Assembly: GCA_948543815.1 (NCBI GenBank)
Contig: CAOVHW010000002.1
Location: 13,888-77,887, forward strand
DNA from: an uncultured Eubacteriales bacterium
Lineage (GTDB): Bacteria; Bacillota; Clostridia; Lachnospirales; CAMVHY01
Length of the DNA: 64,000 nt
Reading direction: 5' to 3'
Under the pieces are notes generated by a model, which worked only from the letters and a program-made list of their open reading frames with translations, made no database searches and had not been told where the DNA came from. A program made the translations under genes and the position numbers. Position 1 is the stretch's first letter. The number at the start of each line of letters is the position of its first letter. This document shows, piece by piece, positions 1 to 64,000 of this stretch.

Positions 1-861
1 ATTATATTCATCTGCATTCCAATCTCTTTTTGGAGTATGAGTAAGAATAATAACTTTATTTTTACCTGAAGTCTTTAGCAATTTTTTATATATTGCATTA
101 AAACGATTAGTTTCTTGTATATCTTTTTGCAAAGCTTCCTCTCCTGATAATTCATAAAAGCTTTTACCATAATTTATTTGTAAAGCATTAAATTCTTTAT
201 TTAGTCCACTAAAACCTATTCCACCTAAAATACTAACTGCACTATTTTGAACTTTCTCTCTTAACTTTGATTCACCCATTTTTAATATTTCTTCTTCATG
301 CAAAATTTTACACTTCCATCTATACTCTGTATCTTCCATATATAATAAATCATTATGTAAAAAATTTATACCTAAAATATCAAAAAATTTTCTGTACATT
401 CCTATATTTTTTTCCATCTCAATCCATGGATCAATTAACTCATGATTACCAGATACTACTACTATTTTTTCGGAATCCCAATGTTTTATTATTTCTTTAT
501 AAAATATACAATTAAATTCAAATCTAGAAGAAGTATCTCCTGCAATTAATAAATAACTGAATGGTAATGGCTTGGTCCCAATAGAATTAACCATTTCTCT
601 TGCTAAACATCTTATATAATGGCGTATTTCTTCTTTTGTTGCTTTTCCCTCACCAAACATATTGTAAACGCGATGTGTTAAATGAATATCACTAATATAA
701 AAAAATATAATATGTTCAATATCCCAACGTGCCTCTCCTTGTTCATCAATAGGTTTGGGATAATAAAATCTATCGGTTACTACAATTTCATTGTTTACGA
801 TAATTTCTTCAGTATTTATATGTTTTTTTATACCGGAATAATATTTCCCATCATATAATCC
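1..861 (-). CDS. calcineurin-like metallophosphoesterase domain ORF (no canonical start before motif I; 3' end runs off window)
   Basis: Own minus-strand translation, not in the ORF track: ...RWDIEHIIFFYISDIHLTH...YLLIAGDTSSRFE...IVVVSGNHELIDPW... These match the DxH, GD and GNHE motifs of metallophosphoesterases. The frame is open from 861 to position 1. The first ATG/GTG/TTG in frame is at 660, downstream of the DxH motif. Confidence 0.6.
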
Positions 862-1713
862 TTACAAATCTAATATGTCTGCTTTTATAATTGCACCTTC
901 AATATTATATTTTTTCAAATCAATTCCAGCAAAATCATACTCAAGTAACACGGCATCAAAAAGATTACCATTCAAGAAATTATAAAATTCATTGAAATCA
1001 TTAAATTCTTTTGTAATCTCATATGTTTTCTCATGCATAATATTTTCATTGAATAATGAAGAAACTTTGTCATATACTACTTTAATAGAAATTGCAAACA
1101 TTTTTCTCTCTGCAGCATAAAATTTCTTTACAACTTGTAATTTCCCCATTGACTTTTGATAAGCCAAAATATCATCAGATATTTTTATTTGCTCTGGCAT
1201 ATATTGCGCAATAGAAAAATCTTTTTTCATATATTCTATACATAATTTTCTTACATCCGGACGATTAGGCATATACTTAAACCAAGATGGATCGTAACTC
1301 ACAATTTTTTTTATCAAATCAATTTCTATTTTATCATTAAACAATTCACATATATTTTCATATGAAACATATGATAAATTTTTTACATCTTTTTTTACTG
1401 CATTCATACAAATTTCTGATGTTTTAAAATTTTCCGGTAATTTATTTAAAAATTTGGGATAAGCTTCAACTGCCAATTCACTCATTTTTTTAGTAATAAA
1501 TTGATTAGGAACGTATTGGAAAGCTTTTGCATTATTTTTTACAGCTATCAAACAAATATTAGAATTTAAACATTTTCTAGATGCAAATTTTAATGCTAAT
1601 GGATTTTGTTTAATAGCTATTTCACAAATTTCTGGTGTTTGCTCTTTTTTAGGAACTTTTTGCAACAACATACAATTTGTTTTTAATTCCTTTACTATAT
1701 CCATATCATTCAA
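862..1713 (-). CDS. DUF4116-like repeat protein with pentapeptide-like C-terminus
   Basis: Four roughly 30-aa repeats of the type A[IV]K.N..AL.[FY][AV][SP] (AIKQNPLALKFAS, AVKNNAKAFQYVP, AVEAYPKFLNKLP, AVKKDVKNLSYVS). The C-terminal stretch AVLLEYDFAGIDLKKYNIEGAIIKADILDL resembles the start of a pentapeptide repeat. Confidence 0.55.
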   Translation of the reverse strand: MNDMDIVKELKTNCMLLQKVPKKEQTPEICEIAIKQNPLALKFASRKCLNSNICLIAVKNNAKAFQYVPNQFITKKMSELAVEAYPKFLNKLPENFKTSEICMNAVKKDVKNLSYVSYENICELFNDKIEIDLIKKIVSYDPSWFKYMPNRPDVRKLCIEYMKKDFSIAQYMPEQIKISDDILAYQKSMGKLQVVKKFYAAERKMFAISIKVVYDKVSSLFNENIMHEKTYEITKEFNDFNEFYNFLNGNLFDAVLLEYDFAGIDLKKYNIEGAIIKADILDL

Positions 1714-1810
1714 ATCCTTTTTTGAATTTTATGGACTTATTATAATATTTTTTCTAAATCAATTCAATAGTTGCTAGTGATTTTTTCTGCATAATCATAA
1801 AGTATTCGAT

Positions 1811-2728
1811 TTAATTTTTTTGAAACGAAGAAATTTTAACATCCAACTCTTTTAACGTTTTCATTGCGTTTTCGAATAATAATTCATTGTACGTACCATC
1901 AAATATTTTTTTAAAATCATTGCACATACAATACAAACACATTTCCAACAAAATACTGTCAAAATTTTTATTCATGCAATATAAATTCAAATTATCGAGC
2001 GCAAAAACATCAGGACGTTTAATTTTAAAATCTGTAAAATTATCTTTTCGTCCACTTAAATCAAAATACAAAACTTTTTTACCTAATGCGTGTGCAAAAT
2101 CGCAATCCATTCCCGTATTTATTATTACGTCCGCATTTTTCAGATACAATTTATTATAATTCAAAATTTGTATATTCAAACCGACATCTTTAAAAATGTC
2201 GTGCTCTTTTTGCGTATAAATTTCTTTCGTACCTGTAATAATTGTCAAATAATTCACATGCGGATATATTGCATCAATAAGAATTTGTGTCAGTAAATAA
2301 TTTTTATCAAGAATAAAAATTTCGAGCTGTCCAAAGTTTTTGTCTGTAACATCAAAAAATTTTTTTATTACATCGATTGCCAAAAATGCGAACAAAAAAT
2401 TACCGTGTGCAATCGGTATATCTATTTCAATGTCCGTGCGCGGCAACCTTATAATTTTAATCTGTGGCAATGATTTTATAGCAAGGTTTAATGAATGTAA
2501 AAATTTTTTTTCATCGGTTTTTATTTTCTCAAGTGGTAGTTTAATCGAAAAACCATCTGCGAAATCAAAATTTAATTTCTCAATCAAAATTGGATTAAAT
2601 TTTTTGACATACCAATCCCATATGAAATCCGGCGCCTTACGCAAAATATTAAACCTAATGGGAATTTCAGCTTTATTTTCCACGTAATTAAAAATTGCGA
2701 ACTTGTCCAAAAAAAATCCCTCGCACAT
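1811..2728 (-). CDS. hypothetical protein (305 aa), possible Rossmann-like C-terminal half
   Basis: Long ORF co-directional with its neighbours. I recognise no diagnostic motif. The stretch NADVIINTGMD resembles a nucleotide-binding fold edge only weakly. Confidence 0.5.
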   Translation of the reverse strand: MCEGFFLDKFAIFNYVENKAEIPIRFNILRKAPDFIWDWYVKKFNPILIEKLNFDFADGFSIKLPLEKIKTDEKKFLHSLNLAIKSLPQIKIIRLPRTDIEIDIPIAHGNFLFAFLAIDVIKKFFDVTDKNFGQLEIFILDKNYLLTQILIDAIYPHVNYLTIITGTKEIYTQKEHDIFKDVGLNIQILNYNKLYLKNADVIINTGMDCDFAHALGKKVLYFDLSGRKDNFTDFKIKRPDVFALDNLNLYCMNKNFDSILLEMCLYCMCNDFKKIFDGTYNELLFENAMKTLKELDVKISSFQKN

Positions 2729-2772
2729 ATTTATCTGAAATAAATATATGAGCGCGGGATTGTGAACATTCT

Positions 2773-3507
2773 CTAATATGTAAATTTTTTTTGAACATCC
2801 TCATACGCTTTCGGCGTACCAATATCGTAGCATTCGCCAATTATTTTATATATATAAACATCTTGACGTTTATAAAGCCATTGCAAAAAAAATCCAGGTG
2901 CATCCGGAATATTTCCATCTTGCAAATATTTTTTTATGAGCGGTAAAGTTTGTTTGCGATAAATATAATTTGCATAGACAACAAGATTTGACTTCGGAAC
3001 CTGTGGTTTTTCCTCTAAATCAATTAATTTATTATTTCCATCCGTTAATGCAATAGCAAATTGATTTAACAAATTTTTATCATTAAACTCTTTTGCGCAC
3101 GCACAATCTTTTTGACACGCCATAGCAAATTCGTAATAATCTTTTAACTGAAATGTAAAGAAATTATCGCCAGCAATTATAATTAAATCGTCATTAATTT
3201 TCTCATGGTCAATAACGAATTGAATATCGCCAATCGCACCTTTTTTATCTCCATCTTGTGTCGTCCCATCATTTATAACTTTTACCGGAATTTGTGAATT
3301 AATTGAAATTTGCCAGTCAAAAAAATTTTGTGCGAACTTCGCATTCGTTACAACATAGATATAATCAACTGCCTCCAAATTATTAATTTGGTCAACAATG
3401 TAATTAATAATTGGCTTATTATTTATCGGTAATAAAGCTTTTGGCATATTTAATGTCAAAGGATATAAACGAGTTGCATAGCCTGCCGCTAAAATAATTG
3501 CTTTCAT
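2773..3507 (-). CDS. sugar-phosphate nucleotidyltransferase (NTP_transferase family)
   Basis: N-terminus MKAIILAAGYATRLYPLTLNMPKALLPI matches the G-x-G-T-R-L signature of glucose-1-P nucleotidyltransferases. An RBS precedes the ATG. Confidence 0.8.
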   Translation of the reverse strand: MKAIILAAGYATRLYPLTLNMPKALLPINNKPIINYIVDQINNLEAVDYIYVVTNAKFAQNFFDWQISINSQIPVKVINDGTTQDGDKKGAIGDIQFVIDHEKINDDLIIIAGDNFFTFQLKDYYEFAMACQKDCACAKEFNDKNLLNQFAIALTDGNNKLIDLEEKPQVPKSNLVVYANYIYRKQTLPLIKKYLQDGNIPDAPGFFLQWLYKRQDVYIYKIIGECYDIGTPKAYEDVQKKFTY

Positions 3508-3559
3508 AAAAAAAATCTCCTTTGTACGTTATTAGATAATTATAACATACAAAAGAGAA

Positions 3560-4222
3560 TTAATCCTGCATTTTTTGGTAAAGTTTTTTTAACGCTTTTT
3601 TTTCAATACGAGAGACATAGCTACGAGAAATACCTAAGAGTTCCGCAATTTCACGTTGAGTTTTCTCATAGCCATTTAGTAAACCGTAGCGCATAGCGAT
3701 AATTAATTTTTCACGTTCATGTAAAAAATTTTTGATTATCTGGTATACACGATGGCTCTCAAATTTTAGATTTATTTTCTCATCAATATTCTCACGTTCG
3801 TCAAAAAGTTTATCCTCTAAACTTACCTCATTCCCCTCATTATCAATACCTATTGGGCCCTGTAGTGAGACATCATTAAAATATTTTTTAGATGAACGGA
3901 TATGCATTAAGATTTCATTTTCGATACAACGAGCGGCATAAGTTGCAAGTCGTACTCCTTTGTCAACTTTATACGTATTAATTGCCTTAATCAAACCAAT
4001 AGTTCCAATAGAGATTAAATCCTCATTTTCTTTCCCATTATATTTTTTAACGATATGAGCAACAAGCCGTAAATTCCTCTCAATTAAAATATTTTTAGCA
4101 TCATGACTACCATTTTTGTACTCATTAAAATATTTTTGTTCTTCTTCAAGTGTTAAAGGCTTTGGAAAAGAATTATTCGTAACGTATGCGAACATAAATA
4201 TAAAATTTAATAATCCAAACAA
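3560..4222 (-). CDS. sigK: RNA polymerase sporulation sigma factor SigK (pro-sigma-K, uninterrupted)
   Basis: YVTNNSFPKPL...LIERNLRLVAHIVKKY...DLISIGTIGLIKAINTY...LATYAARCIENEILMHIR...DVSLQGPIGIDNEGNEVSL...ISRSYVSRIEKKAL closely parallels B. subtilis SigK, including the pro-sequence junction. The likely start is the TTG at 4222, 5 nt after GGGAGGTG. The ORF track's ATG at 4285 has no RBS. Confidence 0.85.
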   Translation of the reverse strand: MFGLLNFIFMFAYVTNNSFPKPLTLEEEQKYFNEYKNGSHDAKNILIERNLRLVAHIVKKYNGKENEDLISIGTIGLIKAINTYKVDKGVRLATYAARCIENEILMHIRSSKKYFNDVSLQGPIGIDNEGNEVSLEDKLFDERENIDEKINLKFESHRVYQIIKNFLHEREKLIIAMRYGLLNGYEKTQREIAELLGISRSYVSRIEKKALKKLYQKMQD

Positions 4223-4312
4223 AAAGACACCTCCCGCCCTACATAATTTAATATATGTAGGCCTAAGAGGTGCCGTGCAAGTCAATAATTTGTGTTACGC
4301 GTTTTTAATTTG

Positions 4313-6355
4313 TTAAATTTGTACAACTTCTGGTTGAGATTCAATTTGTGGAAAAATATTTTTTTCATCAAAATAATTTTTTAAATCTGAACCCAATTTA
4401 CTACCATTCGCTTCCATTATAATTTTTTGATAAATTTCACTCATATTCTTTTCTTCGCTTTTCTTTTGTTCAAACCAACTCACCATAAACGTTTCAACAA
4501 ATTCTTTAGTAAGCAACGATGCCATAATTAAACTAAAACCAGCAACCGAATTTAACAAATTCATTGCCCCAATAAATGTTCCATATAATTCAACAAAACT
4601 TTCTGTATCAGTTATTGTTTTACCTAAAATCTCAACAGTTGCACGAAATTCAGGATGTTGAATAAAATTATTTTTAAATTCTTCTTTGTTTAGTTCAGGT
4701 ACAAGACCGAAAACTTTTTTCTGATTTTCAGAAAGAACAAAAAAGTCTGCATCTTGAGCTAATTTTTCAAAATTTGTGACAAGCGTGTTGCTATTCTCGC
4801 CTCTATTTTTAACTATTAATTTCTTTCTGTTTGAATAAATCCAATCAAGAAATTCTTTTTGATTTGGAACCTTTTCCGTAACCTTTGCAAGTTTAGTAAA
4901 ACTTTCTTTGTTTAAATTCAAACATAAGCTTCTATTCCACCACCAACTTCTTGATGATAGCTCAAATAAAATAACTATTTCGTCTCCTTCTAGCTCTGGT
5001 CTTTTATCCATACGTACCATAACAGATGATCTATTAACTTCATCTTTCTTTAATGGAATATTTAATGCAGTATCGTCTCTAAAAAATTCTCCTTCCTTAA
5101 TTAAAGTAACTTTTGCTTTTGTTTCCCATGTAACATCACGATTGTAAAAAAGTCTTTGATTTTCGTTATAACATTCCAACAAAGCTTTAAAATTTTCATT
5201 TTTTTCTAATATAAAATTTAAAAATTCTTCATCTTCAAATGCTTTTTTGAAAAATCTTGAACGAAAAACATATTGATTCAAAAATGTTTTAATTTCTCCC
5301 TCATAATCATTTGTGATATTTTCTATGTAATTCATGAAATTAGTAAAAATAAAATTATTTTCATCTGTAAACTGAGACAAGTCTGCTTGATTAAATAAAT
5401 TTAAAGAATTTTGCTCCTTATTTCCCTCAGTTTTTAATTGAAATATTTTATTTATCACTATTTCTAAATTGTGTACTTTTTTTTCCATTTGCTGTTGCTT
5501 CCAAACTTTTCTTAAATCAAAAAAAGACTCACACATTTTTTTTGGAATAAAATTATCGCCATTTTTATAATAATAAACTTGACCATCTTCAGATAAACTG
5601 AATTTTTTTTCTGATGTAAGCACCGAATTTATTGCATCCAATATTTGCATCAAATAATTAAAATCAAGACCAATGTTACGAAGCACATTAGCAAAAAACT
5701 TATTATAATCATTTTTTAAATAAATAATTTTATTTAACAAAAGAGAAATTACTTTAAATTCATCGACATTATTAGTGTTTTCAATAAATATGTTTATAGA
5801 TTCCGTTGCATATTGTTCTAGATTATAAAAATAAGCCAAATTATTGTTTTGCCATTTTTTAAAAATGCACAAAACATCATTCAATAATCGAAAATTATGC
5901 ATTATTAAATATGCTTCGCTTGAGTTTAATTCATCAGTATATACATATCCATCATCTTTTTTGTTTTCTGGTCTTTGGCCTGCTTTTGCAAGGGCACCAG
6001 ATGCCCCACGAAATACATATTGAAGAAATGGAACTTCATCATAATGCTCAAAACATGCTGTCGTAAAAAAATTCGTACTAAATTTGCCTCTCCAAATGTA
6101 TTTTGCATACAAATCTCTAAACCTCAAATTATTATTTAGCTTTTTTTGCTCATCACGATTCAAAGCATTTTGCAATGCTTCAAAACCTTTTTTTTCAAAT
6201 GCTTCAATTACTTTCATATCATTGCTAAACGCATTTACATTATCTTCAGTTACAAACTTAAAGCTATCATAATTTTCGATTTCTATTTGTGCAATTAAAG
6301 TTAAAATATTATTTACAGCATTTTCATCGTTTTGAGTCACCGCAGGCTCACTCAC
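4313..6355 (-). CDS. large hypothetical protein, member 1 of the 'MSE' paralog family
   Basis: Shares motif blocks with 8738..11686 and 11814..14384: SSRSWWWNRS, EFLDWIYSNRKKL and DADFFVLSENQKKVFGLVPELNKEEFKNNF. The likely start is the GTG at 6355 (GAGGTGATTAATGTGAGTGAG), homologous to the ATG context of the other two. Confidence 0.7.
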   Translation of the reverse strand: MSEPAVTQNDENAVNNILTLIAQIEIENYDSFKFVTEDNVNAFSNDMKVIEAFEKKGFEALQNALNRDEQKKLNNNLRFRDLYAKYIWRGKFSTNFFTTACFEHYDEVPFLQYVFRGASGALAKAGQRPENKKDDGYVYTDELNSSEAYLIMHNFRLLNDVLCIFKKWQNNNLAYFYNLEQYATESINIFIENTNNVDEFKVISLLLNKIIYLKNDYNKFFANVLRNIGLDFNYLMQILDAINSVLTSEKKFSLSEDGQVYYYKNGDNFIPKKMCESFFDLRKVWKQQQMEKKVHNLEIVINKIFQLKTEGNKEQNSLNLFNQADLSQFTDENNFIFTNFMNYIENITNDYEGEIKTFLNQYVFRSRFFKKAFEDEEFLNFILEKNENFKALLECYNENQRLFYNRDVTWETKAKVTLIKEGEFFRDDTALNIPLKKDEVNRSSVMVRMDKRPELEGDEIVILFELSSRSWWWNRSLCLNLNKESFTKLAKVTEKVPNQKEFLDWIYSNRKKLIVKNRGENSNTLVTNFEKLAQDADFFVLSENQKKVFGLVPELNKEEFKNNFIQHPEFRATVEILGKTITDTESFVELYGTFIGAMNLLNSVAGFSLIMASLLTKEFVETFMVSWFEQKKSEEKNMSEIYQKIIMEANGSKLGSDLKNYFDEKNIFPQIESQPEVVQI

Positions 6356-6394
6356 ATTAATCACCTCATTTTCAAAATAAAACTCCCTGTTTAT

Positions 6395-6422
6395 ATTATA
6401 CGCGATACTGTAAAAATATCAA
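6395..6422 (-). promoter_or_regulatory. sigma-A-type promoter candidate for paralog 1
   Basis: Minus strand reads TTGATA, a 16-nt spacer, then TATAAT. It lies between the ackA stop (6443) and the paralog start (6355). Confidence 0.45.
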
Positions 6423-6442
6423 CAAAAATATGTAAATTTTGA

Positions 6443-7627
6443 TTATATAAGAGCAAGCGTTTCCTTGGCAATCATTAATTCTTCATTTGTCGGAACAACT
6501 AAAAGTTTCACGCGCGAATTATCGGCTGAAAAATCAATCTCTTGACCCTTACAATTATTTTTTTCTTTATCGATTTCAACGCCTAAATAATTTAGATATG
6601 AACAAATTTTTTCACGAGTAATCGGACTATTTTCACCTAATCCAGCAGTAAAAACAATTGCGTCAACACCGTTCATAGCAGCCGCATAACTTCCAATATA
6701 TTTTGCACAACGATAGTAAAAAATTTCTAGCGCAATTTTTGCCCGCTCATTACCATTTATTGCAGCGGCTTCGATATCGCGAAAGTCACTAGATATGCCG
6801 GAAATGCCAAAAACTCCCGACTTTTTATTTAATATATCATCGATTTGATTTATTGTCAAATTTTCTTCACACATCAAAAATTTTATAATAGCGGGATCGA
6901 TGTCGCCACATCTTGTCCCCATTGCCAAACCTTCAAGCGGTGTAAACCCCATCGAAGTATCGATACACTTGCCATTTTCGACTGCACAAATACTTGAGCC
7001 ATTACCGAGATGGCAAGTAATAATTTTCAAATTTGAGTTATCTAACATTTTTGTTGCACGCATCGAAACATATTGATGACTTGTGCCATGAAAACCATAG
7101 CGGCGAATCTGATAGCGCTCAAAATATTCATAAGGTAAGGCATAGAGGAAAGCTTTTGTCGACATTGTTTGATGAAAAGCGGTATCGAAAACCGCAACTT
7201 GTTTTGTCCACGGCATCAATTTTTCACACGCTTCAATCCCCATTAAATTTTGTGGATTATGCAACGGTCCAAGTATAAAACATTCACGTATAGCATTCTT
7301 TACCTCGCTGTCAACTATAACAGGCTTATTAAAAAATTTTCCGCCATGTAAAACTCGATGACCCACCGCATCTATCTCTGTAATATTTTGCAAAACGCCA
7401 TAATTTTCATCCAAAAGATTGTCCATAACAATTTGTACAGCGTCCAAATGATTTTGCAATGAAATTTCTTTTTCAAATGAATTGCCATCAAAAATTTTGT
7501 GAGTGACACGTGAATTATTAAGGCCGATTCGCTCACATAAACCTTTCGCTAAAACCTGTTCAGTATCCATATCAATTAACTGATATTTGAGCGACGAACT
7601 CCCACAATTCAAAACAAGAATTTTCAT
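6443..7627 (-). CDS. ackA: acetate kinase
   Basis: MKILVLNCGSSSLKYQLIDM... and the full-length family pattern. The start is taken at the internal ATG preceded by AAAGGAGCG. The 31-aa N-terminal extension in the track overlaps pta. Confidence 0.95.
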   Translation of the reverse strand: MKILVLNCGSSSLKYQLIDMDTEQVLAKGLCERIGLNNSRVTHKIFDGNSFEKEISLQNHLDAVQIVMDNLLDENYGVLQNITEIDAVGHRVLHGGKFFNKPVIVDSEVKNAIRECFILGPLHNPQNLMGIEACEKLMPWTKQVAVFDTAFHQTMSTKAFLYALPYEYFERYQIRRYGFHGTSHQYVSMRATKMLDNSNLKIITCHLGNGSSICAVENGKCIDTSMGFTPLEGLAMGTRCGDIDPAIIKFLMCEENLTINQIDDILNKKSGVFGISGISSDFRDIEAAAINGNERAKIALEIFYYRCAKYIGSYAAAMNGVDAIVFTAGLGENSPITREKICSYLNYLGVEIDKEKNNCKGQEIDFSADNSRVKLLVVPTNEELMIAKETLALI

Positions 7628-7640
7628 ACGAAACGCTCCT

Positions 7641-8627
7641 TTAATTTTTCTGTGCCTGAACGCAAGTAATTGCGACAACGCCAACAATATCTTCGGCACT
7701 ACAACCGCGCGACAAATCATTTACTGGTTTTGCAATACCTTGCGTAATTGGACCAAATGCTTGCGCGCCACTAAATCGCTGAACTAATTTGTAACCAATA
7801 TTTCCGGCATCCAAATCCGGAAAAATTAAAACGTTTGCTTTCCCAGCAACATCACTATCTTTAGATTTTATTTGTGCAACTGAATCAACAATTGCCGCAT
7901 CAAGCTGTAATTCGCCATCGATAAGAAAATCCGAATTACTTTCTTTAGCTAAATTTGTAGCTTCAATAACTTTGTCAACGTCAGAATGTTTTGCACTACC
8001 TTTCGTCGAATGTGAAAGCATTGCGACAATCGGTTCGCCCCCAATCAAATTTCTAAATGACTCAGCACTACTCTTAGCTATCTCAGAAAGTTCTAACGCT
8101 GACGGATTTTGATTTATAGCACAATCCGCAAAAATTAATGTGCCATCATAACCAAATTGAGTTGTCGGCGTAACCATGACAAAAATTGCCGACACCAACT
8201 TAGCCGACGGCGCCGTTTTTAAAATTTGTAAAGACGGCCGCAAAACATTTGCTGTTGAATTTATCGCACCGGCAACCATTCCATCAGCCACTCCATCTTT
8301 TACAAGCATAACAGAAAAATATAAAGAATCGTTAAGCAATATCTCGTGAGCTTTTTCTGGCGTCATACCTTTATTTTTTCTAAGTTCATAAAATTTATTT
8401 GACAAATCATTTAATAATTCATCATCTTTTTGCTCAATAAACTTTGCAGTTGATAAATTATAATCTAAAAAATTTTCTTGTTTGCCGATTAAAATTAAAT
8501 CCGCAATATTTTCCGCCAATATAATTTCGGCGGCCTTTAAAGTTCTGACATCAGATGTTTCAGGCAAAACAATAGTTTTTTTATTTTGCTTTGCCATCGA
8601 TTTCATTTTATCTAAAAAATTCATCGC
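7641..8627 (-). CDS. pta: phosphate acetyltransferase
   Basis: MNFLDKMKSMAKQNKKTIVLPE...AGKANVLIFPDLDAGNIGYKLVQR is the typical Pta C-terminal domain. GGAGGT precedes the ATG at 8627. The track's longer start overlaps a hairpin. Confidence 0.95.
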   Translation of the reverse strand, partial: AMNFLDKMKSMAKQNKKTIVLPETSDVRTLKAAEIILAENIADLILIGKQENFLDYNLSTAKFIEQKDDELLNDLSNKFYELRKNKGMTPEKAHEILLNDSLYFSVMLVKDGVADGMVAGAINSTANVLRPSLQILKTAPSAKLVSAIFVMVTPTTQFGYDGTLIFADCAINQNPSALELSEIAKSSAESFRNLIGGEPIVAMLSHSTKGSAKHSDVDKVIEATNLAKESNSDFLIDGELQLDAAIVDSVAQIKSKDSDVAGKANVLIFPDLDAGNIGYKLVQRFSGAQAFGPITQGIAKPVNDLSRGCSAEDIVGVVAITCVQAQKN

Positions 8628-8683
8628 TTTACCTCCAAAAAAATTTTCAAGGTAATTATATAAAAACAAGATATTGCGTGCAA

Positions 8684-8716
8684 ACAAAAAATCTGCCATA
8701 AATTTTGGCAGATTTC
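8684..8716 (-). terminator. rho-independent terminator candidate after the 982-aa paralog
   Basis: Minus strand has AAATCTGCCA, a loop, then TGGCAGATTT followed by TTTTTTG, immediately after the stop at 8738. Confidence 0.5.
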
Positions 8717-8737
8717 TATAACCTTTTGAATTTTTAT

Positions 8738-11686
8738 TTATTGCGCTCGTACTGCTGTTCTATTAATAACAGCTTCAAGCTTTGGTATATTTTCTCCTGT
8801 TGCAAGCGCCTCTGCAACTTTTGGATGTGCACCTAAATGACATTTAAAATCATCCGCAAATCCAAAACATTTATTTTTACTTATTAATTCTTCTAACAAA
8901 ATAAAAATATCAGCTAATTTATCTGGTTTAAAATTTAATAATAAAAAATCAGCTAAAAGTTTAGGATTTGAATTTATAATTAATTTTGAATCAATTAATA
9001 ACTCATCCAAACGCGCATAATTCTTCTCACTTAAATTATTTTCTTCTATTCCTTTAGCTATTGTTTTCGAAAAATTTATTGCCTTCTTAATAAAAAATTT
9101 CTTCTTAGAAAATTCAGCAAATATCTGACACAATTTATTTTTTTCATTTTCATTTTTATTTTCCAACATTAAGTTTATTTCTTTGAAATCATTAAAGGAA
9201 ACATAATGCACATTGCTTATATTTAAACCTGCTTTTGATAATTCATTTAACTTCAAAATATTTTCGCCGATGTTTAATTTTTCACGTTCTAAATTAGAAA
9301 CAAATTCAAAAATATAATTTGAATAAACTTTTTGAGAAAGTTCAGCAAATACATTATAAAATTGTTCTTTTTCATTTACATTTTGCATAACTAATTTTAT
9401 TTTTTCAAAATCTAAAACATTTGTTTTGGTTATATCAAATCCTAATTTCAAAAGCTCAAATAATATAAGAACATCATCTTTTGAATTTATAAAATAAAAA
9501 ATATCATCTGTTTTAATTAACTTATGAAATTGTTTAAGTTTAGCACTATCATTTTCAAAAGCTTTTGTAATAAAAGGTTGTTTTTTACTAACAATAATTT
9601 CCATTACTTTAGCCTTTAAATTTTTTGATTTTTCATCATTCAAAAAGGAAATTATTTCATTGAGCGAGTTTAAATATCTATTTTCTTCTACAAAAAATAA
9701 AATTTCAGCAATAAACTCAAGTTTTAATGGTAATTTAAAAATTAAATTTTGAACCTTAGGTAATGATTCAATTACATTCGGTAACAATTTGAAAACTGTA
9801 TAAATTTTATATCCATTTTCATCGTTTAAATAATCACATGCTACTTGACAAATTTTTTCTTGTTCTAGAATATTATTTCCTGGAAATTTATTTTTATAAA
9901 AGTTTATAACATCTCTCGTAAATAATCTTTCCTTATTCTTATTTATTAAATCTCTACATTTTGGATTTAGCAATTCTTCCATAAGCAAATCATTTATATC
10001 CTCTTGACTATTACATGCAATTGAACAAAATTTTAACAATTCATTTTTATATCCTTTATCAATTGGTGGGGTTGTTTTATTTAATTTAGATATAAACAAA
10101 ATCCAATTATAAATATAAGCAAAAGCATATACTTTCTGTATGCATTCAGGAAATTGTTTTAATTCTTCTCCCAAAGTTTCATAAATTTTATTTACATCAA
10201 AAGTATCAAGTGCAATTCGTATATCCTCAATCGTTACACCATTTCTTAAACAATTATTAATATATTCAATAAGACTTAATGAACAAACTTCCGTAATAGT
10301 TAACAAATTTTTTATAGCCTGAGGTGTTTGACAAACATTTCTAAAATTTTCGTTTCGAAATAAATTACGAAATTCATCTTGTCTTTCTAGAGGAACAAGT
10401 TTTAGAAGTTCCTCTTGTTCACGCGAAAAGAAACCAGCATTTTGTGCATGAGTCCAAAAATCACTTGCTAATCCATCTTCTGTTATTAAATTATCTCTAT
10501 TTTGATACAACCATTCATAAAAATTCTCAATTTGTTCTTTAGGCAAATTACTTAAAGTATATGCAATTTTTGATAAACCTCTCTCGCCATTAATGTTTTT
10601 TAATAATCTTTGCAAATTTTTATTTCTGTTACAAAACCAACACTTACGTGAAAAAGAAAATAAAACAACTAATTCTGAAGCAGGTAATTCATAATTTTTA
10701 ATAATTCTTGAAACCGACCATTTATCAAATTCTTTTCTCAAAGAATTTACATCAAAATTAAGTGATTCCCCAAAAGATAAATTTCCAAAAAAATTATTAG
10801 TAAATTCATTTGCCTTTGTACTAAATTTTCTTTCTGCAAAAGAATATATTTTTACTACTTTACCAAAAACAATATTGAAATTTGTTGCATAATCGCTTTT
10901 ACTAAAACTAGATAAAAACTCTTCAAATTCCTTTTTCTTTCTATCAGTTGAAAAACTTATATTACCCTCTTGAACTTTTTCAAAAAAAGCAGCAAAATCA
11001 CAAAGTTCATTATCATAAGCTAATTTGCCAAATATTAAATCATAAAAAAGTTCTTCTGAAATAAATTTTTTTCTTTCTGCAAATGCCAACAAATTTGTTA
11101 AAAAATAAACATATTGTTCTTCATTACTTGAATTTTTACTTTCATTGAATTTAGCCTCGAATTTAGCCTCTTCAACTTTTTTGCATAATACATCTAAAAT
11201 TTGACAAAGCCATAATATATCATTTGTTTTAGTTTCAGTATATTTTTCGGTGTATAAAAAATTTCCTAATTTAGATTCTCGATAAATAGCATGAATCAAA
11301 GTATTTTTATCATCCTTTGGGCTTGAAGCAAATTCATAAAAAAATTTTTTGTTAATATGTTTATTTCTCGCAATAAATTCAGCCAACAAAATCAAAAAAT
11401 TTCTATTTCTTATTTCATAAACATGAAATTCTTTTTCTTCTAAATTTTGAAAATCACTTTTTTCCTCATTTAATAAATTACTCAACTTTTCATAAACTAA
11501 ACTTTCAATTTCATCAATTTCATCAATTTGATTAATATAAAATGAAAATCTATTAAACAATTCTTTGTCAATATTATTTTCATCAAGAAGTTCTATATCT
11601 TTTATTAAATTAAAAATACCTTCTGCAATTCTTTTTGCTTTTGAACGCTCTTCATTATTTTCCGCTACAGCCGTATCCTCACTCAT
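8738..11686 (-). CDS. large hypothetical protein, member 2 of the 'MSE' paralog family (982 aa)
   Basis: Long ORF with RBS/start CGAGGTGATAAAATGAGTGAG. Shares blocks with 11814..14384 over most of its length and with 4313..6355 centrally. No signal peptide or TM segment seen. Confidence 0.75.
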   Translation of the reverse strand: MSEDTAVAENNEERSKAKRIAEGIFNLIKDIELLDENNIDKELFNRFSFYINQIDEIDEIESLVYEKLSNLLNEEKSDFQNLEEKEFHVYEIRNRNFLILLAEFIARNKHINKKFFYEFASSPKDDKNTLIHAIYRESKLGNFLYTEKYTETKTNDILWLCQILDVLCKKVEEAKFEAKFNESKNSSNEEQYVYFLTNLLAFAERKKFISEELFYDLIFGKLAYDNELCDFAAFFEKVQEGNISFSTDRKKKEFEEFLSSFSKSDYATNFNIVFGKVVKIYSFAERKFSTKANEFTNNFFGNLSFGESLNFDVNSLRKEFDKWSVSRIIKNYELPASELVVLFSFSRKCWFCNRNKNLQRLLKNINGERGLSKIAYTLSNLPKEQIENFYEWLYQNRDNLITEDGLASDFWTHAQNAGFFSREQEELLKLVPLERQDEFRNLFRNENFRNVCQTPQAIKNLLTITEVCSLSLIEYINNCLRNGVTIEDIRIALDTFDVNKIYETLGEELKQFPECIQKVYAFAYIYNWILFISKLNKTTPPIDKGYKNELLKFCSIACNSQEDINDLLMEELLNPKCRDLINKNKERLFTRDVINFYKNKFPGNNILEQEKICQVACDYLNDENGYKIYTVFKLLPNVIESLPKVQNLIFKLPLKLEFIAEILFFVEENRYLNSLNEIISFLNDEKSKNLKAKVMEIIVSKKQPFITKAFENDSAKLKQFHKLIKTDDIFYFINSKDDVLILFELLKLGFDITKTNVLDFEKIKLVMQNVNEKEQFYNVFAELSQKVYSNYIFEFVSNLEREKLNIGENILKLNELSKAGLNISNVHYVSFNDFKEINLMLENKNENEKNKLCQIFAEFSKKKFFIKKAINFSKTIAKGIEENNLSEKNYARLDELLIDSKLIINSNPKLLADFLLLNFKPDKLADIFILLEELISKNKCFGFADDFKCHLGAHPKVAEALATGENIPKLEAVINRTAVRAQ

Positions 11687-11813
11687 TTTATCACCTCGAT
11701 TAAAATGTTAAACACATTAATTATCATATAATTATTATAATACATATAAAAATATATTTAAAGTTAATGCGGATAAAATAAATACTCATTTAAATTTAAT
11801 AGTGCTTAATGTT

Positions 11814-14384
11814 TTATTTTTTACCAATTTCATTCGAATTAAAATTTTCTTGAGGCGGCACATTATTTTCTGTAAGTTTCATTCCAACTTCTGGATTTGC
11901 AGCTAAATGTGCACCTAATTCCATAGCATTCATATTATCTGTTTTCTGTAATAAAGTAACGATGTTTGCTAAGTTTTCAACTGATTGCTCCATCGATAAT
12001 AAAATATCAGACAAAATTTTTAATATACCTTTTGCGCGCCATTTAACAAAACTATTTAAACACGAGTCCAAATCATTTGTAAATCTGTTTTCAAGTAAAC
12101 TATTAATAATTTTAAATGCAGTATAAATAGACCCTTTAATATCGCATTTTTTAATTAACTCAACAATTTTTTTCATTAATATTTTTTTGCTTGACTCAGC
12201 ACTTATTTTGGAAAGTTCACTTTTTATTGAACTCCAATCCAAAATATCTATTCGATTTACATCTAATCCTAAATTTAAAAATTCATTTAACATCAAAACA
12301 TCTTCTTTTGAATTTATAAATTTAAAAACATCACACGTTTTGGCTAATTTATAAAACATATTGATTTTACTTTTATCATTTTCAAAAGTTTCTGTAATAA
12401 AATGTTGTTTTTTTTCAACAATAACTTTCATAACTTCAATTTTTGTTTTTTCTGATCCTGGTTTATCTAAAAACAAACTAATTTCATTAGATAAATATAA
12501 ATTATTATTTTGCATGGCAAATAAAAAAGTATCAGCAATAAACTTAGGTTTTAACAAATTGTTACACAAACTTTTTTCTGAAAATTCTGCTGTAGGTAAC
12601 AATTGAAAAAATGCATAAATTGCAACTACATTATTAATTTTTAAATATTTTTTCGCTATATCCGTAATTTCTTCAAAAGCTAACCCTTTATTATTCGCAA
12701 ATTCACGACAATAAAATTCTATACATTCTTTACTAATTAATTTATCTATGTTATTAATTATTACTTCCGGATTAAAGCTTAACTCTCTTATAATAATTTC
12801 ACATATATTATCAACATTCAAATTACATGAAATTTGAGGATATTGTAATAATTTATTTTTATTTTCTATAACAATCGCATTATCAATTTTGTTTAAGTCT
12901 TTAACAAAAGAAATCCAATTATTCAAAAAAAGAAATTCGTATGCTTTTTGCATATCTTTAGAAAATGGATTTAATTTATCTTCAAAAATTTCATAAATTT
13001 TATTTATATCAAAGGTATCAAGCGCAATTCTTATATCCTCAATCTTTACACCATTTCTTAAACAAAAATTAATATATTCAATAGGACTTAATGAACAAGT
13101 TTCCATAATAGTTAACAAATTTTTTACAGCCTGAGGCGTTTGACAAACCTTTCTAAAATTTTCATTTCGAAATAATTTACGAAATTCATCTTTTCTTTCC
13201 GAAGGTACAGAAGGTACAGATTGTAAAAGTTTCTCTTGTTCACGCGAGAAAAAACCAGCATTTTGTGCAAATTCAGGATTAAAATTACCTCTGTTATTTC
13301 GCACCCAAACAAAAAATTCATCACGACGATTTGATTGTAATTTATTTGCAAAATCATAAATATCGCTCAAATTATTTTGCATTGCATTTTTTAAAATTCT
13401 GCGTCTGTTCCAAAAATAACATTTGTCTGAAATAGTTTGCAAAGCAACAGTTTCTTTAAAAGAAAAATTTTTATTTCTGAAAATTTTATATGAAAATCTA
13501 TTTTCGCTTTCCCTGAATCTTATAAATCCATTAACTTCATGAAGAAAAACAATATTATTCTCTTTGTCATCTGTTTCGCTTAATTCTATTTCATTTTCTA
13601 TTTCATTTAACTTAAGTGAAAAATTTTTTATAAAATTATCGGTTTGGTTCTTCTCCTCCAGATATTCAAAAAGTAAATCACCACAAACATCATTTGGTAT
13701 TCCTCTTTTTGTATTAAAAACAGAAGTATAATCATTTTTTTTAATCGACAATTCAATTTTAGTTAAAAACCAAACTGTTGAAACAGCTTTCGTTCCAGTA
13801 TATTTATTACGGTCTAAAGAACCAAATTTATTTTGTCTAATAATTGCTTGCATTACATAATTTTCTTCAATATAACTAAAATTCAATAATTCATTAAGAT
13901 TTTTTCTTTCATGTATAGCATATTCACATAATAATTGTAAAAAAATCCAATTTCTTCTTTCATAAATTTGAAATTCTTCTTCTGATAAATTCTCTAGCTC
14001 TTCTTTACTTTTTCCATCGTTTAATAGATTTATTAATTCTTTACATGAATGCTCATTTTGTAATAAATTTTCTAAATCTGAAGCAATTTCAATGCATGAA
14101 TTTACAATATCATTATTAAAATCTGAATCAGACAAATCTAAATTTTCTAACTCAAATTTATTAAATTTAGGTTTAAAATTATCATCTAAATCATCAAGAT
14201 CATCTAAATTTATAAAAGATTCATTTGAATCATCTAGTTCACCAGAATCATTTAATTTATCAAAATCTACAATTATTTCTTTATTTAAATCCAAATTTTC
14301 AAACACAGGAATTCCATTTTCTTTCGTATTTAAAACAATTTTATCTATTTCATCGAAAATTTTTTGTGCGGTAGTCTCACTCAT
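11814..14384 (-). CDS. large hypothetical protein, member 3 of the 'MSE' paralog family (856 aa)
   Basis: Long ORF with RBS/start CGAGGTGATAAAATGAGTGAG. It has an acidic N-terminal region (DLDDLDDNF...) and a central block nearly identical to that of 8738..11686. Confidence 0.75.
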   Translation of the reverse strand: MSETTAQKIFDEIDKIVLNTKENGIPVFENLDLNKEIIVDFDKLNDSGELDDSNESFINLDDLDDLDDNFKPKFNKFELENLDLSDSDFNNDIVNSCIEIASDLENLLQNEHSCKELINLLNDGKSKEELENLSEEEFQIYERRNWIFLQLLCEYAIHERKNLNELLNFSYIEENYVMQAIIRQNKFGSLDRNKYTGTKAVSTVWFLTKIELSIKKNDYTSVFNTKRGIPNDVCGDLLFEYLEEKNQTDNFIKNFSLKLNEIENEIELSETDDKENNIVFLHEVNGFIRFRESENRFSYKIFRNKNFSFKETVALQTISDKCYFWNRRRILKNAMQNNLSDIYDFANKLQSNRRDEFFVWVRNNRGNFNPEFAQNAGFFSREQEKLLQSVPSVPSERKDEFRKLFRNENFRKVCQTPQAVKNLLTIMETCSLSPIEYINFCLRNGVKIEDIRIALDTFDINKIYEIFEDKLNPFSKDMQKAYEFLFLNNWISFVKDLNKIDNAIVIENKNKLLQYPQISCNLNVDNICEIIIRELSFNPEVIINNIDKLISKECIEFYCREFANNKGLAFEEITDIAKKYLKINNVVAIYAFFQLLPTAEFSEKSLCNNLLKPKFIADTFLFAMQNNNLYLSNEISLFLDKPGSEKTKIEVMKVIVEKKQHFITETFENDKSKINMFYKLAKTCDVFKFINSKEDVLMLNEFLNLGLDVNRIDILDWSSIKSELSKISAESSKKILMKKIVELIKKCDIKGSIYTAFKIINSLLENRFTNDLDSCLNSFVKWRAKGILKILSDILLSMEQSVENLANIVTLLQKTDNMNAMELGAHLAANPEVGMKLTENNVPPQENFNSNEIGKK

Positions 14385-14557
14385 TTTATCACCTCGCTTG
14401 CAAATTTACTGACATATCATTATCATAATACAAAATATATAAAAAGTAAATATATATTTACCAAAAAGCAAAATTAGCAAGACAAATATTTATTAGAAAA
14501 ATTTCGTTTGAGTAACAAAATATGAAATTTTTTCAAGCAAAAAACTTTTTTTAGGCA

Positions 14558-14589
14558 TAAAAAAACTTCGCAAACGCGAAGTTTTTTTC
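14558..14589 (-). terminator. rho-independent terminator after eno (bidirectional shape)
   Basis: AACTTCGC, loop AAAC, then GCGAAGTT, flanked by an A-run on one side and a T-run on the other. It lies 8 nt beyond the eno stop. Confidence 0.6.
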
Positions 14590-14596
14590 AAACAAA

Positions 14597-17469
<2,873 letters not shown>

Positions 17470-18213
17470 CTAAATCGCCTCTTTAATTATGGAAACGAAA
17501 TCATCTGTCAAACTTGAACCGCCAACCAAACCGCCATCGATATCCGGCATTGCAAACAATTCTTTAGCATTTTTTGAATTAACACTACCGCCATATTGAA
17601 TTTGAATTTCATCGGCAATATTTTGGTCGTAAATTTCTGCAAGAACTTTACGAATCTCCGCGCAAATATCTTGTGCTTGTGAAGCGGTAGCAGTTTTTCC
17701 AGTACCAATAGCCCAAATTGGTTCGTACGCAATTACAAATTTGCTAGTGCGGTTGACATTTATCAACGCATTTTTTATTTGCATTCGAATAAATTCAATT
17801 TCGACATGATTTTCACGTTGCTGCAACGTTTCACCGACACAAATTATTGGAACAATTCCGTGTGCAATAGCTTTTATAACTTTTTTGTTTATCATTTCGT
17901 CAGATTCATTAAACAATTGACGGCGTTCAGAATGTCCAACGATTACATAATTTATTTGCGAATCGGCAAGCATTTTCGCCGAAATTTCACCAGTATACGC
18001 GCCGGAATCTTCGAAATAAATATTTTGAGCGCCAACTTTAATATTTGTGCCAATGAGGCAATCACGAACTGAAATCAAATCGATTGCGGGGACGCATAAG
18101 ACAATGTCACAATCATTTGAGTCAATATTATTTTTAATTGTGGAAACGAATTTAGTAGCTTCGGCAGGATTTTTATTCATTTTCCAATTGCCAGCAATAA
18201 TTGTTTTACGCAT
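17470..18213 (-). CDS. tpiA: triosephosphate isomerase
   Basis: IIAGNWKMN...VIVGHSERR...AYEPIWAIGTG are TIM signatures. The stop abuts the gpmI start. Confidence 0.95.
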   Translation of the reverse strand: MRKTIIAGNWKMNKNPAEATKFVSTIKNNIDSNDCDIVLCVPAIDLISVRDCLIGTNIKVGAQNIYFEDSGAYTGEISAKMLADSQINYVIVGHSERRQLFNESDEMINKKVIKAIAHGIVPIICVGETLQQRENHVEIEFIRMQIKNALINVNRTSKFVIAYEPIWAIGTGKTATASQAQDICAEIRKVLAEIYDQNIADEIQIQYGGSVNSKNAKELFAMPDIDGGLVGGSSLTDDFVSIIKEAI

Positions 18214-18224
18214 AAAGTTCCTCC

Positions 18225-18419
18225 TTATTGCAAAGTTTCATTAATTTCATGTAGTAGTTCATCACAATTCAAATTATGGACGTCGCAAGCTTGTTCTAAA
18301 GTTTCCGCTTGAGCAGACGGACAACCTAAGCAATGCATTCCGGCATTAGTTAAAACATCGGCAATTTTTTCATTAGTCTCTAAAATTTCACCGATAGTCA
18401 TATTTTTAGTAATAGCCAT
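18225..18419 (-). CDS. DUF1858 / hybrid-cluster-associated redox disulfide domain protein
   Basis: 64 aa. The stretch TIGEIL...[26 protein letters not shown] matches the MHCxGCP small-protein family. Confidence 0.7.
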
Positions 18420-18489
18420 AAAAATCTCAGCTCCTTTCCAAAAATATATTATACTCTAATAAAAATTTTTCAGCAAAAAAAATAAGGAT

Positions 18490-19581
18490 GTGAATGAAAT
18501 GGGTGGATCATTTTTCGGACGGGTTTTAAAAATCAGTACCTTTGGCGAAAGTCATGGCAAAGCAGTCGGCGTAATAATTGATGGATGTCCGGCGGGATTA
18601 AAAATTTATAAACACGATATCGAAAAATATTTACAGCGCCGCGCACCAATTTCAAAATTTTCTACGGCACGCCACGAACCCGATAAATTTGAAATACTTT
18701 CGGGAATCATGGACAACCAAACTTTAGGCACACCAATTTGTATCATCGTCGAGAATAAAAATTTCAACGCCGATGATTACTCACGAGAAATATTTCGACC
18801 GGGCCACGCCGATTATTGCTATGAAAAAAAATTTGGCTGTCGAGATTATCGCGGCGGCGGTAGAGCTTCAGGACGTGAAACTGTCGCACGCGTAATTGCA
18901 GGATGTATAGCACAAAAATTTTTGACACAATTAGAAATTGACGTCCGCGCCTACACTTATTCGATAAATAATATTTGCATAAAAAAAATTGATTGGCACG
19001 AAAATTTTTTATTCATGCCCGACAAAAATTCTTTCACCGAAGCCGTTAATTTTTTAGAAAACATGCCCGCAGATAATTCTGTCGGCGGAATTGTAGAATG
19101 CACTGTAAAAAATATTAAGTGTGGCATCGGCGAACCTGTCTTCGATAAATTAGACGCACAAATTGCTAAAGCAGTTATGTCCATCGGCGCAGTAAAAGGA
19201 ATTGAATTCGGTAGCGGCTTCGCCTCAACTTACTTATTTGGCTCACAAAACAATGATGAATATTATTTCGATGACGGCGTCAAAAAAAAATCAAACAATT
19301 CCGGTGGAATTACGGGCGGAATTACAGACGGTGGTGACATAATTTTTCGCGCTGCAATTAAACCGACACCATCGACTGCAAAATTGCAAAACACAATTAA
19401 CAACGCAAACGAAAATTTACAAATAAAAATAAACGGCCGTCATGACAAATTAATTGTACCACGTGCCGTCGTTGTTATAGAATCAATGACGGCAATAACA
19501 TTAATGGATCAAATTCTTTTGTCGTGCACTGCAAAATTTTCTGATGTCAAAAAAATTATTTTGGGCGGCGATAAAAATTGA
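18490..19581 (+). CDS. aroC: chorismate synthase
   Basis: FGESHG...GLP...RPGHADY...[10 protein letters not shown] motifs. Confidence 0.95.
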
Positions 19582-20042
19582 AAAATAAAAACGGCAGCGC
19601 TTATATTTTTGTCATTCTAATTTTGATGATTTCATCATTATTTTTGAACAGCACATTTGACATCATAAAAATCAACGATGAAAAAAAACATAGTGAAAAC
19701 AATAATTTATATTACATGGCAGAAAGCGGTATCGATAAATTTTCTGACATAGCAAATAAAATTTTGGAATTAAGTGTCAAACAAGCCGAAGAAACAAATC
19801 AACCTGAATCACAAATTTTTCATGAGAACATGCAAAAATTTCTTGGCAATGAAAAAATTTTAATGAAAATCAAAAATGCACCTCGCGATTACGAAATAGA
19901 AATTAATTTTGAACGTGAAAACGATTTCGATTACAAAATAAAATCTTGCGCAACAGACACTATTAATAAAAATAAAGTTGAAATGATTGGCAAAATAAAA
20001 AGAGACGGTGAAAAATTTTCCTCCGTCTCATATGTTTTATGA
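19578..20042 (+). CDS. PilX-N-like / pseudopilin-like small protein
   Basis: The N-terminus KNGSAYIFVILILMISSLFL followed by ...LYYMAESGIDKF resembles the hydrophobic helix plus AYY.AEAGI motif of PilX_N minor pilins. The TTG start overlaps the aroC TGA. Confidence 0.45.
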   Translation: MKNKNGSAYIFVILILMISSLFLNSTFDIIKINDEKKHSENNNLYYMAESGIDKFSDIANKILELSVKQAEETNQPESQIFHENMQKFLGNEKILMKIKNAPRDYEIEINFERENDFDYKIKSCATDTINKNKVEMIGKIKRDGEKFSSVSYVL

Positions 20043-20052
20043 AAAATCAAAT

Positions 20053-20937
20053 TTATTGTGTTATCTCATCTTCAACATTTTGAAGAAGCGGAGCCTTCGA
20101 TTCATCTAAAGCATTTTGAATTTCTTTACGATTGCGTAAATCAAATGGAATTTCTTTTTTATCAACAACTTTTTCATTTAACTTTGCTTCTACAATTTTA
20201 TTTAATTCTTTATTTACCCTAAATTTATCTGTCAAATAACCGAAAATTCCTATCAACAATAAACTAACAACAGCAAATGCAGCTGCTATTGGCGCAAAAA
20301 TTGTAACTGCCAACGCTCCAACTCCTATTGCTGCACCTAAACCAATTGCTCCAAAGCTAAGTAATCCGCCAAATGTTATTCCTATGCCACCCAAAATTCC
20401 TAACTTTTTATTTTTTGCTTTTCTTTCAGGTAATTCTTTCTTTAAACTTTCTTTTTCTCTTTCATCATGAAATCTACACAAATTTTGAAAAAGTTTTTTT
20501 GACGTTTTATTTAATTCAGAACTTATTTTACATCTATTATCACCTTTAAATACAGATCCATAACAAACGCGATAAAGATTTTTTAAATTTTCACCATCTA
20601 AACTATTTTCTCCACAAGCATTAAGAAATTGAGTTAACAAATAATCATCAAAAAGTAAACTTTTAAATTTATTCAAAAACATTTTTACACACTCTGCATC
20701 CAAGCTTTCTTTTCTACAATCTAAAAAAAAGTACAATGATAAATATTTATCAAAATCAATTCCAATTTTCTCCAGCGCATTTAAAATCTGTTTTGCTTCT
20801 TCGGTAGTCAATACATTTTTACCTAATATCGCAAATTTCCAAATCAATTGCCCCCAGCTATATACATTATTTATCTCACTCAAAAAATTTTGAAATTGTT
20901 GCTTGTGTTTTTGCTTTGAAATTTGCTCATCCGACAT
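20053..20937 (-). CDS. hypothetical membrane protein with Gly/Ala-zipper hairpin and K/E-rich tail
   Basis: ORF with a soluble N-domain, then LGILGGIGITFGGLLSFGAIGLGAAIGVGALAVTIFAPIAAAFAVVSLLLIGIFGY, then a charged tail. The likely start is MSDEQ at 20937, after GGTGAT. Confidence 0.55.
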   Translation of the reverse strand: MSDEQISKQKHKQQFQNFLSEINNVYSWGQLIWKFAILGKNVLTTEEAKQILNALEKIGIDFDKYLSLYFFLDCRKESLDAECVKMFLNKFKSLLFDDYLLTQFLNACGENSLDGENLKNLYRVCYGSVFKGDNRCKISSELNKTSKKLFQNLCRFHDEREKESLKKELPERKAKNKKLGILGGIGITFGGLLSFGAIGLGAAIGVGALAVTIFAPIAAAFAVVSLLLIGIFGYLTDKFRVNKELNKIVEAKLNEKVVDKKEIPFDLRNRKEIQNALDESKAPLLQNVEDEITQ

Positions 20938-21751
20938 AAAAATCACCACACTTTTAAAAAATTTAATCGTAATCGTATATAAAATATTATAATAAAAATT
21001 GAAACAAAATTCAAAAATTGAGTAAAAAAAACAGACAAAATAATTTGTCTGCTTTTTGTGTAAAAATTTTTTAAAAAAAAAGGCGGTAAAAAAATTTCAA
21101 CTGCCTTATATATTTCATGAAAAATCAAATTTACTAAAAAATAAAATTTAAAATCTGAAGATATATTTAGGATAAATATATGTTAAATGAAAAAATAAAA
21201 ATTAAGAAAGAAACTATATTAGAAGCGTCCAAGTTTTTGCGATAAATATTTATTTTTAATAGAATAAAATCATCATAATAAATATAATAATTCAAATTAA
21301 TACCATAAAGTATGAACGAAAACATTGGTTATTAAATAATAAAAATGTAAATATATTTCATATATGATTAACTTTAAATTGCGCACAAAAATAATTCGAG
21401 CATTATGTATTATTAAACGCATTAATAATTTGTAATTTTTATTATAAATTTTTTTGCTATCTTAAAATAAAATAATTTGATAAAGAACCACCATTTTTTT
21501 AGTTCTCATAGTAAAATTTATATATGCAATAAATTTGAACAGCTCGCAATTTATTAATAAGTTTTTGTCTAATATTATAGGATAATTGTTTACTCTTAAA
21601 AATTTTGATAGCTATTGTAAAATAAGTTTTTCGTTTTTGCGAACAAACTATTTACTTGCAACTTCCAATTTACACTTATATAATAACATAGACAAATTTA
21701 TATATTAATATATTTTTTAAATAATTAATATAATAAAATGGAGAAATGCTT

Positions 21752-21898
21752 TTGCCAATAATGTCTTTATATAATCTTCTTGACTTAATAATTAAATTCA
21801 TAAATTTAATTATTAAATTTTACAAAAGTACAAAAAAATTACTGCGCCACATGCAAAGGCAAACATTAATTACAATTAATATAAATAGAATTTTATAA
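21752..21898 (+). CDS. candidate small amphipathic peptide (45-48 aa)
   Basis: Hand-called: (L)PIMSLYNLLDLIIKFINLIIKFYKSTKKLLRHMQRQTLITININRIL. GGAGA lies 7 nt before the TTG at 21752, with an in-frame ATG at 21761. There is no other support. Confidence 0.25.
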   Translation: MPIMSLYNLLDLIIKFINLIIKFYKSTKKLLRHMQRQTLITININRIL

Positions 21899-22017
21899 TT
21901 ACTACAAGACACTCTCTAAAATATGGAATCTAAATAGAAAGCTAAAAATTCCTTTTCCAATTATTATATAACTAATTAAACATTATATGCAAGAAATTTT
22001 TTTAAGGAACAAAAATA

Positions 22018-22355
22018 ATGATAAAAATATTTATAAATGCATGGCATGATGAAAAAATCTCGATGCTGTAATTGGAAATATTCACGAAAAAGATATTGTA
22101 TTAAATATTGAATTAAAGTTTGAAAAAGTTTTAAAAGCCTGCAAAATCGAAACATTTGTATATAATTATCGAGATTCAAAATAGCTTAATTGAAACAACA
22201 GTGCACTTGAAAGAGGAAAAATTGAAAACGTTGATCAAACTTTGATGATTTTAGTTAATCCAAAAATTATAAACTCACCAAATTATTGGCTAAAAGCTTG
22301 CGATATTGTTGAATATTTGCCGGATTTATTAATTAATTTCGCTAATAAAATTTAA
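22018..22355 (+). pseudogene. decayed N-acetylmuramoyl-L-alanine amidase (Amidase_3-like) remnant
   Basis: Three frames give consecutive pieces: MIKIFINAWHDEK... (compare KI.IDAGHGG), then ..AVIGNIHEKDIVLNIELKFEKVLKACKIETFVYNYRDSK* (compare G..EKDI.L.IA.KL...L...G.EV.LTR..D), then NNSALERGKIEN..LMILVNPKIINSPNYW...INFANKI* (compare L.ER...AN ... AVLVE.GFI.N). There is a frameshift at an A-run, in-frame stops, and the central part is missing. Confidence 0.5.
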
Positions 22356-22369
22356 TAAAAAATATGATC

Positions 22370-22479
22370 AAAAAAATCTTTGTGCGTTTGCACAAAGATT
22401 TTTTATAAAGTTTTTTCATGAAGCAGCTTTGAAAAAGCTGCTTAGGATTCTTTTTTTTACAAAAAAAAGAATGGTTTTA
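22370..22479 (+). repeat. bipartite hairpin element, copy A (with an extra middle hairpin)
   Basis: AAAAAATCTTTGTG-cgtttg-CACAAAGATTTTTTATAAAGTT, then hairpin AAGCAGCTTT/AAAGCTGCTT, then ATTCTTTTTTTT-ac-AAAAAAAAGAAT+GGTTTTA. Homologous to 35832..35912. Confidence 0.55.
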
Positions 22480-22496
22480 GCTATATAAAAAAAGTA

Positions 22497-22568
<72 letters not shown>

Positions 22569-22576
22569 AATTTAGA

Positions 22577-22648
22577 TGACTCGTAGGGGATTTGAACCCC
22601 TGTTACAGCCGTGAAAGGGCCGTGTCTTAACCACTTGACCAACGAGCC
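22577..22648 (-). tRNA. tRNA-Glu (UUC)
   Basis: Minus strand reads GGCTCGTTGGTCAAGTGGTTAAGACACGGCCCTTTCACGGCTGTAACAGGGGTTCAAATCCCCTACGAGTCA. It is close to the B. subtilis tRNA-Glu pattern, with anticodon UUC. Confidence 0.9.
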
Positions 22649-22658
22649 ATAAAAAAAA

Positions 22659-22730
22659 CTCCCCGAGCAGGATTCGAACCAGCGACCCTTCGGTTAACAG
22701 CCGAATGCTCTACCGCTGAGCTATCGAGGA
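22659..22730 (-). tRNA. tRNA-Asn (GUU)
   Basis: Minus strand reads TCCTCGATAGCTCAGCGGTAGAGCATTCGGCTGTTAACCGAAGGGTCGCTGGTTCGAATCCTGCTCGGGGAG, with anticodon loop CU-GUU-AA. Confidence 0.9.
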
Positions 22731-22846
22731 TTAACATAAAATATAATAACATAAAAAAAGTTACATGTCAAGAGTAAATTTAAAAATATTTTTTCTATGA
22801 AAGAATTGCCTAAAAATTTTTTTTGATGTATAATAACTAAGGGTTA

Positions 22847-22918
22847 GTGCTCATAGCGAAACGGATATCGCGCACCCCTCCTAAGGGTGAATTATGGGTT
22901 CGATTCCCATTGGGCACA
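22847..22918 (+). tRNA. tRNA-Arg (CCU)
   Basis: GTGCTCATAGCGAAACGGATATCGCGCACCCCTCCTAAGGGTGAATTATGGGTTCGATTCCCATTGGGCACA. Acceptor pairing is GTGCTCA/TGGGCAC, the anticodon stem is CACCC/GGGTG, and the loop is CU-CCU-AA. Confidence 0.85.
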
Positions 22919-22950
22919 TTTATTTTTATTACATAAAGGAGTGAGTAAGG

Positions 22951-23430
22951 ATGTTGGCATTTGCCAAGGGAGATAAAATTGTTCATCCAATGTATGGCGC
23001 TGGCGTTATTGATAATATTGAGGAGAAATCAGTAGATGGGCAAACGAAACCTTACTACATAATAAAAATTCCGATTAATGACTTACAAGTAAGTGTTTCA
23101 GTAAATAAGGCAAATTCATTGCATATGCGTCAAGTTTTAGAGAAAACAAAATTGATGGACATAATCGCTAAAGCTGAATTCAAACCTAATGCTTCTAAGA
23201 ATTGGACCACTACTTATAATGAAAATTTACTAAACGTTAAATCAGGTGATATCGAAAAAGTTGCGGGCGTTTTAAAATATCTCTCACATAAAGAACGTGG
23301 AAAAACTTTATCAACTGCCGAGAAAAAATTAATGAACTCGGCAAAACAAATTGTTTTAAGTGAAATAATTTTATCGTGCGGAATAAAAAGAAGTGATGCC
23401 GAATTAATGCTTAAAAAATCAATGGATTAA
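22951..23430 (+). CDS. CarD/CdnL-family transcriptional regulator
   Basis: The N-terminus FAKGDKIVHPMYGAGVIDNIEEK...YYIIKIP is a typical CarD_CdnL_TRCF domain; 159 aa. AAGGAG lies upstream. Confidence 0.85.
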   Translation: MLAFAKGDKIVHPMYGAGVIDNIEEKSVDGQTKPYYIIKIPINDLQVSVSVNKANSLHMRQVLEKTKLMDIIAKAEFKPNASKNWTTTYNENLLNVKSGDIEKVAGVLKYLSHKERGKTLSTAEKKLMNSAKQIVLSEIILSCGIKRSDAELMLKKSMD

Positions 23431-24231
23431 TTTTTCAATTTGTTTCGCAAGTTTTATAAAATTTTCAATGGTTAATGCTTCACCACGGATATTTTTGTCC
23501 AAATTATTTTGGATTAAAATATTCGTTATTTTTTGCTTTGATAATCCGTAAAAATTATCAAGACAATTTATCAAAGTTTTACGACGTTTTGAAAACGCAC
23601 GCTGTACGAGCTCAAACAAAAATTTTTCTTCATGTAAACCTTTCATTGTAAATTTAATTACCATTGATTCAACTTTTGGACGCGGTAAGAATGAATTACT
23701 TGAAACTTTTGTGATTTCTGATATGTCAGCATAAAATTGTGAGAAAATTGATAATGAACCGTAAGATTTTGTTGACGGACGCGCAAAAATTCTTTCACCA
23801 ACTTCTTTTTGTACCATCACAATCATCGATTGAATTTGTAATGTCAAACATTTTGTAATTACGGCTGTAGAGATGTAGTAGGGGAGATTTGAAATGATTT
23901 TTACATTTTTACTGTCAATTAATTTTTGCAAATCAAATTTCAAAATATCAGCATTTATGATTTGCAAATTTTTTTGTGCCACAAATTTTTCTTGCAAAAC
24001 TTTTACTAAATCTTTATCAAGTTCTATCGCAAATATTTTATTCGCATTAAGTAAAAATTGTGTCAAAGTTCCGATGCCCGGCCCAATTTCAATTATCGTA
24101 TCATTTTCAGTTATATCAACTGCATCAATAATTTTCTTGATAATATTTTGGTCAATAAGAAAATTTTGCCCAAATTTCTTTTTTATATTCAAATTATAAT
24201 ATTTCACAGTTTGTAGCGTATTACTTAACAT
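23419..24231 (-). CDS. rsmA: 16S rRNA (adenine1518-N6/adenine1519-N6)-dimethyltransferase
   Basis: KKFGQNFLIDQNIIKKI...IIEIGPGIGTLT...SNLPYYIST are KsgA signatures. Confidence 0.93.
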   Translation of the reverse strand: MLSNTLQTVKYYNLNIKKKFGQNFLIDQNIIKKIIDAVDITENDTIIEIGPGIGTLTQFLLNANKIFAIELDKDLVKVLQEKFVAQKNLQIINADILKFDLQKLIDSKNVKIISNLPYYISTAVITKCLTLQIQSMIVMVQKEVGERIFARPSTKSYGSLSIFSQFYADISEITKVSSNSFLPRPKVESMVIKFTMKGLHEEKFLFELVQRAFSKRRKTLINCLDNFYGLSKQKITNILIQNNLDKNIRGEALTIENFIKLAKQIEKLIH

Positions 24232-24346
24232 TTAAATATTCTCCGTTTTTATAATTTTGTCCGTCGATTGTTAATTTAATTTTATTTGCAAAGTAAATTT
24301 TATGCCATTATATCATAGTAGTGATATAATTTTTGTGGGTGATAAA

Positions 24347-25318
24347 ATGTACGATAAAAATGTTTCTGAATTTGCTAATAATTTTTGTATTGATGAAAAT
24401 AATTATGTGATACAAATGGATGAAGAAGTTTTACCATTTATATCGCAATATGAAAAAAGTGGATATTTTACTGGCGTTGATAATACAAATTTATTTTACA
24501 GAAAATTTGAATTGGAAAATTCAAAAGCTACAGTTGTAATTGTTCACGGTTTTACGGAAAATTCTCAGCGTTATGATGAATTGATTTACTATTTTTTGAA
24601 GCAAAATTATTCGGTTTATATTTATGACCAAAGATGTCATGGTTTATCAGACAGATTGTCGGAAACTTATAACATGGTTTATATAAAAAAATTTGACGAT
24701 TACGTTGAAGATTTAAATAAATTTTTAAATGAGCATGTAAAATCTTCACGAATAATTTTGTACGGACATTCAATGGGTTCAACGGTAATAATAAGATTTT
24801 TGCAGACACAAAATTTTAATGTAGACTTTTGTATATTATCGGCGCCAATGCTTGAAATTTCAACAAAACCTTACCCGCCTAAAGTTGCAAATTTATATTC
24901 TGATGCTGAAGCCGAAAAAAAATATTGTCCCGGACATAATGATTTTGATTTAGAAAATAGACTTAACAATTCCGATTATAAAAATTTTCCTCGATATATT
25001 TATAGTGTCAAAAAAGAATCCGCAAATCCAAAATTAATTACGAGTGGCGCAAGTTTCGGTTGGTTTAAAGAATCAGTAAGAGCAATAAAAAATATATTTA
25101 TGCTAGAAAATCTTGCAAAAATTAAAACGCCGATTGCATTATTTCAATATGAAAATGACAAAACTGTTTTGCCAAATAATCAAAATAAATTTGCAAGTTT
25201 AGTTACAAGCTGCGAAATTTACCGAATAAATGAATCTTTGCATAATATTTATTACATGAATAACAAAATTTTAGGAACATATTTGCAAAAAGTTTTTGAA
25301 CTTCTTGAACAAAAATAA
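24347..25318 (+). CDS. alpha/beta hydrolase (lysophospholipase/monoacylglycerol-lipase-like)
   Basis: VVIVHGFTENSQRYDEL... and the nucleophile elbow GHSMGS. The start is taken at MYDKNV after GGGTGA; the track start is at 24302. Confidence 0.8.
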   Translation: MYDKNVSEFANNFCIDENNYVIQMDEEVLPFISQYEKSGYFTGVDNTNLFYRKFELENSKATVVIVHGFTENSQRYDELIYYFLKQNYSVYIYDQRCHGLSDRLSETYNMVYIKKFDDYVEDLNKFLNEHVKSSRIILYGHSMGSTVIIRFLQTQNFNVDFCILSAPMLEISTKPYPPKVANLYSDAEAEKKYCPGHNDFDLENRLNNSDYKNFPRYIYSVKKESANPKLITSGASFGWFKESVRAIKNIFMLENLAKIKTPIALFQYENDKTVLPNNQNKFASLVTSCEIYRINESLHNIYYMNNKILGTYLQKVFELLEQK

Positions 25319-25343
25319 AACGAACCAAAACGGTTCGTTTTTT
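25316..25343. terminator. bidirectional rho-independent terminator (hydrolase / glyQS convergent pair)
   Basis: AACGAACC-aaaa-GGTTCGTT flanked by an A-run and a T-run. Confidence 0.6.
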
Positions 25344-26718
25344 AATAAGCAATTTTATTTTTTATTTCATCAATTAAATTTTCTATTTTAATTCTGTGTT
25401 GCTGCATAGTATCGCGTTCTCGCAATGTTACGCAATTATCATTTGGTGAATCAAAATCGTATGTGATACAAAATGGCGTACCGATTTCATCTTGACGACG
25501 ATATCGTTTACCAATTGATCCAACTTCGTCAAAATCACACATAAAATGTTTGCTGAGCATTTCGTAAATTTTCATTGATGGTTCAGATAATTTTTTTGAT
25601 AATGGCAAAATAGCAGCTTTAATCGGAGCCAATGCAGGATGTAATTTTAAAACATTTCGTGTTTCATCATTTAATTTTTCTTCACAATATGCATCGCACA
25701 AAAATGCTAACATAACTCTATCGACGCCAACAGATGGTTCAATACAATTAGGTGTAAATTTTTCATTTGTTTGGCTATCAAAATATTTTATATCTTGTCG
25801 TGAGTATTTTTCATGCTGCTGTAAATCAAAATTGCCACGGTCGGCAATTCCCCAAAGTTCTCCCCAACCAAATGGAAATAAATATTCAATATCGCTTGTA
25901 GCATTACTGTAGTGAGACAATTCTTCTTTTTCGTGGTCACGCACTCTGAGATTTTTTTCAGTTAAATTTAAATCTAAAAGCCATTTATAGCAAAAATCAC
26001 GCCAATATGAAAACCATTTTTGACTTTCTTGTGGCGTACAAAAAAATTCAAGTTCCATTTGTTCAAATTCACGTGTTCGAAAAGTGAAATTTCCCGGTGT
26101 AATTTCATTGCGAAAAGATTTACCGATTTGGCCGATTCCAAACGGTAATTTTTTTCGTGACGTACGTAAAACATTATTGAAGTTGACAAAAATCCCTTGA
26201 GCAGTTTCCGGTCGTAAATATGCGACATTTTTATTTTCTTCAGTAACACCGATAAATGTTTTGAACATCAAATTAAATTGACGTATTTCTGTAAAATTAT
26301 TTGCACCACACTCGCCGCATTTAATATTATTTTCGCGGATAAAGTTCATCATTTTTTGATTTGACCACGCTGAAATATTTTCGTTTAAATTATTATCGCG
26401 CATAAAATTTTCAATTAAATGGTCAGCACGAAATCGATTATGACAATTTTTACAATCAATAAGTGGATCAGAAAAGCCACTTAAATGTCCTGATGCTTGC
26501 CAAATTTCTGGATTCATTAATATTGAACTGTCCAAACCAACGTTAAATGATTGTTCTTGAATAAATTTTTTCCACCAAGCTTTTTTGATATTATTTTTCA
26601 ATTCGACACCGAGCGGTCCATAGTCCCAAGTGTTTGCGAGTCCGCCGTAAATTTCGGAACCAGGATAGATAAATCCGCGACCTTTACACAAAGCAATAAT
26701 TTTTTCCAAATCAGCCAT
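25342..26718 (-). CDS. glyQS: glycine--tRNA ligase (homodimeric type)
   Basis: [45 protein letters not shown] is the canonical GlyQS N-terminus, with class II motifs downstream. Confidence 0.95.
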
Positions 26719-26762
26719 TATAATCAACTCCCGCAACAATTATATTTCATTGCGAGGTAAAT

Positions 26763-27650
26763 TTAAAGAAATTTGCGCGCAGTTAAAAAATGTTTAACAT
26801 TGTCATAAAAAATTTTGTCAGTGATTTGTTTGCCATAAAATTTTTTAAACAAATTGTAAACATTTTTCATGTCCGCAACATTTTTTATTGAACTTGGATA
26901 TTTGTCGGCGCCGTCAAAATCACAGCCCAAACAAATATTTTCTTCACCAATTAAATTTAGCAAATGGTCCGTGTGTTTTGCGATATCATTTAAATTTGCA
27001 ATGCCATCCGAAATAAAATCTGAATATAAATTCAAACCGATTAATCCATTTTTTTCTTTGATAGCTAAAATTTGATCGTCGTCTAAATTTCTAGCGTTAT
27101 CACAAATTTTTCGGCAATTTGAATGACTAGCGACGATAGAATTTTTTGAGAGTTTATATACGTCCCAAAAAGTTTTTACAGAGGCATGTGAGACATCGAT
27201 TATCATATTTAATTCATCCATTAATTCTACAACTTCGCCGCCAAATTTTTTCAGCCCGCATTGAGATTTTACGCCGCCGGCCAAATCATTTTCATAATTC
27301 CAAGTGAGTGTGAGTAAAATTACGCCCATATCGTGAAATTTTTTTAGATTATTCAAATTGTTTTCGAGCGCTTCGCCACCTTCTATTGCCAAAAAAAATT
27401 TCATGTTCGTAAAATATGTTTTATATTTCTCAATTTGTTTTGTGTAATATTTTATAAATTCGACAGTATTATCAAATGGTTTTGCTAAATATTTTTTATC
27501 GAGCCATATCGCAAAAAATTGAATAACTGAATCGAATGTTGATAACTTTTTAATATCAACTTGGCAAAAATTTTGATAAATATCGGCGTCGTGCTCAAAC
27601 ATTTTCGTAATTGTATCGCAATGTAAGTCTGCAAAATTTATAGTAACCAC
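26763..27650 (-). CDS. membrane dipeptidase (peptidase M19 family)
   Basis: FADLHCDT... HASVKTFWDV...ASHSN...LGCDFDG is the pattern of M19 dipeptidases. Confidence 0.85.
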   Translation of the reverse strand: MVTINFADLHCDTITKMFEHDADIYQNFCQVDIKKLSTFDSVIQFFAIWLDKKYLAKPFDNTVEFIKYYTKQIEKYKTYFTNMKFFLAIEGGEALENNLNNLKKFHDMGVILLTLTWNYENDLAGGVKSQCGLKKFGGEVVELMDELNMIIDVSHASVKTFWDVYKLSKNSIVASHSNCRKICDNARNLDDDQILAIKEKNGLIGLNLYSDFISDGIANLNDIAKHTDHLLNLIGEENICLGCDFDGADKYPSSIKNVADMKNVYNLFKKFYGKQITDKIFYDNVKHFLTARKFL

Positions 27651-27657
27651 TTCCTTT

Positions 27658-27900
27658 TTAAATTATTGATAAAATTTTAATGCTGATAAGCAAAATTAAA
27701 ATAAGTAGGACAAAATAAAAAATGCATTCCAAAATCATTTTTACTTTTATTATATTTTCACCTTTAATTTTATTGATAATTTTATCGGCTAAAATTAAAT
27801 CAGGTGGAGTTTCTTTCATAACAAATATAACTTCGTCGTAAAATTTTGACTCGTCACCTTTAATTATTATAGTTTTTTGTGGCGCTAAATTTTTTCCCAT
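27658..27900 (-). CDS. small tail-anchored hypothetical protein (80 aa)
   Basis: ORF overlapping the spoIIE stop by 16 nt. The C-terminus ILECIFYFVLLILILLISIKILSII is a single TM segment. No family recognised. Confidence 0.4.
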   Translation of the reverse strand: MGKNLAPQKTIIIKGDESKFYDEVIFVMKETPPDLILADKIINKIKGENIIKVKMILECIFYFVLLILILLISIKILSII

Positions 27901-30149
27901 ATTCGTCCCACCAATATTGTCATATCATCTTTAATAATATTTTTACTCTCATGCTTCGCATTTTCTATTATGTAATCTGAAATATCTTGTGGATTATTAC
28001 TGTCTAAAGTAATTAATAAATCTAAGAGCCACTTCTTTTTATCAGAAATATTTTCGATTGTGTCAAAAACTCCATCCGTCATCATAATAATTATGTCGCC
28101 ATTCCGAAACTTTTTGCTAAAAAATTCATACTCAATATTGTTTAAAATTCCTATTGGCAATGACGAGGATTTTATTGTCTGTAAAAATCCGTCACGAAAT
28201 AAAAATGAAGTTGTCGCACCTGTTTTAATAAATTCACCGCTACCATTAAATAAATCGATAAAACAAATATCTAATGTTGAGAAAGAATCTTCGTTACTTT
28301 TGAGAACGAGAATGGAATTTATCATTTTGATAGCAATATTTTTGTCAAAGCCAGCTTCCATAAAATCTTCAAATAATTCTACGGTTGCAACGCTTTCAGT
28401 TTTAGCGCGACTACCAGAACCCATTCCATCTGATAAAACTAAAGCGAATTGATTATTTTTCAATTCCATAACGGAATAGCAATCTCCAGATTCATTGCTA
28501 TCAATTTTAGTTAAACGTGAGACACCAGTTGTGACAAAAAATTTTTGGCGCTCAACAAATTTTAAGACAGAAAATCCACCGATAAAAGTTTGTTTATCTA
28601 GCATAATATTTTTATTTAATTCATTGCTAAGTATGGACGAAATTTTTTTTACGGTTGATTTATCGGCATGGGATTTGAAATTGATAATAACTTCGTAGCG
28701 ATTGTTTTTATTTTTTATTGCAGTTATGGATTCGAAATTAAATTTTTCGAGTGCGGCAGAAATTTTTTCTTCGAGCGTATTATCAAATCGCATGTCTAAA
28801 TTCAATTCATCAGCTAAATTATTTATAACGTCGGAGACGCCAAAAAGTTGTTGAGAGATTAACTCACGGCTTTCAATAATTTTATTGTTCCACGCCAAAT
28901 TTATTTTGTAGATTTCAAATAATTTATTTGTAGTGTCGACAAATTTACCGAGATTGACGCAATTAGTTCTAAAATCGTCAGCGATATTATTTATGGTGAC
29001 GTAGCCTTTTTTTTCGCATGCACTTAATATACCGAAGACGGTTTGATATGTATCGTAAAAATTATTTTCCCAGCAAAATTTTTTCATACTGCAATTATTA
29101 CAGGTTTTAACGGCGATATTGTCAATTAATTTTGAAATATCTTTTCGGTCAAGCGATGGTTTTTTTTCAGAAATGCTGTTAAAAGTTACGGCCAATTTTT
29201 TAAATGAATCGCCAAAAGATTTTAAGCGATAGTTGACCGTATTTTTAATGTAGTCCAAATATTCGTTTTCAAGTTTATTTTTTTTGGTTACAAATTCTGT
29301 CGGCAACAAAAAAAATAATGCGGTACAAATAAAAAATTCTAAGAGTAAATTTTTTTTCATCAAAGATGGTTGAATATAAAAAATAATTGTCGGCGCGGCA
29401 AACGCCAATGTAATTATGTTTGCTAATTTATTTTTAAAAACGCCGCAAAAAATTCCGCAAGCTGCAATTATAACAATTTCATTAAAATTAATCAGCCCGC
29501 ACAAATTTAAAATTATGCCTAAAATTAATCCGAACATTGAACTATAACTACTGCCATAATTATTTCCAATGACAAATAAAATAAAAATGAGAAAAATATT
29601 TAACACACAAAGATTACCGATATAAAAATCATTTGTTCCGGCAATTGTTGTGCCTAAAACAATTGCGATGCTTATTAAATCATCCGTATTCAAATTTGTT
29701 TGATTGCTGTAAAAAAAATTAAACGCCGGATTAAAAATATATACGAGAAAAAAAATTAGAAAACATTCGATAAGATTTACGAAAAGAATAAAATTTCCGC
29801 CGCCCGAAAATATTAATGCTGAAAAAATTGTGGATAAAAATATACAAAATGCTTTGACGAATAATTTTTTTTTGCCACTCATAAAAATATTTATTATCAA
29901 CATGAAAAATATGCTCAATAAATATTTTCCCAAATAAATGCCGGATAACTTCGTAAATAATCCTATCGCGGTCGCTAGTGCACAAAAATAAAAATTTATA
30001 CTCCCTAAAAATAATCCTAAATATGAAATCGCAAATGGATTTAAAAATTTAAAAACTACTACGCGCGATATGAAAAAATTTATCAAAATTAATGCTAATG
30101 AAATTAGCTCACGTCTATTAATTTTTGTTTGCACCGATATATTTTGCAC
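27885..30149 (-). CDS. spoIIE: stage II sporulation protein E (membrane PP2C phosphatase)
   Basis: About 300 aa of multi-TM N-terminus, a central region, and a C-terminal PP2C domain (GDCYSV...LSDGMGSGSRA...MMTDGV...DDMTILVGRI). The GTG start follows GGAGGAG. Confidence 0.9.
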   Translation of the reverse strand: MQNISVQTKINRRELISLALILINFFISRVVVFKFLNPFAISYLGLFLGSINFYFCALATAIGLFTKLSGIYLGKYLLSIFFMLIINIFMSGKKKLFVKAFCIFLSTIFSALIFSGGGNFILFVNLIECFLIFFLVYIFNPAFNFFYSNQTNLNTDDLISIAIVLGTTIAGTNDFYIGNLCVLNIFLIFILFVIGNNYGSSYSSMFGLILGIILNLCGLINFNEIVIIAACGIFCGVFKNKLANIITLAFAAPTIIFYIQPSLMKKNLLLEFFICTALFFLLPTEFVTKKNKLENEYLDYIKNTVNYRLKSFGDSFKKLAVTFNSISEKKPSLDRKDISKLIDNIAVKTCNNCSMKKFCWENNFYDTYQTVFGILSACEKKGYVTINNIADDFRTNCVNLGKFVDTTNKLFEIYKINLAWNNKIIESRELISQQLFGVSDVINNLADELNLDMRFDNTLEEKISAALEKFNFESITAIKNKNNRYEVIINFKSHADKSTVKKISSILSNELNKNIMLDKQTFIGGFSVLKFVERQKFFVTTGVSRLTKIDSNESGDCYSVMELKNNQFALVLSDGMGSGSRAKTESVATVELFEDFMEAGFDKNIAIKMINSILVLKSNEDSFSTLDICFIDLFNGSGEFIKTGATTSFLFRDGFLQTIKSSSLPIGILNNIEYEFFSKKFRNGDIIIMMTDGVFDTIENISDKKKWLLDLLITLDSNNPQDISDYIIENAKHESKNIIKDDMTILVGRIWEKI

Positions 30150-30266
30150 AAGATCTCCTCCTGTGCAAATTATATTTTCGTCTGTGATAATTATTTGTAA
30201 TTTTTTATCGGATTGCTTTAATTTTTATTGACAAAATTTACGCTGAATCAACGTTTTATTTTTTTA

Positions 30267-31019
30267 TCAAAAATTAATTTGAAATAATTTTTTTGCGTTA
30301 TCTTCAGTAATTTTTGCAACTTCATCATGCGAAATATTTTTTAGCTGTGAAATTTCTTCGACAACATATTTCAAATTTGATGAATCATTTCGTTTGCCAC
30401 GATTTGGTTCCGGTGAAAGATATGGGCAATCAGTTTCAATTAAAATTTTTTCAAGCGGAATTTGTTCGACAACTTCCGCTAATTTTTTTGTATTCTTAAA
30501 CGTTATTACGCCGCCAATTCCAATGTAAAATCCAAATTTTATATATTCCAATGCCATTTGTAAATTTCCACTGTAACAATGAATGACGCCATTTGTTTTT
30601 GCACATTCTTTTATAATTTGAAACGTATCATTTTGTGCGTCGCGGCTATGAATTATTATTGGCAAATTCATTTCATTTGCGAGCACAATTTGTTTTTTAA
30701 ACAATTCAATTTGTTTATCGCGCGAAAAATTTTCATAGTGATAGTCAAGACCAATTTCTCCAATCGCTTTGACTTTTTTATGTGCGGCAAGATTTTTTAG
30801 TTTGTCAATATCATTTTCACTTTCAACATTTTCCGGATGAATGCCGACAGCAGCATAAATAAAATCAAATTTATCTGCTAACTGCAAAGATTTTTCTGAA
30901 GAATTTAAATCTGCTCCACAATTTATTATGCAATCAATTTCTTTTAAATTTGTAAGTAAATCAGTGCGATCACTATCAAATTTTGTATCATCATAGTGTG
31001 CATGAGAATCAAAATACAT
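30267..31019 (-). CDS. TatD-family metal-dependent hydrolase
   Basis: MYFDSHAHYDD...GEIGLDYHY...IIHSRDA...ETDCPYL motifs. Confidence 0.9.
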   Translation of the reverse strand: MYFDSHAHYDDTKFDSDRTDLLTNLKEIDCIINCGADLNSSEKSLQLADKFDFIYAAVGIHPENVESENDIDKLKNLAAHKKVKAIGEIGLDYHYENFSRDKQIELFKKQIVLANEMNLPIIIHSRDAQNDTFQIIKECAKTNGVIHCYSGNLQMALEYIKFGFYIGIGGVITFKNTKKLAEVVEQIPLEKILIETDCPYLSPEPNRGKRNDSSNLKYVVEEISQLKNISHDEVAKITEDNAKKLFQINF

Positions 31020-31068
31020 TTTTAATCACCTTTGGTTTTAAAAAATTTTTTACTGCATATTTTATAAC

Positions 31069-34000
31069 TTGATGATTATAAATGATGGAGTGAAAAATTT
31101 GTATAACGATGAATCGCAAAATGATTTCGAATTTATCGTCAAATATAGTGGCGGTATTAAAAAAATTGCGGACGATTTAGATATCCCTATCGAAATTTTA
31201 AATGATAATTATGCAATCGTTTTGGCTGAGCCACAAAAAATAAATTTGTTGGCTTCATACAGTGAAATTGAATATATAGAACGTGCTAAACTTTTAGGAA
31301 TCGTCAACAATTTACTTTCTTCATGTATTTCATCCGTACAAAATAATTTAGGATTGACGGGAAAAGGCACATTGATTGCGATAATTGATACGGGCGTTAA
31401 TATTAAGCTTAAAGAATTTTTAAATGATGATGGCTCATCACGAATTTTATTTTACTGGGACCAAACGTTAAGTAATAATCCGCCTGATGGATTTTTGAGT
31501 GGTACTGAATATACAAAAAATGATTTGGATAAAATTTTGCAAAGTGGTGAAGATTTCGTTAGCTCAGATTTTAACGGACATGGCACGATGGTTGCATCAA
31601 TTGCTGCTGGAAATGGTCGAACAAATCGAAATGTAAAAGGTGTGGCAGTTGATGCCGAACTAATTGTTGTCAAACTCGATAGTAATCGCCCGCTCACAAC
31701 TCAATTAATGCGTGGCGTAAAATATTGCGTGGATAAAGCAAAAAAATTACAAAAACCTTTGGCAATAAACATAAGTTTTGGGACAAATAATGGTGCACAC
31801 GATGGAAAAAGTTTGTTTGAATCGTACATAAATGAAGTTGCGCAGGAAGGTGTCCTCTCAATAATTGTTGCGACTGGGAACGAAGGTAATGCTTCTCATC
31901 ATTATGCCAATAAAATTTCGCAGGGACAAACTCTTGACGTTGAATTTGTTGTGAGCGGCGGCGCGAATGCTTTATTTTTAACAATGTGGAAATCATTTGT
32001 CGATAAATTTTCGTTAGAAATAATTGCACCCAACGGACGAACAACCGGTAAAATAAATTTTAGTGAGTCCGAATTTTTAATTGACGATATCAAAGTTTAT
32101 ATTTTTTACAACGACCCAACTCCATATAATTTTGACCAAGAAATTTATTTTCAATTTGTAAGCACTAAAAATATGTTGACAGAAGGAACGTGGACTTTAC
32201 GAATTTACGGTGAAGAAATTGTTGACGGTGAATTTAATATTTGGCTGCCGATAAACGAAGTTTCAACTGGCAATACAAAATTTTTAAATTCTACTACTGA
32301 TATTACTTTAACGCTGCCGTCTACAGCTGAAAATGTTATAAGTGTTGGTGGATATGATGCAAATTTAAATTCAATGGCAAATTTTTCAGGACGTGGCTAT
32401 ACGCGAAACGGTTTAATAAAACCAGACATTGTTGCGCCGGCCGTCGACGTTTCAGTTATAAATACAAATGGAAATGTTGAGAGTGCATCAGGTACAAGTT
32501 TAGCCGCGCCATTTGTTACAGGTGCGGCAGCTTTAATGATGGAGTGGGGGATTGTCAAAAAAAATGACCCATATTTATACGGACAAAAATTAAAAGCGTA
32601 TTTAAGATTAGGTGCGAATCGTAAAAAAAATATTTCTTTTCCGAATAATCAATGGGGATTTGGCTCACTTTGTTTGCAAAAAACTTTCGACTATTTACAA
32701 AACAGTCAAGTCTATTCCGCACAAAATTTTATTAACGGTGAGAATGCTGTAATGTCAGAAGATTATTTTGAAATGATTGTCAAGTATAACGATTATGTTG
32801 GTGACCTGTTGAAAAAATCTTCTTACATAAAAAATTGTGCCGTGTTAAATAATAATTATGTGATAATAAATGTTCCAATGGATAAAATTGAAGAATTTTT
32901 AAAAACTATTTATCCAAAAATTATTGCCGAGTGGCCCGCAATTTTAACACTAATGGATAAAAAAAGTATGGATGCTTCAGGTATTACTGCCGTACAAAAT
33001 AATCCTTATTTAGATTTACGTGGTTCACAAGTTTTGATTGGTTTCGTTGACACGGGTATTGACTATACCAAAAAAAATTTTATTTATGAAGATGATACGA
33101 GTAAAATAATTTCTATCTGGGATCAGACTATTCAAGGTAATCCGCCAGAAAATTTTTGCTATGGCAGCGAATTTACTAATCAACAAATTAATCAAGCGCT
33201 TAAATCTGAAAATCCATTTGATATCGTAGCGCATCGTGATGAAATTGGCCATGGAACATTTTTGGCGTCATTAGCTGCTGGACGTGAAGATGGTGAAAAT
33301 ATTGGTGCGGCTCCCGATGCAGACTTGGTTATTGTAAAATTAAAACCTGCCAAAAATAATATTAGGCGTGGAAAATTAATTAGTGAGAATGCAATTGCGT
33401 TTCAAGCTTCTGATGTTCTATCAGGCATAGAATATTTATATCGAAAATCTTTACAGCTTGGTCGCCCAATTGCAATTTGTATTGGACTTGGAACAAATGA
33501 TGGTGCACATTTTGGTGAATCACTTTTCGAGCAATACATAACTGATATTTCAAAACAAAAGGGTACAATTTTATGTATTGCGGCCGGGAATGAAGGTAAT
33601 GCTCAAAATCATCTTCAAGGTAAATTATTAAATGTCGGTGATAAAAATGATATTGAGATAAATGTTTCACAAGGTAATGAAGGTTTTATATTTCAACTTT
33701 GGAATTTCCCGCCGAATAGAATTTCTTTGTCAGTTACATCACCAACAGGTGAATATATTGAGCGAGTTCCACCACGTGATAATTTTTATTCCACAACAAA
33801 ACTAACTCTTGAGGAGACAACGGTTACTATTGGCTATGAATTCAACAAAAATAGTTTGAGTAATCAATATTCAGCTGTAAGACTTGATAAACCAACTCCG
33901 GGCATATGGACAATAACTTTATATGGTGATATAATTTTAGATGGTTTATATTATGCATGGTTGCCGGTAAAAGGATTGCTGCATGAGGGAACATTTTTTT

Positions 34001-34431
34001 TGAACTCAACTTCTGAGTCAACAATTACGTCGCCCGCTACAACTTCAGGAGTAATATCGGTCGGTGCTTATGACATAAGCACGAATAATTTATATGTGGC
34101 AAGCAGTCGTGGCCCTAAACAATTTAATAAATTTGCTCCATCATTTGTAGCGCCGGGCGTAAATGTAACTGGATTATATCCGAGTGGCTATGGCGTAATG
34201 TCGGGAACAAGTGTTTCTGCCGCGATAACTACAGGTGCTTGCGCTTTACTTTTACAGTGGGCAATTGTCAATAATAATTCACCGTCAATGGATACTTTAA
34301 TTGCATGGAGCTATTTGATTCAGGGTTGTAGTCAGCAATCTGGTTTTATTTATCCGAATAATCAATGGGGATATGGCAAGCTTAATTTACTTAATACGTT
34401 TGAGTCGTTAAAGTTAATGCCGCTGCCATAA
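31069..34431 (+). CDS. CspBA-like fusion of two germination-type subtilisin (S8) proteases
   Basis: There are two tandem units. Each has a Csp-type prodomain (FEFIVKYSGGI...NDNYAIVL...IEYIE and YFEMIVKYNDYV...NNNYVIINVP) plus an S8 domain. Unit 1 triad: IIDTGV, HGTMVAS, SGTSLAAP. Unit 2 triad: VDTGID, GHGTFLAS, SGTSVSAA. An alternative in-frame TTG start at 31099 follows GGAGTG. Confidence 0.8.
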   Translation: MMIINDGVKNLYNDESQNDFEFIVKYSGGIKKIADDLDIPIEILNDNYAIVLAEPQKINLLASYSEIEYIERAKLLGIVNNLLSSCISSVQNNLGLTGKGTLIAIIDTGVNIKLKEFLNDDGSSRILFYWDQTLSNNPPDGFLSGTEYTKNDLDKILQSGEDFVSSDFNGHGTMVASIAAGNGRTNRNVKGVAVDAELIVVKLDSNRPLTTQLMRGVKYCVDKAKKLQKPLAINISFGTNNGAHDGKSLFESYINEVAQEGVLSIIVATGNEGNASHHYANKISQGQTLDVEFVVSGGANALFLTMWKSFVDKFSLEIIAPNGRTTGKINFSESEFLIDDIKVYIFYNDPTPYNFDQEIYFQFVSTKNMLTEGTWTLRIYGEEIVDGEFNIWLPINEVSTGNTKFLNSTTDITLTLPSTAENVISVGGYDANLNSMANFSGRGYTRNGLIKPDIVAPAVDVSVINTNGNVESASGTSLAAPFVTGAAALMMEWGIVKKNDPYLYGQKLKAYLRLGANRKKNISFPNNQWGFGSLCLQKTFDYLQNSQVYSAQNFINGENAVMSEDYFEMIVKYNDYVGDLLKKSSYIKNCAVLNNNYVIINVPMDKIEEFLKTIYPKIIAEWPAILTLMDKKSMDASGITAVQNNPYLDLRGSQVLIGFVDTGIDYTKKNFIYEDDTSKIISIWDQTIQGNPPENFCYGSEFTNQQINQALKSENPFDIVAHRDEIGHGTFLASLAAGREDGENIGAAPDADLVIVKLKPAKNNIRRGKLISENAIAFQASDVLSGIEYLYRKSLQLGRPIAICIGLGTNDGAHFGESLFEQYITDISKQKGTILCIAAGNEGNAQNHLQGKLLNVGDKNDIEINVSQGNEGFIFQLWNFPPNRISLSVTSPTGEYIERVPPRDNFYSTTKLTLEETTVTIGYEFNKNSLSNQYSAVRLDKPTPGIWTITLYGDIILDGLYYAWLPVKGLLHEGTFFLNSTSESTITSPATTSGVISVGAYDISTNNLYVASSRGPKQFNKFAPSFVAPGVNVTGLYPSGYGVMSGTSVSAAITTGACALLLQWAIVNNNSPSMDTLIAWSYLIQGCSQQSGFIYPNNQWGYGKLNLLNTFESLKLMPLP

Positions 34432-34446
34432 CAATAGGAGGAACTT

Positions 34447-35808
34447 ATGCAGAAAAATTTTAAGCATATATATATGATAGGAATTGGCGGAATAAGTATG
34501 AGCGCAATAGCAGAATATTTGACAATGAATAATTACAAAGTTTCGGGTTCAGATCGCACGGAATCATCAATAACACAGCGTTTGAGAAATAAAAATGTAA
34601 ATATTTATATTGGGCATGATGAAAAAAATTTGGATGAAACAGTTGATTTAGTTGTTTATACTGCTGCGATACATGACGATAATCCAGAATTTATTAAGGC
34701 AAAAAAACTTGGCATAAAGATGGTTAATCGTGCAAAATTTCTTGGGATGATAATGGATGATTATAAATATTCAGTGGCAGTTGCTGGTTCGCATGGTAAA
34801 ACTTCTGTGACGGCAATGATTTCAGAAATTTTATTGACTGCGCAAAAAGATCCGACAATATTTCTTGGTGGAATTTTATCGTCCATAAATGAAAATTTTC
34901 GTATGGGTCATTCAGATTATTTTGTTATGGAAGCATGTGAATATTGTGATAGCTTTTTGAATTTTTTCCCTAAGATTGGGGTAATAAATAATATAGATTT
35001 GGATCACGTGGATTATTTCAAAAGTTTGGAGCAAATGGAAAAATCATTTGAAAAATTTGCGCAAAATGTTAAAGATGATGGCGCTGTAATTATTAACGAA
35101 AATTATAAAAATGTAATTGGAAGTCAACAAAAAAAAGTTGTAACTTTCGGTAATGCAAACGCTGATTGGCGCGTAGAAGATTTGATTTTTGATGAAAATC
35201 AATGTGCAAAATTTTCTGCCGTGAGTAATGATTTAAGAATCGATGAAATTAAATTAAAAGTCCCCGGACATTTTAATGTTTTGAATTCACTTGCAGCAAT
35301 TAGTGCAGCTTGTGAGTTACAAATAGATAAAAAATGTATAAAAAATGCGCTGGAAAATTTTCATGGCGCACAAAGAAGATTTGAATTTAAAGGAATTTTT
35401 CGCGGTGCAAAAATATTTGATGATTACGCACATCATCCAAATGAAATCAAAGAAACTATATCGGCAGTGAAAAAAATGTCGTACAATAATTTGTGGTGCG
35501 TTTTTCAGCCGCATACATATACGCGTACAAAAATGTTTTTGAATGATTTTGCAAAAGTTTTGTTTAACGCCGGGAATGTAATTTTGGCAGATATTTATGC
35601 GGCGCGTGAAAAAAATATTTATGGTATAAGTTCAAAAGATTTGGCAAATAAAATAAAAGAATTTGGTGGTAATGCAATTTATTTTGATTCATTTGACGAA
35701 ATTGCAAATTATCTTGAAGATAAAATTTCAGAAAATGATTTAATTGTTACGATTGGTGCTGGAGATATTTATAAAGTTGGAGAAAAATTATTACAGATAA
35801 AATGTTAA
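34447..35808 (+). CDS. murC: UDP-N-acetylmuramate--L-alanine ligase
   Basis: IYMIGIGGISMSAIAEYL...VAVAGSHGKTS...DDYAHHPNEI are Mur ligase motifs. AGGAGG lies upstream. Confidence 0.95.
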   Translation: MQKNFKHIYMIGIGGISMSAIAEYLTMNNYKVSGSDRTESSITQRLRNKNVNIYIGHDEKNLDETVDLVVYTAAIHDDNPEFIKAKKLGIKMVNRAKFLGMIMDDYKYSVAVAGSHGKTSVTAMISEILLTAQKDPTIFLGGILSSINENFRMGHSDYFVMEACEYCDSFLNFFPKIGVINNIDLDHVDYFKSLEQMEKSFEKFAQNVKDDGAVIINENYKNVIGSQQKKVVTFGNANADWRVEDLIFDENQCAKFSAVSNDLRIDEIKLKVPGHFNVLNSLAAISAACELQIDKKCIKNALENFHGAQRRFEFKGIFRGAKIFDDYAHHPNEIKETISAVKKMSYNNLWCVFQPHTYTRTKMFLNDFAKVLFNAGNVILADIYAAREKNIYGISSKDLANKIKEFGGNAIYFDSFDEIANYLEDKISENDLIVTIGAGDIYKVGEKLLQIKC

Positions 35809-35831
35809 GATTTTATTAAAAAAAAAGTAAC

Positions 35832-35912
35832 CAAAAAATCTTTGTGTGAACTCACACAAAGATTTTTTATAAAGTTCTTTTAGTTCTTTTCTTGCAAGAA
35901 AAGAACGGTTTT
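35832..35912 (+). repeat. bipartite hairpin element, copy B
   Basis: AAAAAATCTTTGTG-tgaact-CACAAAGATTTTTTATAAAGTT, then GTTCTTTTCTT-gc-AAGAAAAGAAC+GGTTTTA. The first hairpin plus T-run probably also terminates murC. Confidence 0.55.
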
Positions 35913-35936
35913 ATTTTTATTCAAAAGGTGATATTT

Positions 35937-36542
35937 ATGTACAAAAAAATTTGTCACATAGTTGGTGCGGGTGAATTTGTAAATTTTTCGCCAGCTAAAA
36001 ATGATATTGTAATTGCGGTTGATGGTGGATATGAATATTTGAAAAATGCGAATATAAAACCAAATCTTTTGATTGGCGATTTTGATTCGATAAAAATTAT
36101 TCCAGATGAAATAAAAAAAATAAAATTACCGACGGAAAAAGATTTTACGGATACTTATGCTGCAATTTGTGAGGGAATTAAATTTGGTTGCGAAATTTTT
36201 CATATTTATGGTGGAATTGGCGGACGAATTTCTCATACGCTTGCAAATATTCAGTTGTTAGCAAATTTTTCTGCACAAAAATTAAAGTGTTATTTACATG
36301 CAAAAGATTGGACAATGACGGCAATCACTAATGATAAAATTTTATTTGACGAAAAATATAAAGGTTATATATCAATATTTTCACACACTGATAAATCATT
36401 TGGTGTAAATATAATTGGATTGAAATATGAATTACAAAATGCAATTATTTCAAATAAATTTCCTCTTGGTATAAGCAATGAATTTATTCAAAAAAAGTCA
36501 ATAGTTTCAGTTGAAAATGGAACATTGATTATTGTTTGCTGA
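35937..36542 (+). CDS. thiN: thiamine diphosphokinase
   Basis: IVGAGEF...VIAVDGGY...LIGDFDS...GGIGGRISHTLANI is the TPK pattern. The start at 35937 follows AAAGGTGA. Confidence 0.85.
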   Translation: MYKKICHIVGAGEFVNFSPAKNDIVIAVDGGYEYLKNANIKPNLLIGDFDSIKIIPDEIKKIKLPTEKDFTDTYAAICEGIKFGCEIFHIYGGIGGRISHTLANIQLLANFSAQKLKCYLHAKDWTMTAITNDKILFDEKYKGYISIFSHTDKSFGVNIIGLKYELQNAIISNKFPLGISNEFIQKKSIVSVENGTLIIVC

Positions 36543-36549
36543 AATAAAT

Positions 36550-36579
36550 TTGACATATGAATATTTTTTGTGATATATT
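36550..36579 (+). promoter_or_regulatory. near-consensus sigma-A promoter with extended -10
   Basis: TTGACA (36550-36555), an 18-nt spacer, then TGaTATATT (hexamer at 36574-36579). It lies about 50 nt upstream of AAGGAG and the ATG at 36629. Confidence 0.5.
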
Positions 36580-36628
36580 ACATATTAGATACAAATGTAA
36601 ATTTAATTAAAAAAAGGAGTGATTTAAT

Positions 36629-38410
36629 ATGACTGAACCGATGAATGCTCATTTAAGATCTTGGGAAAAGGTAAGAGATATTATAAGTTTAAACGCTACT
36701 GGTGTATTTATGTATCCAGGTGCAGATTGTAATGAGCTTTTTTTTGCACTTACGAGTATTCTGAACTATCGTCACGCAGACTCCAAGGAAAAGACTTTAA
36801 ATTTAGGAATAACTTCTTACCAGCCTTTTTATACGTTACAAATATTTTTATCAAGTGTTGGTATTAAATCTGGTGAAGAGATAAAAAGCTTGCATACGAG
36901 AAAAGAATATCCTAAAGAATTATTAAATGCAATTAATAAGTATTTTCAATTTTGTGTTGATTTTTTTAGAGAAATAGTAAAAGATTCACGTGTTTTAAAT
37001 AAAATTATTTATGATAATTATTTTAATATACAAGGTCAAACAGATTTTTTAGTTGACTTTCCGAAAAAAACACAAAAACCAAAAATGTTATATGTAGATT
37101 TTCCAAGAGCTCAAGAATTTGCTGATAGTGAAACAAAACGCATTATTACTGTATGTCAGCTTGTTGCATATTATGATCATAGTTGGTTTGATTCTAGTGA
37201 ACCACCGGATGAAGCTACGTGTAGATTTTGGATTGCAATTGATAGTTTATTAACAGAAGAACAAAGTAATAGATTATCTTACATTAATAATGCTGATATC
37301 AATGAATTAACTGAGGCAGAAAGAAATTTAAGGGAAAGACTTAATTCGCAAGATTTTCGCGATATGGTTATTAATTATCAAGAAAATACATTTCAAGAAT
37401 TAACAAATTATACAGAGATAGTAAACGGTGAAACTATTATTAAACGTTTGCCAGATAAAAATAGATTTCAAAGGATTATGTATTTACCAGATAAAGATTT
37501 AACTACTGAAGAAAAATCTCTTAAAGATGCTTTTTTGCAAGAAGCAGCTAAAGCAAACAATTCAGAATGGGCAAAAAAATTTATTAATTCTCTTGATGAA
37601 CCGAAGCAAATTGAAATGCCAAAAGAACTCCAAAATGCAATGTCAACAATTGATTCAGTGGATAATACAAAAATTAATGTTATAGTAGAAGATAATGTTT
37701 TGGATAGTATTTATGATGATTTTACAAACAAATTTTTTGAATTTGCAGAAAAAAATATGTCAAGAAAACAATTATTATCTTCATTGCATTCTAATAAAGA
37801 TTTTATGTTAATGTTTTCACGGGCAAAAGGTTCAGGATTTTTAAAATATTGTTCTAGTGGAGAAATAACAGCAAAAGATTTTAAAAGTGAAGATGATTTT
37901 ATTCAGGCTATTAGTTCCCAATTGAAAATTTATCCTGATGATAAGCGGCAAGAAATTTTAAATAAACTTTTAGATAAAAAAAGTAAATTAAGTCCTAGTA
38001 TTAAAGAAAAATTAGAAATTGAATTTTTAGAATTACAAGATATAATGTTCGGCAATGCTCCTTTAAATGAAAAAACTTTACCAAAATTTTTATCTGAAAT
38101 ATATTTAATTTTTGGAAACGATTATGAAACAGCTTTTGCGATTTTAAAAAATTTTCAAAATGTTGCAGAAATTGATCCTTATGTGAAAAATTTTCTTAAT
38201 AAGTACAAAATTGAAATATTTCATATATCAATATTGAAAAGTTTAGATGTAAAAGGTGATTCTGATGAAATATTTAATATTATGTCAAAAGATTTACAAG
38301 AAAATCCACAACAAAAATTACATCATCCTTTAATATCAAGAAATAGTAATAATAAAACTGAAATGAAAAAATCACAAAAAACAAAAGTAAACACAAAAGA
38401 TTCAATTTAA
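36629..38410 (+). CDS. hypothetical protein (593 aa), no recognised domain
   Basis: Long ORF with a strong RBS (AAAAGGAGTG). It is soluble, with a K/E-rich tail. I found no convincing similarity to the MSE family or to any known motif. Confidence 0.7.
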   Translation: MTEPMNAHLRSWEKVRDIISLNATGVFMYPGADCNELFFALTSILNYRHADSKEKTLNLGITSYQPFYTLQIFLSSVGIKSGEEIKSLHTRKEYPKELLNAINKYFQFCVDFFREIVKDSRVLNKIIYDNYFNIQGQTDFLVDFPKKTQKPKMLYVDFPRAQEFADSETKRIITVCQLVAYYDHSWFDSSEPPDEATCRFWIAIDSLLTEEQSNRLSYINNADINELTEAERNLRERLNSQDFRDMVINYQENTFQELTNYTEIVNGETIIKRLPDKNRFQRIMYLPDKDLTTEEKSLKDAFLQEAAKANNSEWAKKFINSLDEPKQIEMPKELQNAMSTIDSVDNTKINVIVEDNVLDSIYDDFTNKFFEFAEKNMSRKQLLSSLHSNKDFMLMFSRAKGSGFLKYCSSGEITAKDFKSEDDFIQAISSQLKIYPDDKRQEILNKLLDKKSKLSPSIKEKLEIEFLELQDIMFGNAPLNEKTLPKFLSEIYLIFGNDYETAFAILKNFQNVAEIDPYVKNFLNKYKIEIFHISILKSLDVKGDSDEIFNIMSKDLQENPQQKLHHPLISRNSNNKTEMKKSQKTKVNTKDSI

Positions 38411-38458
38411 ATTTATTTATTGCCAAAAAAACTATTTAACGTTTTTAATTTTATTAAT

Positions 38459-38500
38459 AAAAAAGCAGCTGATAAATTATTTTTTATCAGCTGCTTTTTA
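38459..38500. terminator. bidirectional rho-independent terminator
   Basis: AAAAGCAGCTGATAAA-ttatt-TTTATCAGCTGCTTTT, a 16-bp perfect stem between convergent genes. Confidence 0.7.
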
Positions 38501-38520
38501 TTTAAGTTAACCAATATTTA

Positions 38521-39168
38521 TTATTTATTTTCTAACAACGATTGTTCATATTCAGATGAAGGTTTGTTGTTTAATTCATTTAAAGCAGATTTAATATTAC
38601 AACGCCAAAGTAAATCTTTTGCGGTTTCCTTTTCTACGTCTTCTTTATAACGTCCTGCTTCTTTAGCTTTAGAAATATTCTCTAAAGCTTTTTTCTCTCT
38701 ATGTTCATCAACTTTTACACTAAAACGAATTAAAAATATTAAACCTGCAATTGCTAATGCAAAGCCTGTAATTGCTAAAGCTGCAAGTCCAATTTGTGGT
38801 ATAGCAGCCAAACAAGCTGCACCTACACCAAAAAATGTTCCAATTGCAGTTGAGGCTCCGACAAACGCGCTTCCAAGTCCAACACCAATTGCTTGACCAA
38901 CAAAACCCAAATCGCAAAGTTCATATATTCCCCAAAAAATAAGAGCAATTACAGCAATAACCAAAAAAGCAAGGACAATAATTAATAAAATTTCACCACC
39001 ATCTTTATCACATGAGCCACAACCTCCCATACAACAAAATATAGGACCACAACTGTTATCTTCGTGCTTATAATCTTCTTGTGTAATAGGAGTAAGAGTT
39101 TTTATTTCATTATTGTCTGTTTGGGAAAAATTATCTTGTTTATAATTTTTGTCTGTTTTATTTTCCAT
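38521..39168 (-). CDS. hypothetical membrane protein: Cys-cluster, TM, Gly/Ala-zipper, K/E-rich tail
   Basis: CGPIFCCMGGCGSCDKDGG, then the TM segment ILLIIVLAFLVIAVIALIFWGIY, then GFVGQAIGVGLGSAFVGASTAIGTFFGVGAACLAAIPQIGLAALAITGFALAIAGLIFLI, then a charged tail. Confidence 0.6.
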   Translation of the reverse strand: MENKTDKNYKQDNFSQTDNNEIKTLTPITQEDYKHEDNSCGPIFCCMGGCGSCDKDGGEILLIIVLAFLVIAVIALIFWGIYELCDLGFVGQAIGVGLGSAFVGASTAIGTFFGVGAACLAAIPQIGLAALAITGFALAIAGLIFLIRFSVKVDEHREKKALENISKAKEAGRYKEDVEKETAKDLLWRCNIKSALNELNNKPSSEYEQSLLENK

Positions 39169-39337
39169 AACATATCTCTCCTTTTATGTACAATTAATAA
39201 AATTATTATAACAGAATTTCAATTAAATATCAATAAGAGTAAGTTTTGACACAAAAATAAGAGCCAAAAAATTTTTCTTGGCTTTTATTTTTTATTGCGT
39301 ATAATATTTGATGGATAGAAATTTTGGAGATGAAAAG

Positions 39338-39835
39338 ATGAAAATTTTAGTCAATTGGTTTAATACTTTTATACTTTTATTTATATTTTCTGTGCTAATG
39401 TTTTTTTTATTTTGGCCGTTTATTATTATTGGTGATTCAATGCAAAATACTTTACAAAATCATGATCGTATTTGTGCATCACGATTATTATCTAAATTTG
39501 ATTTAAAACGTGGCGATATTATTATTTGCAAACATGGCGGAAAAATTATTATTAAACGTATAATTGCATTGCCATCGGAAAAATTATCTATCAAAAATAA
39601 TTTAGTTTATATCAATGAAAAAATTTTGAATGAGCCATATGTTCGTGGCACTACGACAAATGATATTGATATTATTTTAAACGCTGATGAATATTTTATT
39701 ATGGGTGACAACAGAAATTTTAGTGTTGACAGCAGAATTTTTGCTCCGATAAAAAAATCGGATATTGTTGCAAAAGCTTTATTTAAATTTTTCCATAAAC
39801 TTGAATCTATTAATTATAATTGGGAGGATAATTAA
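39338..39835 (+). CDS. lepB: signal peptidase I
   Basis: IIGDSMQNTL (catalytic Ser box), IIKRIIALP (Lys box) and IMGDNRNFSVDSR (box E). The start follows GGAGA. Confidence 0.9.
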   Translation: MKILVNWFNTFILLFIFSVLMFFLFWPFIIIGDSMQNTLQNHDRICASRLLSKFDLKRGDIIICKHGGKIIIKRIIALPSEKLSIKNNLVYINEKILNEPYVRGTTTNDIDIILNADEYFIMGDNRNFSVDSRIFAPIKKSDIVAKALFKFFHKLESINYNWEDN

Positions 39836-40680
39836 TGAAAATCCGCAAGGAATTTTGGTATATTAATTTCGGATTGCTCTTAATTGCTTTAGATATCCAT
39901 CTTTTTAAAACTCCAAATAATTTTGCATTAGGTGGCACTAGTGGTATCTCAATTATTACTCGCTATTATTTTCCTAATATTCGTATTGGCTCTTTAATGT
40001 TCGTATTAAATTTAATTTTTCTTTTGTTCGGTTATTTTATTTTAGGGAAAAAATTTGTCGTTAATACTATTTATGGTTCATTCGTTCTTTCATTAATGGT
40101 ATGGCTATTAGATATCTTTTTCCCAATTAAATCGCCATTGACAAATCAAAAATTAATGGAGCTCGTTTACAGCGTATTTTTACCGGGGGTTGGAAATGCT
40201 ATCGTTTTCAGTTATAATTCTACTACCGGTGGAACGGATATATTGGGCAAAATAATTAGCAAACTTTTTAAAATCAAAATTAGTATTTCAATGTTAATTC
40301 TGGATTTTATTATTGCATTTTGTACGGGATTATTTTTTGGCGTTGAAACTTGTTTGTTCTCAATTCTTGGTGTATGTCTTAAATCTTTTGTGCTTGATTC
40401 CGTGATGGAAAGTATTCATGTCTTTAAAATTTTAGTTATAATAACGGAGAAAAGTGATGACGTAAAAAGATTTATATGCGATAATATTCATCGTGGTGCA
40501 ACAATTCATAGAGCCAGTGGTGCATTTACGCAAAAACAATACGACGTAATTACGGTAATATTGTCACGAAATCAAGCAGCTGTATTGCAAAATTATATAA
40601 AATCGATTGACCCGAAAGCATTTATTTCGATTACGAATTCATCACATATAATTGGGAATGGGTTTGACCGATTTGATTAA
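39835..40680 (+). CDS. YitT-family membrane protein (with DUF2179 C-terminal domain)
   Basis: Multi-TM N-terminus with LGGTSGISII and TTGGTDILG, plus a C-terminal soluble domain of about 80 aa. The ATG overlaps the lepB stop (TAATG). Confidence 0.85.
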   Translation: MKIRKEFWYINFGLLLIALDIHLFKTPNNFALGGTSGISIITRYYFPNIRIGSLMFVLNLIFLLFGYFILGKKFVVNTIYGSFVLSLMVWLLDIFFPIKSPLTNQKLMELVYSVFLPGVGNAIVFSYNSTTGGTDILGKIISKLFKIKISISMLILDFIIAFCTGLFFGVETCLFSILGVCLKSFVLDSVMESIHVFKILVIITEKSDDVKRFICDNIHRGATIHRASGAFTQKQYDVITVILSRNQAAVLQNYIKSIDPKAFISITNSSHIIGNGFDRFD

Positions 40681-40705
40681 TTTATTTTACAAAGGAGAAA
40701 TAAAA

Positions 40706-41968
40706 ATGAAATTTAAAAATTTTTTACTGTTTATTTTTATTATTTGTATTGCTATCGGAATAAATTTTATGGCATATTACGGTGTTGGGCCCAAAAATTT
40801 ATTCAGTATCAAAAATATAAAATTAGGTTTAGATTTACGTGGCGGCGTCTCAATAATTTATCAAGCTGATAAAGAAAATCCGACAACAGCGGAAATGAAT
40901 TCAGCAAAATCGTTGCTACAAGGACGACTCGATAGAAAAAATTTTACGGAAGCACAAGTTGCAATTCAGGGAACAAATCGTATACGCGTTGATATTCCCG
41001 GAGTTGAAAATGCGGAGGAAGCTGTGGATGAAATTGGTAAGACTGCACAATTAATTTTTTGCGATGAAAATGGACAAGTTTTATTGTCAGGTTCTGAAAT
41101 AAAAAATGCTAGCAAACAAGTCGCACAAAAAGATAATAAAACTGAAATAATGGTTGCTTTGGAATTTACGAGTGAAGGCCAAAAATTATTTGAAGAGGCA
41201 ACTGAAAAAAATATTGGCAAAAGAATTTGTATTTGCCTCGACGATGCAATAATAAGTATGCCAACTGTTCAACAAAAAATTACCGGAGGTAATGCAACGA
41301 TTACGGGCGATTTTACTGCAAAATCAGCTGAAGAATTGGCGGCATTGATTCGTGCAGGTTCATTGCCATTTAATTTAAAAATTATAAATTTGGATAATGT
41401 TGGAGCAAAACTTGGAGCTGATGCGCTCGAAACAAGTTTAAAGGCTGGAGTTCTCGGAACATTGCTTGTAATTTTATTTATGCTTATCTTTTACAAAATT
41501 TTTGGATTTGCAGCCGATATTGCATTGTTCATTTATGTAGGTTTGGTTCTGTCATTGTTGAGTTTATTTTCAGTTACTTTAACTTTGCCGGGCATCGCCG
41601 GAATTATTTTATCTGTTGGTATGGCAGTCGATGCGAACGTAATTATTTTTGAGAGAATAAAAAACGAATTGGAAAACAAAAAAAGTATACGTGCGTCAAT
41701 TAAATCAGGTTTTGCTAAAGCTTTTTCCGCTATCTTTGACGGCAATATCACAACTCTTATCGCGGCTTTGGTTTTATATTGCTTCGGCTCAGGCCCGGTA
41801 AAAGGTTTTGCACAAACTTTATCGCTTGGAATTATTATTTCAATGTTTACGGCGCTCATTGTTACACGCTTTATAATAAACAGTTTGGTTGGAATGGGAT
41901 TGAGCAATGTGAAATTTTTTGGAGTGAAAGGAGAAATTTTAAATGAAAATAGTAGAAAACAAAAATAA
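40706..41968 (+). CDS. secD: protein translocase subunit SecD
   Basis: LGLDLRGGVSIIYQ..., a periplasmic domain, and a C-terminal 6-TM region (GIAGIILSVGMAVDANVIIFERIK). The start follows AAAGGAGAAA. Confidence 0.93.
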   Translation: MKFKNFLLFIFIICIAIGINFMAYYGVGPKNLFSIKNIKLGLDLRGGVSIIYQADKENPTTAEMNSAKSLLQGRLDRKNFTEAQVAIQGTNRIRVDIPGVENAEEAVDEIGKTAQLIFCDENGQVLLSGSEIKNASKQVAQKDNKTEIMVALEFTSEGQKLFEEATEKNIGKRICICLDDAIISMPTVQQKITGGNATITGDFTAKSAEELAALIRAGSLPFNLKIINLDNVGAKLGADALETSLKAGVLGTLLVILFMLIFYKIFGFAADIALFIYVGLVLSLLSLFSVTLTLPGIAGIILSVGMAVDANVIIFERIKNELENKKSIRASIKSGFAKAFSAIFDGNITTLIAALVLYCFGSGPVKGFAQTLSLGIIISMFTALIVTRFIINSLVGMGLSNVKFFGVKGEILNENSRKQK

Positions 41969-42815
41969 ATTTTTTTTGCTGTCACTTATAATAATTTTGG
42001 TTGGCATAGCGTTCATGATTTACAATTATGTGAATGGCAATGGTATTTTTAATTATGATGTTGAATTTTCTGGCGGGACGTCAATTCGTATCGACATCGG
42101 TAAAGATTTTTCAAACGAAGATATTGAGAAGACAGTTTCAAAAATTACGGGGCAATCATCTGCGCAAATTCAACGTGTTTTAAATAAAAATCAAGTTATG
42201 ATAAAAATAAAATCGACGGATAAAAAAGTTCGTGATGATTTAATTGATGAGCTCGCAAAAAATTATGGATTTGATAAAAAATCTGTAGCTATTTCGGATA
42301 TTAGTGCGACTATCAGCAATGAAATGCAACGTAGCGCAATAATTGCTGTAGTGCTCGCATGTTTGGCAATTTTGATTTACATTTCAATTCGCTTCAAAAA
42401 TATAAAAACTGGTTCGTGTGCTGTTATTGCTCTTTTACACGACACAATCATTACAATATTAAGTTACGCTGTCTTTCGTATTCCACTGAATTATTCTTTT
42501 ATTGCTGTTGTTCTTACAATTTTAGGCTATTCAATAAATGCAACGATAGTAATATTTGATCGAATGCGCGAGAATAAAATGTTTAATATAAAGGATGAGA
42601 CAGAACTTGTTGATAAAAGTGTTATGCAAACTATGCGGCGTTCACTTTTTACTTCATTGACAACTTTACTTTCTATTATTTGTTTATATTTTATGGGCGT
42701 GGCGTCAATTAAAGATTTTTCATTGCCAATTATAATCGGAATAATTTGTGGAACTTACTCCTCAATTTGTATTGCAACGTCACTATGGTTTGTTATGAAT
42801 AAAAAATCGGTATAA
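41943..42815 (+). CDS. secF: protein translocase subunit SecF
   Basis: DVEFSGGTSIRI...LHDTIITILSYAVF...GYSINATIVIFDRMRE is the SecF pattern. It overlaps the secD end. Confidence 0.93.
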   Translation: MKIVENKNKFFLLSLIIILVGIAFMIYNYVNGNGIFNYDVEFSGGTSIRIDIGKDFSNEDIEKTVSKITGQSSAQIQRVLNKNQVMIKIKSTDKKVRDDLIDELAKNYGFDKKSVAISDISATISNEMQRSAIIAVVLACLAILIYISIRFKNIKTGSCAVIALLHDTIITILSYAVFRIPLNYSFIAVVLTILGYSINATIVIFDRMRENKMFNIKDETELVDKSVMQTMRRSLFTSLTTLLSIICLYFMGVASIKDFSLPIIIGIICGTYSSICIATSLWFVMNKKSV

Positions 42816-42848
42816 AAATGGGATGCGAAAATGCATCCCATTTTTTTT
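42814..42848. terminator. bidirectional rho-independent terminator
   Basis: TGGGATGC-gaaaat-GCATCCCA flanked by an A-run and a T-run. It lies between secF (+) and the small DUF1540-like ORF (-). Confidence 0.65.
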
Positions 42849-43002
42849 ATATTTCTGGCTCAAAATTATTACATTCGGTATCTTTTTTATGACGTGCTTC
42901 AAAATTTGATTCGCCAACTTCGATATTGGGCAATGTACAAAAATTATTTTTATTATTATGGCGGCAATTAATAACTTTGCATTGAATTTCCTGATTTGGC
43001 AT
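42847..43002 (-). CDS. DUF1540-like small Cys-containing protein (51 aa)
   Basis: Hand-called: MPNQEIQCKVINCRHNNKNNFCTLPNIEVGESNFEARHKKDTECNNFEPEI. It shows the C.V..C.HN....C....I.V pattern of DUF1540. GGAGGTG lies 8 nt upstream. Confidence 0.6.
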   Translation of the reverse strand: MPNQEIQCKVINCRHNNKNNFCTLPNIEVGESNFEARHKKDTECNNFEPEI

Positions 43003-43101
43003 TTTATACACCTCCATTCGTTAAATATTATTGACAGTGCCAAAAAAAATATACAAGTTCTAAAGATTTTTGAAGTGAATAAAACAATATAGGTGAAGTA
43101 A

Positions 43102-43893
43102 ATGAGATATCGCAAGCCAGATTATGTTACTAATTTTTTGTCAATATTTTTTTTAATATTACTAGGTGCATTAGTGCATAACAGAGTATATATCAAAACA
43201 ATTGTACCAAAAGAAATTATTGCAGCATTTCAAATGCCTTATAAAACTTTTGCTAAGCTTCAAACCCTTTCACAAAAATATAATATTCCACTCGAGGAAA
43301 TCTTAAGTGTTTATTCGCTTGAGAATAAATTTTTCCCGAATAAATCAAATATTGAACCTGAGGATGAAATCGAAAAAAATTTAATCGTAAATTACAATAC
43401 GATTAAAAAAAAGTATAAAAATATTCGACAATATACACGTATGTTTAAAAATATTATTGACGAAATTAAATGTTTTCCGATACAAAATGGTAGCGATTAT
43501 ATTTTTGGCGATAGCTGGGAAAGAAAAACGAATAGTAAAATCCCACAAGGCTGCGATATTTTTGACCGCGAAAATATTTCTGGCCGTATTCCAATTATAA
43601 ATGTAAGTGATGGCGAAATCGCAAATATATGTTGGGATGATAATCTCGGCTATAATATTGAAGTAAAAACTTCGAGCGGTAACGTTTATTTATATTGCTG
43701 TTTGGAAAAATTTGCAGACGGTCTCGAAAAAAATTCAAAAGTAAAAGCCGGACAAACTTTAGGATATATGGGTAAGAAAGAAAATTTTGTACATTTACAT
43801 TTTTGTATAAATCCAAAGGTAAAATTTGCGGACAAAAATTTTTTTATCGACCCATATTTATTTTTACGAATGGTTGAAGCGAAAAAGAATTAA
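43102..43893 (+). CDS. M23-family (LytM-like) peptidase
   Basis: N-terminal TM segment. The C-terminal GYNIEVKTSSGNVYLYCCLEKF...VKAGQTLGYMG...VHLHF matches the M23 beta-sheet core with the HxH motif. Confidence 0.7.
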   Translation: MRYRKPDYVTNFLSIFFLILLGALVHNRVYIKTIVPKEIIAAFQMPYKTFAKLQTLSQKYNIPLEEILSVYSLENKFFPNKSNIEPEDEIEKNLIVNYNTIKKKYKNIRQYTRMFKNIIDEIKCFPIQNGSDYIFGDSWERKTNSKIPQGCDIFDRENISGRIPIINVSDGEIANICWDDNLGYNIEVKTSSGNVYLYCCLEKFADGLEKNSKVKAGQTLGYMGKKENFVHLHFCINPKVKFADKNFFIDPYLFLRMVEAKKN

Positions 43894-45248
43894 TGTTCAA
43901 CAACCGCGACAAAATTTTCTTTTACACCCAAAACATTTATACCTTTATTCATATAATTTTTTACTGACTCAATTATTTCTTGACTGATAATTTCGCCGGG
44001 AATTATTAGTGGAATTCCGGGCGGATAAACTGTAATATAATCGGCACTGATTTTATTTAAGCTTTTTTCTAATTCTATATACTGTTTGCTTTTTAAATTC
44101 GTTTGTTTTACCGAAAACGCAGTTTTTAATTTTACAGGAGTTTCTTGCTTGAAATTTAATTTTTTATATTCACAATTTTTTTCGAGATAATCAATTGCAT
44201 GAATTAATTTTTCAAATCCTAAATCGGTATCGGCAATCGAAGAAAGCGCTACAAAATGATTTAAACCTTGCATTTCAATTTGTATAGAAAATTTATCGCG
44301 TAAAATTTTTTCTGCATTTATATTTGAGTTCACGAAAAAAGTTAATTTGCTGATATCTAAATCATTAAATCCAAAATTTTTTACGTCAAATTTATTTACA
44401 AGATTGATTATTTTATTGTCAGATAAAATATTTCGTATATTTTCTAATTTTTTCACATATTTGTCAAAAAAATTTGGCTGAGAAATTTTTTTAAGTGTGC
44501 TATCAATTATGCTCATAAAAATATATGAGGGGCTTGACGTTTGAAACATTGCTAAATATTTTTTTACACTTTCTGTATCAATTAAATTGCTGTTCATATG
44601 TAAAACAGCGCTTTGCGTAAGACACGGCAGAGTTTTATGTAAACTATTAATGATAATATCTGCTCCGGATTTTATCGCTGGGAGCGGGAATTTTTTATGA
44701 AAAATAAAATGTGAGCCATGCGCTTCGTCGACAATTAAAATTTTTTTGTATTGATGTGTGAGCTGTGAAATTTTTTTTACATCTAAACAAAATCCTTCAT
44801 AGTTTGGACTTGTAATAAAAACCGCTTTAACTTTACTTTTTTGGCGCAATAAATTTTCTAGTTCGTTATAATTTATTGCATTCCAAAAATTTTTTCCGTA
44901 TAAATAATGCGCGCGAACACCGGAAAGTTCCAGTGCATTATAAAAACTTTTGTGACTGTTACGCATCGCAATTATTTCATCATTTTCATTACAAATTGAA
45001 AAAATTGCCGACATAACAGCTGAACTCGCTCCGTTTACAACAAAAAAACTTTCGTAGCAGCCAAAAATTTTTGCACAATTTTCCTGTGCATCTTTTATAA
45101 TTCCGTTTGGGTTATGTAAATTATCTAAACCGTCAATTTCCGTCATGTCTAAATTTAATAAATCTTGGCCGATAAAATTTTTATTGCGCTTGTGGCCAGG
45201 CATATGAAATGGATATAAATTTTTTAGCTGCAAAATTTTTTCTTCCAA
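43890..45248 (-). CDS. PLP-dependent Orn/Lys/Arg decarboxylase family protein
   Basis: FHMPGHKRN..., DEAHGSHF and SLHKTLP (PLP lysine) are typical of the OKR_DC_1 major domain. Confidence 0.85.
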   Translation of the reverse strand: MEEKILQLKNLYPFHMPGHKRNKNFIGQDLLNLDMTEIDGLDNLHNPNGIIKDAQENCAKIFGCYESFFVVNGASSAVMSAIFSICNENDEIIAMRNSHKSFYNALELSGVRAHYLYGKNFWNAINYNELENLLRQKSKVKAVFITSPNYEGFCLDVKKISQLTHQYKKILIVDEAHGSHFIFHKKFPLPAIKSGADIIINSLHKTLPCLTQSAVLHMNSNLIDTESVKKYLAMFQTSSPSYIFMSIIDSTLKKISQPNFFDKYVKKLENIRNILSDNKIINLVNKFDVKNFGFNDLDISKLTFFVNSNINAEKILRDKFSIQIEMQGLNHFVALSSIADTDLGFEKLIHAIDYLEKNCEYKKLNFKQETPVKLKTAFSVKQTNLKSKQYIELEKSLNKISADYITVYPPGIPLIIPGEIISQEIIESVKNYMNKGINVLGVKENFVAVVEH

Positions 45249-45289
45249 CTATTTTGCTCCTTTCTGGTAAAATATTTAAGGTGAGAAAA

Positions 45290-47038
45290 ATGAAAAAATG
45301 GATTATAAATAAAAATGACGCTGATTTGGAACTTATGTCAAAAGTTTTAAAAATTGACCGCCAAATCGCAAACATATTAGCTAACAGAAATATCCGTACA
45401 AAAAATACCGCGATTAAATTTTTAAATCCAAATTTGAAATTTTTACACGATACGCGCGCGATGAAAGACATGGATAAATTAATTGACATAATAAAAATTG
45501 CGGTTGCTGAACATAAAAAAATTACAGTTTATGGCGATTATGATGTCGACGGAGTTATGAGCACAGTCATTTTATTTAAAACTTTATTAAAGATTAATGC
45601 TGATGTCGACTTTTATTTGCCATCACGTACGGACGACGGTTTCGGATTAAATATCAATGCGATAGATAAAATTTATAAAAATGGTACGAAATTGATAATA
45701 ACTTGCGACAATGGAATTGCAGCTGTAAAAGAAATTGAACACGCAAAAAAATTGGGAATAAAAATTATAATCATTGACCACCATTCACCAAACACTGATG
45801 CCGAAAAAGATATTTTGCCGGAAGCTGATGCCATTGTCGATAACAAACAAAAAGATTGCCAATATCCTTTTAAAATGTTGTGTGCCGGTGGTATGGTTTA
45901 CAAAATTTCAAAATTGTTGCTTGATGAATTTAAAGTGGAATTTGACGACGATTTTCTTGTGTTCGCCGCAATTGCAACTTTATGCGATGTTGTTCCGCTC
46001 ATAGATGAAAATCGTATTATTGCAAAATGTGGACTCGATTTGATAAACGACAAAAAAGTTAAAAACAAAGGACTTATTTCGCTTCTTAAATTCAACAAAA
46101 TTTATAATCGCAAAATTAATGCTGACGATATTGCTTTTATAATCGGACCGTGTATAAATGCGTGTGGGCGAATAAAATCTGCCAATCTCGCCGCAAAATT
46201 ATTTTTAACGGAAGATGAAGAACTTGCGTTTGAAATTTGCCAATTAAATGATGAACGAAAAATAATGACAAAAGAGGCATGCCGTGAAATTTTCCAAGAG
46301 CTTGAAAATTATGATTTAATACAAAATCCAGTGATTGTCTACTATAATAATAATATTGCGGAAAGTATTGCGGGGATTGTTGCGGGGAAAATCAAGGAAA
46401 AATATTATCATCCGGTAATTTTTTTTACTGATAGTAATAATATAATAAAAGGTTCGGCGCGCTCGATTGACAGTTATAATATGTTTGATGAATTACAAAA
46501 ATGTCGTGATTTATTTTTAAAATTTGGTGGCCATACAATGGCGGCAGGAATATCGATGCAAAAAGAAAATTTTGATTTGTTAAGTGAAAAATTAAATTCT
46601 AATTGTCAATTAAGCAGTGATGATTTTGTCGCAAAAATAAATATCGATGCAAAACTTGACATCGATAAGATAAATTATGATATCGCAAAAAAATTAATGG
46701 TACTCGCACCGTTTGGCCATAAAAATCGTGAGCCACTTTTTATTTGTCAAAATGTTCATGTTGAAAAATTAAATGCGATCGAGGATAAAAATACTCTTAT
46801 ATTTTCTTTGTGCAAAAATAAAAAATCTATCAAGGCAATTTGTTTTGGTATGTACGAGCAATTCCATGAGCAACTTTTATTTCATTACGATAATTATGAG
46901 AGTGTGAAAATTTTAAACGGTGTCTTGAAAGATATTGACTTGGTCCTCGACATAGTTTACAGTATAGAAATAAATGAGTTTAATAATGATATTTGCTTGC
47001 AGTTACGACTGAAAGATTTTATGATCGAAGGAGATTAA
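45290..47038 (+). CDS. recJ: single-stranded-DNA-specific exonuclease RecJ
   Basis: ITVYGDYDVDGVMS...ITCDNGI...IIIDHH (DHH motifs) and FGGHTMAAG (DHHA1). The start follows AAGGTGAG. Confidence 0.93.
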   Translation: MKKWIINKNDADLELMSKVLKIDRQIANILANRNIRTKNTAIKFLNPNLKFLHDTRAMKDMDKLIDIIKIAVAEHKKITVYGDYDVDGVMSTVILFKTLLKINADVDFYLPSRTDDGFGLNINAIDKIYKNGTKLIITCDNGIAAVKEIEHAKKLGIKIIIIDHHSPNTDAEKDILPEADAIVDNKQKDCQYPFKMLCAGGMVYKISKLLLDEFKVEFDDDFLVFAAIATLCDVVPLIDENRIIAKCGLDLINDKKVKNKGLISLLKFNKIYNRKINADDIAFIIGPCINACGRIKSANLAAKLFLTEDEELAFEICQLNDERKIMTKEACREIFQELENYDLIQNPVIVYYNNNIAESIAGIVAGKIKEKYYHPVIFFTDSNNIIKGSARSIDSYNMFDELQKCRDLFLKFGGHTMAAGISMQKENFDLLSEKLNSNCQLSSDDFVAKINIDAKLDIDKINYDIAKKLMVLAPFGHKNREPLFICQNVHVEKLNAIEDKNTLIFSLCKNKKSIKAICFGMYEQFHEQLLFHYDNYESVKILNGVLKDIDLVLDIVYSIEINEFNNDICLQLRLKDFMIEGD

Positions 47039-47039
47039 T

Positions 47040-47555
47040 ATGGATTTAAAAAAAGTAATAAGAAACATAAATGATTTCCCGCAAAAAGGTATTTTGTTCT
47101 ACGACATAACTACTATTTTAAATTCACCCGACGCACTTAGTTTTGCAATTGATAAAATGGCTGAAAAGATAAGCGATATCGATTTTGATTTAATTGCGTG
47201 CCCAGAATCTCGTGGATTTATTTTCGGTATGCCATTGGCATATAAATTGAAAAAAGGTTTTGTACCGGCGCGAAAGGCCGGAAAACTTCCGTATAAAATT
47301 GTAAGCAAATCATATTCGCTTGAGTATGGCACAAATTCCATCGAAATTCATGCTGATGCAATAAAGCCTGGACAAAAAGTTATTATAGTTGATGATTTAT
47401 TAGCAACCGGTGGGACTTGTAAAGCGTTAGCGGAATTAATAGAAGAAGTTGGAGGAGAAGTTGTAGCCATAGAATTTTTGATAGAGTTAAAAAATTTAAA
47501 TGGTCGTAAAAATTTATTTAAGTATCAAAATATTTTGTCAGTGATAGATTACTGA
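47040..47555 (+). CDS. apt: adenine phosphoribosyltransferase
   Basis: FPQKGILFYDIT...ESRGFIFG...VIIVDDLLATGGT is the PRPP-binding motif. Confidence 0.95.
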   Translation: MDLKKVIRNINDFPQKGILFYDITTILNSPDALSFAIDKMAEKISDIDFDLIACPESRGFIFGMPLAYKLKKGFVPARKAGKLPYKIVSKSYSLEYGTNSIEIHADAIKPGQKVIIVDDLLATGGTCKALAELIEEVGGEVVAIEFLIELKNLNGRKNLFKYQNILSVIDY

Positions 47556-47556
47556 T

Positions 47557-49359
47557 TTATTCATCATTAAGTTTTAAAACGCTCATGAATGCGGATTGTG
47601 GGATTTCAACATTTCCAACTTGCCGCATTCTTTTTTTACCTTCTTTTTGTTTTTCAAGCAATTTTCTTTTACGAGAGATATCGCCGCCATAACATTTTGC
47701 AAGAACATCTTTACGCATAGCACTAATTGTTTCGCGTGCAATTATTTTATTTCCAATGCTGGCTTGAATAGGAATTTCAAATAATTGACGCGGTATCAAA
47801 GTTTTTAATTTTTCTGCCATTTTTCGGCCGCGTTCATAAGCTGTTGAGCGATGCACGATAAATGATAATGAGTCGATGATTTCACGGTTAATCAAAATAT
47901 CTAGACGTACCAAGTCAGATTCTTTATACTCAATTAATTCGTAATCAAAAGAAGCATAGCCACGACTACGCGATTTTAAAACGTCAAAAAAATCATAAAT
48001 GATTTCATTCAACGGCAAATGATAAATAATTTTTACGCGCGTAGCATCTAAATATTTCATGTCAATATAAACGCCACGCCGTTGCTGACATAATTTCATA
48101 ATTGCACCAATATAATCTTGCGGTAAAATAATTTCCGCTTTTATTATCGGTTCTTCTATCTTTGAAATTTTTGTTGTGTCGGGCAAATCACACGGATTCG
48201 ATAAATTTATACAACTTCCATCTGTCAAGTAAACTTTATATACAACGCCAGGTGCCGTAGTAACCAATTCTAAATTATATTCGCGCTCGAGACGTTCTTG
48301 AATAATTTCAAGATGTAAAAGCCCTAAAAATCCACAACGAAATCCAAATCCTAAAGCGGCAGAAGTTTCTGGTTCAAAACTTAGTGACGCATCATTTAAA
48401 CTTAATTTTTCGAGCGCATCACGAAGCATTGGATAATATGAACTGTCAGAAGGATAAAGCCCGCAATAAACCATAGGTGTAACTTTTTTGTAGCCGGGCA
48501 ATGGATTTTCAGTAGGTGTATAAAAATCTGTAACAGTGTCGCCAATTTGTGTGTCGCGAACATTTTTTATGCTTGCTGTAAAATATCCAACATCGCCAGC
48601 TTTTAATTCATTGCATGGAACAAATTTACCGGGTGAAAAAAATCCAACTTCAATTACGTCAAAGGATTTTTCTGTCGCCATAAATTTTATTTTTGAGCCG
48701 GCAGATATTTTTCCGTCAAAAATGCGCAAAAAAATAATAACGCCGCGATAAGCGTCATATATTGAGTCAAAAACCAAAGCTTTGAGCGGTTTATTTTCAT
48801 CGCCGTTTGGTGCAGGAATGTCATTGACAATTTTTTCAAATACTTGGTCGATATTGATATTGGCTTTAGCGGAAATGAGTGGTGCATTTTCCGCATCAAT
48901 TCCAATTATATTTTCGATTTCATTTTTTACGCGCTGAGGGTCAGCACTCGGTAAATCAATTTTATTTATAATGGGGACAATTTCTAAATTATCATTGATA
49001 GCGAGATAAACATTGGCAATTGTTTGAGCCTCAACACCTTGTGCGGCATCAACAACTAAAATTGCACCTTCACACGCCGCCAAACTTCGTGATACTTCAT
49101 AATTAAAGTCAACATGTCCGGGCGTATCAATTAAATTCAAAATATAATCTGCGTTATTAAAATTGTAATGCAAACGTACAGATTGTGCTTTAATTGTAAT
49201 TCCACGTTCGCGTTCCAAATCCATATTGTCCAGAACTTGATTTTGCATTTGACGTTCAGAAAGCAGGCCAGAATTTTGAATTAATTTGTCAGCCAAAGTT
49301 GACTTTCCATGATCGATATGGGCAATGATACAAAAATTTCTAATAAATTTTTGTCGCAT
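47557..49359 (-). CDS. lepA: translation elongation factor 4
   Basis: [21 protein letters not shown]...DTPGHVDF...NKIDL and the LepA-specific C-terminus. The start is taken at MRQKF; the track start at 49428 adds 23 aa. Confidence 0.96.
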
Positions 49360-49381
49360 TTTTTCACCTCTTACCAAGATT

Positions 49382-49789
49382 TTAATAGAAATATTCTTTT
49401 TGATTTTGTGGATTTTTTTCGCCGCCACTTTTTACTTTCATATTATATAGATTTTTAATAGTTGAAATAACGAAATCCAGCTCATAAACATTCAGAGTGC
49501 GAAGTAAACTATTGATAGCAGAAATTTTATCATTGTAAGTATCATTTTTACGTTCGCACATTTTTAATTTTTTATCGGAAATAATATCGTCGAGAGTAAT
49601 TTGAAAAATATCGCAGATATCCGACAAAAGTTTGATATTTGTACCGCGTTGACCGCGCTCAATTAAACCAATAAAACTTTGTGAAACATTTAGTATCGAA
49701 GCAAGTTCTTCCGATGACATATTTCGTTTTAAACGTTCATTGCGAATTCTTTCGCCAATAATTTTTTTCATATCTTTCATAAAAATCAC
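49382..49789 (-). CDS. XRE-family helix-turn-helix transcriptional regulator
   Basis: [38 protein letters not shown] is the HTH_3 signature. Confidence 0.8.
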
Positions 49790-49835
49790 ACCTTTTTATG
49801 ATTATAACGGGGTGGCGAATAAAAGTTCAACAATT

Positions 49836-50867
49836 TTATTTTGGGCAAAAAAATCCTGAAATAAAAAAATCTTTGCCAAATTTATTTTGCGTATCCATAT
49901 CAAATTCTTTTTCCAATTCAAAAGTTTTCGGATTATAGCGATAAATTTTTTTACGGTCAATCGAATAAATTTTATTCTCATAAAGATAAATTTGGTAAGG
50001 TGCATTTTGAATTTCAAACAAATTTAATTGTTGCGTGTCAAGATTATAAACGCTCAAAGTTTTTCCATTTTGATGCCAATCTTCATGCGAAATAATCAAT
50101 TTGTTTTTATAATGTAAAATTTGTTTTGGGCAAATATCTTGCAACATTATTTTTTTTATTTGTCCTGTTTTCAAATTATATTTACATAAAATATTGCTGT
50201 CGGTTTCAAAAAAATTGTCATTTATCTGCGAATAGGTTGTAAAAAAAATTTCGTCGCCTATTTGAATCGAATCATATTCTCCAATTCCACAATTTGTTAT
50301 GTCAATTGATTTTGATATTGTCATAGAATTTGTCTCGATTATATAGATAAATGAGTTACCGAATGCAAACAATTTGTCGTTAAAAATTTTCATGTGAGTT
50401 ATATAAGTATCAGGAATAATTAATTTTTGGAGAGTGTGCGATTTAATTTCATATTTTACAATGCTTGCATCTCTCGTGCAGTTTGCGGCATAAATATTTT
50501 TTTCGTCAACAGTAAAACATGTATTAAATTTTTGGCGAACATTATGTAATTTATATTTGCCGTTTGACAAATCAAATTCTGCAATTTGAGATTTCAGCCA
50601 AAGGTCAGTTCCTTTTACATTCATAAAAACTTTGCCATTATAAATTTTAGGGAAATCCCAACATTGTGAAAGTCCACCACAATTTATTTTCATTGTGGAA
50701 ATTACGTTAAAATCTTTGTCCAAAAAAGTTATGTATGATTTTAATTTTGCCGAACTTATTTGTATGACAGCAATGTCAAATTTATTTGGATATTTTCCGC
50801 TCGGTTTATTTATGTAAAAAATTAAAAGTGCGATGAAAATAAAAATCCACAAAAATTTTTTACTCAT
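49836..50867 (-). CDS. hypothetical secreted/anchored protein, beta-propeller-like repeats
   Basis: N-terminal signal/anchor KKFLWIFIFIALLIFY, and recurrent short strands (..KIY..., ..KLF.F.., ..NKLIIS.., ..NKIYSID..). No family assigned. Confidence 0.55.
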   Translation of the reverse strand: MSKKFLWIFIFIALLIFYINKPSGKYPNKFDIAVIQISSAKLKSYITFLDKDFNVISTMKINCGGLSQCWDFPKIYNGKVFMNVKGTDLWLKSQIAEFDLSNGKYKLHNVRQKFNTCFTVDEKNIYAANCTRDASIVKYEIKSHTLQKLIIPDTYITHMKIFNDKLFAFGNSFIYIIETNSMTISKSIDITNCGIGEYDSIQIGDEIFFTTYSQINDNFFETDSNILCKYNLKTGQIKKIMLQDICPKQILHYKNKLIISHEDWHQNGKTLSVYNLDTQQLNLFEIQNAPYQIYLYENKIYSIDRKKIYRYNPKTFELEKEFDMDTQNKFGKDFFISGFFCPK

Positions 50868-51516
50868 ATTTTGCATCCTTGTAGTAAATTAAATTTGTCG
50901 CGTACTCATCGTTTAAAAGATTTACCGGAAATAATATTTGTGGATGCTTCGGTGCTATATCAATTTTATTTGTCATGTAATATGCCGCCCAAATTATTTG
51001 TGTGCAGTAAAAATTTTTCGCTTTGAGATTTTTCCATGTATTAAATAAAATGTTGTAATTTTTTCCGATTTGTTTTTGGGCCCAATTTGCTGCATCGTTA
51101 CAATTTTTTGGTGTCGCATTTTTCGGAATTACGCAATAGCAAGTAACTTTGCTCGTATCCCAATCATTTGGACCGTAATGAACGCCGCCGAATGGACTTG
51201 CTTGAATAACTTGGCGTGAATTTAAAATAATTGCTGCATGTCCGACGAATGGAAATAATCCAGTTAAATTATCTTTTGTAACTAAAATTGCGCCTTTCAT
51301 ATTTCGTGGATATATAAAATTTGATGTAAGATTTTTGCAGCGTTTTCTTACATCATTCCATGATTTTGTTTCTATTTGAGTGAGTTCCGTGTATTTCAAA
51401 TAATTTAGTGGCATACAAAAAATTGTGATGGAAATTAAACCGGCAAAAATTTTTTTATTCAAATAAAATTTTTTTGGCCAAAACTTTTGGAACCAAAATT
51501 TTTTTTCTTTCGTCAT
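50860..51516 (-). CDS. YiiX/YaeF-like permuted papain-fold (C92, NlpC/P60-related) hydrolase
   Basis: His-before-Cys order (FVGHAAIIL ... NFYCTQIIWAAYY) is typical of permuted NlpC/P60 enzymes. There is an N-terminal TM segment. GGAGAAAAAAAT precedes the ATG at 51516. Confidence 0.65.
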   Translation of the reverse strand: MTKEKKFWFQKFWPKKFYLNKKIFAGLISITIFCMPLNYLKYTELTQIETKSWNDVRKRCKNLTSNFIYPRNMKGAILVTKDNLTGLFPFVGHAAIILNSRQVIQASPFGGVHYGPNDWDTSKVTCYCVIPKNATPKNCNDAANWAQKQIGKNYNILFNTWKNLKAKNFYCTQIIWAAYYMTNKIDIAPKHPQILFPVNLLNDEYATNLIYYKDAKYE

Positions 51517-51593
51517 ATTTTTTTCTCCGTTAAATTTATTATTGTAAAATATTATCAAAGCAAATTTTAAAATTCAACAGGAGAGTATTAAGC

Positions 51594-52058
51594 ATGAAAA
51601 ATATAAAACTTATTGCCCAAAATAAAAATGCCACATTTAACTATTTTATTGAGGAAAAATTTCAGGCCGGCATCGAACTTAAAGGTACGGAAGTAAAATC
51701 GCTACGAAATTCTCGTTGCAATATAAAAGATAGTTTTGTGAAAATAAAAAATGGTGAGGCTTTTATTATTAATATGCATATAGCGGCGTACGAACAAGGA
51801 AATATTTTTAATTGCGATCCATTACGTACCAGAAAATTATTATTGCACAAATATGAGATAAATAAAATGCAAAAAGCTATGCAACTACAAGGCTATTCAA
51901 TTGTTCCATTAAAAATTTATTTTGAGGCGAGTCTAGCAAAAATTGATATTGCGATTGCAAAAGGTAAAAAATTATTTGACAAACGATATGATATTGCGAA
52001 AAAAGATATGCGTCGTGAAATGGAACGCGATTTTAAAAATAAAAATTTATATTTTTAA
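51594..52058 (+). CDS. smpB: SsrA-binding protein
   Basis: IAQNKNATFNYFIEEKFQAGIELKGTEVKSLR...RTRKLLLHK is canonical SmpB. Confidence 0.95.
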   Translation: MKNIKLIAQNKNATFNYFIEEKFQAGIELKGTEVKSLRNSRCNIKDSFVKIKNGEAFIINMHIAAYEQGNIFNCDPLRTRKLLLHKYEINKMQKAMQLQGYSIVPLKIYFEASLAKIDIAIAKGKKLFDKRYDIAKKDMRREMERDFKNKNLYF

Positions 52059-53558
52059 GCGCAATAAATTTTTAAGTTCGCTTACCGAAATACATCCAAC
52101 CATTATGATTGAAAAAATATAAATGATGCCAAAAAAAATTGCGAGCAAAAATAATCCAAAAATATTTGACATAACTAAAAATTGTGCGCTAACTAATTTG
52201 GTGATGAATCCGGCAAATAACATTGCTAAAAATGGTTTCAAAATTAATTCATCAAATTTTAAATTGATGCTTATACTTTTTGTCACCATATGTAAATCTA
52301 ACAAGCATGAAATTATTAAACTGATGAACCATCCAATGATAAATGCGTCGATGCCGCGATAGGGAATGATAAAATATATAAAAAAAAGATTTATGAACGA
52401 TGCGAATAAATTATTTTTGAAAATAAAAAGTTGGCGTCCTAATCCGTTCAATATCCCTGACAAAACAATTTGTAGGTAAAGCATTGGACACATAAATCCT
52501 AAAAGTTTTAATATGTGTGAAATATTTTGCCGATAAATATACATTCCAATTTCATACGAAAAAGTTGTGAAAAATATTGCCGCGCCTAATCCAATAATTG
52601 ATGTGAATAAAATTGCTTTCGAAACTGTGGAATTTATCTGTTTGTGATTCTTTATTATATACGCTTGAGAAACTTCCGGAACCAGTGAAATTGAAAGCGA
52701 TGTCAAAAAAACTGACGGAAAATAAATTAATGGCATTGCCATCGCTGTAACTTTTCCATAAATACTTATTGCGTTTTCAAATGAATAGCCACTGTAAACT
52801 AAACGTTGCGGAATCAAAATATTTTCCAATGCTGACAAAGCTGACGCAGTAACTTTGTTTGCAGACAGTGGAATTGTCATTGAAATTATCAAAGAAAGTG
52901 AAGCGAAAAAATTAATTGATGGACGATATTTTTTAAATTTCTCACTAAAATTTTTATAAGCGAAGTAAACGTAAACAAATGAAAAAAATTCACCGAGCAA
53001 TATTCCCGTTATTGCCAGTGCACAAGCATGTTCACGATTTATACGGTCAATAAAAAAATAAATTACACCCATATGAATTAATTGCTCGAGAACTTGACTA
53101 ATTGCCGGAACTAATGATTGCTGCATGCCGAAAAAATATCCACGAATACATGAGCCTGCTGCCATAAATGGAAAACTAAATGCCAAAATTTTTAGCGATA
53201 AAATTGTTCGTGTATCACGAAAAAATAATGCGGAAAAATTTTGCGCGCCAAAATATAAAATTATGTTCAAAAAAATTCCGATTGCGACCGAAATAAATAA
53301 ACTTTGTTTCAAAATCCGCGACATATTTCCAAATTCTTTTTTAGCTTTTTCTTGTGCCACAAGTTTTGAAATGGCAGTAGTAAATCCGGCACAGGATAAG
53401 CTCCACGCCAAAGTATATACGGGGAGAATTAATTGATATAGTCCAACACATTCGACACCCATTGCATTTGTCATATAAATTCGATATAAGAATCCGAGAA
53501 TTCGCGTAATTAATCCGGCAAGAGATAAAATTGCGGCGCCTTTTATCATATTTTTCAT
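52047..53558 (-). CDS. SpoVB/MurJ-type MOP flippase (stage V sporulation protein B-like)
   Basis: MKNMIKGAAILSLAGLITRILGFLYRIYMTN... plus about 14 TM segments. The start at 53558 follows AAAGGAGCC. The first 88 codons of the track ORF look spurious. Confidence 0.8.
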   Translation of the reverse strand: MKNMIKGAAILSLAGLITRILGFLYRIYMTNAMGVECVGLYQLILPVYTLAWSLSCAGFTTAISKLVAQEKAKKEFGNMSRILKQSLFISVAIGIFLNIILYFGAQNFSALFFRDTRTILSLKILAFSFPFMAAGSCIRGYFFGMQQSLVPAISQVLEQLIHMGVIYFFIDRINREHACALAITGILLGEFFSFVYVYFAYKNFSEKFKKYRPSINFFASLSLIISMTIPLSANKVTASALSALENILIPQRLVYSGYSFENAISIYGKVTAMAMPLIYFPSVFLTSLSISLVPEVSQAYIIKNHKQINSTVSKAILFTSIIGLGAAIFFTTFSYEIGMYIYRQNISHILKLLGFMCPMLYLQIVLSGILNGLGRQLFIFKNNLFASFINLFFIYFIIPYRGIDAFIIGWFISLIISCLLDLHMVTKSISINLKFDELILKPFLAMLFAGFITKLVSAQFLVMSNIFGLFLLAIFFGIIYIFSIIMVGCISVSELKNLLRLKI

Positions 53559-53626
53559 CGCGTGGCTCCTTTTATATTTATAAAAAAGGATATTCGCGCG
53601 ACAAATGGAATATGATTTATAAATAG

Positions 53627-54445
53627 GTGATGAAAATGTTAATAATTTGTGCGAACAAAATGCGACTAAAGCTATATGCGTTGATATTACTGAGCGGATT
53701 TTTATTACCGATGATGGTAAAAGTGTTAAAGGCGGAAAGTAATCCGTGTTATGTGGCAATAATAATTGATGATTTTGGAAATGGTTCGCCCGATACAAAA
53801 GATTTTTTGGAATTAGAAACAAAATTTACGGCGGCGATAATGCCATCATTAGAGCATACAGAATCGGATGCCGAAGCATTAAAAAATTGTGGTAAAGAAA
53901 TTATTTTGCATATGCCAATGCAGCCACACAAAGGTAAAAAATCATGGCTTGGACCAAATGGTTTGACAACAGATTTAAGCAATGAGCAAGCGAAAAAAAA
54001 TATTTATGACAGTCTTGCGCAATTGAAGTATGCCGTTGGTATTAATAATCATATGGGTTCAAAAATAATGGAAGATGAGCGGTTGCTTGACATTTTGTTT
54101 AAAATTGCGAGTGAAAAAAATTTAATTGTTGTGGATAGTAAAACAACGCCAAAATCAAAGGCAAAGATGTTTGCAGAAAAATATAATGTAAAGTTTTTTG
54201 AGCGCGATATGTTTATCGACAGCAAAGATATTAATAAAGTTCGTGAAAATTTGAAGCGGACAATTGAAATTGCAGCGAAAAAAAATTTTGCAATAGCAAT
54301 TGGACACGTCGGACCGGCTGGCGGTAAAATTACAGCCAGAGCGATAAAAGAAATTTATGATGAATACAAAAATAAAAATGTAAAGTTTGTAATGCTTTCT
54401 GAACTTGCAAAAATAAAATCTGTTGCAATCAATTGCAACAGATAA
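53627..54445 (+). CDS. divergent polysaccharide deacetylase (YibQ-like)
   Basis: A signal peptide followed by VAIIIDDFGN...AAIMP...ILHMPMQP...NNHMGS is the pattern of the YibQ family. Confidence 0.8.
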   Translation: MMKMLIICANKMRLKLYALILLSGFLLPMMVKVLKAESNPCYVAIIIDDFGNGSPDTKDFLELETKFTAAIMPSLEHTESDAEALKNCGKEIILHMPMQPHKGKKSWLGPNGLTTDLSNEQAKKNIYDSLAQLKYAVGINNHMGSKIMEDERLLDILFKIASEKNLIVVDSKTTPKSKAKMFAEKYNVKFFERDMFIDSKDINKVRENLKRTIEIAAKKNFAIAIGHVGPAGGKITARAIKEIYDEYKNKNVKFVMLSELAKIKSVAINCNR

Positions 54446-57098
54446 ATTTATAAGCAATATTTTTATTCGTGACACGAAATTTAAGAGATTTATAATTTTG
54501 ATTTAATGACAAATCTTTTTTATATAGAGAACCAATGTTTATATAACGTACACCGTCTTTTACGTTTACAAAATCATTTTCCGCGCAACTGAACAAAACA
54601 AAAACATTTTTGCCATTATTGACAAAAGTTTTAAGCAAATCGTGAAAAATTTCATATTCTTTATTTGGAACGAACGATGCAGGATTTTTGTCAAGAATAA
54701 TTATTACGTGGTCGGAATTATTATTTTTTACATCATTTTCGAGGTTTTGCCACTGTTTAATGTTTGTTTTAAATAAGCAACCTTTTTCGGCCGTCATGTT
54801 TACAACGCAAATATTTTTATATGTGTTTACGAAGTAATTATTTTGCTGCTTAAAAATGTTTCCATCAAGATTTTCATCAAAATTTTCGACAAATAAACCT
54901 AACGAATCTTTTTTGTAAGGTGCCAAAACTTTATCAAGATTTTCTTTGTAATTGTCAGATTTTTTATTTGTATTTGCTGACAAATTTCCAAAGCAAAAGA
55001 TATCAAAACTTTCTTGCGAATTTTCAACATCATTGAAATCAACATTTAATTTATCAGAGAAACTTTTATTTTGTGGAACATTTGTTTTTTGTAATCCATC
55101 AGTAAAAATACCTTTTAAACTTGTTAAGCAGAAATTGTGAGTATTACTGTCGGAATTTTCAGTTGCAATAACGTAAATTTTTTTTAACTTAAGATTTTTG
55201 CCAGAAATATCTATAGTAATATTTTTTTGACATTCCCAATCAATTTTTTTTGCTAAATCAAAAATCAAATTATCTCCGTTTTCATTTGTTAATAAAGCTT
55301 TTAAAGCTGCTTGCGATTTATCTGCGTCGATATTAAAAATTAATTTTGAAGGATTGCCAAGTTCAATCGGATTTTTAAATTCAAGTTCTTTTGTTTGATT
55401 TTTATCTTCAAATTTATAAGTAAATTTGATGTTATTCAAATCAATTTTTTGTGGTGCAGGTTCAACAAAAATTTCAATGTAACAATAAAAATTTGCGTAA
55501 AAACATTTTATATATCCATAGCCGGGTTTGAGCGCGGTAAATTTATTGTTTTCAATTTTGCCTAAATCATTTGGCGCAATTTCATAATTTATATCATTCA
55601 GTTTTATTTTTTTGCCGTCATTGCGAATTGCATTTACAGAAAGTTCACATGAACGATTTATTTGTAGATTAAATTTTTTTTGAGCAGGTTCCAAAATGTT
55701 AATTTGATCAGCATTAATTTCTAATTCATCTGTAAAATTTTCATATTGTGCTGTCAATTTAATTTTACCAATTCGTGCGGGATAAAAATATTCACCATCA
55801 AATTTTCCGTCAGGATCATCTGAAATAATTTCAGCCGGAATTTCAATTTTGTTCAAATATTCATCTAAGCCAAAAACTTTTATTTTTACCGGCAAACCGT
55901 TAATAACATCATTATTTTTCGCAACAATTTTTATTGAATTTATTTGACCCATTTCTTGTGGTTTGAATACGCCGACAGCATTAATAACATTTCTTTGAAG
56001 GCCGTCGGAAAGCGTATTGACAATGTCAAAGCTATCAGAAGCAAAATTTTTTATTACCATTGTTGAAGAGCCGCCGCCGTCTAAATTCATTGCGTTATAT
56101 GCACCGAATCTTTTCATTAAAATTGCTGTTTCTTCATTAGTTGCACCGATGCTATGAGTTCTACCGTCGACAAGTATAATTATCAACGTTTTTCTATCGT
56201 AAGTTAAACCTAAAGCTGTACGCGGTTGACGTCCTTTTAAAACAACATTGTCATTTGTAATTTTCCCGTTTGTTAAAATTTGTCCTACGCCGCCAAACAT
56301 AGTTTTTATATTGTCTAAATCGACAGAAGATTTAACAGTAAACTCAGCGCTTTGACCGACACTAAAATTTTTCAAATGGAAGTCGGCCAAATTTGAATTC
56401 ATTGCGATAATATAAGCGTTTTGTGGAATATCAACGGTTTCACCTTTTTTGGAAATATAAATAATTTTGTCATCGGCAACTAAAATTTTAACTAAATCCG
56501 GGAAACGTTCGTCAAGTGATTTTGTATTAATCATTGCATTTCGGTCGATATAAACTGGAAAAACCATGTCAGTTATTTTATTTATCGATGAAACTGTAAT
56601 ATTTTTTTTACCGTCGTTTAGAAAATTTATTTCAGATTTTACGTAAGCCATGAACGGATTATTATTATTATCAATTATAAAAGATGCGTACTCTGGTTTT
56701 GAGGCGTTTATATTTGAGTTAAGCGAAATTAAATTTCCATCATTGACAACAATTCCAAATGGTGCTGAATATTTTCCTTTGATACCAAAAAAATCTCCAT
56801 TTACTCCTGCAATTGCTTTATTGTCAGCAATAAGTGACTTAACAGTTTCTTTTAGTCCGTAATCTTTTAATGACTCAACAGATTTTACAGTAATATTTGG
56901 GTCATCGAGCGGAACTTTTAGTACATAAAAATCACGCATACCTTCTGTTGTAATTTGTTTGTATGCGTAGTATGTAAGATTTTTTGTAATTAAATTCTCT
57001 TGTTTTTGTTCGTATAAAACATATGGAATCGCTGCAAAAATTTTAACTGGATGCATAAAAATAAAAAATAGAAATATAAATAAAAATTTCTTTTTCAT
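54429..57098 (-). CDS. phosphodiester glycosidase (NAGPA/DUF2233) family protein with C-terminal extensions
   Basis: A signal peptide, then AIAGVNGDFF...RTALGLT...NLDGGGSSTM, typical of the NAGPA domain. A long beta-rich C-terminal region follows. Confidence 0.8.
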   Translation of the reverse strand: MKKKFLFIFLFFIFMHPVKIFAAIPYVLYEQKQENLITKNLTYYAYKQITTEGMRDFYVLKVPLDDPNITVKSVESLKDYGLKETVKSLIADNKAIAGVNGDFFGIKGKYSAPFGIVVNDGNLISLNSNINASKPEYASFIIDNNNNPFMAYVKSEINFLNDGKKNITVSSINKITDMVFPVYIDRNAMINTKSLDERFPDLVKILVADDKIIYISKKGETVDIPQNAYIIAMNSNLADFHLKNFSVGQSAEFTVKSSVDLDNIKTMFGGVGQILTNGKITNDNVVLKGRQPRTALGLTYDRKTLIIILVDGRTHSIGATNEETAILMKRFGAYNAMNLDGGGSSTMVIKNFASDSFDIVNTLSDGLQRNVINAVGVFKPQEMGQINSIKIVAKNNDVINGLPVKIKVFGLDEYLNKIEIPAEIISDDPDGKFDGEYFYPARIGKIKLTAQYENFTDELEINADQINILEPAQKKFNLQINRSCELSVNAIRNDGKKIKLNDINYEIAPNDLGKIENNKFTALKPGYGYIKCFYANFYCYIEIFVEPAPQKIDLNNIKFTYKFEDKNQTKELEFKNPIELGNPSKLIFNIDADKSQAALKALLTNENGDNLIFDLAKKIDWECQKNITIDISGKNLKLKKIYVIATENSDSNTHNFCLTSLKGIFTDGLQKTNVPQNKSFSDKLNVDFNDVENSQESFDIFCFGNLSANTNKKSDNYKENLDKVLAPYKKDSLGLFVENFDENLDGNIFKQQNNYFVNTYKNICVVNMTAEKGCLFKTNIKQWQNLENDVKNNNSDHVIIILDKNPASFVPNKEYEIFHDLLKTFVNNGKNVFVLFSCAENDFVNVKDGVRYINIGSLYKKDLSLNQNYKSLKFRVTNKNIAYKFICCN

Positions 57099-57223
57099 AT
57101 ACTTTCACCTCATTACTTAAAAGTATAACAACTAATTTTTTTTATAGCCATTAAATTTTCGTTAAAGACTTGTAATATTTATTCGACGTAAAAAATATAT
57201 TTAAAAAAAAAGGAGATTATAAA

Positions 57224-57496
57224 ATGGCGGACTTAATTCATTCGATTAAAATGGATCAACGTGAAAATATTTTTATAACCGGTGTAAATGATGTTATATC
57301 GTTCGATGAGGAATCTGTAATTATTGACACTGCAATGGATATTTTAGTAATTAACGGTCAGAATCTACATATTAACAAATTAAATCTTGAAGATGGTCAA
57401 GTTTCAATGGATGGTCAGATATCTGGTTTGCATTACGAACAAGCTGGGGCATTCGGTAAAAATAAATCTTCATTTCTAAGTAAAATATTTAAATAG
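57224..57496 (+). CDS. yabP: sporulation protein YabP
   Basis: HSIKMDQRENIFITGVNDVISFDEESVIIDT...LVINGQNLHINKLNLEDGQVSMDGQISGLHY matches the YabP family. AAGGAG lies upstream. Confidence 0.9.
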   Translation: MADLIHSIKMDQRENIFITGVNDVISFDEESVIIDTAMDILVINGQNLHINKLNLEDGQVSMDGQISGLHYEQAGAFGKNKSSFLSKIFK

Positions 57497-57510
57497 AAAA
57501 GGAATTCTCA

Positions 57511-58014
57511 ATGATTTTATCAATGAGTAATCAGGTAAAATTATTTTTACTGGCAATTTTAATCGGTCTCACTACCGGTTTTATATACGATATGATAAAA
57601 ACGATACGAAAAATAATTCGGCATAATAATTTTGCGATACAAGTTGAAGATTTTTTATTTTGGATAATAATCTCAGCGTCAACTTTTTTTATAATGTTAA
57701 ATAAAAATTCCGGACAGATTCGTGGCTATTGTATTGGCGGCGCACTTTTCGGTATGCTTCTATATTCTTTAACGCTAAGTAAATTTGTTGTAAGTACTTC
57801 AGTCGGTATCGTAAATTTTTTTATCAAAATTATTATGAATGCGCTACGAATTATTTTTTTGCCAATAAAATTTGTAATAAAAATAATTCCGTGGCAATAT
57901 TTCATAGCGGTAAAAAATTTTTTCCAAAAATACTTGTACATCTCTAACCATTATGCGAAAATAAAAAGCAAACGTACTTTAAATAATTTAAAAATAATCT
58001 TTAAAAAAATTTAA
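57511..58014 (+). CDS. yabQ: spore cortex biosynthesis protein YabQ
   Basis: FLLAILIGLTTGFIYD...RGYCIGGALFGMLLY. It is a four-TM small protein immediately after yabP, the conserved gene order. Confidence 0.8.
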   Translation: MILSMSNQVKLFLLAILIGLTTGFIYDMIKTIRKIIRHNNFAIQVEDFLFWIIISASTFFIMLNKNSGQIRGYCIGGALFGMLLYSLTLSKFVVSTSVGIVNFFIKIIMNALRIIFLPIKFVIKIIPWQYFIAVKNFFQKYLYISNHYAKIKSKRTLNNLKIIFKKI

Positions 58015-58030
58015 CTCGGTGGTGTAACTA

Positions 58031-58309
58031 ATGAAAAAAAATTTTCGTATTAAATTATTTCCACTTCTATCTTTCTTCTTAGTTAGTTCATTCGTTATCG
58101 TAAATTATGTGCAATATAAAAATTATGCAAAAGTAAATAATGAAATCAAAAAAATTTTAAACGATATCGATAAGGAAAATTTACGTCACCAAAATCTTCA
58201 GGCTCAAATAAAATCTTGTGATAGTAATGAATATATCGAAAAGATAGCACGTGAAAAATTAGGAATGATAAAGTCCGATGAAATAATTTTTTACAGTGAG
58301 GAAAATTAA
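58031..58309 (+). CDS. divIC: septum formation initiator (DivIC/FtsB family)
   Basis: A single N-terminal TM segment, a coiled coil, and IEKIAREKLGMIKSDEIIF. It lies after yabP-yabQ as in Bacillus. Confidence 0.8.
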   Translation: MKKNFRIKLFPLLSFFLVSSFVIVNYVQYKNYAKVNNEIKKILNDIDKENLRHQNLQAQIKSCDSNEYIEKIAREKLGMIKSDEIIFYSEEN

Positions 58310-59170
58310 ATGGATACGGTAAAATTAAAAGCACCCGCTAAAATTAATTTGACATTAGATGTATTAGATAAACGTTCGGACGGTATGCATAATATTGTGA
58401 GTGTGATGCAAACAATTTCGCTTTTCGATGATGTAGTTATAAAAAAAACAATTTTGCCCGGCATAAGAATTTTTTCAAACGTAGAATGGTTATGCGACAG
58501 TAATAATTTGGTCTATAGACTCGCCGAAGATATTTTGCGCGAATATAATTTAGATTGTGGCCTCACTATTAAACTTTATAAACGAATTCCAATTGGAGCA
58601 GGATTAGCTGGCGGAAGTTCTGATTGCGCTACGGCATTAAAATGTTTGATAAAACTTTTTGATTTAAAACTTTCGATGGCAAAAATACATAGAACTTGTG
58701 AGAAATATGGCGCTGATGTTCCATATTGTTTTTTTGGCGGAACAATGTTAGTCAAAGGAATCGGAAATATTTTAAAAAGATTACCGAATCATCCCAAAGC
58801 AGTTGTTTTATTAGCTAAACCAAATTTTATTGTTTCAAACAAAACCAAAAAAATTTTTGAAATGTTTGACCAAAAAACTTTTTCAAACTCACATACGGAA
58901 AAAATAATTTCAGCAATAAAAAACCGTAACATAAAAGATATTGCAGAAAATTTTTCGAATTCACTTGAATATGTAACGGCTAATCTTTGCCCGCAAATTA
59001 AACAAATAAAAAATTTTATGCTGCAAAATGATGCGTTCGGTGCATGTATGAGTGGTAGTGGGCCAACGGTTTTTGGCTATTTTGAAAATTTTAATATTGC
59101 TAAGAAAACTGCTGTGAAAATTCAAAATAAATTCCGCTATGTTACAACTTTCGTAACACGAACTTTATAA
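58310..59170 (+). CDS. ispE: 4-diphosphocytidyl-2-C-methyl-D-erythritol kinase
   Basis: KAPAKINLTLDV...KRIPIGAGLAGGSSDCA (GHMP kinase motif)...MSGSGPTVFG. Confidence 0.93.
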   Translation: MDTVKLKAPAKINLTLDVLDKRSDGMHNIVSVMQTISLFDDVVIKKTILPGIRIFSNVEWLCDSNNLVYRLAEDILREYNLDCGLTIKLYKRIPIGAGLAGGSSDCATALKCLIKLFDLKLSMAKIHRTCEKYGADVPYCFFGGTMLVKGIGNILKRLPNHPKAVVLLAKPNFIVSNKTKKIFEMFDQKTFSNSHTEKIISAIKNRNIKDIAENFSNSLEYVTANLCPQIKQIKNFMLQNDAFGACMSGSGPTVFGYFENFNIAKKTAVKIQNKFRYVTTFVTRTL

Positions 59171-59250
59171 AGAAAATAAATTTGCAAATTATATGATTAC
59201 ACTTCCTTTTTTGATTGCTAAAATAATAGTTAAAAAAAGGAGTGATGTAT

Positions 59251-59397
59251 ATGGATGAAATCATTAGCGTTATTGCAAATGTAGGTTTCCCAACTTTTAT
59301 TGCGATTTATTTATTACTTCGTTTTGAGTCGCAAATTACTGAGTTGACCTGTAGCATTAATCGCTTAGAGCAAACTATTAATAATATTGTCAAGTAA
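59251..59397 (+). CDS. YvrJ-family small protein (48 aa)
   Basis: Hand-called: MDEIISVIANVGFPTFIAIYLLLRFESQITELTCSINRLEQTINNIVK. Compare the YvrJ pattern ...I.N.GFP..V..YLL.R.E..L..L. AAAGGAGTG lies 8 nt upstream. Confidence 0.6.
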   Translation: MDEIISVIANVGFPTFIAIYLLLRFESQITELTCSINRLEQTINNIVK

Positions 59398-60312
59398 GTT
59401 TTTAAAATCATCGTAAGTTTTACATTTATTTATCTCCAAACGTATATGAGATGCGTTGGAGATTTTTTTTGTATACCATGAAAGATGTTTGCGCATTTCA
59501 ATAATATTTCCAGTTTGATTTAAAAGATGTAAATGTTTTTTTGCCATATTTATTTTTTCGATAGGGGAGGGCGGAAGAATTTTTTTACCGCTATTTATGT
59601 ACGTATCAATTTGTTTAAAAATCCATGGATTTCCTAATGCAGCACGTCCAATCATAATTGCATCGCAGTTAGTAAGTTCAAACATTTTTTTAGCATCATC
59701 ACAATTTTTTATGTCGCCATTTCCAATTACGGGAATGGAGACATTTTTTTTTACCTGCGCAATTATTTCCCAGTCGGCATCACCACTATATTCTTGTTTT
59801 GCAGTTCGTCCATGAATACAAATTGCGGATGCACCAGCTTGTTCAATTATTTTTGATATTTCGACAGCGTTTGTGTTGATAAATCCTTTGCAAATTTTTA
59901 CGGTAACAGGTTTTTTTGTAGCGGCCGTACAAGTTTTAACTATGTCAGCAATTAATTTTGGATTTTCTAAAAGTTTAGCACCATCGCCATTATGAATTAT
60001 TTTTTTAGCGGGACAACCCATATTTATATCGATGATTTCAAATTTTTCACTGTCAATTTTTTTAATTGCGGCGTCAAAAATTTTTGGCTCATGTCCAAAC
60101 AATTGAATGACGAGTGGATGATCATTTTCAGTTGTTTCCAAAAGTTTTAATGTATTTTCATTGTCATAATAAATTCCGTTTATGCTTATCATTTCGGAAT
60201 AAGCTAAGCCGCAGGAATTTTCACGGCTTATCGTACGAAATGCAAGATTTGTAATGCCAGCCATTGGCGCTAAAAAAATATTGTTTTTTGTTTCAACGTT
60301 TCTTATTTTCAT
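59365..60312 (-). CDS. dusB: tRNA-dihydrouridine synthase
   Basis: LAPMAGITNLAFR...IDINMGCPAKK...VKIC.G...IHGRT...GNGDI are Dus family motifs. Confidence 0.92.
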   Translation of the reverse strand: MKIRNVETKNNIFLAPMAGITNLAFRTISRENSCGLAYSEMISINGIYYDNENTLKLLETTENDHPLVIQLFGHEPKIFDAAIKKIDSEKFEIIDINMGCPAKKIIHNGDGAKLLENPKLIADIVKTCTAATKKPVTVKICKGFINTNAVEISKIIEQAGASAICIHGRTAKQEYSGDADWEIIAQVKKNVSIPVIGNGDIKNCDDAKKMFELTNCDAIMIGRAALGNPWIFKQIDTYINSGKKILPPSPIEKINMAKKHLHLLNQTGNIIEMRKHLSWYTKKISNASHIRLEINKCKTYDDFKNLLDNIINSLL

Positions 60313-60360
60313 TTTTGCTCCTTGATATTTTTAGTTTGTTTAATTATATTAAAAAAAAAT

Positions 60361-61716
60361 ATGGAGGCGAGAAAAATTTCTGACGATATAATTGCGGCAA
60401 TTTCAACGCCAATTGGAACCGGTGGAATCGGTATTGTTCGAATGAGTGGAACAGGTTCGTTATCACTTCTTAAAAAAATTTTTAAATGCAACTGCAACGA
60501 TTTTCAATCTCATCATATTTATTATGGTTCAATTGTTGACGAAACAGAAAATATTATTGACGAAGTTTTAGTAAATATAATGCTTGCGCCAAAATCGTAT
60601 ACGCGTGAAGATGTTATCGAAATTAATTGCCACGGTGGATTGTTGTGTGTTCAACAAATTTTACAATTGGTTTTAAATAGCGGGGCGAGATTGGCAGAGC
60701 CTGGAGAATTTACAAAGCGTGCATATTTAAATGGACGTTTGGATTTATTACAAGCCGAAGCAGTAATTGATGTCATAAATTCCAAAACGAATTTGTCAAA
60801 ACAAGTTGCTGTCAATCAGTTAAATGGTAGCTTGTCAAATAAAATTAATGAATGTTTGCAAATGATTTTAGATATAATAGCGCGAATAGAAGCCGCCATT
60901 GATTATTCTGATGAGTATGAAATTTTTGATGCGTCTCAGAAAATTTTAAACGTTTCCGAAAAAATTAAAAAATTATTGGATTCGGCGGATGTCGGAAAAA
61001 TTATTCATGATGGAATTAATATCGCAATTGTTGGAAAGCCGAACGTTGGGAAATCTTCACTTTTAAATAATTTGGCGCAAAAAGATTCTGCAATTGTAAC
61101 TGATATCCCGGGCACAACGCGCGATATTATTTGTGAATACATAAATATTGATGGAATATCTGCAAAAATTTTGGATACGGCAGGAATTCATTCAACGGAG
61201 AATGTTGTAGAAAATTTAGGAATAGAAAAGGCAAAACTTTGTGCGCAAAATGCTGATATTATTTTATTGTTGTTTGATTGGTCGCGCGAATTTGATAATG
61301 ATGATAAGAATCTTTTATCGTTTTATAACAGTGAAAAAATTTTATTTGTTGTAAATAAAATTGATTTGCCGCAAAAATTTTTTGCACCGAATAATTTGCA
61401 GTTAATAAAAATATCTGCGAAAAAAAATTTCGGACTTGATGATTTACGAAAAAATATAAAAAAAATTGTTTTCGGTAAAAATATTTTTGACAAAAGTAAC
61501 GAAATTTTTGTATGTAATGTCAGACATAAAACTGCGCTCAAAAATTCTTACGATAGTTTAATGCGTGCTCTTAAAACAATTTCAAACGATTTGCCGATTG
61601 ATTTGACAGTTATAGATTTACGTGACGCTTACGATTTTCTTGGCGAAATTATTGGGCAGTCAGTGAGCGATAAAATTGCAGACGAAATATTTTCAAAATT
61701 TTGTGTCGGAAAGTAG
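60361..61716 (+). CDS. mnmE: tRNA modification GTPase MnmE
   Basis: DIIAAISTPIGTGGIGIVRMSG...GKPNVGKSSLLN...DTAGI...C-terminal FCVGK. Confidence 0.95.
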   Translation: MEARKISDDIIAAISTPIGTGGIGIVRMSGTGSLSLLKKIFKCNCNDFQSHHIYYGSIVDETENIIDEVLVNIMLAPKSYTREDVIEINCHGGLLCVQQILQLVLNSGARLAEPGEFTKRAYLNGRLDLLQAEAVIDVINSKTNLSKQVAVNQLNGSLSNKINECLQMILDIIARIEAAIDYSDEYEIFDASQKILNVSEKIKKLLDSADVGKIIHDGINIAIVGKPNVGKSSLLNNLAQKDSAIVTDIPGTTRDIICEYINIDGISAKILDTAGIHSTENVVENLGIEKAKLCAQNADIILLLFDWSREFDNDDKNLLSFYNSEKILFVVNKIDLPQKFFAPNNLQLIKISAKKNFGLDDLRKNIKKIVFGKNIFDKSNEIFVCNVRHKTALKNSYDSLMRALKTISNDLPIDLTVIDLRDAYDFLGEIIGQSVSDKIADEIFSKFCVGK

Positions 61717-61725
61717 TGATTTATT

Positions 61726-63594
61726 ATGAATTATAATGCCGGATTTTTCGATGTTATTATTGTTGGCGGCGGTCATGCGGGTTGTGAGGCAGCGCTCGCT
61801 TGTGCACGCATTGGTTTAAAAACTGTTTTGTTCGCAATAAATTTGGATTCAATTGCGATGATGCCGTGTAATCCAAATATCGGTGGGACTTCAAAAGGTC
61901 ATCTTGTTCGTGAAATTGATGCGCTTGGCGGTGAAATGGCAAAAAATATTGACAAAACTTTTATTCAATCCAGAATGTTGAACACCGGAAAAGGACCAGC
62001 GGTTTATTCTTTACGTGCGCAAGCTGATAAATTTGAGTATGCGAAGCAAATGAAAAAAACGCTTGAGAATACAAATAATCTTTACATAAAACAAGGTGAA
62101 GTTGTGCAAATTTTAGTCGAAAAAAATAAAGTTTGTGGTGTAATTTTGGAGAGCGGCGCAATTTATAATTCAAAAGCCGTTGTCATTTGTACTGGAACTT
62201 ATTTAAAATCACGCTGTCTTTTTGGACATACTATTATTCAAAGTGGACCGAATGGTTTTAAATCATCAAGCAAACTTGGTGATTCATTAAACAAACTTGG
62301 CATAAAAATGTTTCGGTTTAAGACGGGAACACCAGCACGAATCGATAAGCGCAGCATTGATTTTTCTAAAATGCAAATACAATATGGGGATAAAAAAATT
62401 GTTCCGTTTTCATTTGAAACTTCTTTTTTAGAGCGTGAACAGATTCCCTGCTATCTGACATATACTAATGCACAGACATGTGAAATTATAAAGCAAAATC
62501 TTTCAAAATCACCGATGTATTCAGGAATAATAGAAGGAACGGGGACGCGATATTGTCCATCGATTGAAGATAAAGTTGTAAGATTTTCTGACAAGCTACG
62601 CCATCAAGTTTTTATTGAGCCAGAAGGTGAAAATACAAATGAGATGTATGCGGCAGGTTTGTCAACGTCATTGCCTGAAGATGTACAAATTAAAATGTAT
62701 CGGACAGTAACCGGGCTTGAAAAATGTGAATTTATGCGCACAGGTTATGCAATTGAATATGATTGTATTGATGCGACGCAATTGAAACTTTCACTCGAAT
62801 TTAAAAATATCGCTGGATTATTTAGTGCCGGACAATTTAATGGAAGTTCAGGCTATGAAGAAGCGGCGGCACAGGGAATTATCGCCGGTATAAATGCGGC
62901 AATGTATGTTCAAAAAAAATCGCCGCTGATTATTGACCGTTCTGAAGGATATATTGGCGTATTAATTGATGATATGGTTACGAAAGGAAGCAATGAACCG
63001 TATCGAATGCTGACATCCCGTGCAGAATATAGATTGCTTTTACGTCAGGATAATGCTGATTTACGTTTGACGCCAAAAGGTTTTGAAGTTGGTTTGATAA
63101 AATCAGAGCGATATGAAAAATTTTTGGATAAGCAGGAAAAAATTCGTCGAGAAATTGAACGTGTGTCAAAAGTTTTTATTAAAGCTGATGAAAAAACGAA
63201 TAAAATTTTGTGCGAGCACAACAGTCATGAAATTTCAAACGGACTTTATCTTTCGGAATTAATTAAACGGCCGCAAATGAATTATGAAATTTTGGAAGCA
63301 ATTGATAATGCACGGCCAAATTTAGACGAGCAAGTTCGTGAGCAAGTTAATATCCAAATAAAATATGCGGGATATATAAATCGGCAGATTAATCAAGTTG
63401 AAAAATTTAAACGCCTTGAAAATAAAAAATTACCGTTGTATTTAGATTATAAAAATGTAAAAGGATTAAGTATTGAAGCAGCGGAACATTTAAATAAAAT
63501 TAAACCTGAAAATGTTGGGCAGGCTCTTAGAATTGCTGGCGTTTCTCATGCCGATATCTCAGTCTTACTTATTTTTTTAAAACATCAATCGTGA
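61726..63594 (+). CDS. mnmG: tRNA uridine 5-carboxymethylaminomethyl modification enzyme MnmG
   Basis: [18 protein letters not shown]...[11 protein letters not shown]-like [12 protein letters not shown]...[17 protein letters not shown]. Confidence 0.96.
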
Positions 63595-63625
63595 AAAAAA
63601 ATGAAAAATGATTGGAGTGATAATT

Positions 63626-64000
63626 ATGAATAGTGGCTACGGATTTTTTTTACCGCTTGAATCTAAATTTATTAATATCAAAATCGATTTTAATCTTAAA
63701 CGTTATAGTAATCTTATTGGCCCATTTTTTCAGATTGAGAATGAAAATAGTATGGTTGATTTTTTTTTACGTACTCTATTTAATTCGTCAATTGATGAGG
63801 CAAAAAAATTTATTAGTCCCGATATTGATGAGTTTTTAGATTTAGATGAAGTAAAAAAATATTTTGATACTGATTGGATTTGTATTTCACGTGGTAATTT
63901 TAAGCAGCGTCATCATTTTGTAAATTCAGTTTTATTTTTTAATAAGGTGACAGGTTCATCCGACATAATTGATTTTTATTTAATAAATCAACCGGATAAA
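63626..64000 (+). CDS. hypothetical protein (5' part; runs off window)
   Basis: Hand-called open frame from the ATG at 63626 (GGAGTG 8 nt upstream) to the window end: MNSGYGFFLPLESKFINIKIDFNLKRYSNLIGPFFQIENEN... No family recognised. Confidence 0.45.
   Translation, partial: MNSGYGFFLPLESKFINIKIDFNLKRYSNLIGPFFQIENENSMVDFFLRTLFNSSIDEAKKFISPDIDEFLDLDEVKKYFDTDWICISRGNFKQRHHFVNSVLFFNKVTGSSDIIDFYLINQPDK

Follow-up and report, generated by a model that had tools for sequence, protein, structure and literature searches.

Three segmentally hypervariable genes of a clade-restricted protein family near sigK in uncultured spore-forming Clostridia

What kind of protein is encoded by three large genes that lie among the core genes of an uncultured Eubacteriales bacterium, and how do these genes evolve there? 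The stretch of DNA analysed, referred to as the window, comprises 64,000 nucleotides, and the three minus-strand open reading frames that a preliminary description had located in it are all present and intact: P1 (4313..6355, 680 aa, with a GTG start at 6355), the member adjacent to sigK; P2 (8738..11686, 982 aa), a predicted all-alpha protein; and P3 (11814..14384, 856 aa), a P2 paralog that is likewise predicted to be all-alpha and whose N-terminus is acidic and contains repeats. The order tpiA-gpmI-eno-P3-P2-pta-ackA-P1-sigK given in that description is also found in the window sequence. The GTG start of P1 is kept in five strains, and the mechanical call of this reading frame begins 9 nt upstream of it, within the ribosome-binding site. 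The downstream gene sigK (3560..4222, minus strand; NCBIfam TIGR02846, 312 bits against a cutoff of 298.65) is outside the family and is the conserved neighbour in three lineages.

The family and its history

The three proteins had been called clearly paralogous, which is fully true just for P2 and P3, since these align across ~900 columns with 34% identity (E 1e-107), whereas P1 matches P2 in a ~135-aa block (E 4e-13) and P3 at E 1e-3, and is a distant paralog through one common domain. The profiles of the two subfamilies (A1 against A2, hhalign) match over 122 columns (E 2.5e-14, 98.3% probability), and the protein P0025, which matches A1 with 100% probability (E 1.7e-52) and A2 with 98.7% probability (E 3e-16), is by these profile matches a bridge between them. 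The common core domain (alignment A3) contains all three sequence blocks that had been quoted as shared, and it is placed at aa 441-572 of P1 (4640..5035, minus strand; hhalign of A1 against A2), aa 321-450 of P2 (10337..10726, minus strand; P1-P2 match and hhalign, with a pLDDT of 77-90 in the AF2 model) and aa ~291-424 of P3 (13113..13514, minus strand; pairwise matches to P2 and P1). In P1 it carries the motifs ELSSRSWWWNRS, FLDWIYSNR, FFxLSxNQxKVF and EEFKxNFxxxPEFR.

The AF2 model of P1 is helical (mean pLDDT 56.5, with 74-88 in the N-terminal 300 aa) and that of P2 consists entirely of helices (mean pLDDT 63.6, with 70-90 in the core, aa 270-770). A helical module of ~60 aa is duplicated in tandem in P2 (aa ~732-788 and ~803-864; 9095..9493, minus strand), with a local alignment score of 86 that was reached in 0 of 500 shuffles (mean 32.7, z 9.5), and P3 holds in-frame tandem repeats with periods of 9, 12 and 18. 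As already described, P1-P3 show no signal peptide, transmembrane segment, Walker A or other motif; enzymatic and export motifs were not found either, nor was an effector or NTPase domain. The highest 19-residue hydropathy, 1.6-1.75, falls in segments that include charged or polar residues, and the proteins have acidic N-termini. The best explanation of these features is that P1-P3 are large, soluble, all-alpha modular proteins, in which strain-variable helical modules flank a conserved core domain of ~120-180 aa.

The proteins could not be assigned to any family from the letters of the window, and no library or fold search places them either: a confident match to a characterised family was looked for, and there are no matches in Pfam, NCBIfam, PHROGs, PADLOC, PDB or BFVD and no structural analogues in PDB or BFVD. 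In a profile search against 1.84 billion representatives there were 12 hits, each to a protein from a single small clade of spore-forming, uncultured Clostridia, and among 5.8 billion proteins the P2 and P1 queries found 9 and 6 clusters of relatives, respectively. The family occurs in 1 of 185,579 species-representative genomes, and the JGI metagenome, IMG/VR, phage and plasmid collections hold no relatives. By these searches P1-P3 are a previously undescribed, clade-restricted family, and their supposed lineage specificity is upheld.

The genes are no recent insertions that break up a backbone: all the related genomes sampled show one fixed gene order around P1-P3. In two deeper lineages (L008 and L009), a single ~1290-aa gene spanning both subfamilies lies directly upstream of sigK; the family and sigK are adjacent in three lineages despite rearrangement at both outer junctions, and no family gene stands beside sigK at 80 other Firmicute sigK loci. 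Judged from this comparison of loci, the ancestral position is the one that P1 occupies, just upstream of sigK, and one ancestral gene of ~1290 aa would have given rise to P1, which has stayed there, and to P3 and P2, which stand in tandem between eno and pta. The contrast between one long gene in the deeper lineages and three in the window's species (two in one strain) supports the suggestion that the family is expanding, but nothing shows P1-P3 acting together as the undescribed system that had also been proposed.

Expression signals and intact reading frames

P1, P2 and P3 are each preceded by a conserved promoter-like site and a conserved ribosome-binding site of their own, and P2 has a separate terminator as well, as anticipated for independently expressed modules. 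The promoter-like sites are TTGATA-16-TATAAT for P1 (6422..6395), the one reported previously and nearly invariant in five strains, TTTAAA-17-TATAAT for P2 (11762..11734) and TTTACT-17-TATGAT for P3 (14450..14422), all on the minus strand. The ribosome-binding site GAGGTGAT (6367..6360, 11697..11690 and 14395..14388, minus strand) is followed by TAAT-GTG-AGT-GAG in P1, where it is conserved in five strains, and by AAA-ATG-AGT-GAG in P2 and P3; the initiation context is indeed common to the three genes, and the pattern originally written for it is one base off in P2 and P3, a trivial discrepancy. Between strains, the promoters and ribosome-binding sites of the P genes are 88-100% conserved.

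Both of the terminator hairpins mentioned earlier are seen, each with a T-run. One follows P2 (8713..8686, minus strand; ATCTGCCA, 7-nt loop, TGGCAGAT, TTTTT), with the promoter-like site of pta just past it (8684..8655, minus strand), and the other follows eno (~14588..14559, minus strand), is conserved in four strains and sets P3 apart from the glycolytic operon. The spacer between P1 and sigK contains no terminator in its sequence and holds a predicted sigK promoter of the mother-cell type (AC-17-CATATATTA; 4249..4276, minus strand), which, like the terminators, was read from the sequence and fits the elements reported in sigma-K promoters of C. difficile (PMC3789822). This promoter has a CATA-type -10 box, whereas the promoters upstream of P1-P3 look sigma-A-like and lack such a box.

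Every P allele is open over 640-980 codons, hundreds of substitutions notwithstanding, although a random change has a chance of about 6% of introducing a stop and the other frames contain 56-163 stops per gene. Pseudogenisation in relatives did not overturn this picture; the sole apparent pseudogene was rejected, as it is a 29-N scaffold gap. P1-P3 are maintained as intact, independently signalled reading frames.

Mosaic divergence between near-identical genomes

Between related strains, the flanking genes show 95-100% protein identity, dN of at most 0.025 and ω of 0.01-0.2, whereas the alleles of P1-P3 show 39-78% protein identity and dN of 0.12-0.63 (P1 orthologs are 38-73% identical). Relative to the flanks, dN of the P genes is 20-100 times and dS 3-10 times higher; by maximum likelihood, dS in most pairs is 0.25-1.4 against 0.09-0.22. 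In the genome with ~50% identity in its P alleles, SpoIIE is 98% identical; only the three coding regions diverge, the intergenic stretches that separate them being conserved, and the Pfam-less neighbours orf305 and a 154-aa ORF remain 94-98% conserved. P1-P3 are, in short, segmentally hypervariable between near-identical genomes. An unrelated nearby gene (20053..20949) is likewise variable between strains.

Within the P genes, blocks of 90-100% identity alternate at sharp edges with blocks of 50-60% nucleotide identity, which are so near alignment saturation that rates in them are unreliable, and the block-wise clustering of alleles is incongruent between strains. The block at aa 427-506 of P2 (10169..10408, minus strand), with 88-89% nucleotide identity to P3 and pS of 0.12-0.22 against ~0.5 elsewhere (repeat families D1 and D3), is read as a gene-conversion tract between the two paralogs, and in L094 the sole gene between eno and pta is a fusion allele of the P3 N-terminal and P2 C-terminal parts. 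All indels are in frame, and in-frame repeats are present at their sites. Five processes create and reshuffle the diversity: slippage at in-frame repeats, duplication of modules, unequal crossing-over, conversion between the paralogous genes, and homologous recombination in which old allele blocks that have diverged deeply are exchanged. Identical alleles recur on 8-12 independent contigs, derived from different samples, which marks them as stable alleles rather than assembly chimeras.

Candidate roles of the proteins

The account that we favour, tentatively, is that P1-P3 are all-α proteins of modular build that serve in binding or as scaffolds, are subject to diversifying or balancing selection and work by a general recognition mechanism. 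Docking to an invariant partner in the cell would fall to the conserved core, and the helical arms, which can be swapped, would provide a binding or exposed surface. A fast-evolving counterpart would impose diversifying, negative frequency-dependent selection on the specificity of the arms. The substitution rates speak for this with reservations: gene-wide ω is 0.67-1.05 by NG86, the W-L006 pair of P2 reaches 1.5 by the same method, and in an N-terminal block of P2 the nonsynonymous changes number 110 and the synonymous ones 10 (Fisher p = 0.002), but ω is not robustly above 1, and codon-frequency-aware models (maximum likelihood or YN00) give 0.3-0.5, so that relaxed constraint may account for part of the signal. 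The P genes are lower in GC and GC3 than any other gene of the window (GC3 0.12-0.19), and this AT-richness, expected near mutational equilibrium, also counts against selection.

Among the forms that recognition might take, the modest favourite is a place at the surface of the spore or the mother cell; deployment of the proteins from the mother cell onto the spore surface, in itself still unlikely, would need no signal peptide and would fit the sigK neighbourhood. Among the proteins of the spore coat, it is the outer ones that are less conserved, and raised dN/dS of coat-protein genes has been described in the Bacillus subtilis group (PMC4219348). The sigma-A-like promoters of P1-P3, with no CATA-type -10 box, count against such deployment, and the adjacency to sigK in one clade could be inherited synteny. 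To our knowledge, spore coats do not typically contain large alpha-solenoid-like proteins either. An intracellular form of recognition, directed at phages or mobile elements, appears doubtful and is taken up below; a small remainder of the probability goes to neither form.

It is also conceivable, if rather unlikely, that the genes are weakly constrained, lineage-specific ORFans, encoding helical proteins that are dispensable or under loose constraint and that drift towards AT-richness, their mosaics being due to neutral homologous recombination and occasional import from related species, and diversity as such not being selected for. The maximum-likelihood ω, the base composition, the lack of a known domain or fold, the very narrow phyletic range and the similar variability of the gene at 20053..20949 all suit this proposal. 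Neutral loci are, however, expected to coalesce as their flanks do, and the blockwise excess of dS over the flanks in the same genomes therefore argues against it, as do the long reading frames kept in all alleles, the in-frame indels, the conserved promoters and ribosome-binding sites, the persistence and expansion of the family over at least three lineages, and the constancy of the Pfam-less neighbours.

Cytoplasmic alpha-helical sensors, decoys or exclusion factors, expressed vegetatively in an arms race with phage or mobile-element proteins, are improbable, whether as an alternative or as a variant of recognition. The absence of export signals, the sigma-A-like promoters and strong ribosome-binding sites, the segmental, recombination-driven evolution, the expanded paralogs of varying copy number and the predicted helical-repeat-like architecture, suited to protein binding, are in line with them; against this stand zero PADLOC matches, the absence of an effector or NTPase domain, the lack of neighbouring defence or mobility genes, the lack of phage or plasmid relatives, and a locus that is the same core-genome site in every genome rather than an accessory island.

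The remaining proposals fare far worse. A mobile or foreign passenger island in the eno / pta-ackA / sigK backbone, close to the insertion first envisaged, would explain a GC lower than that of the flanks, the separate promoters and terminators and the absence of the family from other Firmicutes, but it is largely refuted by the fixed synteny, the ancestral sigK-adjacent position, the lack of integrase, transposase or reverse-transcriptase genes near P1-P3 and of a tRNA or flanking repeats at their borders, and the lack of phage or plasmid relatives. Targeted hypermutation by a diversity-generating retroelement or local mutator, which the local rise of both dN and dS might suggest, is scarcely credible, given that the window has no reverse transcriptase or template/variable repeat pair, that variation is gene-wide with indels and block structure instead of confined to one adenine-targeted region, that the DNA between the P genes is conserved and that identical alleles recur in many samples.

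The extreme mosaic divergence of their alleles is the most unusual property of P1-P3, and it is invisible from one sequence. Drastic patchwork differences of this kind between near-identical genomes are as in recombining recognition or antigen-type genes, and in the account favoured here P1-P3 would be diversifying recognition proteins that work more like a recombining antigen or recognition locus than like an enzyme.

Genes, core domain and search for known families

P1 (4313..6355, 680 aa, with a GTG start), P2 (8738..11686, 982 aa) and P3 (11814..14384, 856 aa) are, as the preliminary description claimed, open reading frames (ORFs) on the minus strand, and all three are intact. The paralogy that it assigned to all three extends throughout P2 and P3 (34% identity over approximately 900 columns, E 1e-107), whereas P1 takes part in it only via one core block, a stretch of approximately 135 aa in common with P2 (E 4e-13) and a weaker match to P3 (E 1e-3). 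The profile-profile comparison of the two subfamily alignments, P2/P3 and P1, gives a probability of 98.3% (E 2.5e-14, 122 columns), and the three common blocks quoted at the time all fall inside this core domain (alignment A3).

Each of the three genes has the ribosome-binding site GAGGTGAT 3–4 nt 5' of the start codon, and AGT-GAG directly after it. The P1 promoter (TTGATA-16-TATAAT) and the terminators described downstream of eno and P2 (a hairpin and a T-run at both) are present, and the promoter-like sites of P2 and P3 are sigma-A-like and weaker than that of P1. Sigma-A-like matches show no excess in the region (69 observed vs. 72 expected in shuffled sequence), and the P1–P3 sites themselves are kept across strains. 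The proteins have acidic N-termini and, as stated originally, neither a signal peptide nor a transmembrane (TM) segment or Walker motif; metal-binding motifs, a hydrophobic N-terminal segment and an LPXTG motif are likewise absent from P1–P3.

Scans of the Pfam, NCBIfam, PHROGs and PADLOC libraries gave nothing over noise for P1–P3 (best Pfam match E 0.078, 13.8 bits against a cutoff of 27; best PADLOC defence model E 0.75). Pfam-A, which includes the described coat and exosporium families, gave no matches for the P family, and the single scanning of each member produced no consistent weak signal, with no curated family matched by more than two of them. The surrounding genes are those of glycolysis, pta-ackA and sigK, and not defence partners. 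A search of 5.8 billion proteins returned nine clusters for P2 and six for P1, the P2/P3 profile, run exhaustively by HMM search against 1.84 billion representatives, returned 12 proteins, and an alignment-based scan of species-representative genomes found a relative in one of 185,579. The single-sequence P2 scan of genome contigs had no matches, annotated phages and plasmids contain no relatives, and none appeared in the JGI metagenome and IMG/VR scans, which rely on exact peptide patterns and are weak negatives. The homolog search with core alignment A3 recovered nothing, family members included, and is hence uninformative.

AlphaFold2 predicts all-helical structures for P2 (mean pLDDT 63.6; 70–90 across aa 270–770) and P1 (mean pLDDT 56.5; 74–88 across the first 300 aa), the confident regions being only parts of the models. 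Structural membership was defined as a Foldseek E < 1e-3 or a sequence-profile hit. Against the PDB, Foldseek returned generic helical proteins (best for P2, E 0.047 and TM 0.10; best for P1, E 0.37), the best match in BFVD had E 0.043, and the profiles had no matches to PDB sequences at E up to 1. Among the Foldseek neighbours, none of them significant, the highest-ranked were alpha-solenoids of the HEAT/ARM type (karyopherins, vinculin, Pds5), with which the P models would have in common many stacked short helices and the lack of a catalytic site; this likeness is one of secondary-structure class only (E at least 0.05, TM ~0.1, no repeat-family Pfam match). Neither the profile searches nor the structure prediction with Foldseek, both proposed in the preliminary description, matched a known family or fold, and by every test available the P family lies outside every known family, fold or system tested. 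An LXG/T7SS polymorphic toxin was rejected, given that there is no LXG match, that variation extends beyond the C-terminus, that it is pta and sigK that follow downstream, and that no T7SS genes are found in the window; the RRNPP/TPR-receptor reading was also rejected, its defining features not being found.

The sigK locus and divergence between strains

The organism is AT-rich and forms endospores, as its SpoIIE, its Csp-type protease and a SigK scoring above the equivalog cutoff show. The order tpiA-gpmI-eno-P3-P2-pta-ackA-P1-sigK-nucleotidyltransferase-orf305 (orf305 being a 305-aa ORF) is found in every related contig, with the sole departure of L094, where one gene replaces P3-P2. The SigK proteins of two deeper lineages, L008 and L009, are 83–86% identical to that of the window, and each of these lineages has one relative of approximately 1290 aa (P0025 and P0026), located immediately upstream of sigK between genes that differ from those of the window. 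The C-terminal 700 aa of P0025 match the P2/P3 profile (probability 100%, E 1.7e-52), and its aa 497–701 match the P1 profile (probability 98.7%, E 3e-16). No family member lies near the sigK loci of other Firmicutes (n = 80). Since both deeper lineages have the adjacency to sigK, the position of P1 is ancestral and the family grew from one gene to three; the idea of an insertion into a backbone of core genes is therefore wrong, the synteny also being fixed in the related contigs. The view of an undescribed, lineage-specific and expanding family is borne out by the library, fold and genome searches and by this growth, while joint action of P1–P3 as one “system” is not demonstrable. The family is a real oddity, limited to a narrow uncultured lineage. 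A mobile element or genomic island was rejected: integrase, reverse transcriptase, T7SS and phage genes are absent from the 64-kb window, and there is no variable location, no flanking repeat or tRNA, and no phage or plasmid relative.

The spacer between P1 and sigK contains a sigK promoter of mother-cell type, AC-17-CATATATTA (4249..4276, minus strand), the type described for sigK of C. difficile (PMC3789822). It is overlapped by the 8-bp inverted repeat CCTACATA/TATGTAGG, and the interval has no terminator, making read-through into sigK from the P1 promoter possible. Inspection by eye against the C. difficile motifs found no sigma-E/sigma-K-type promoter (AC/ATA + CATA-type) 5' of P1–P3, in-silico promoter calls in 75% AT DNA being weak evidence. 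A gene for a sugar-1-phosphate nucleotidylyltransferase lies 3' of sigK in the window (1811..3507, minus strand, a span that includes orf305) and in L008 (14698..15435); in the species of the window it is followed by the conserved, Pfam-less orf305, with which it may form a small late-sporulation or surface-glycan cluster.

The window was compared with four independent haplotypes, L006, L007, L004 and L001 (identical to L005); L093, L094 and L095 were added at a later stage. The flanking genes (tpi, gpmI, eno, pta, ackA, sigK, nucleotidyltransferase and orf305) are 95–100% identical in protein and 94–99% in DNA, whereas the P1, P2 and P3 alleles, except for those of the closest strain, L006, are only 39–78% identical in protein. 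SpoIIE is 98% identical in a genome with approximately 50% identical P alleles, and strains with divergent alleles belong to the same species cluster. Sliding-window identity falls only within the three coding regions, and the intergenic promoter and ribosome-binding regions are 88–100% identical between strains.

By the Nei-Gojobori method, the flanks have dN of 0–0.02 and ω (dN/dS) of 0–0.15, and the P genes dN of 0.13–0.57 and ω of 0.67–1.05, or 0.6–2.4 in reliably aligned blocks (≥85% identity). Models that account for codon frequency matter here because GC3 of the P genes is 0.12–0.19. With YN00 and maximum likelihood, dS of the P genes rises to 0.25–1.4 in most pairs, and ω is consequently revised to 0.3–0.5; such models give dS of 0.09–0.22 and ω of 0.01–0.2 for the flanks. 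The gene-wide positive selection suggested by Nei-Gojobori values of approximately 1 was accordingly dropped. One N-terminal block of P2 has 110 nonsynonymous vs. 10 synonymous differences (p = 0.002). What is robust is that both dN and dS of the P genes are far above those of the flanks, block by block.

The other Pfam-less neighbours, orf305 and a 154-aa ORF, are 94–98% conserved, so the hypervariability is gene-specific. A 298-aa, Pfam-poor membrane protein (20053..20949, minus strand) is likewise hypervariable (identity 100% in L006, 53% in L004 and 44% in L001); it is unrelated to the P family and has two TM segments at approximately aa 183–240 and a weak holin-family match (E 3e-4). Its gene is flanked by 59-nt direct repeats (19997–20055 and 21075–21133, 81%), and the adjacent 154-aa ORF and aroC are 94–98% identical; in other strains aroC lies between this ORF and the DUF1858 gene, and the L094 contig has no aroC call at that point.

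Several further features of the window deserve mention. Two Pfam-less, very AT-rich ORFs, of 593 aa (36629..38410, plus strand; GC3 0.13) and 215 aa (38521..39168, minus strand; GC3 0.145), are located in the interval that separates the thiamine pyrophosphokinase gene from the secDF region; HMM comparison shows no relationship of either to the P family. A TAA codon at 862..864 (minus strand) splits a DUF4116 + metallophosphatase gene into two ORFs (862..1713 and 1..861); the L004 ortholog is intact (874 aa) and reads CAA (Gln) at this position, and the TAA reflects either a nonsense mutation in the genome of the window or an error in its sequencing. Of the four tRNA genes at 22497..22918, all but one, which is on the plus strand, are on the minus strand; mnmE and mnmG are found at 60322..63594, a position that may place the replication origin close by.

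Origin of the diversity and maintenance of the genes

The block-wise identity matrices are incongruent between strains. P2 of L007 is nearest to L004 at its N-terminus (95%) and to the window at its C-terminus (92–94%), P3 of the window resembles L004 in its N-terminus (~90%) and L001 in its C-terminus (~90%), and the central blocks differ among all alleles (50–62%). This mosaic points to recombination among old, diverged allele segments. The P genes hence combine the two marks of segmentally variable loci, namely divergence limited to segments of a gene between close relatives and incongruent block genealogies. Within the window, aa 427–506 of P2 are 88–89% identical in nucleotides to P3, with pS of 0.12–0.22 vs. 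approximately 0.5 elsewhere, which suggests gene conversion between the paralogs.

In L094, a single 828-aa gene (L094 4903..7389) takes the place of the tandem pair in the eno-pta interval, between flanks that are 96–99.5% identical. Its N-terminal half is of P3 type (72–84% to P3 alleles, 25–38% to P2 alleles) and its C-terminal block of P2 type (~42% vs. ~21%), as would be expected if this P3-N/P2-C chimera were the product of unequal crossing-over. The presence of one chimeric gene between near-identical flanks means that P-gene copy number varies. Modules of 60–70 aa are duplicated in tandem in P2 (z 9.5) and in the L001 allele of P1 (z 33), both confirmed by targeted local alignment with shuffling; BLASTP self-comparison found no internal repeats at E up to 0.05. 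In addition, in-frame tandem repeats with periods of 9, 12 and 18 coincide with indel sites, a pattern indicative of slippage. A diversity-generating retroelement was rejected, as the 64-kb window has no reverse transcriptase and no template/variable repeat pair, its sole repeats being the P2/P3 paralogous blocks.

Despite this diversity, the P family is kept under selection for an intact product. Approximately 6% of random single-base changes in the P genes would give a stop codon and the other two frames contain 56–163 stops per gene; all alleles keep an ORF of 640–980 codons. Pseudogenisation in relatives, which the preliminary description named as evidence against it, has one apparent case, P1 of L004, split into 234 and 403 aa (L004 15059..16994). 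This was rejected as a pseudogene: the split is a 29-N scaffold gap, and both halves are 99.6–100% identical to the intact allele P0024 (640 aa, 11 contigs). Identical alleles recur on 8–12 contigs from independent samples and sources, and are thus stable alleles and not assembly chimeras.

Possible roles of a segmentally variable family

Taken together, these observations demonstrate a clade-restricted, all-alpha, modular family with a conserved core domain, which has diversified by recombination, conversion, unequal crossing-over, duplication and slippage. It evolves in a manner already known from segmentally variable mosaic loci, though in an uncommon form. Segmentally variable genes are an evolutionary class exemplified by HsdS, the type I restriction specificity subunit, and the P genes are like HsdS in that conserved segments alternate with very divergent ones, blocks are swapped by recombination and the product is putatively cytoplasmic. 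Unlike HsdS, they have no HsdS/methylase domain or nearby restriction-modification partners, and the proteins are much larger.

The emm/mrp/enn cluster of Streptococcus pyogenes and pneumococcal PspA are mosaic alpha-helical antigens. By analogy, the P family may be compared with them in its tandem alpha-helical paralogs beside a regulator gene, in the extreme allelic divergence from strain to strain at a fixed locus, in the recombination mosaic with length variation by in-frame repeats, and in the copy number that varies by recombination between paralogs. However, the signal peptide and wall anchor (LPXTG or choline-binding) of M protein/PspA-type surface antigens are both missing, there is no sequence or fold similarity, and the predicted fold consists of many short helices instead of one long coiled coil. 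We infer that the family functionally resembles recombining antigen/recognition loci such as emm/mrp/enn or pspA, in which case the conserved core would dock to an invariant partner, and the helical arms would form a variable surface that sets specificity and on which diversifying or balancing selection acts.

Where such a surface would be exposed is a separate matter, and a role of the P proteins on the spore or mother cell is only tentatively put forward. In Bacilli and Clostridia, the proteins of the outer spore coat and the exosporium are lineage-specific and made in the mother cell without a signal peptide. Coat proteins of the outer layer are less conserved than the others, and in the B. 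subtilis group the genes for coat proteins have raised dN/dS (PMC4219348). Assembly by the mother cell onto the spore would account for the missing signal peptide, and the spore-forming host, the linkage to sigK and the nearby sugar-nucleotidyltransferase gene fit as well. On the other hand, the P1–P3 promoters are sigma-A-like, with no sigma-E/sigma-K-type promoter found 5' of the genes, and size and composition are atypical of coat proteins.

That the P genes are ORFans under relaxed constraint, which would explain their composition and moderate ω, is rather unlikely, as it leaves unexplained the block-wise excess of dS, the maintenance of the ORFs, and the persistence and expansion of the family. 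An intracellular role against phages or mobile elements fits the sigma-A-like promoters and is improbable given the core-genome location and the lack of an effector domain or PADLOC match.

Literature on sigK-linked hypervariable genes yielded nothing relevant. Returning to the recognition reading, it is conceivable, if doubtful, that these are a new class of strain-specific, recognition/antigen-like proteins of endospore formers, modular, helical and without a signal peptide, assembled on the spore by the mother cell or released by lysis, with arms reshuffled by recombination among the three loci. Such reshuffling would set strains apart in the “identity” that their spores or cells present to host immunity, phages or kin, and the whole would amount to a system of antigenic diversity linked to the spore and, genetically, to sigK. 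Alternatively, the family may consist of effector-less intracellular immunity sensors.

In a backbone that is otherwise 95–99% identical, P1–P3 discriminate between strains far better than any other marker, and could serve for strain tracking in metagenomes. One sequence alone gives no hint of their allelic mosaicism, which emerges only from the comparison of orthologous loci. If only relaxed constraint is involved, they are a clean case of long ORFs kept in 76% AT DNA under very weak sequence constraint. If the arms are a variable recognition surface, this would be a hypervariable, recombining antigen-type locus without an export signal in uncultured spore-forming Clostridia, of which we know no described example in such spore formers, and it would point to exposure at the spore surface or upon lysis, or else to intracellular conflict proteins of a new kind.
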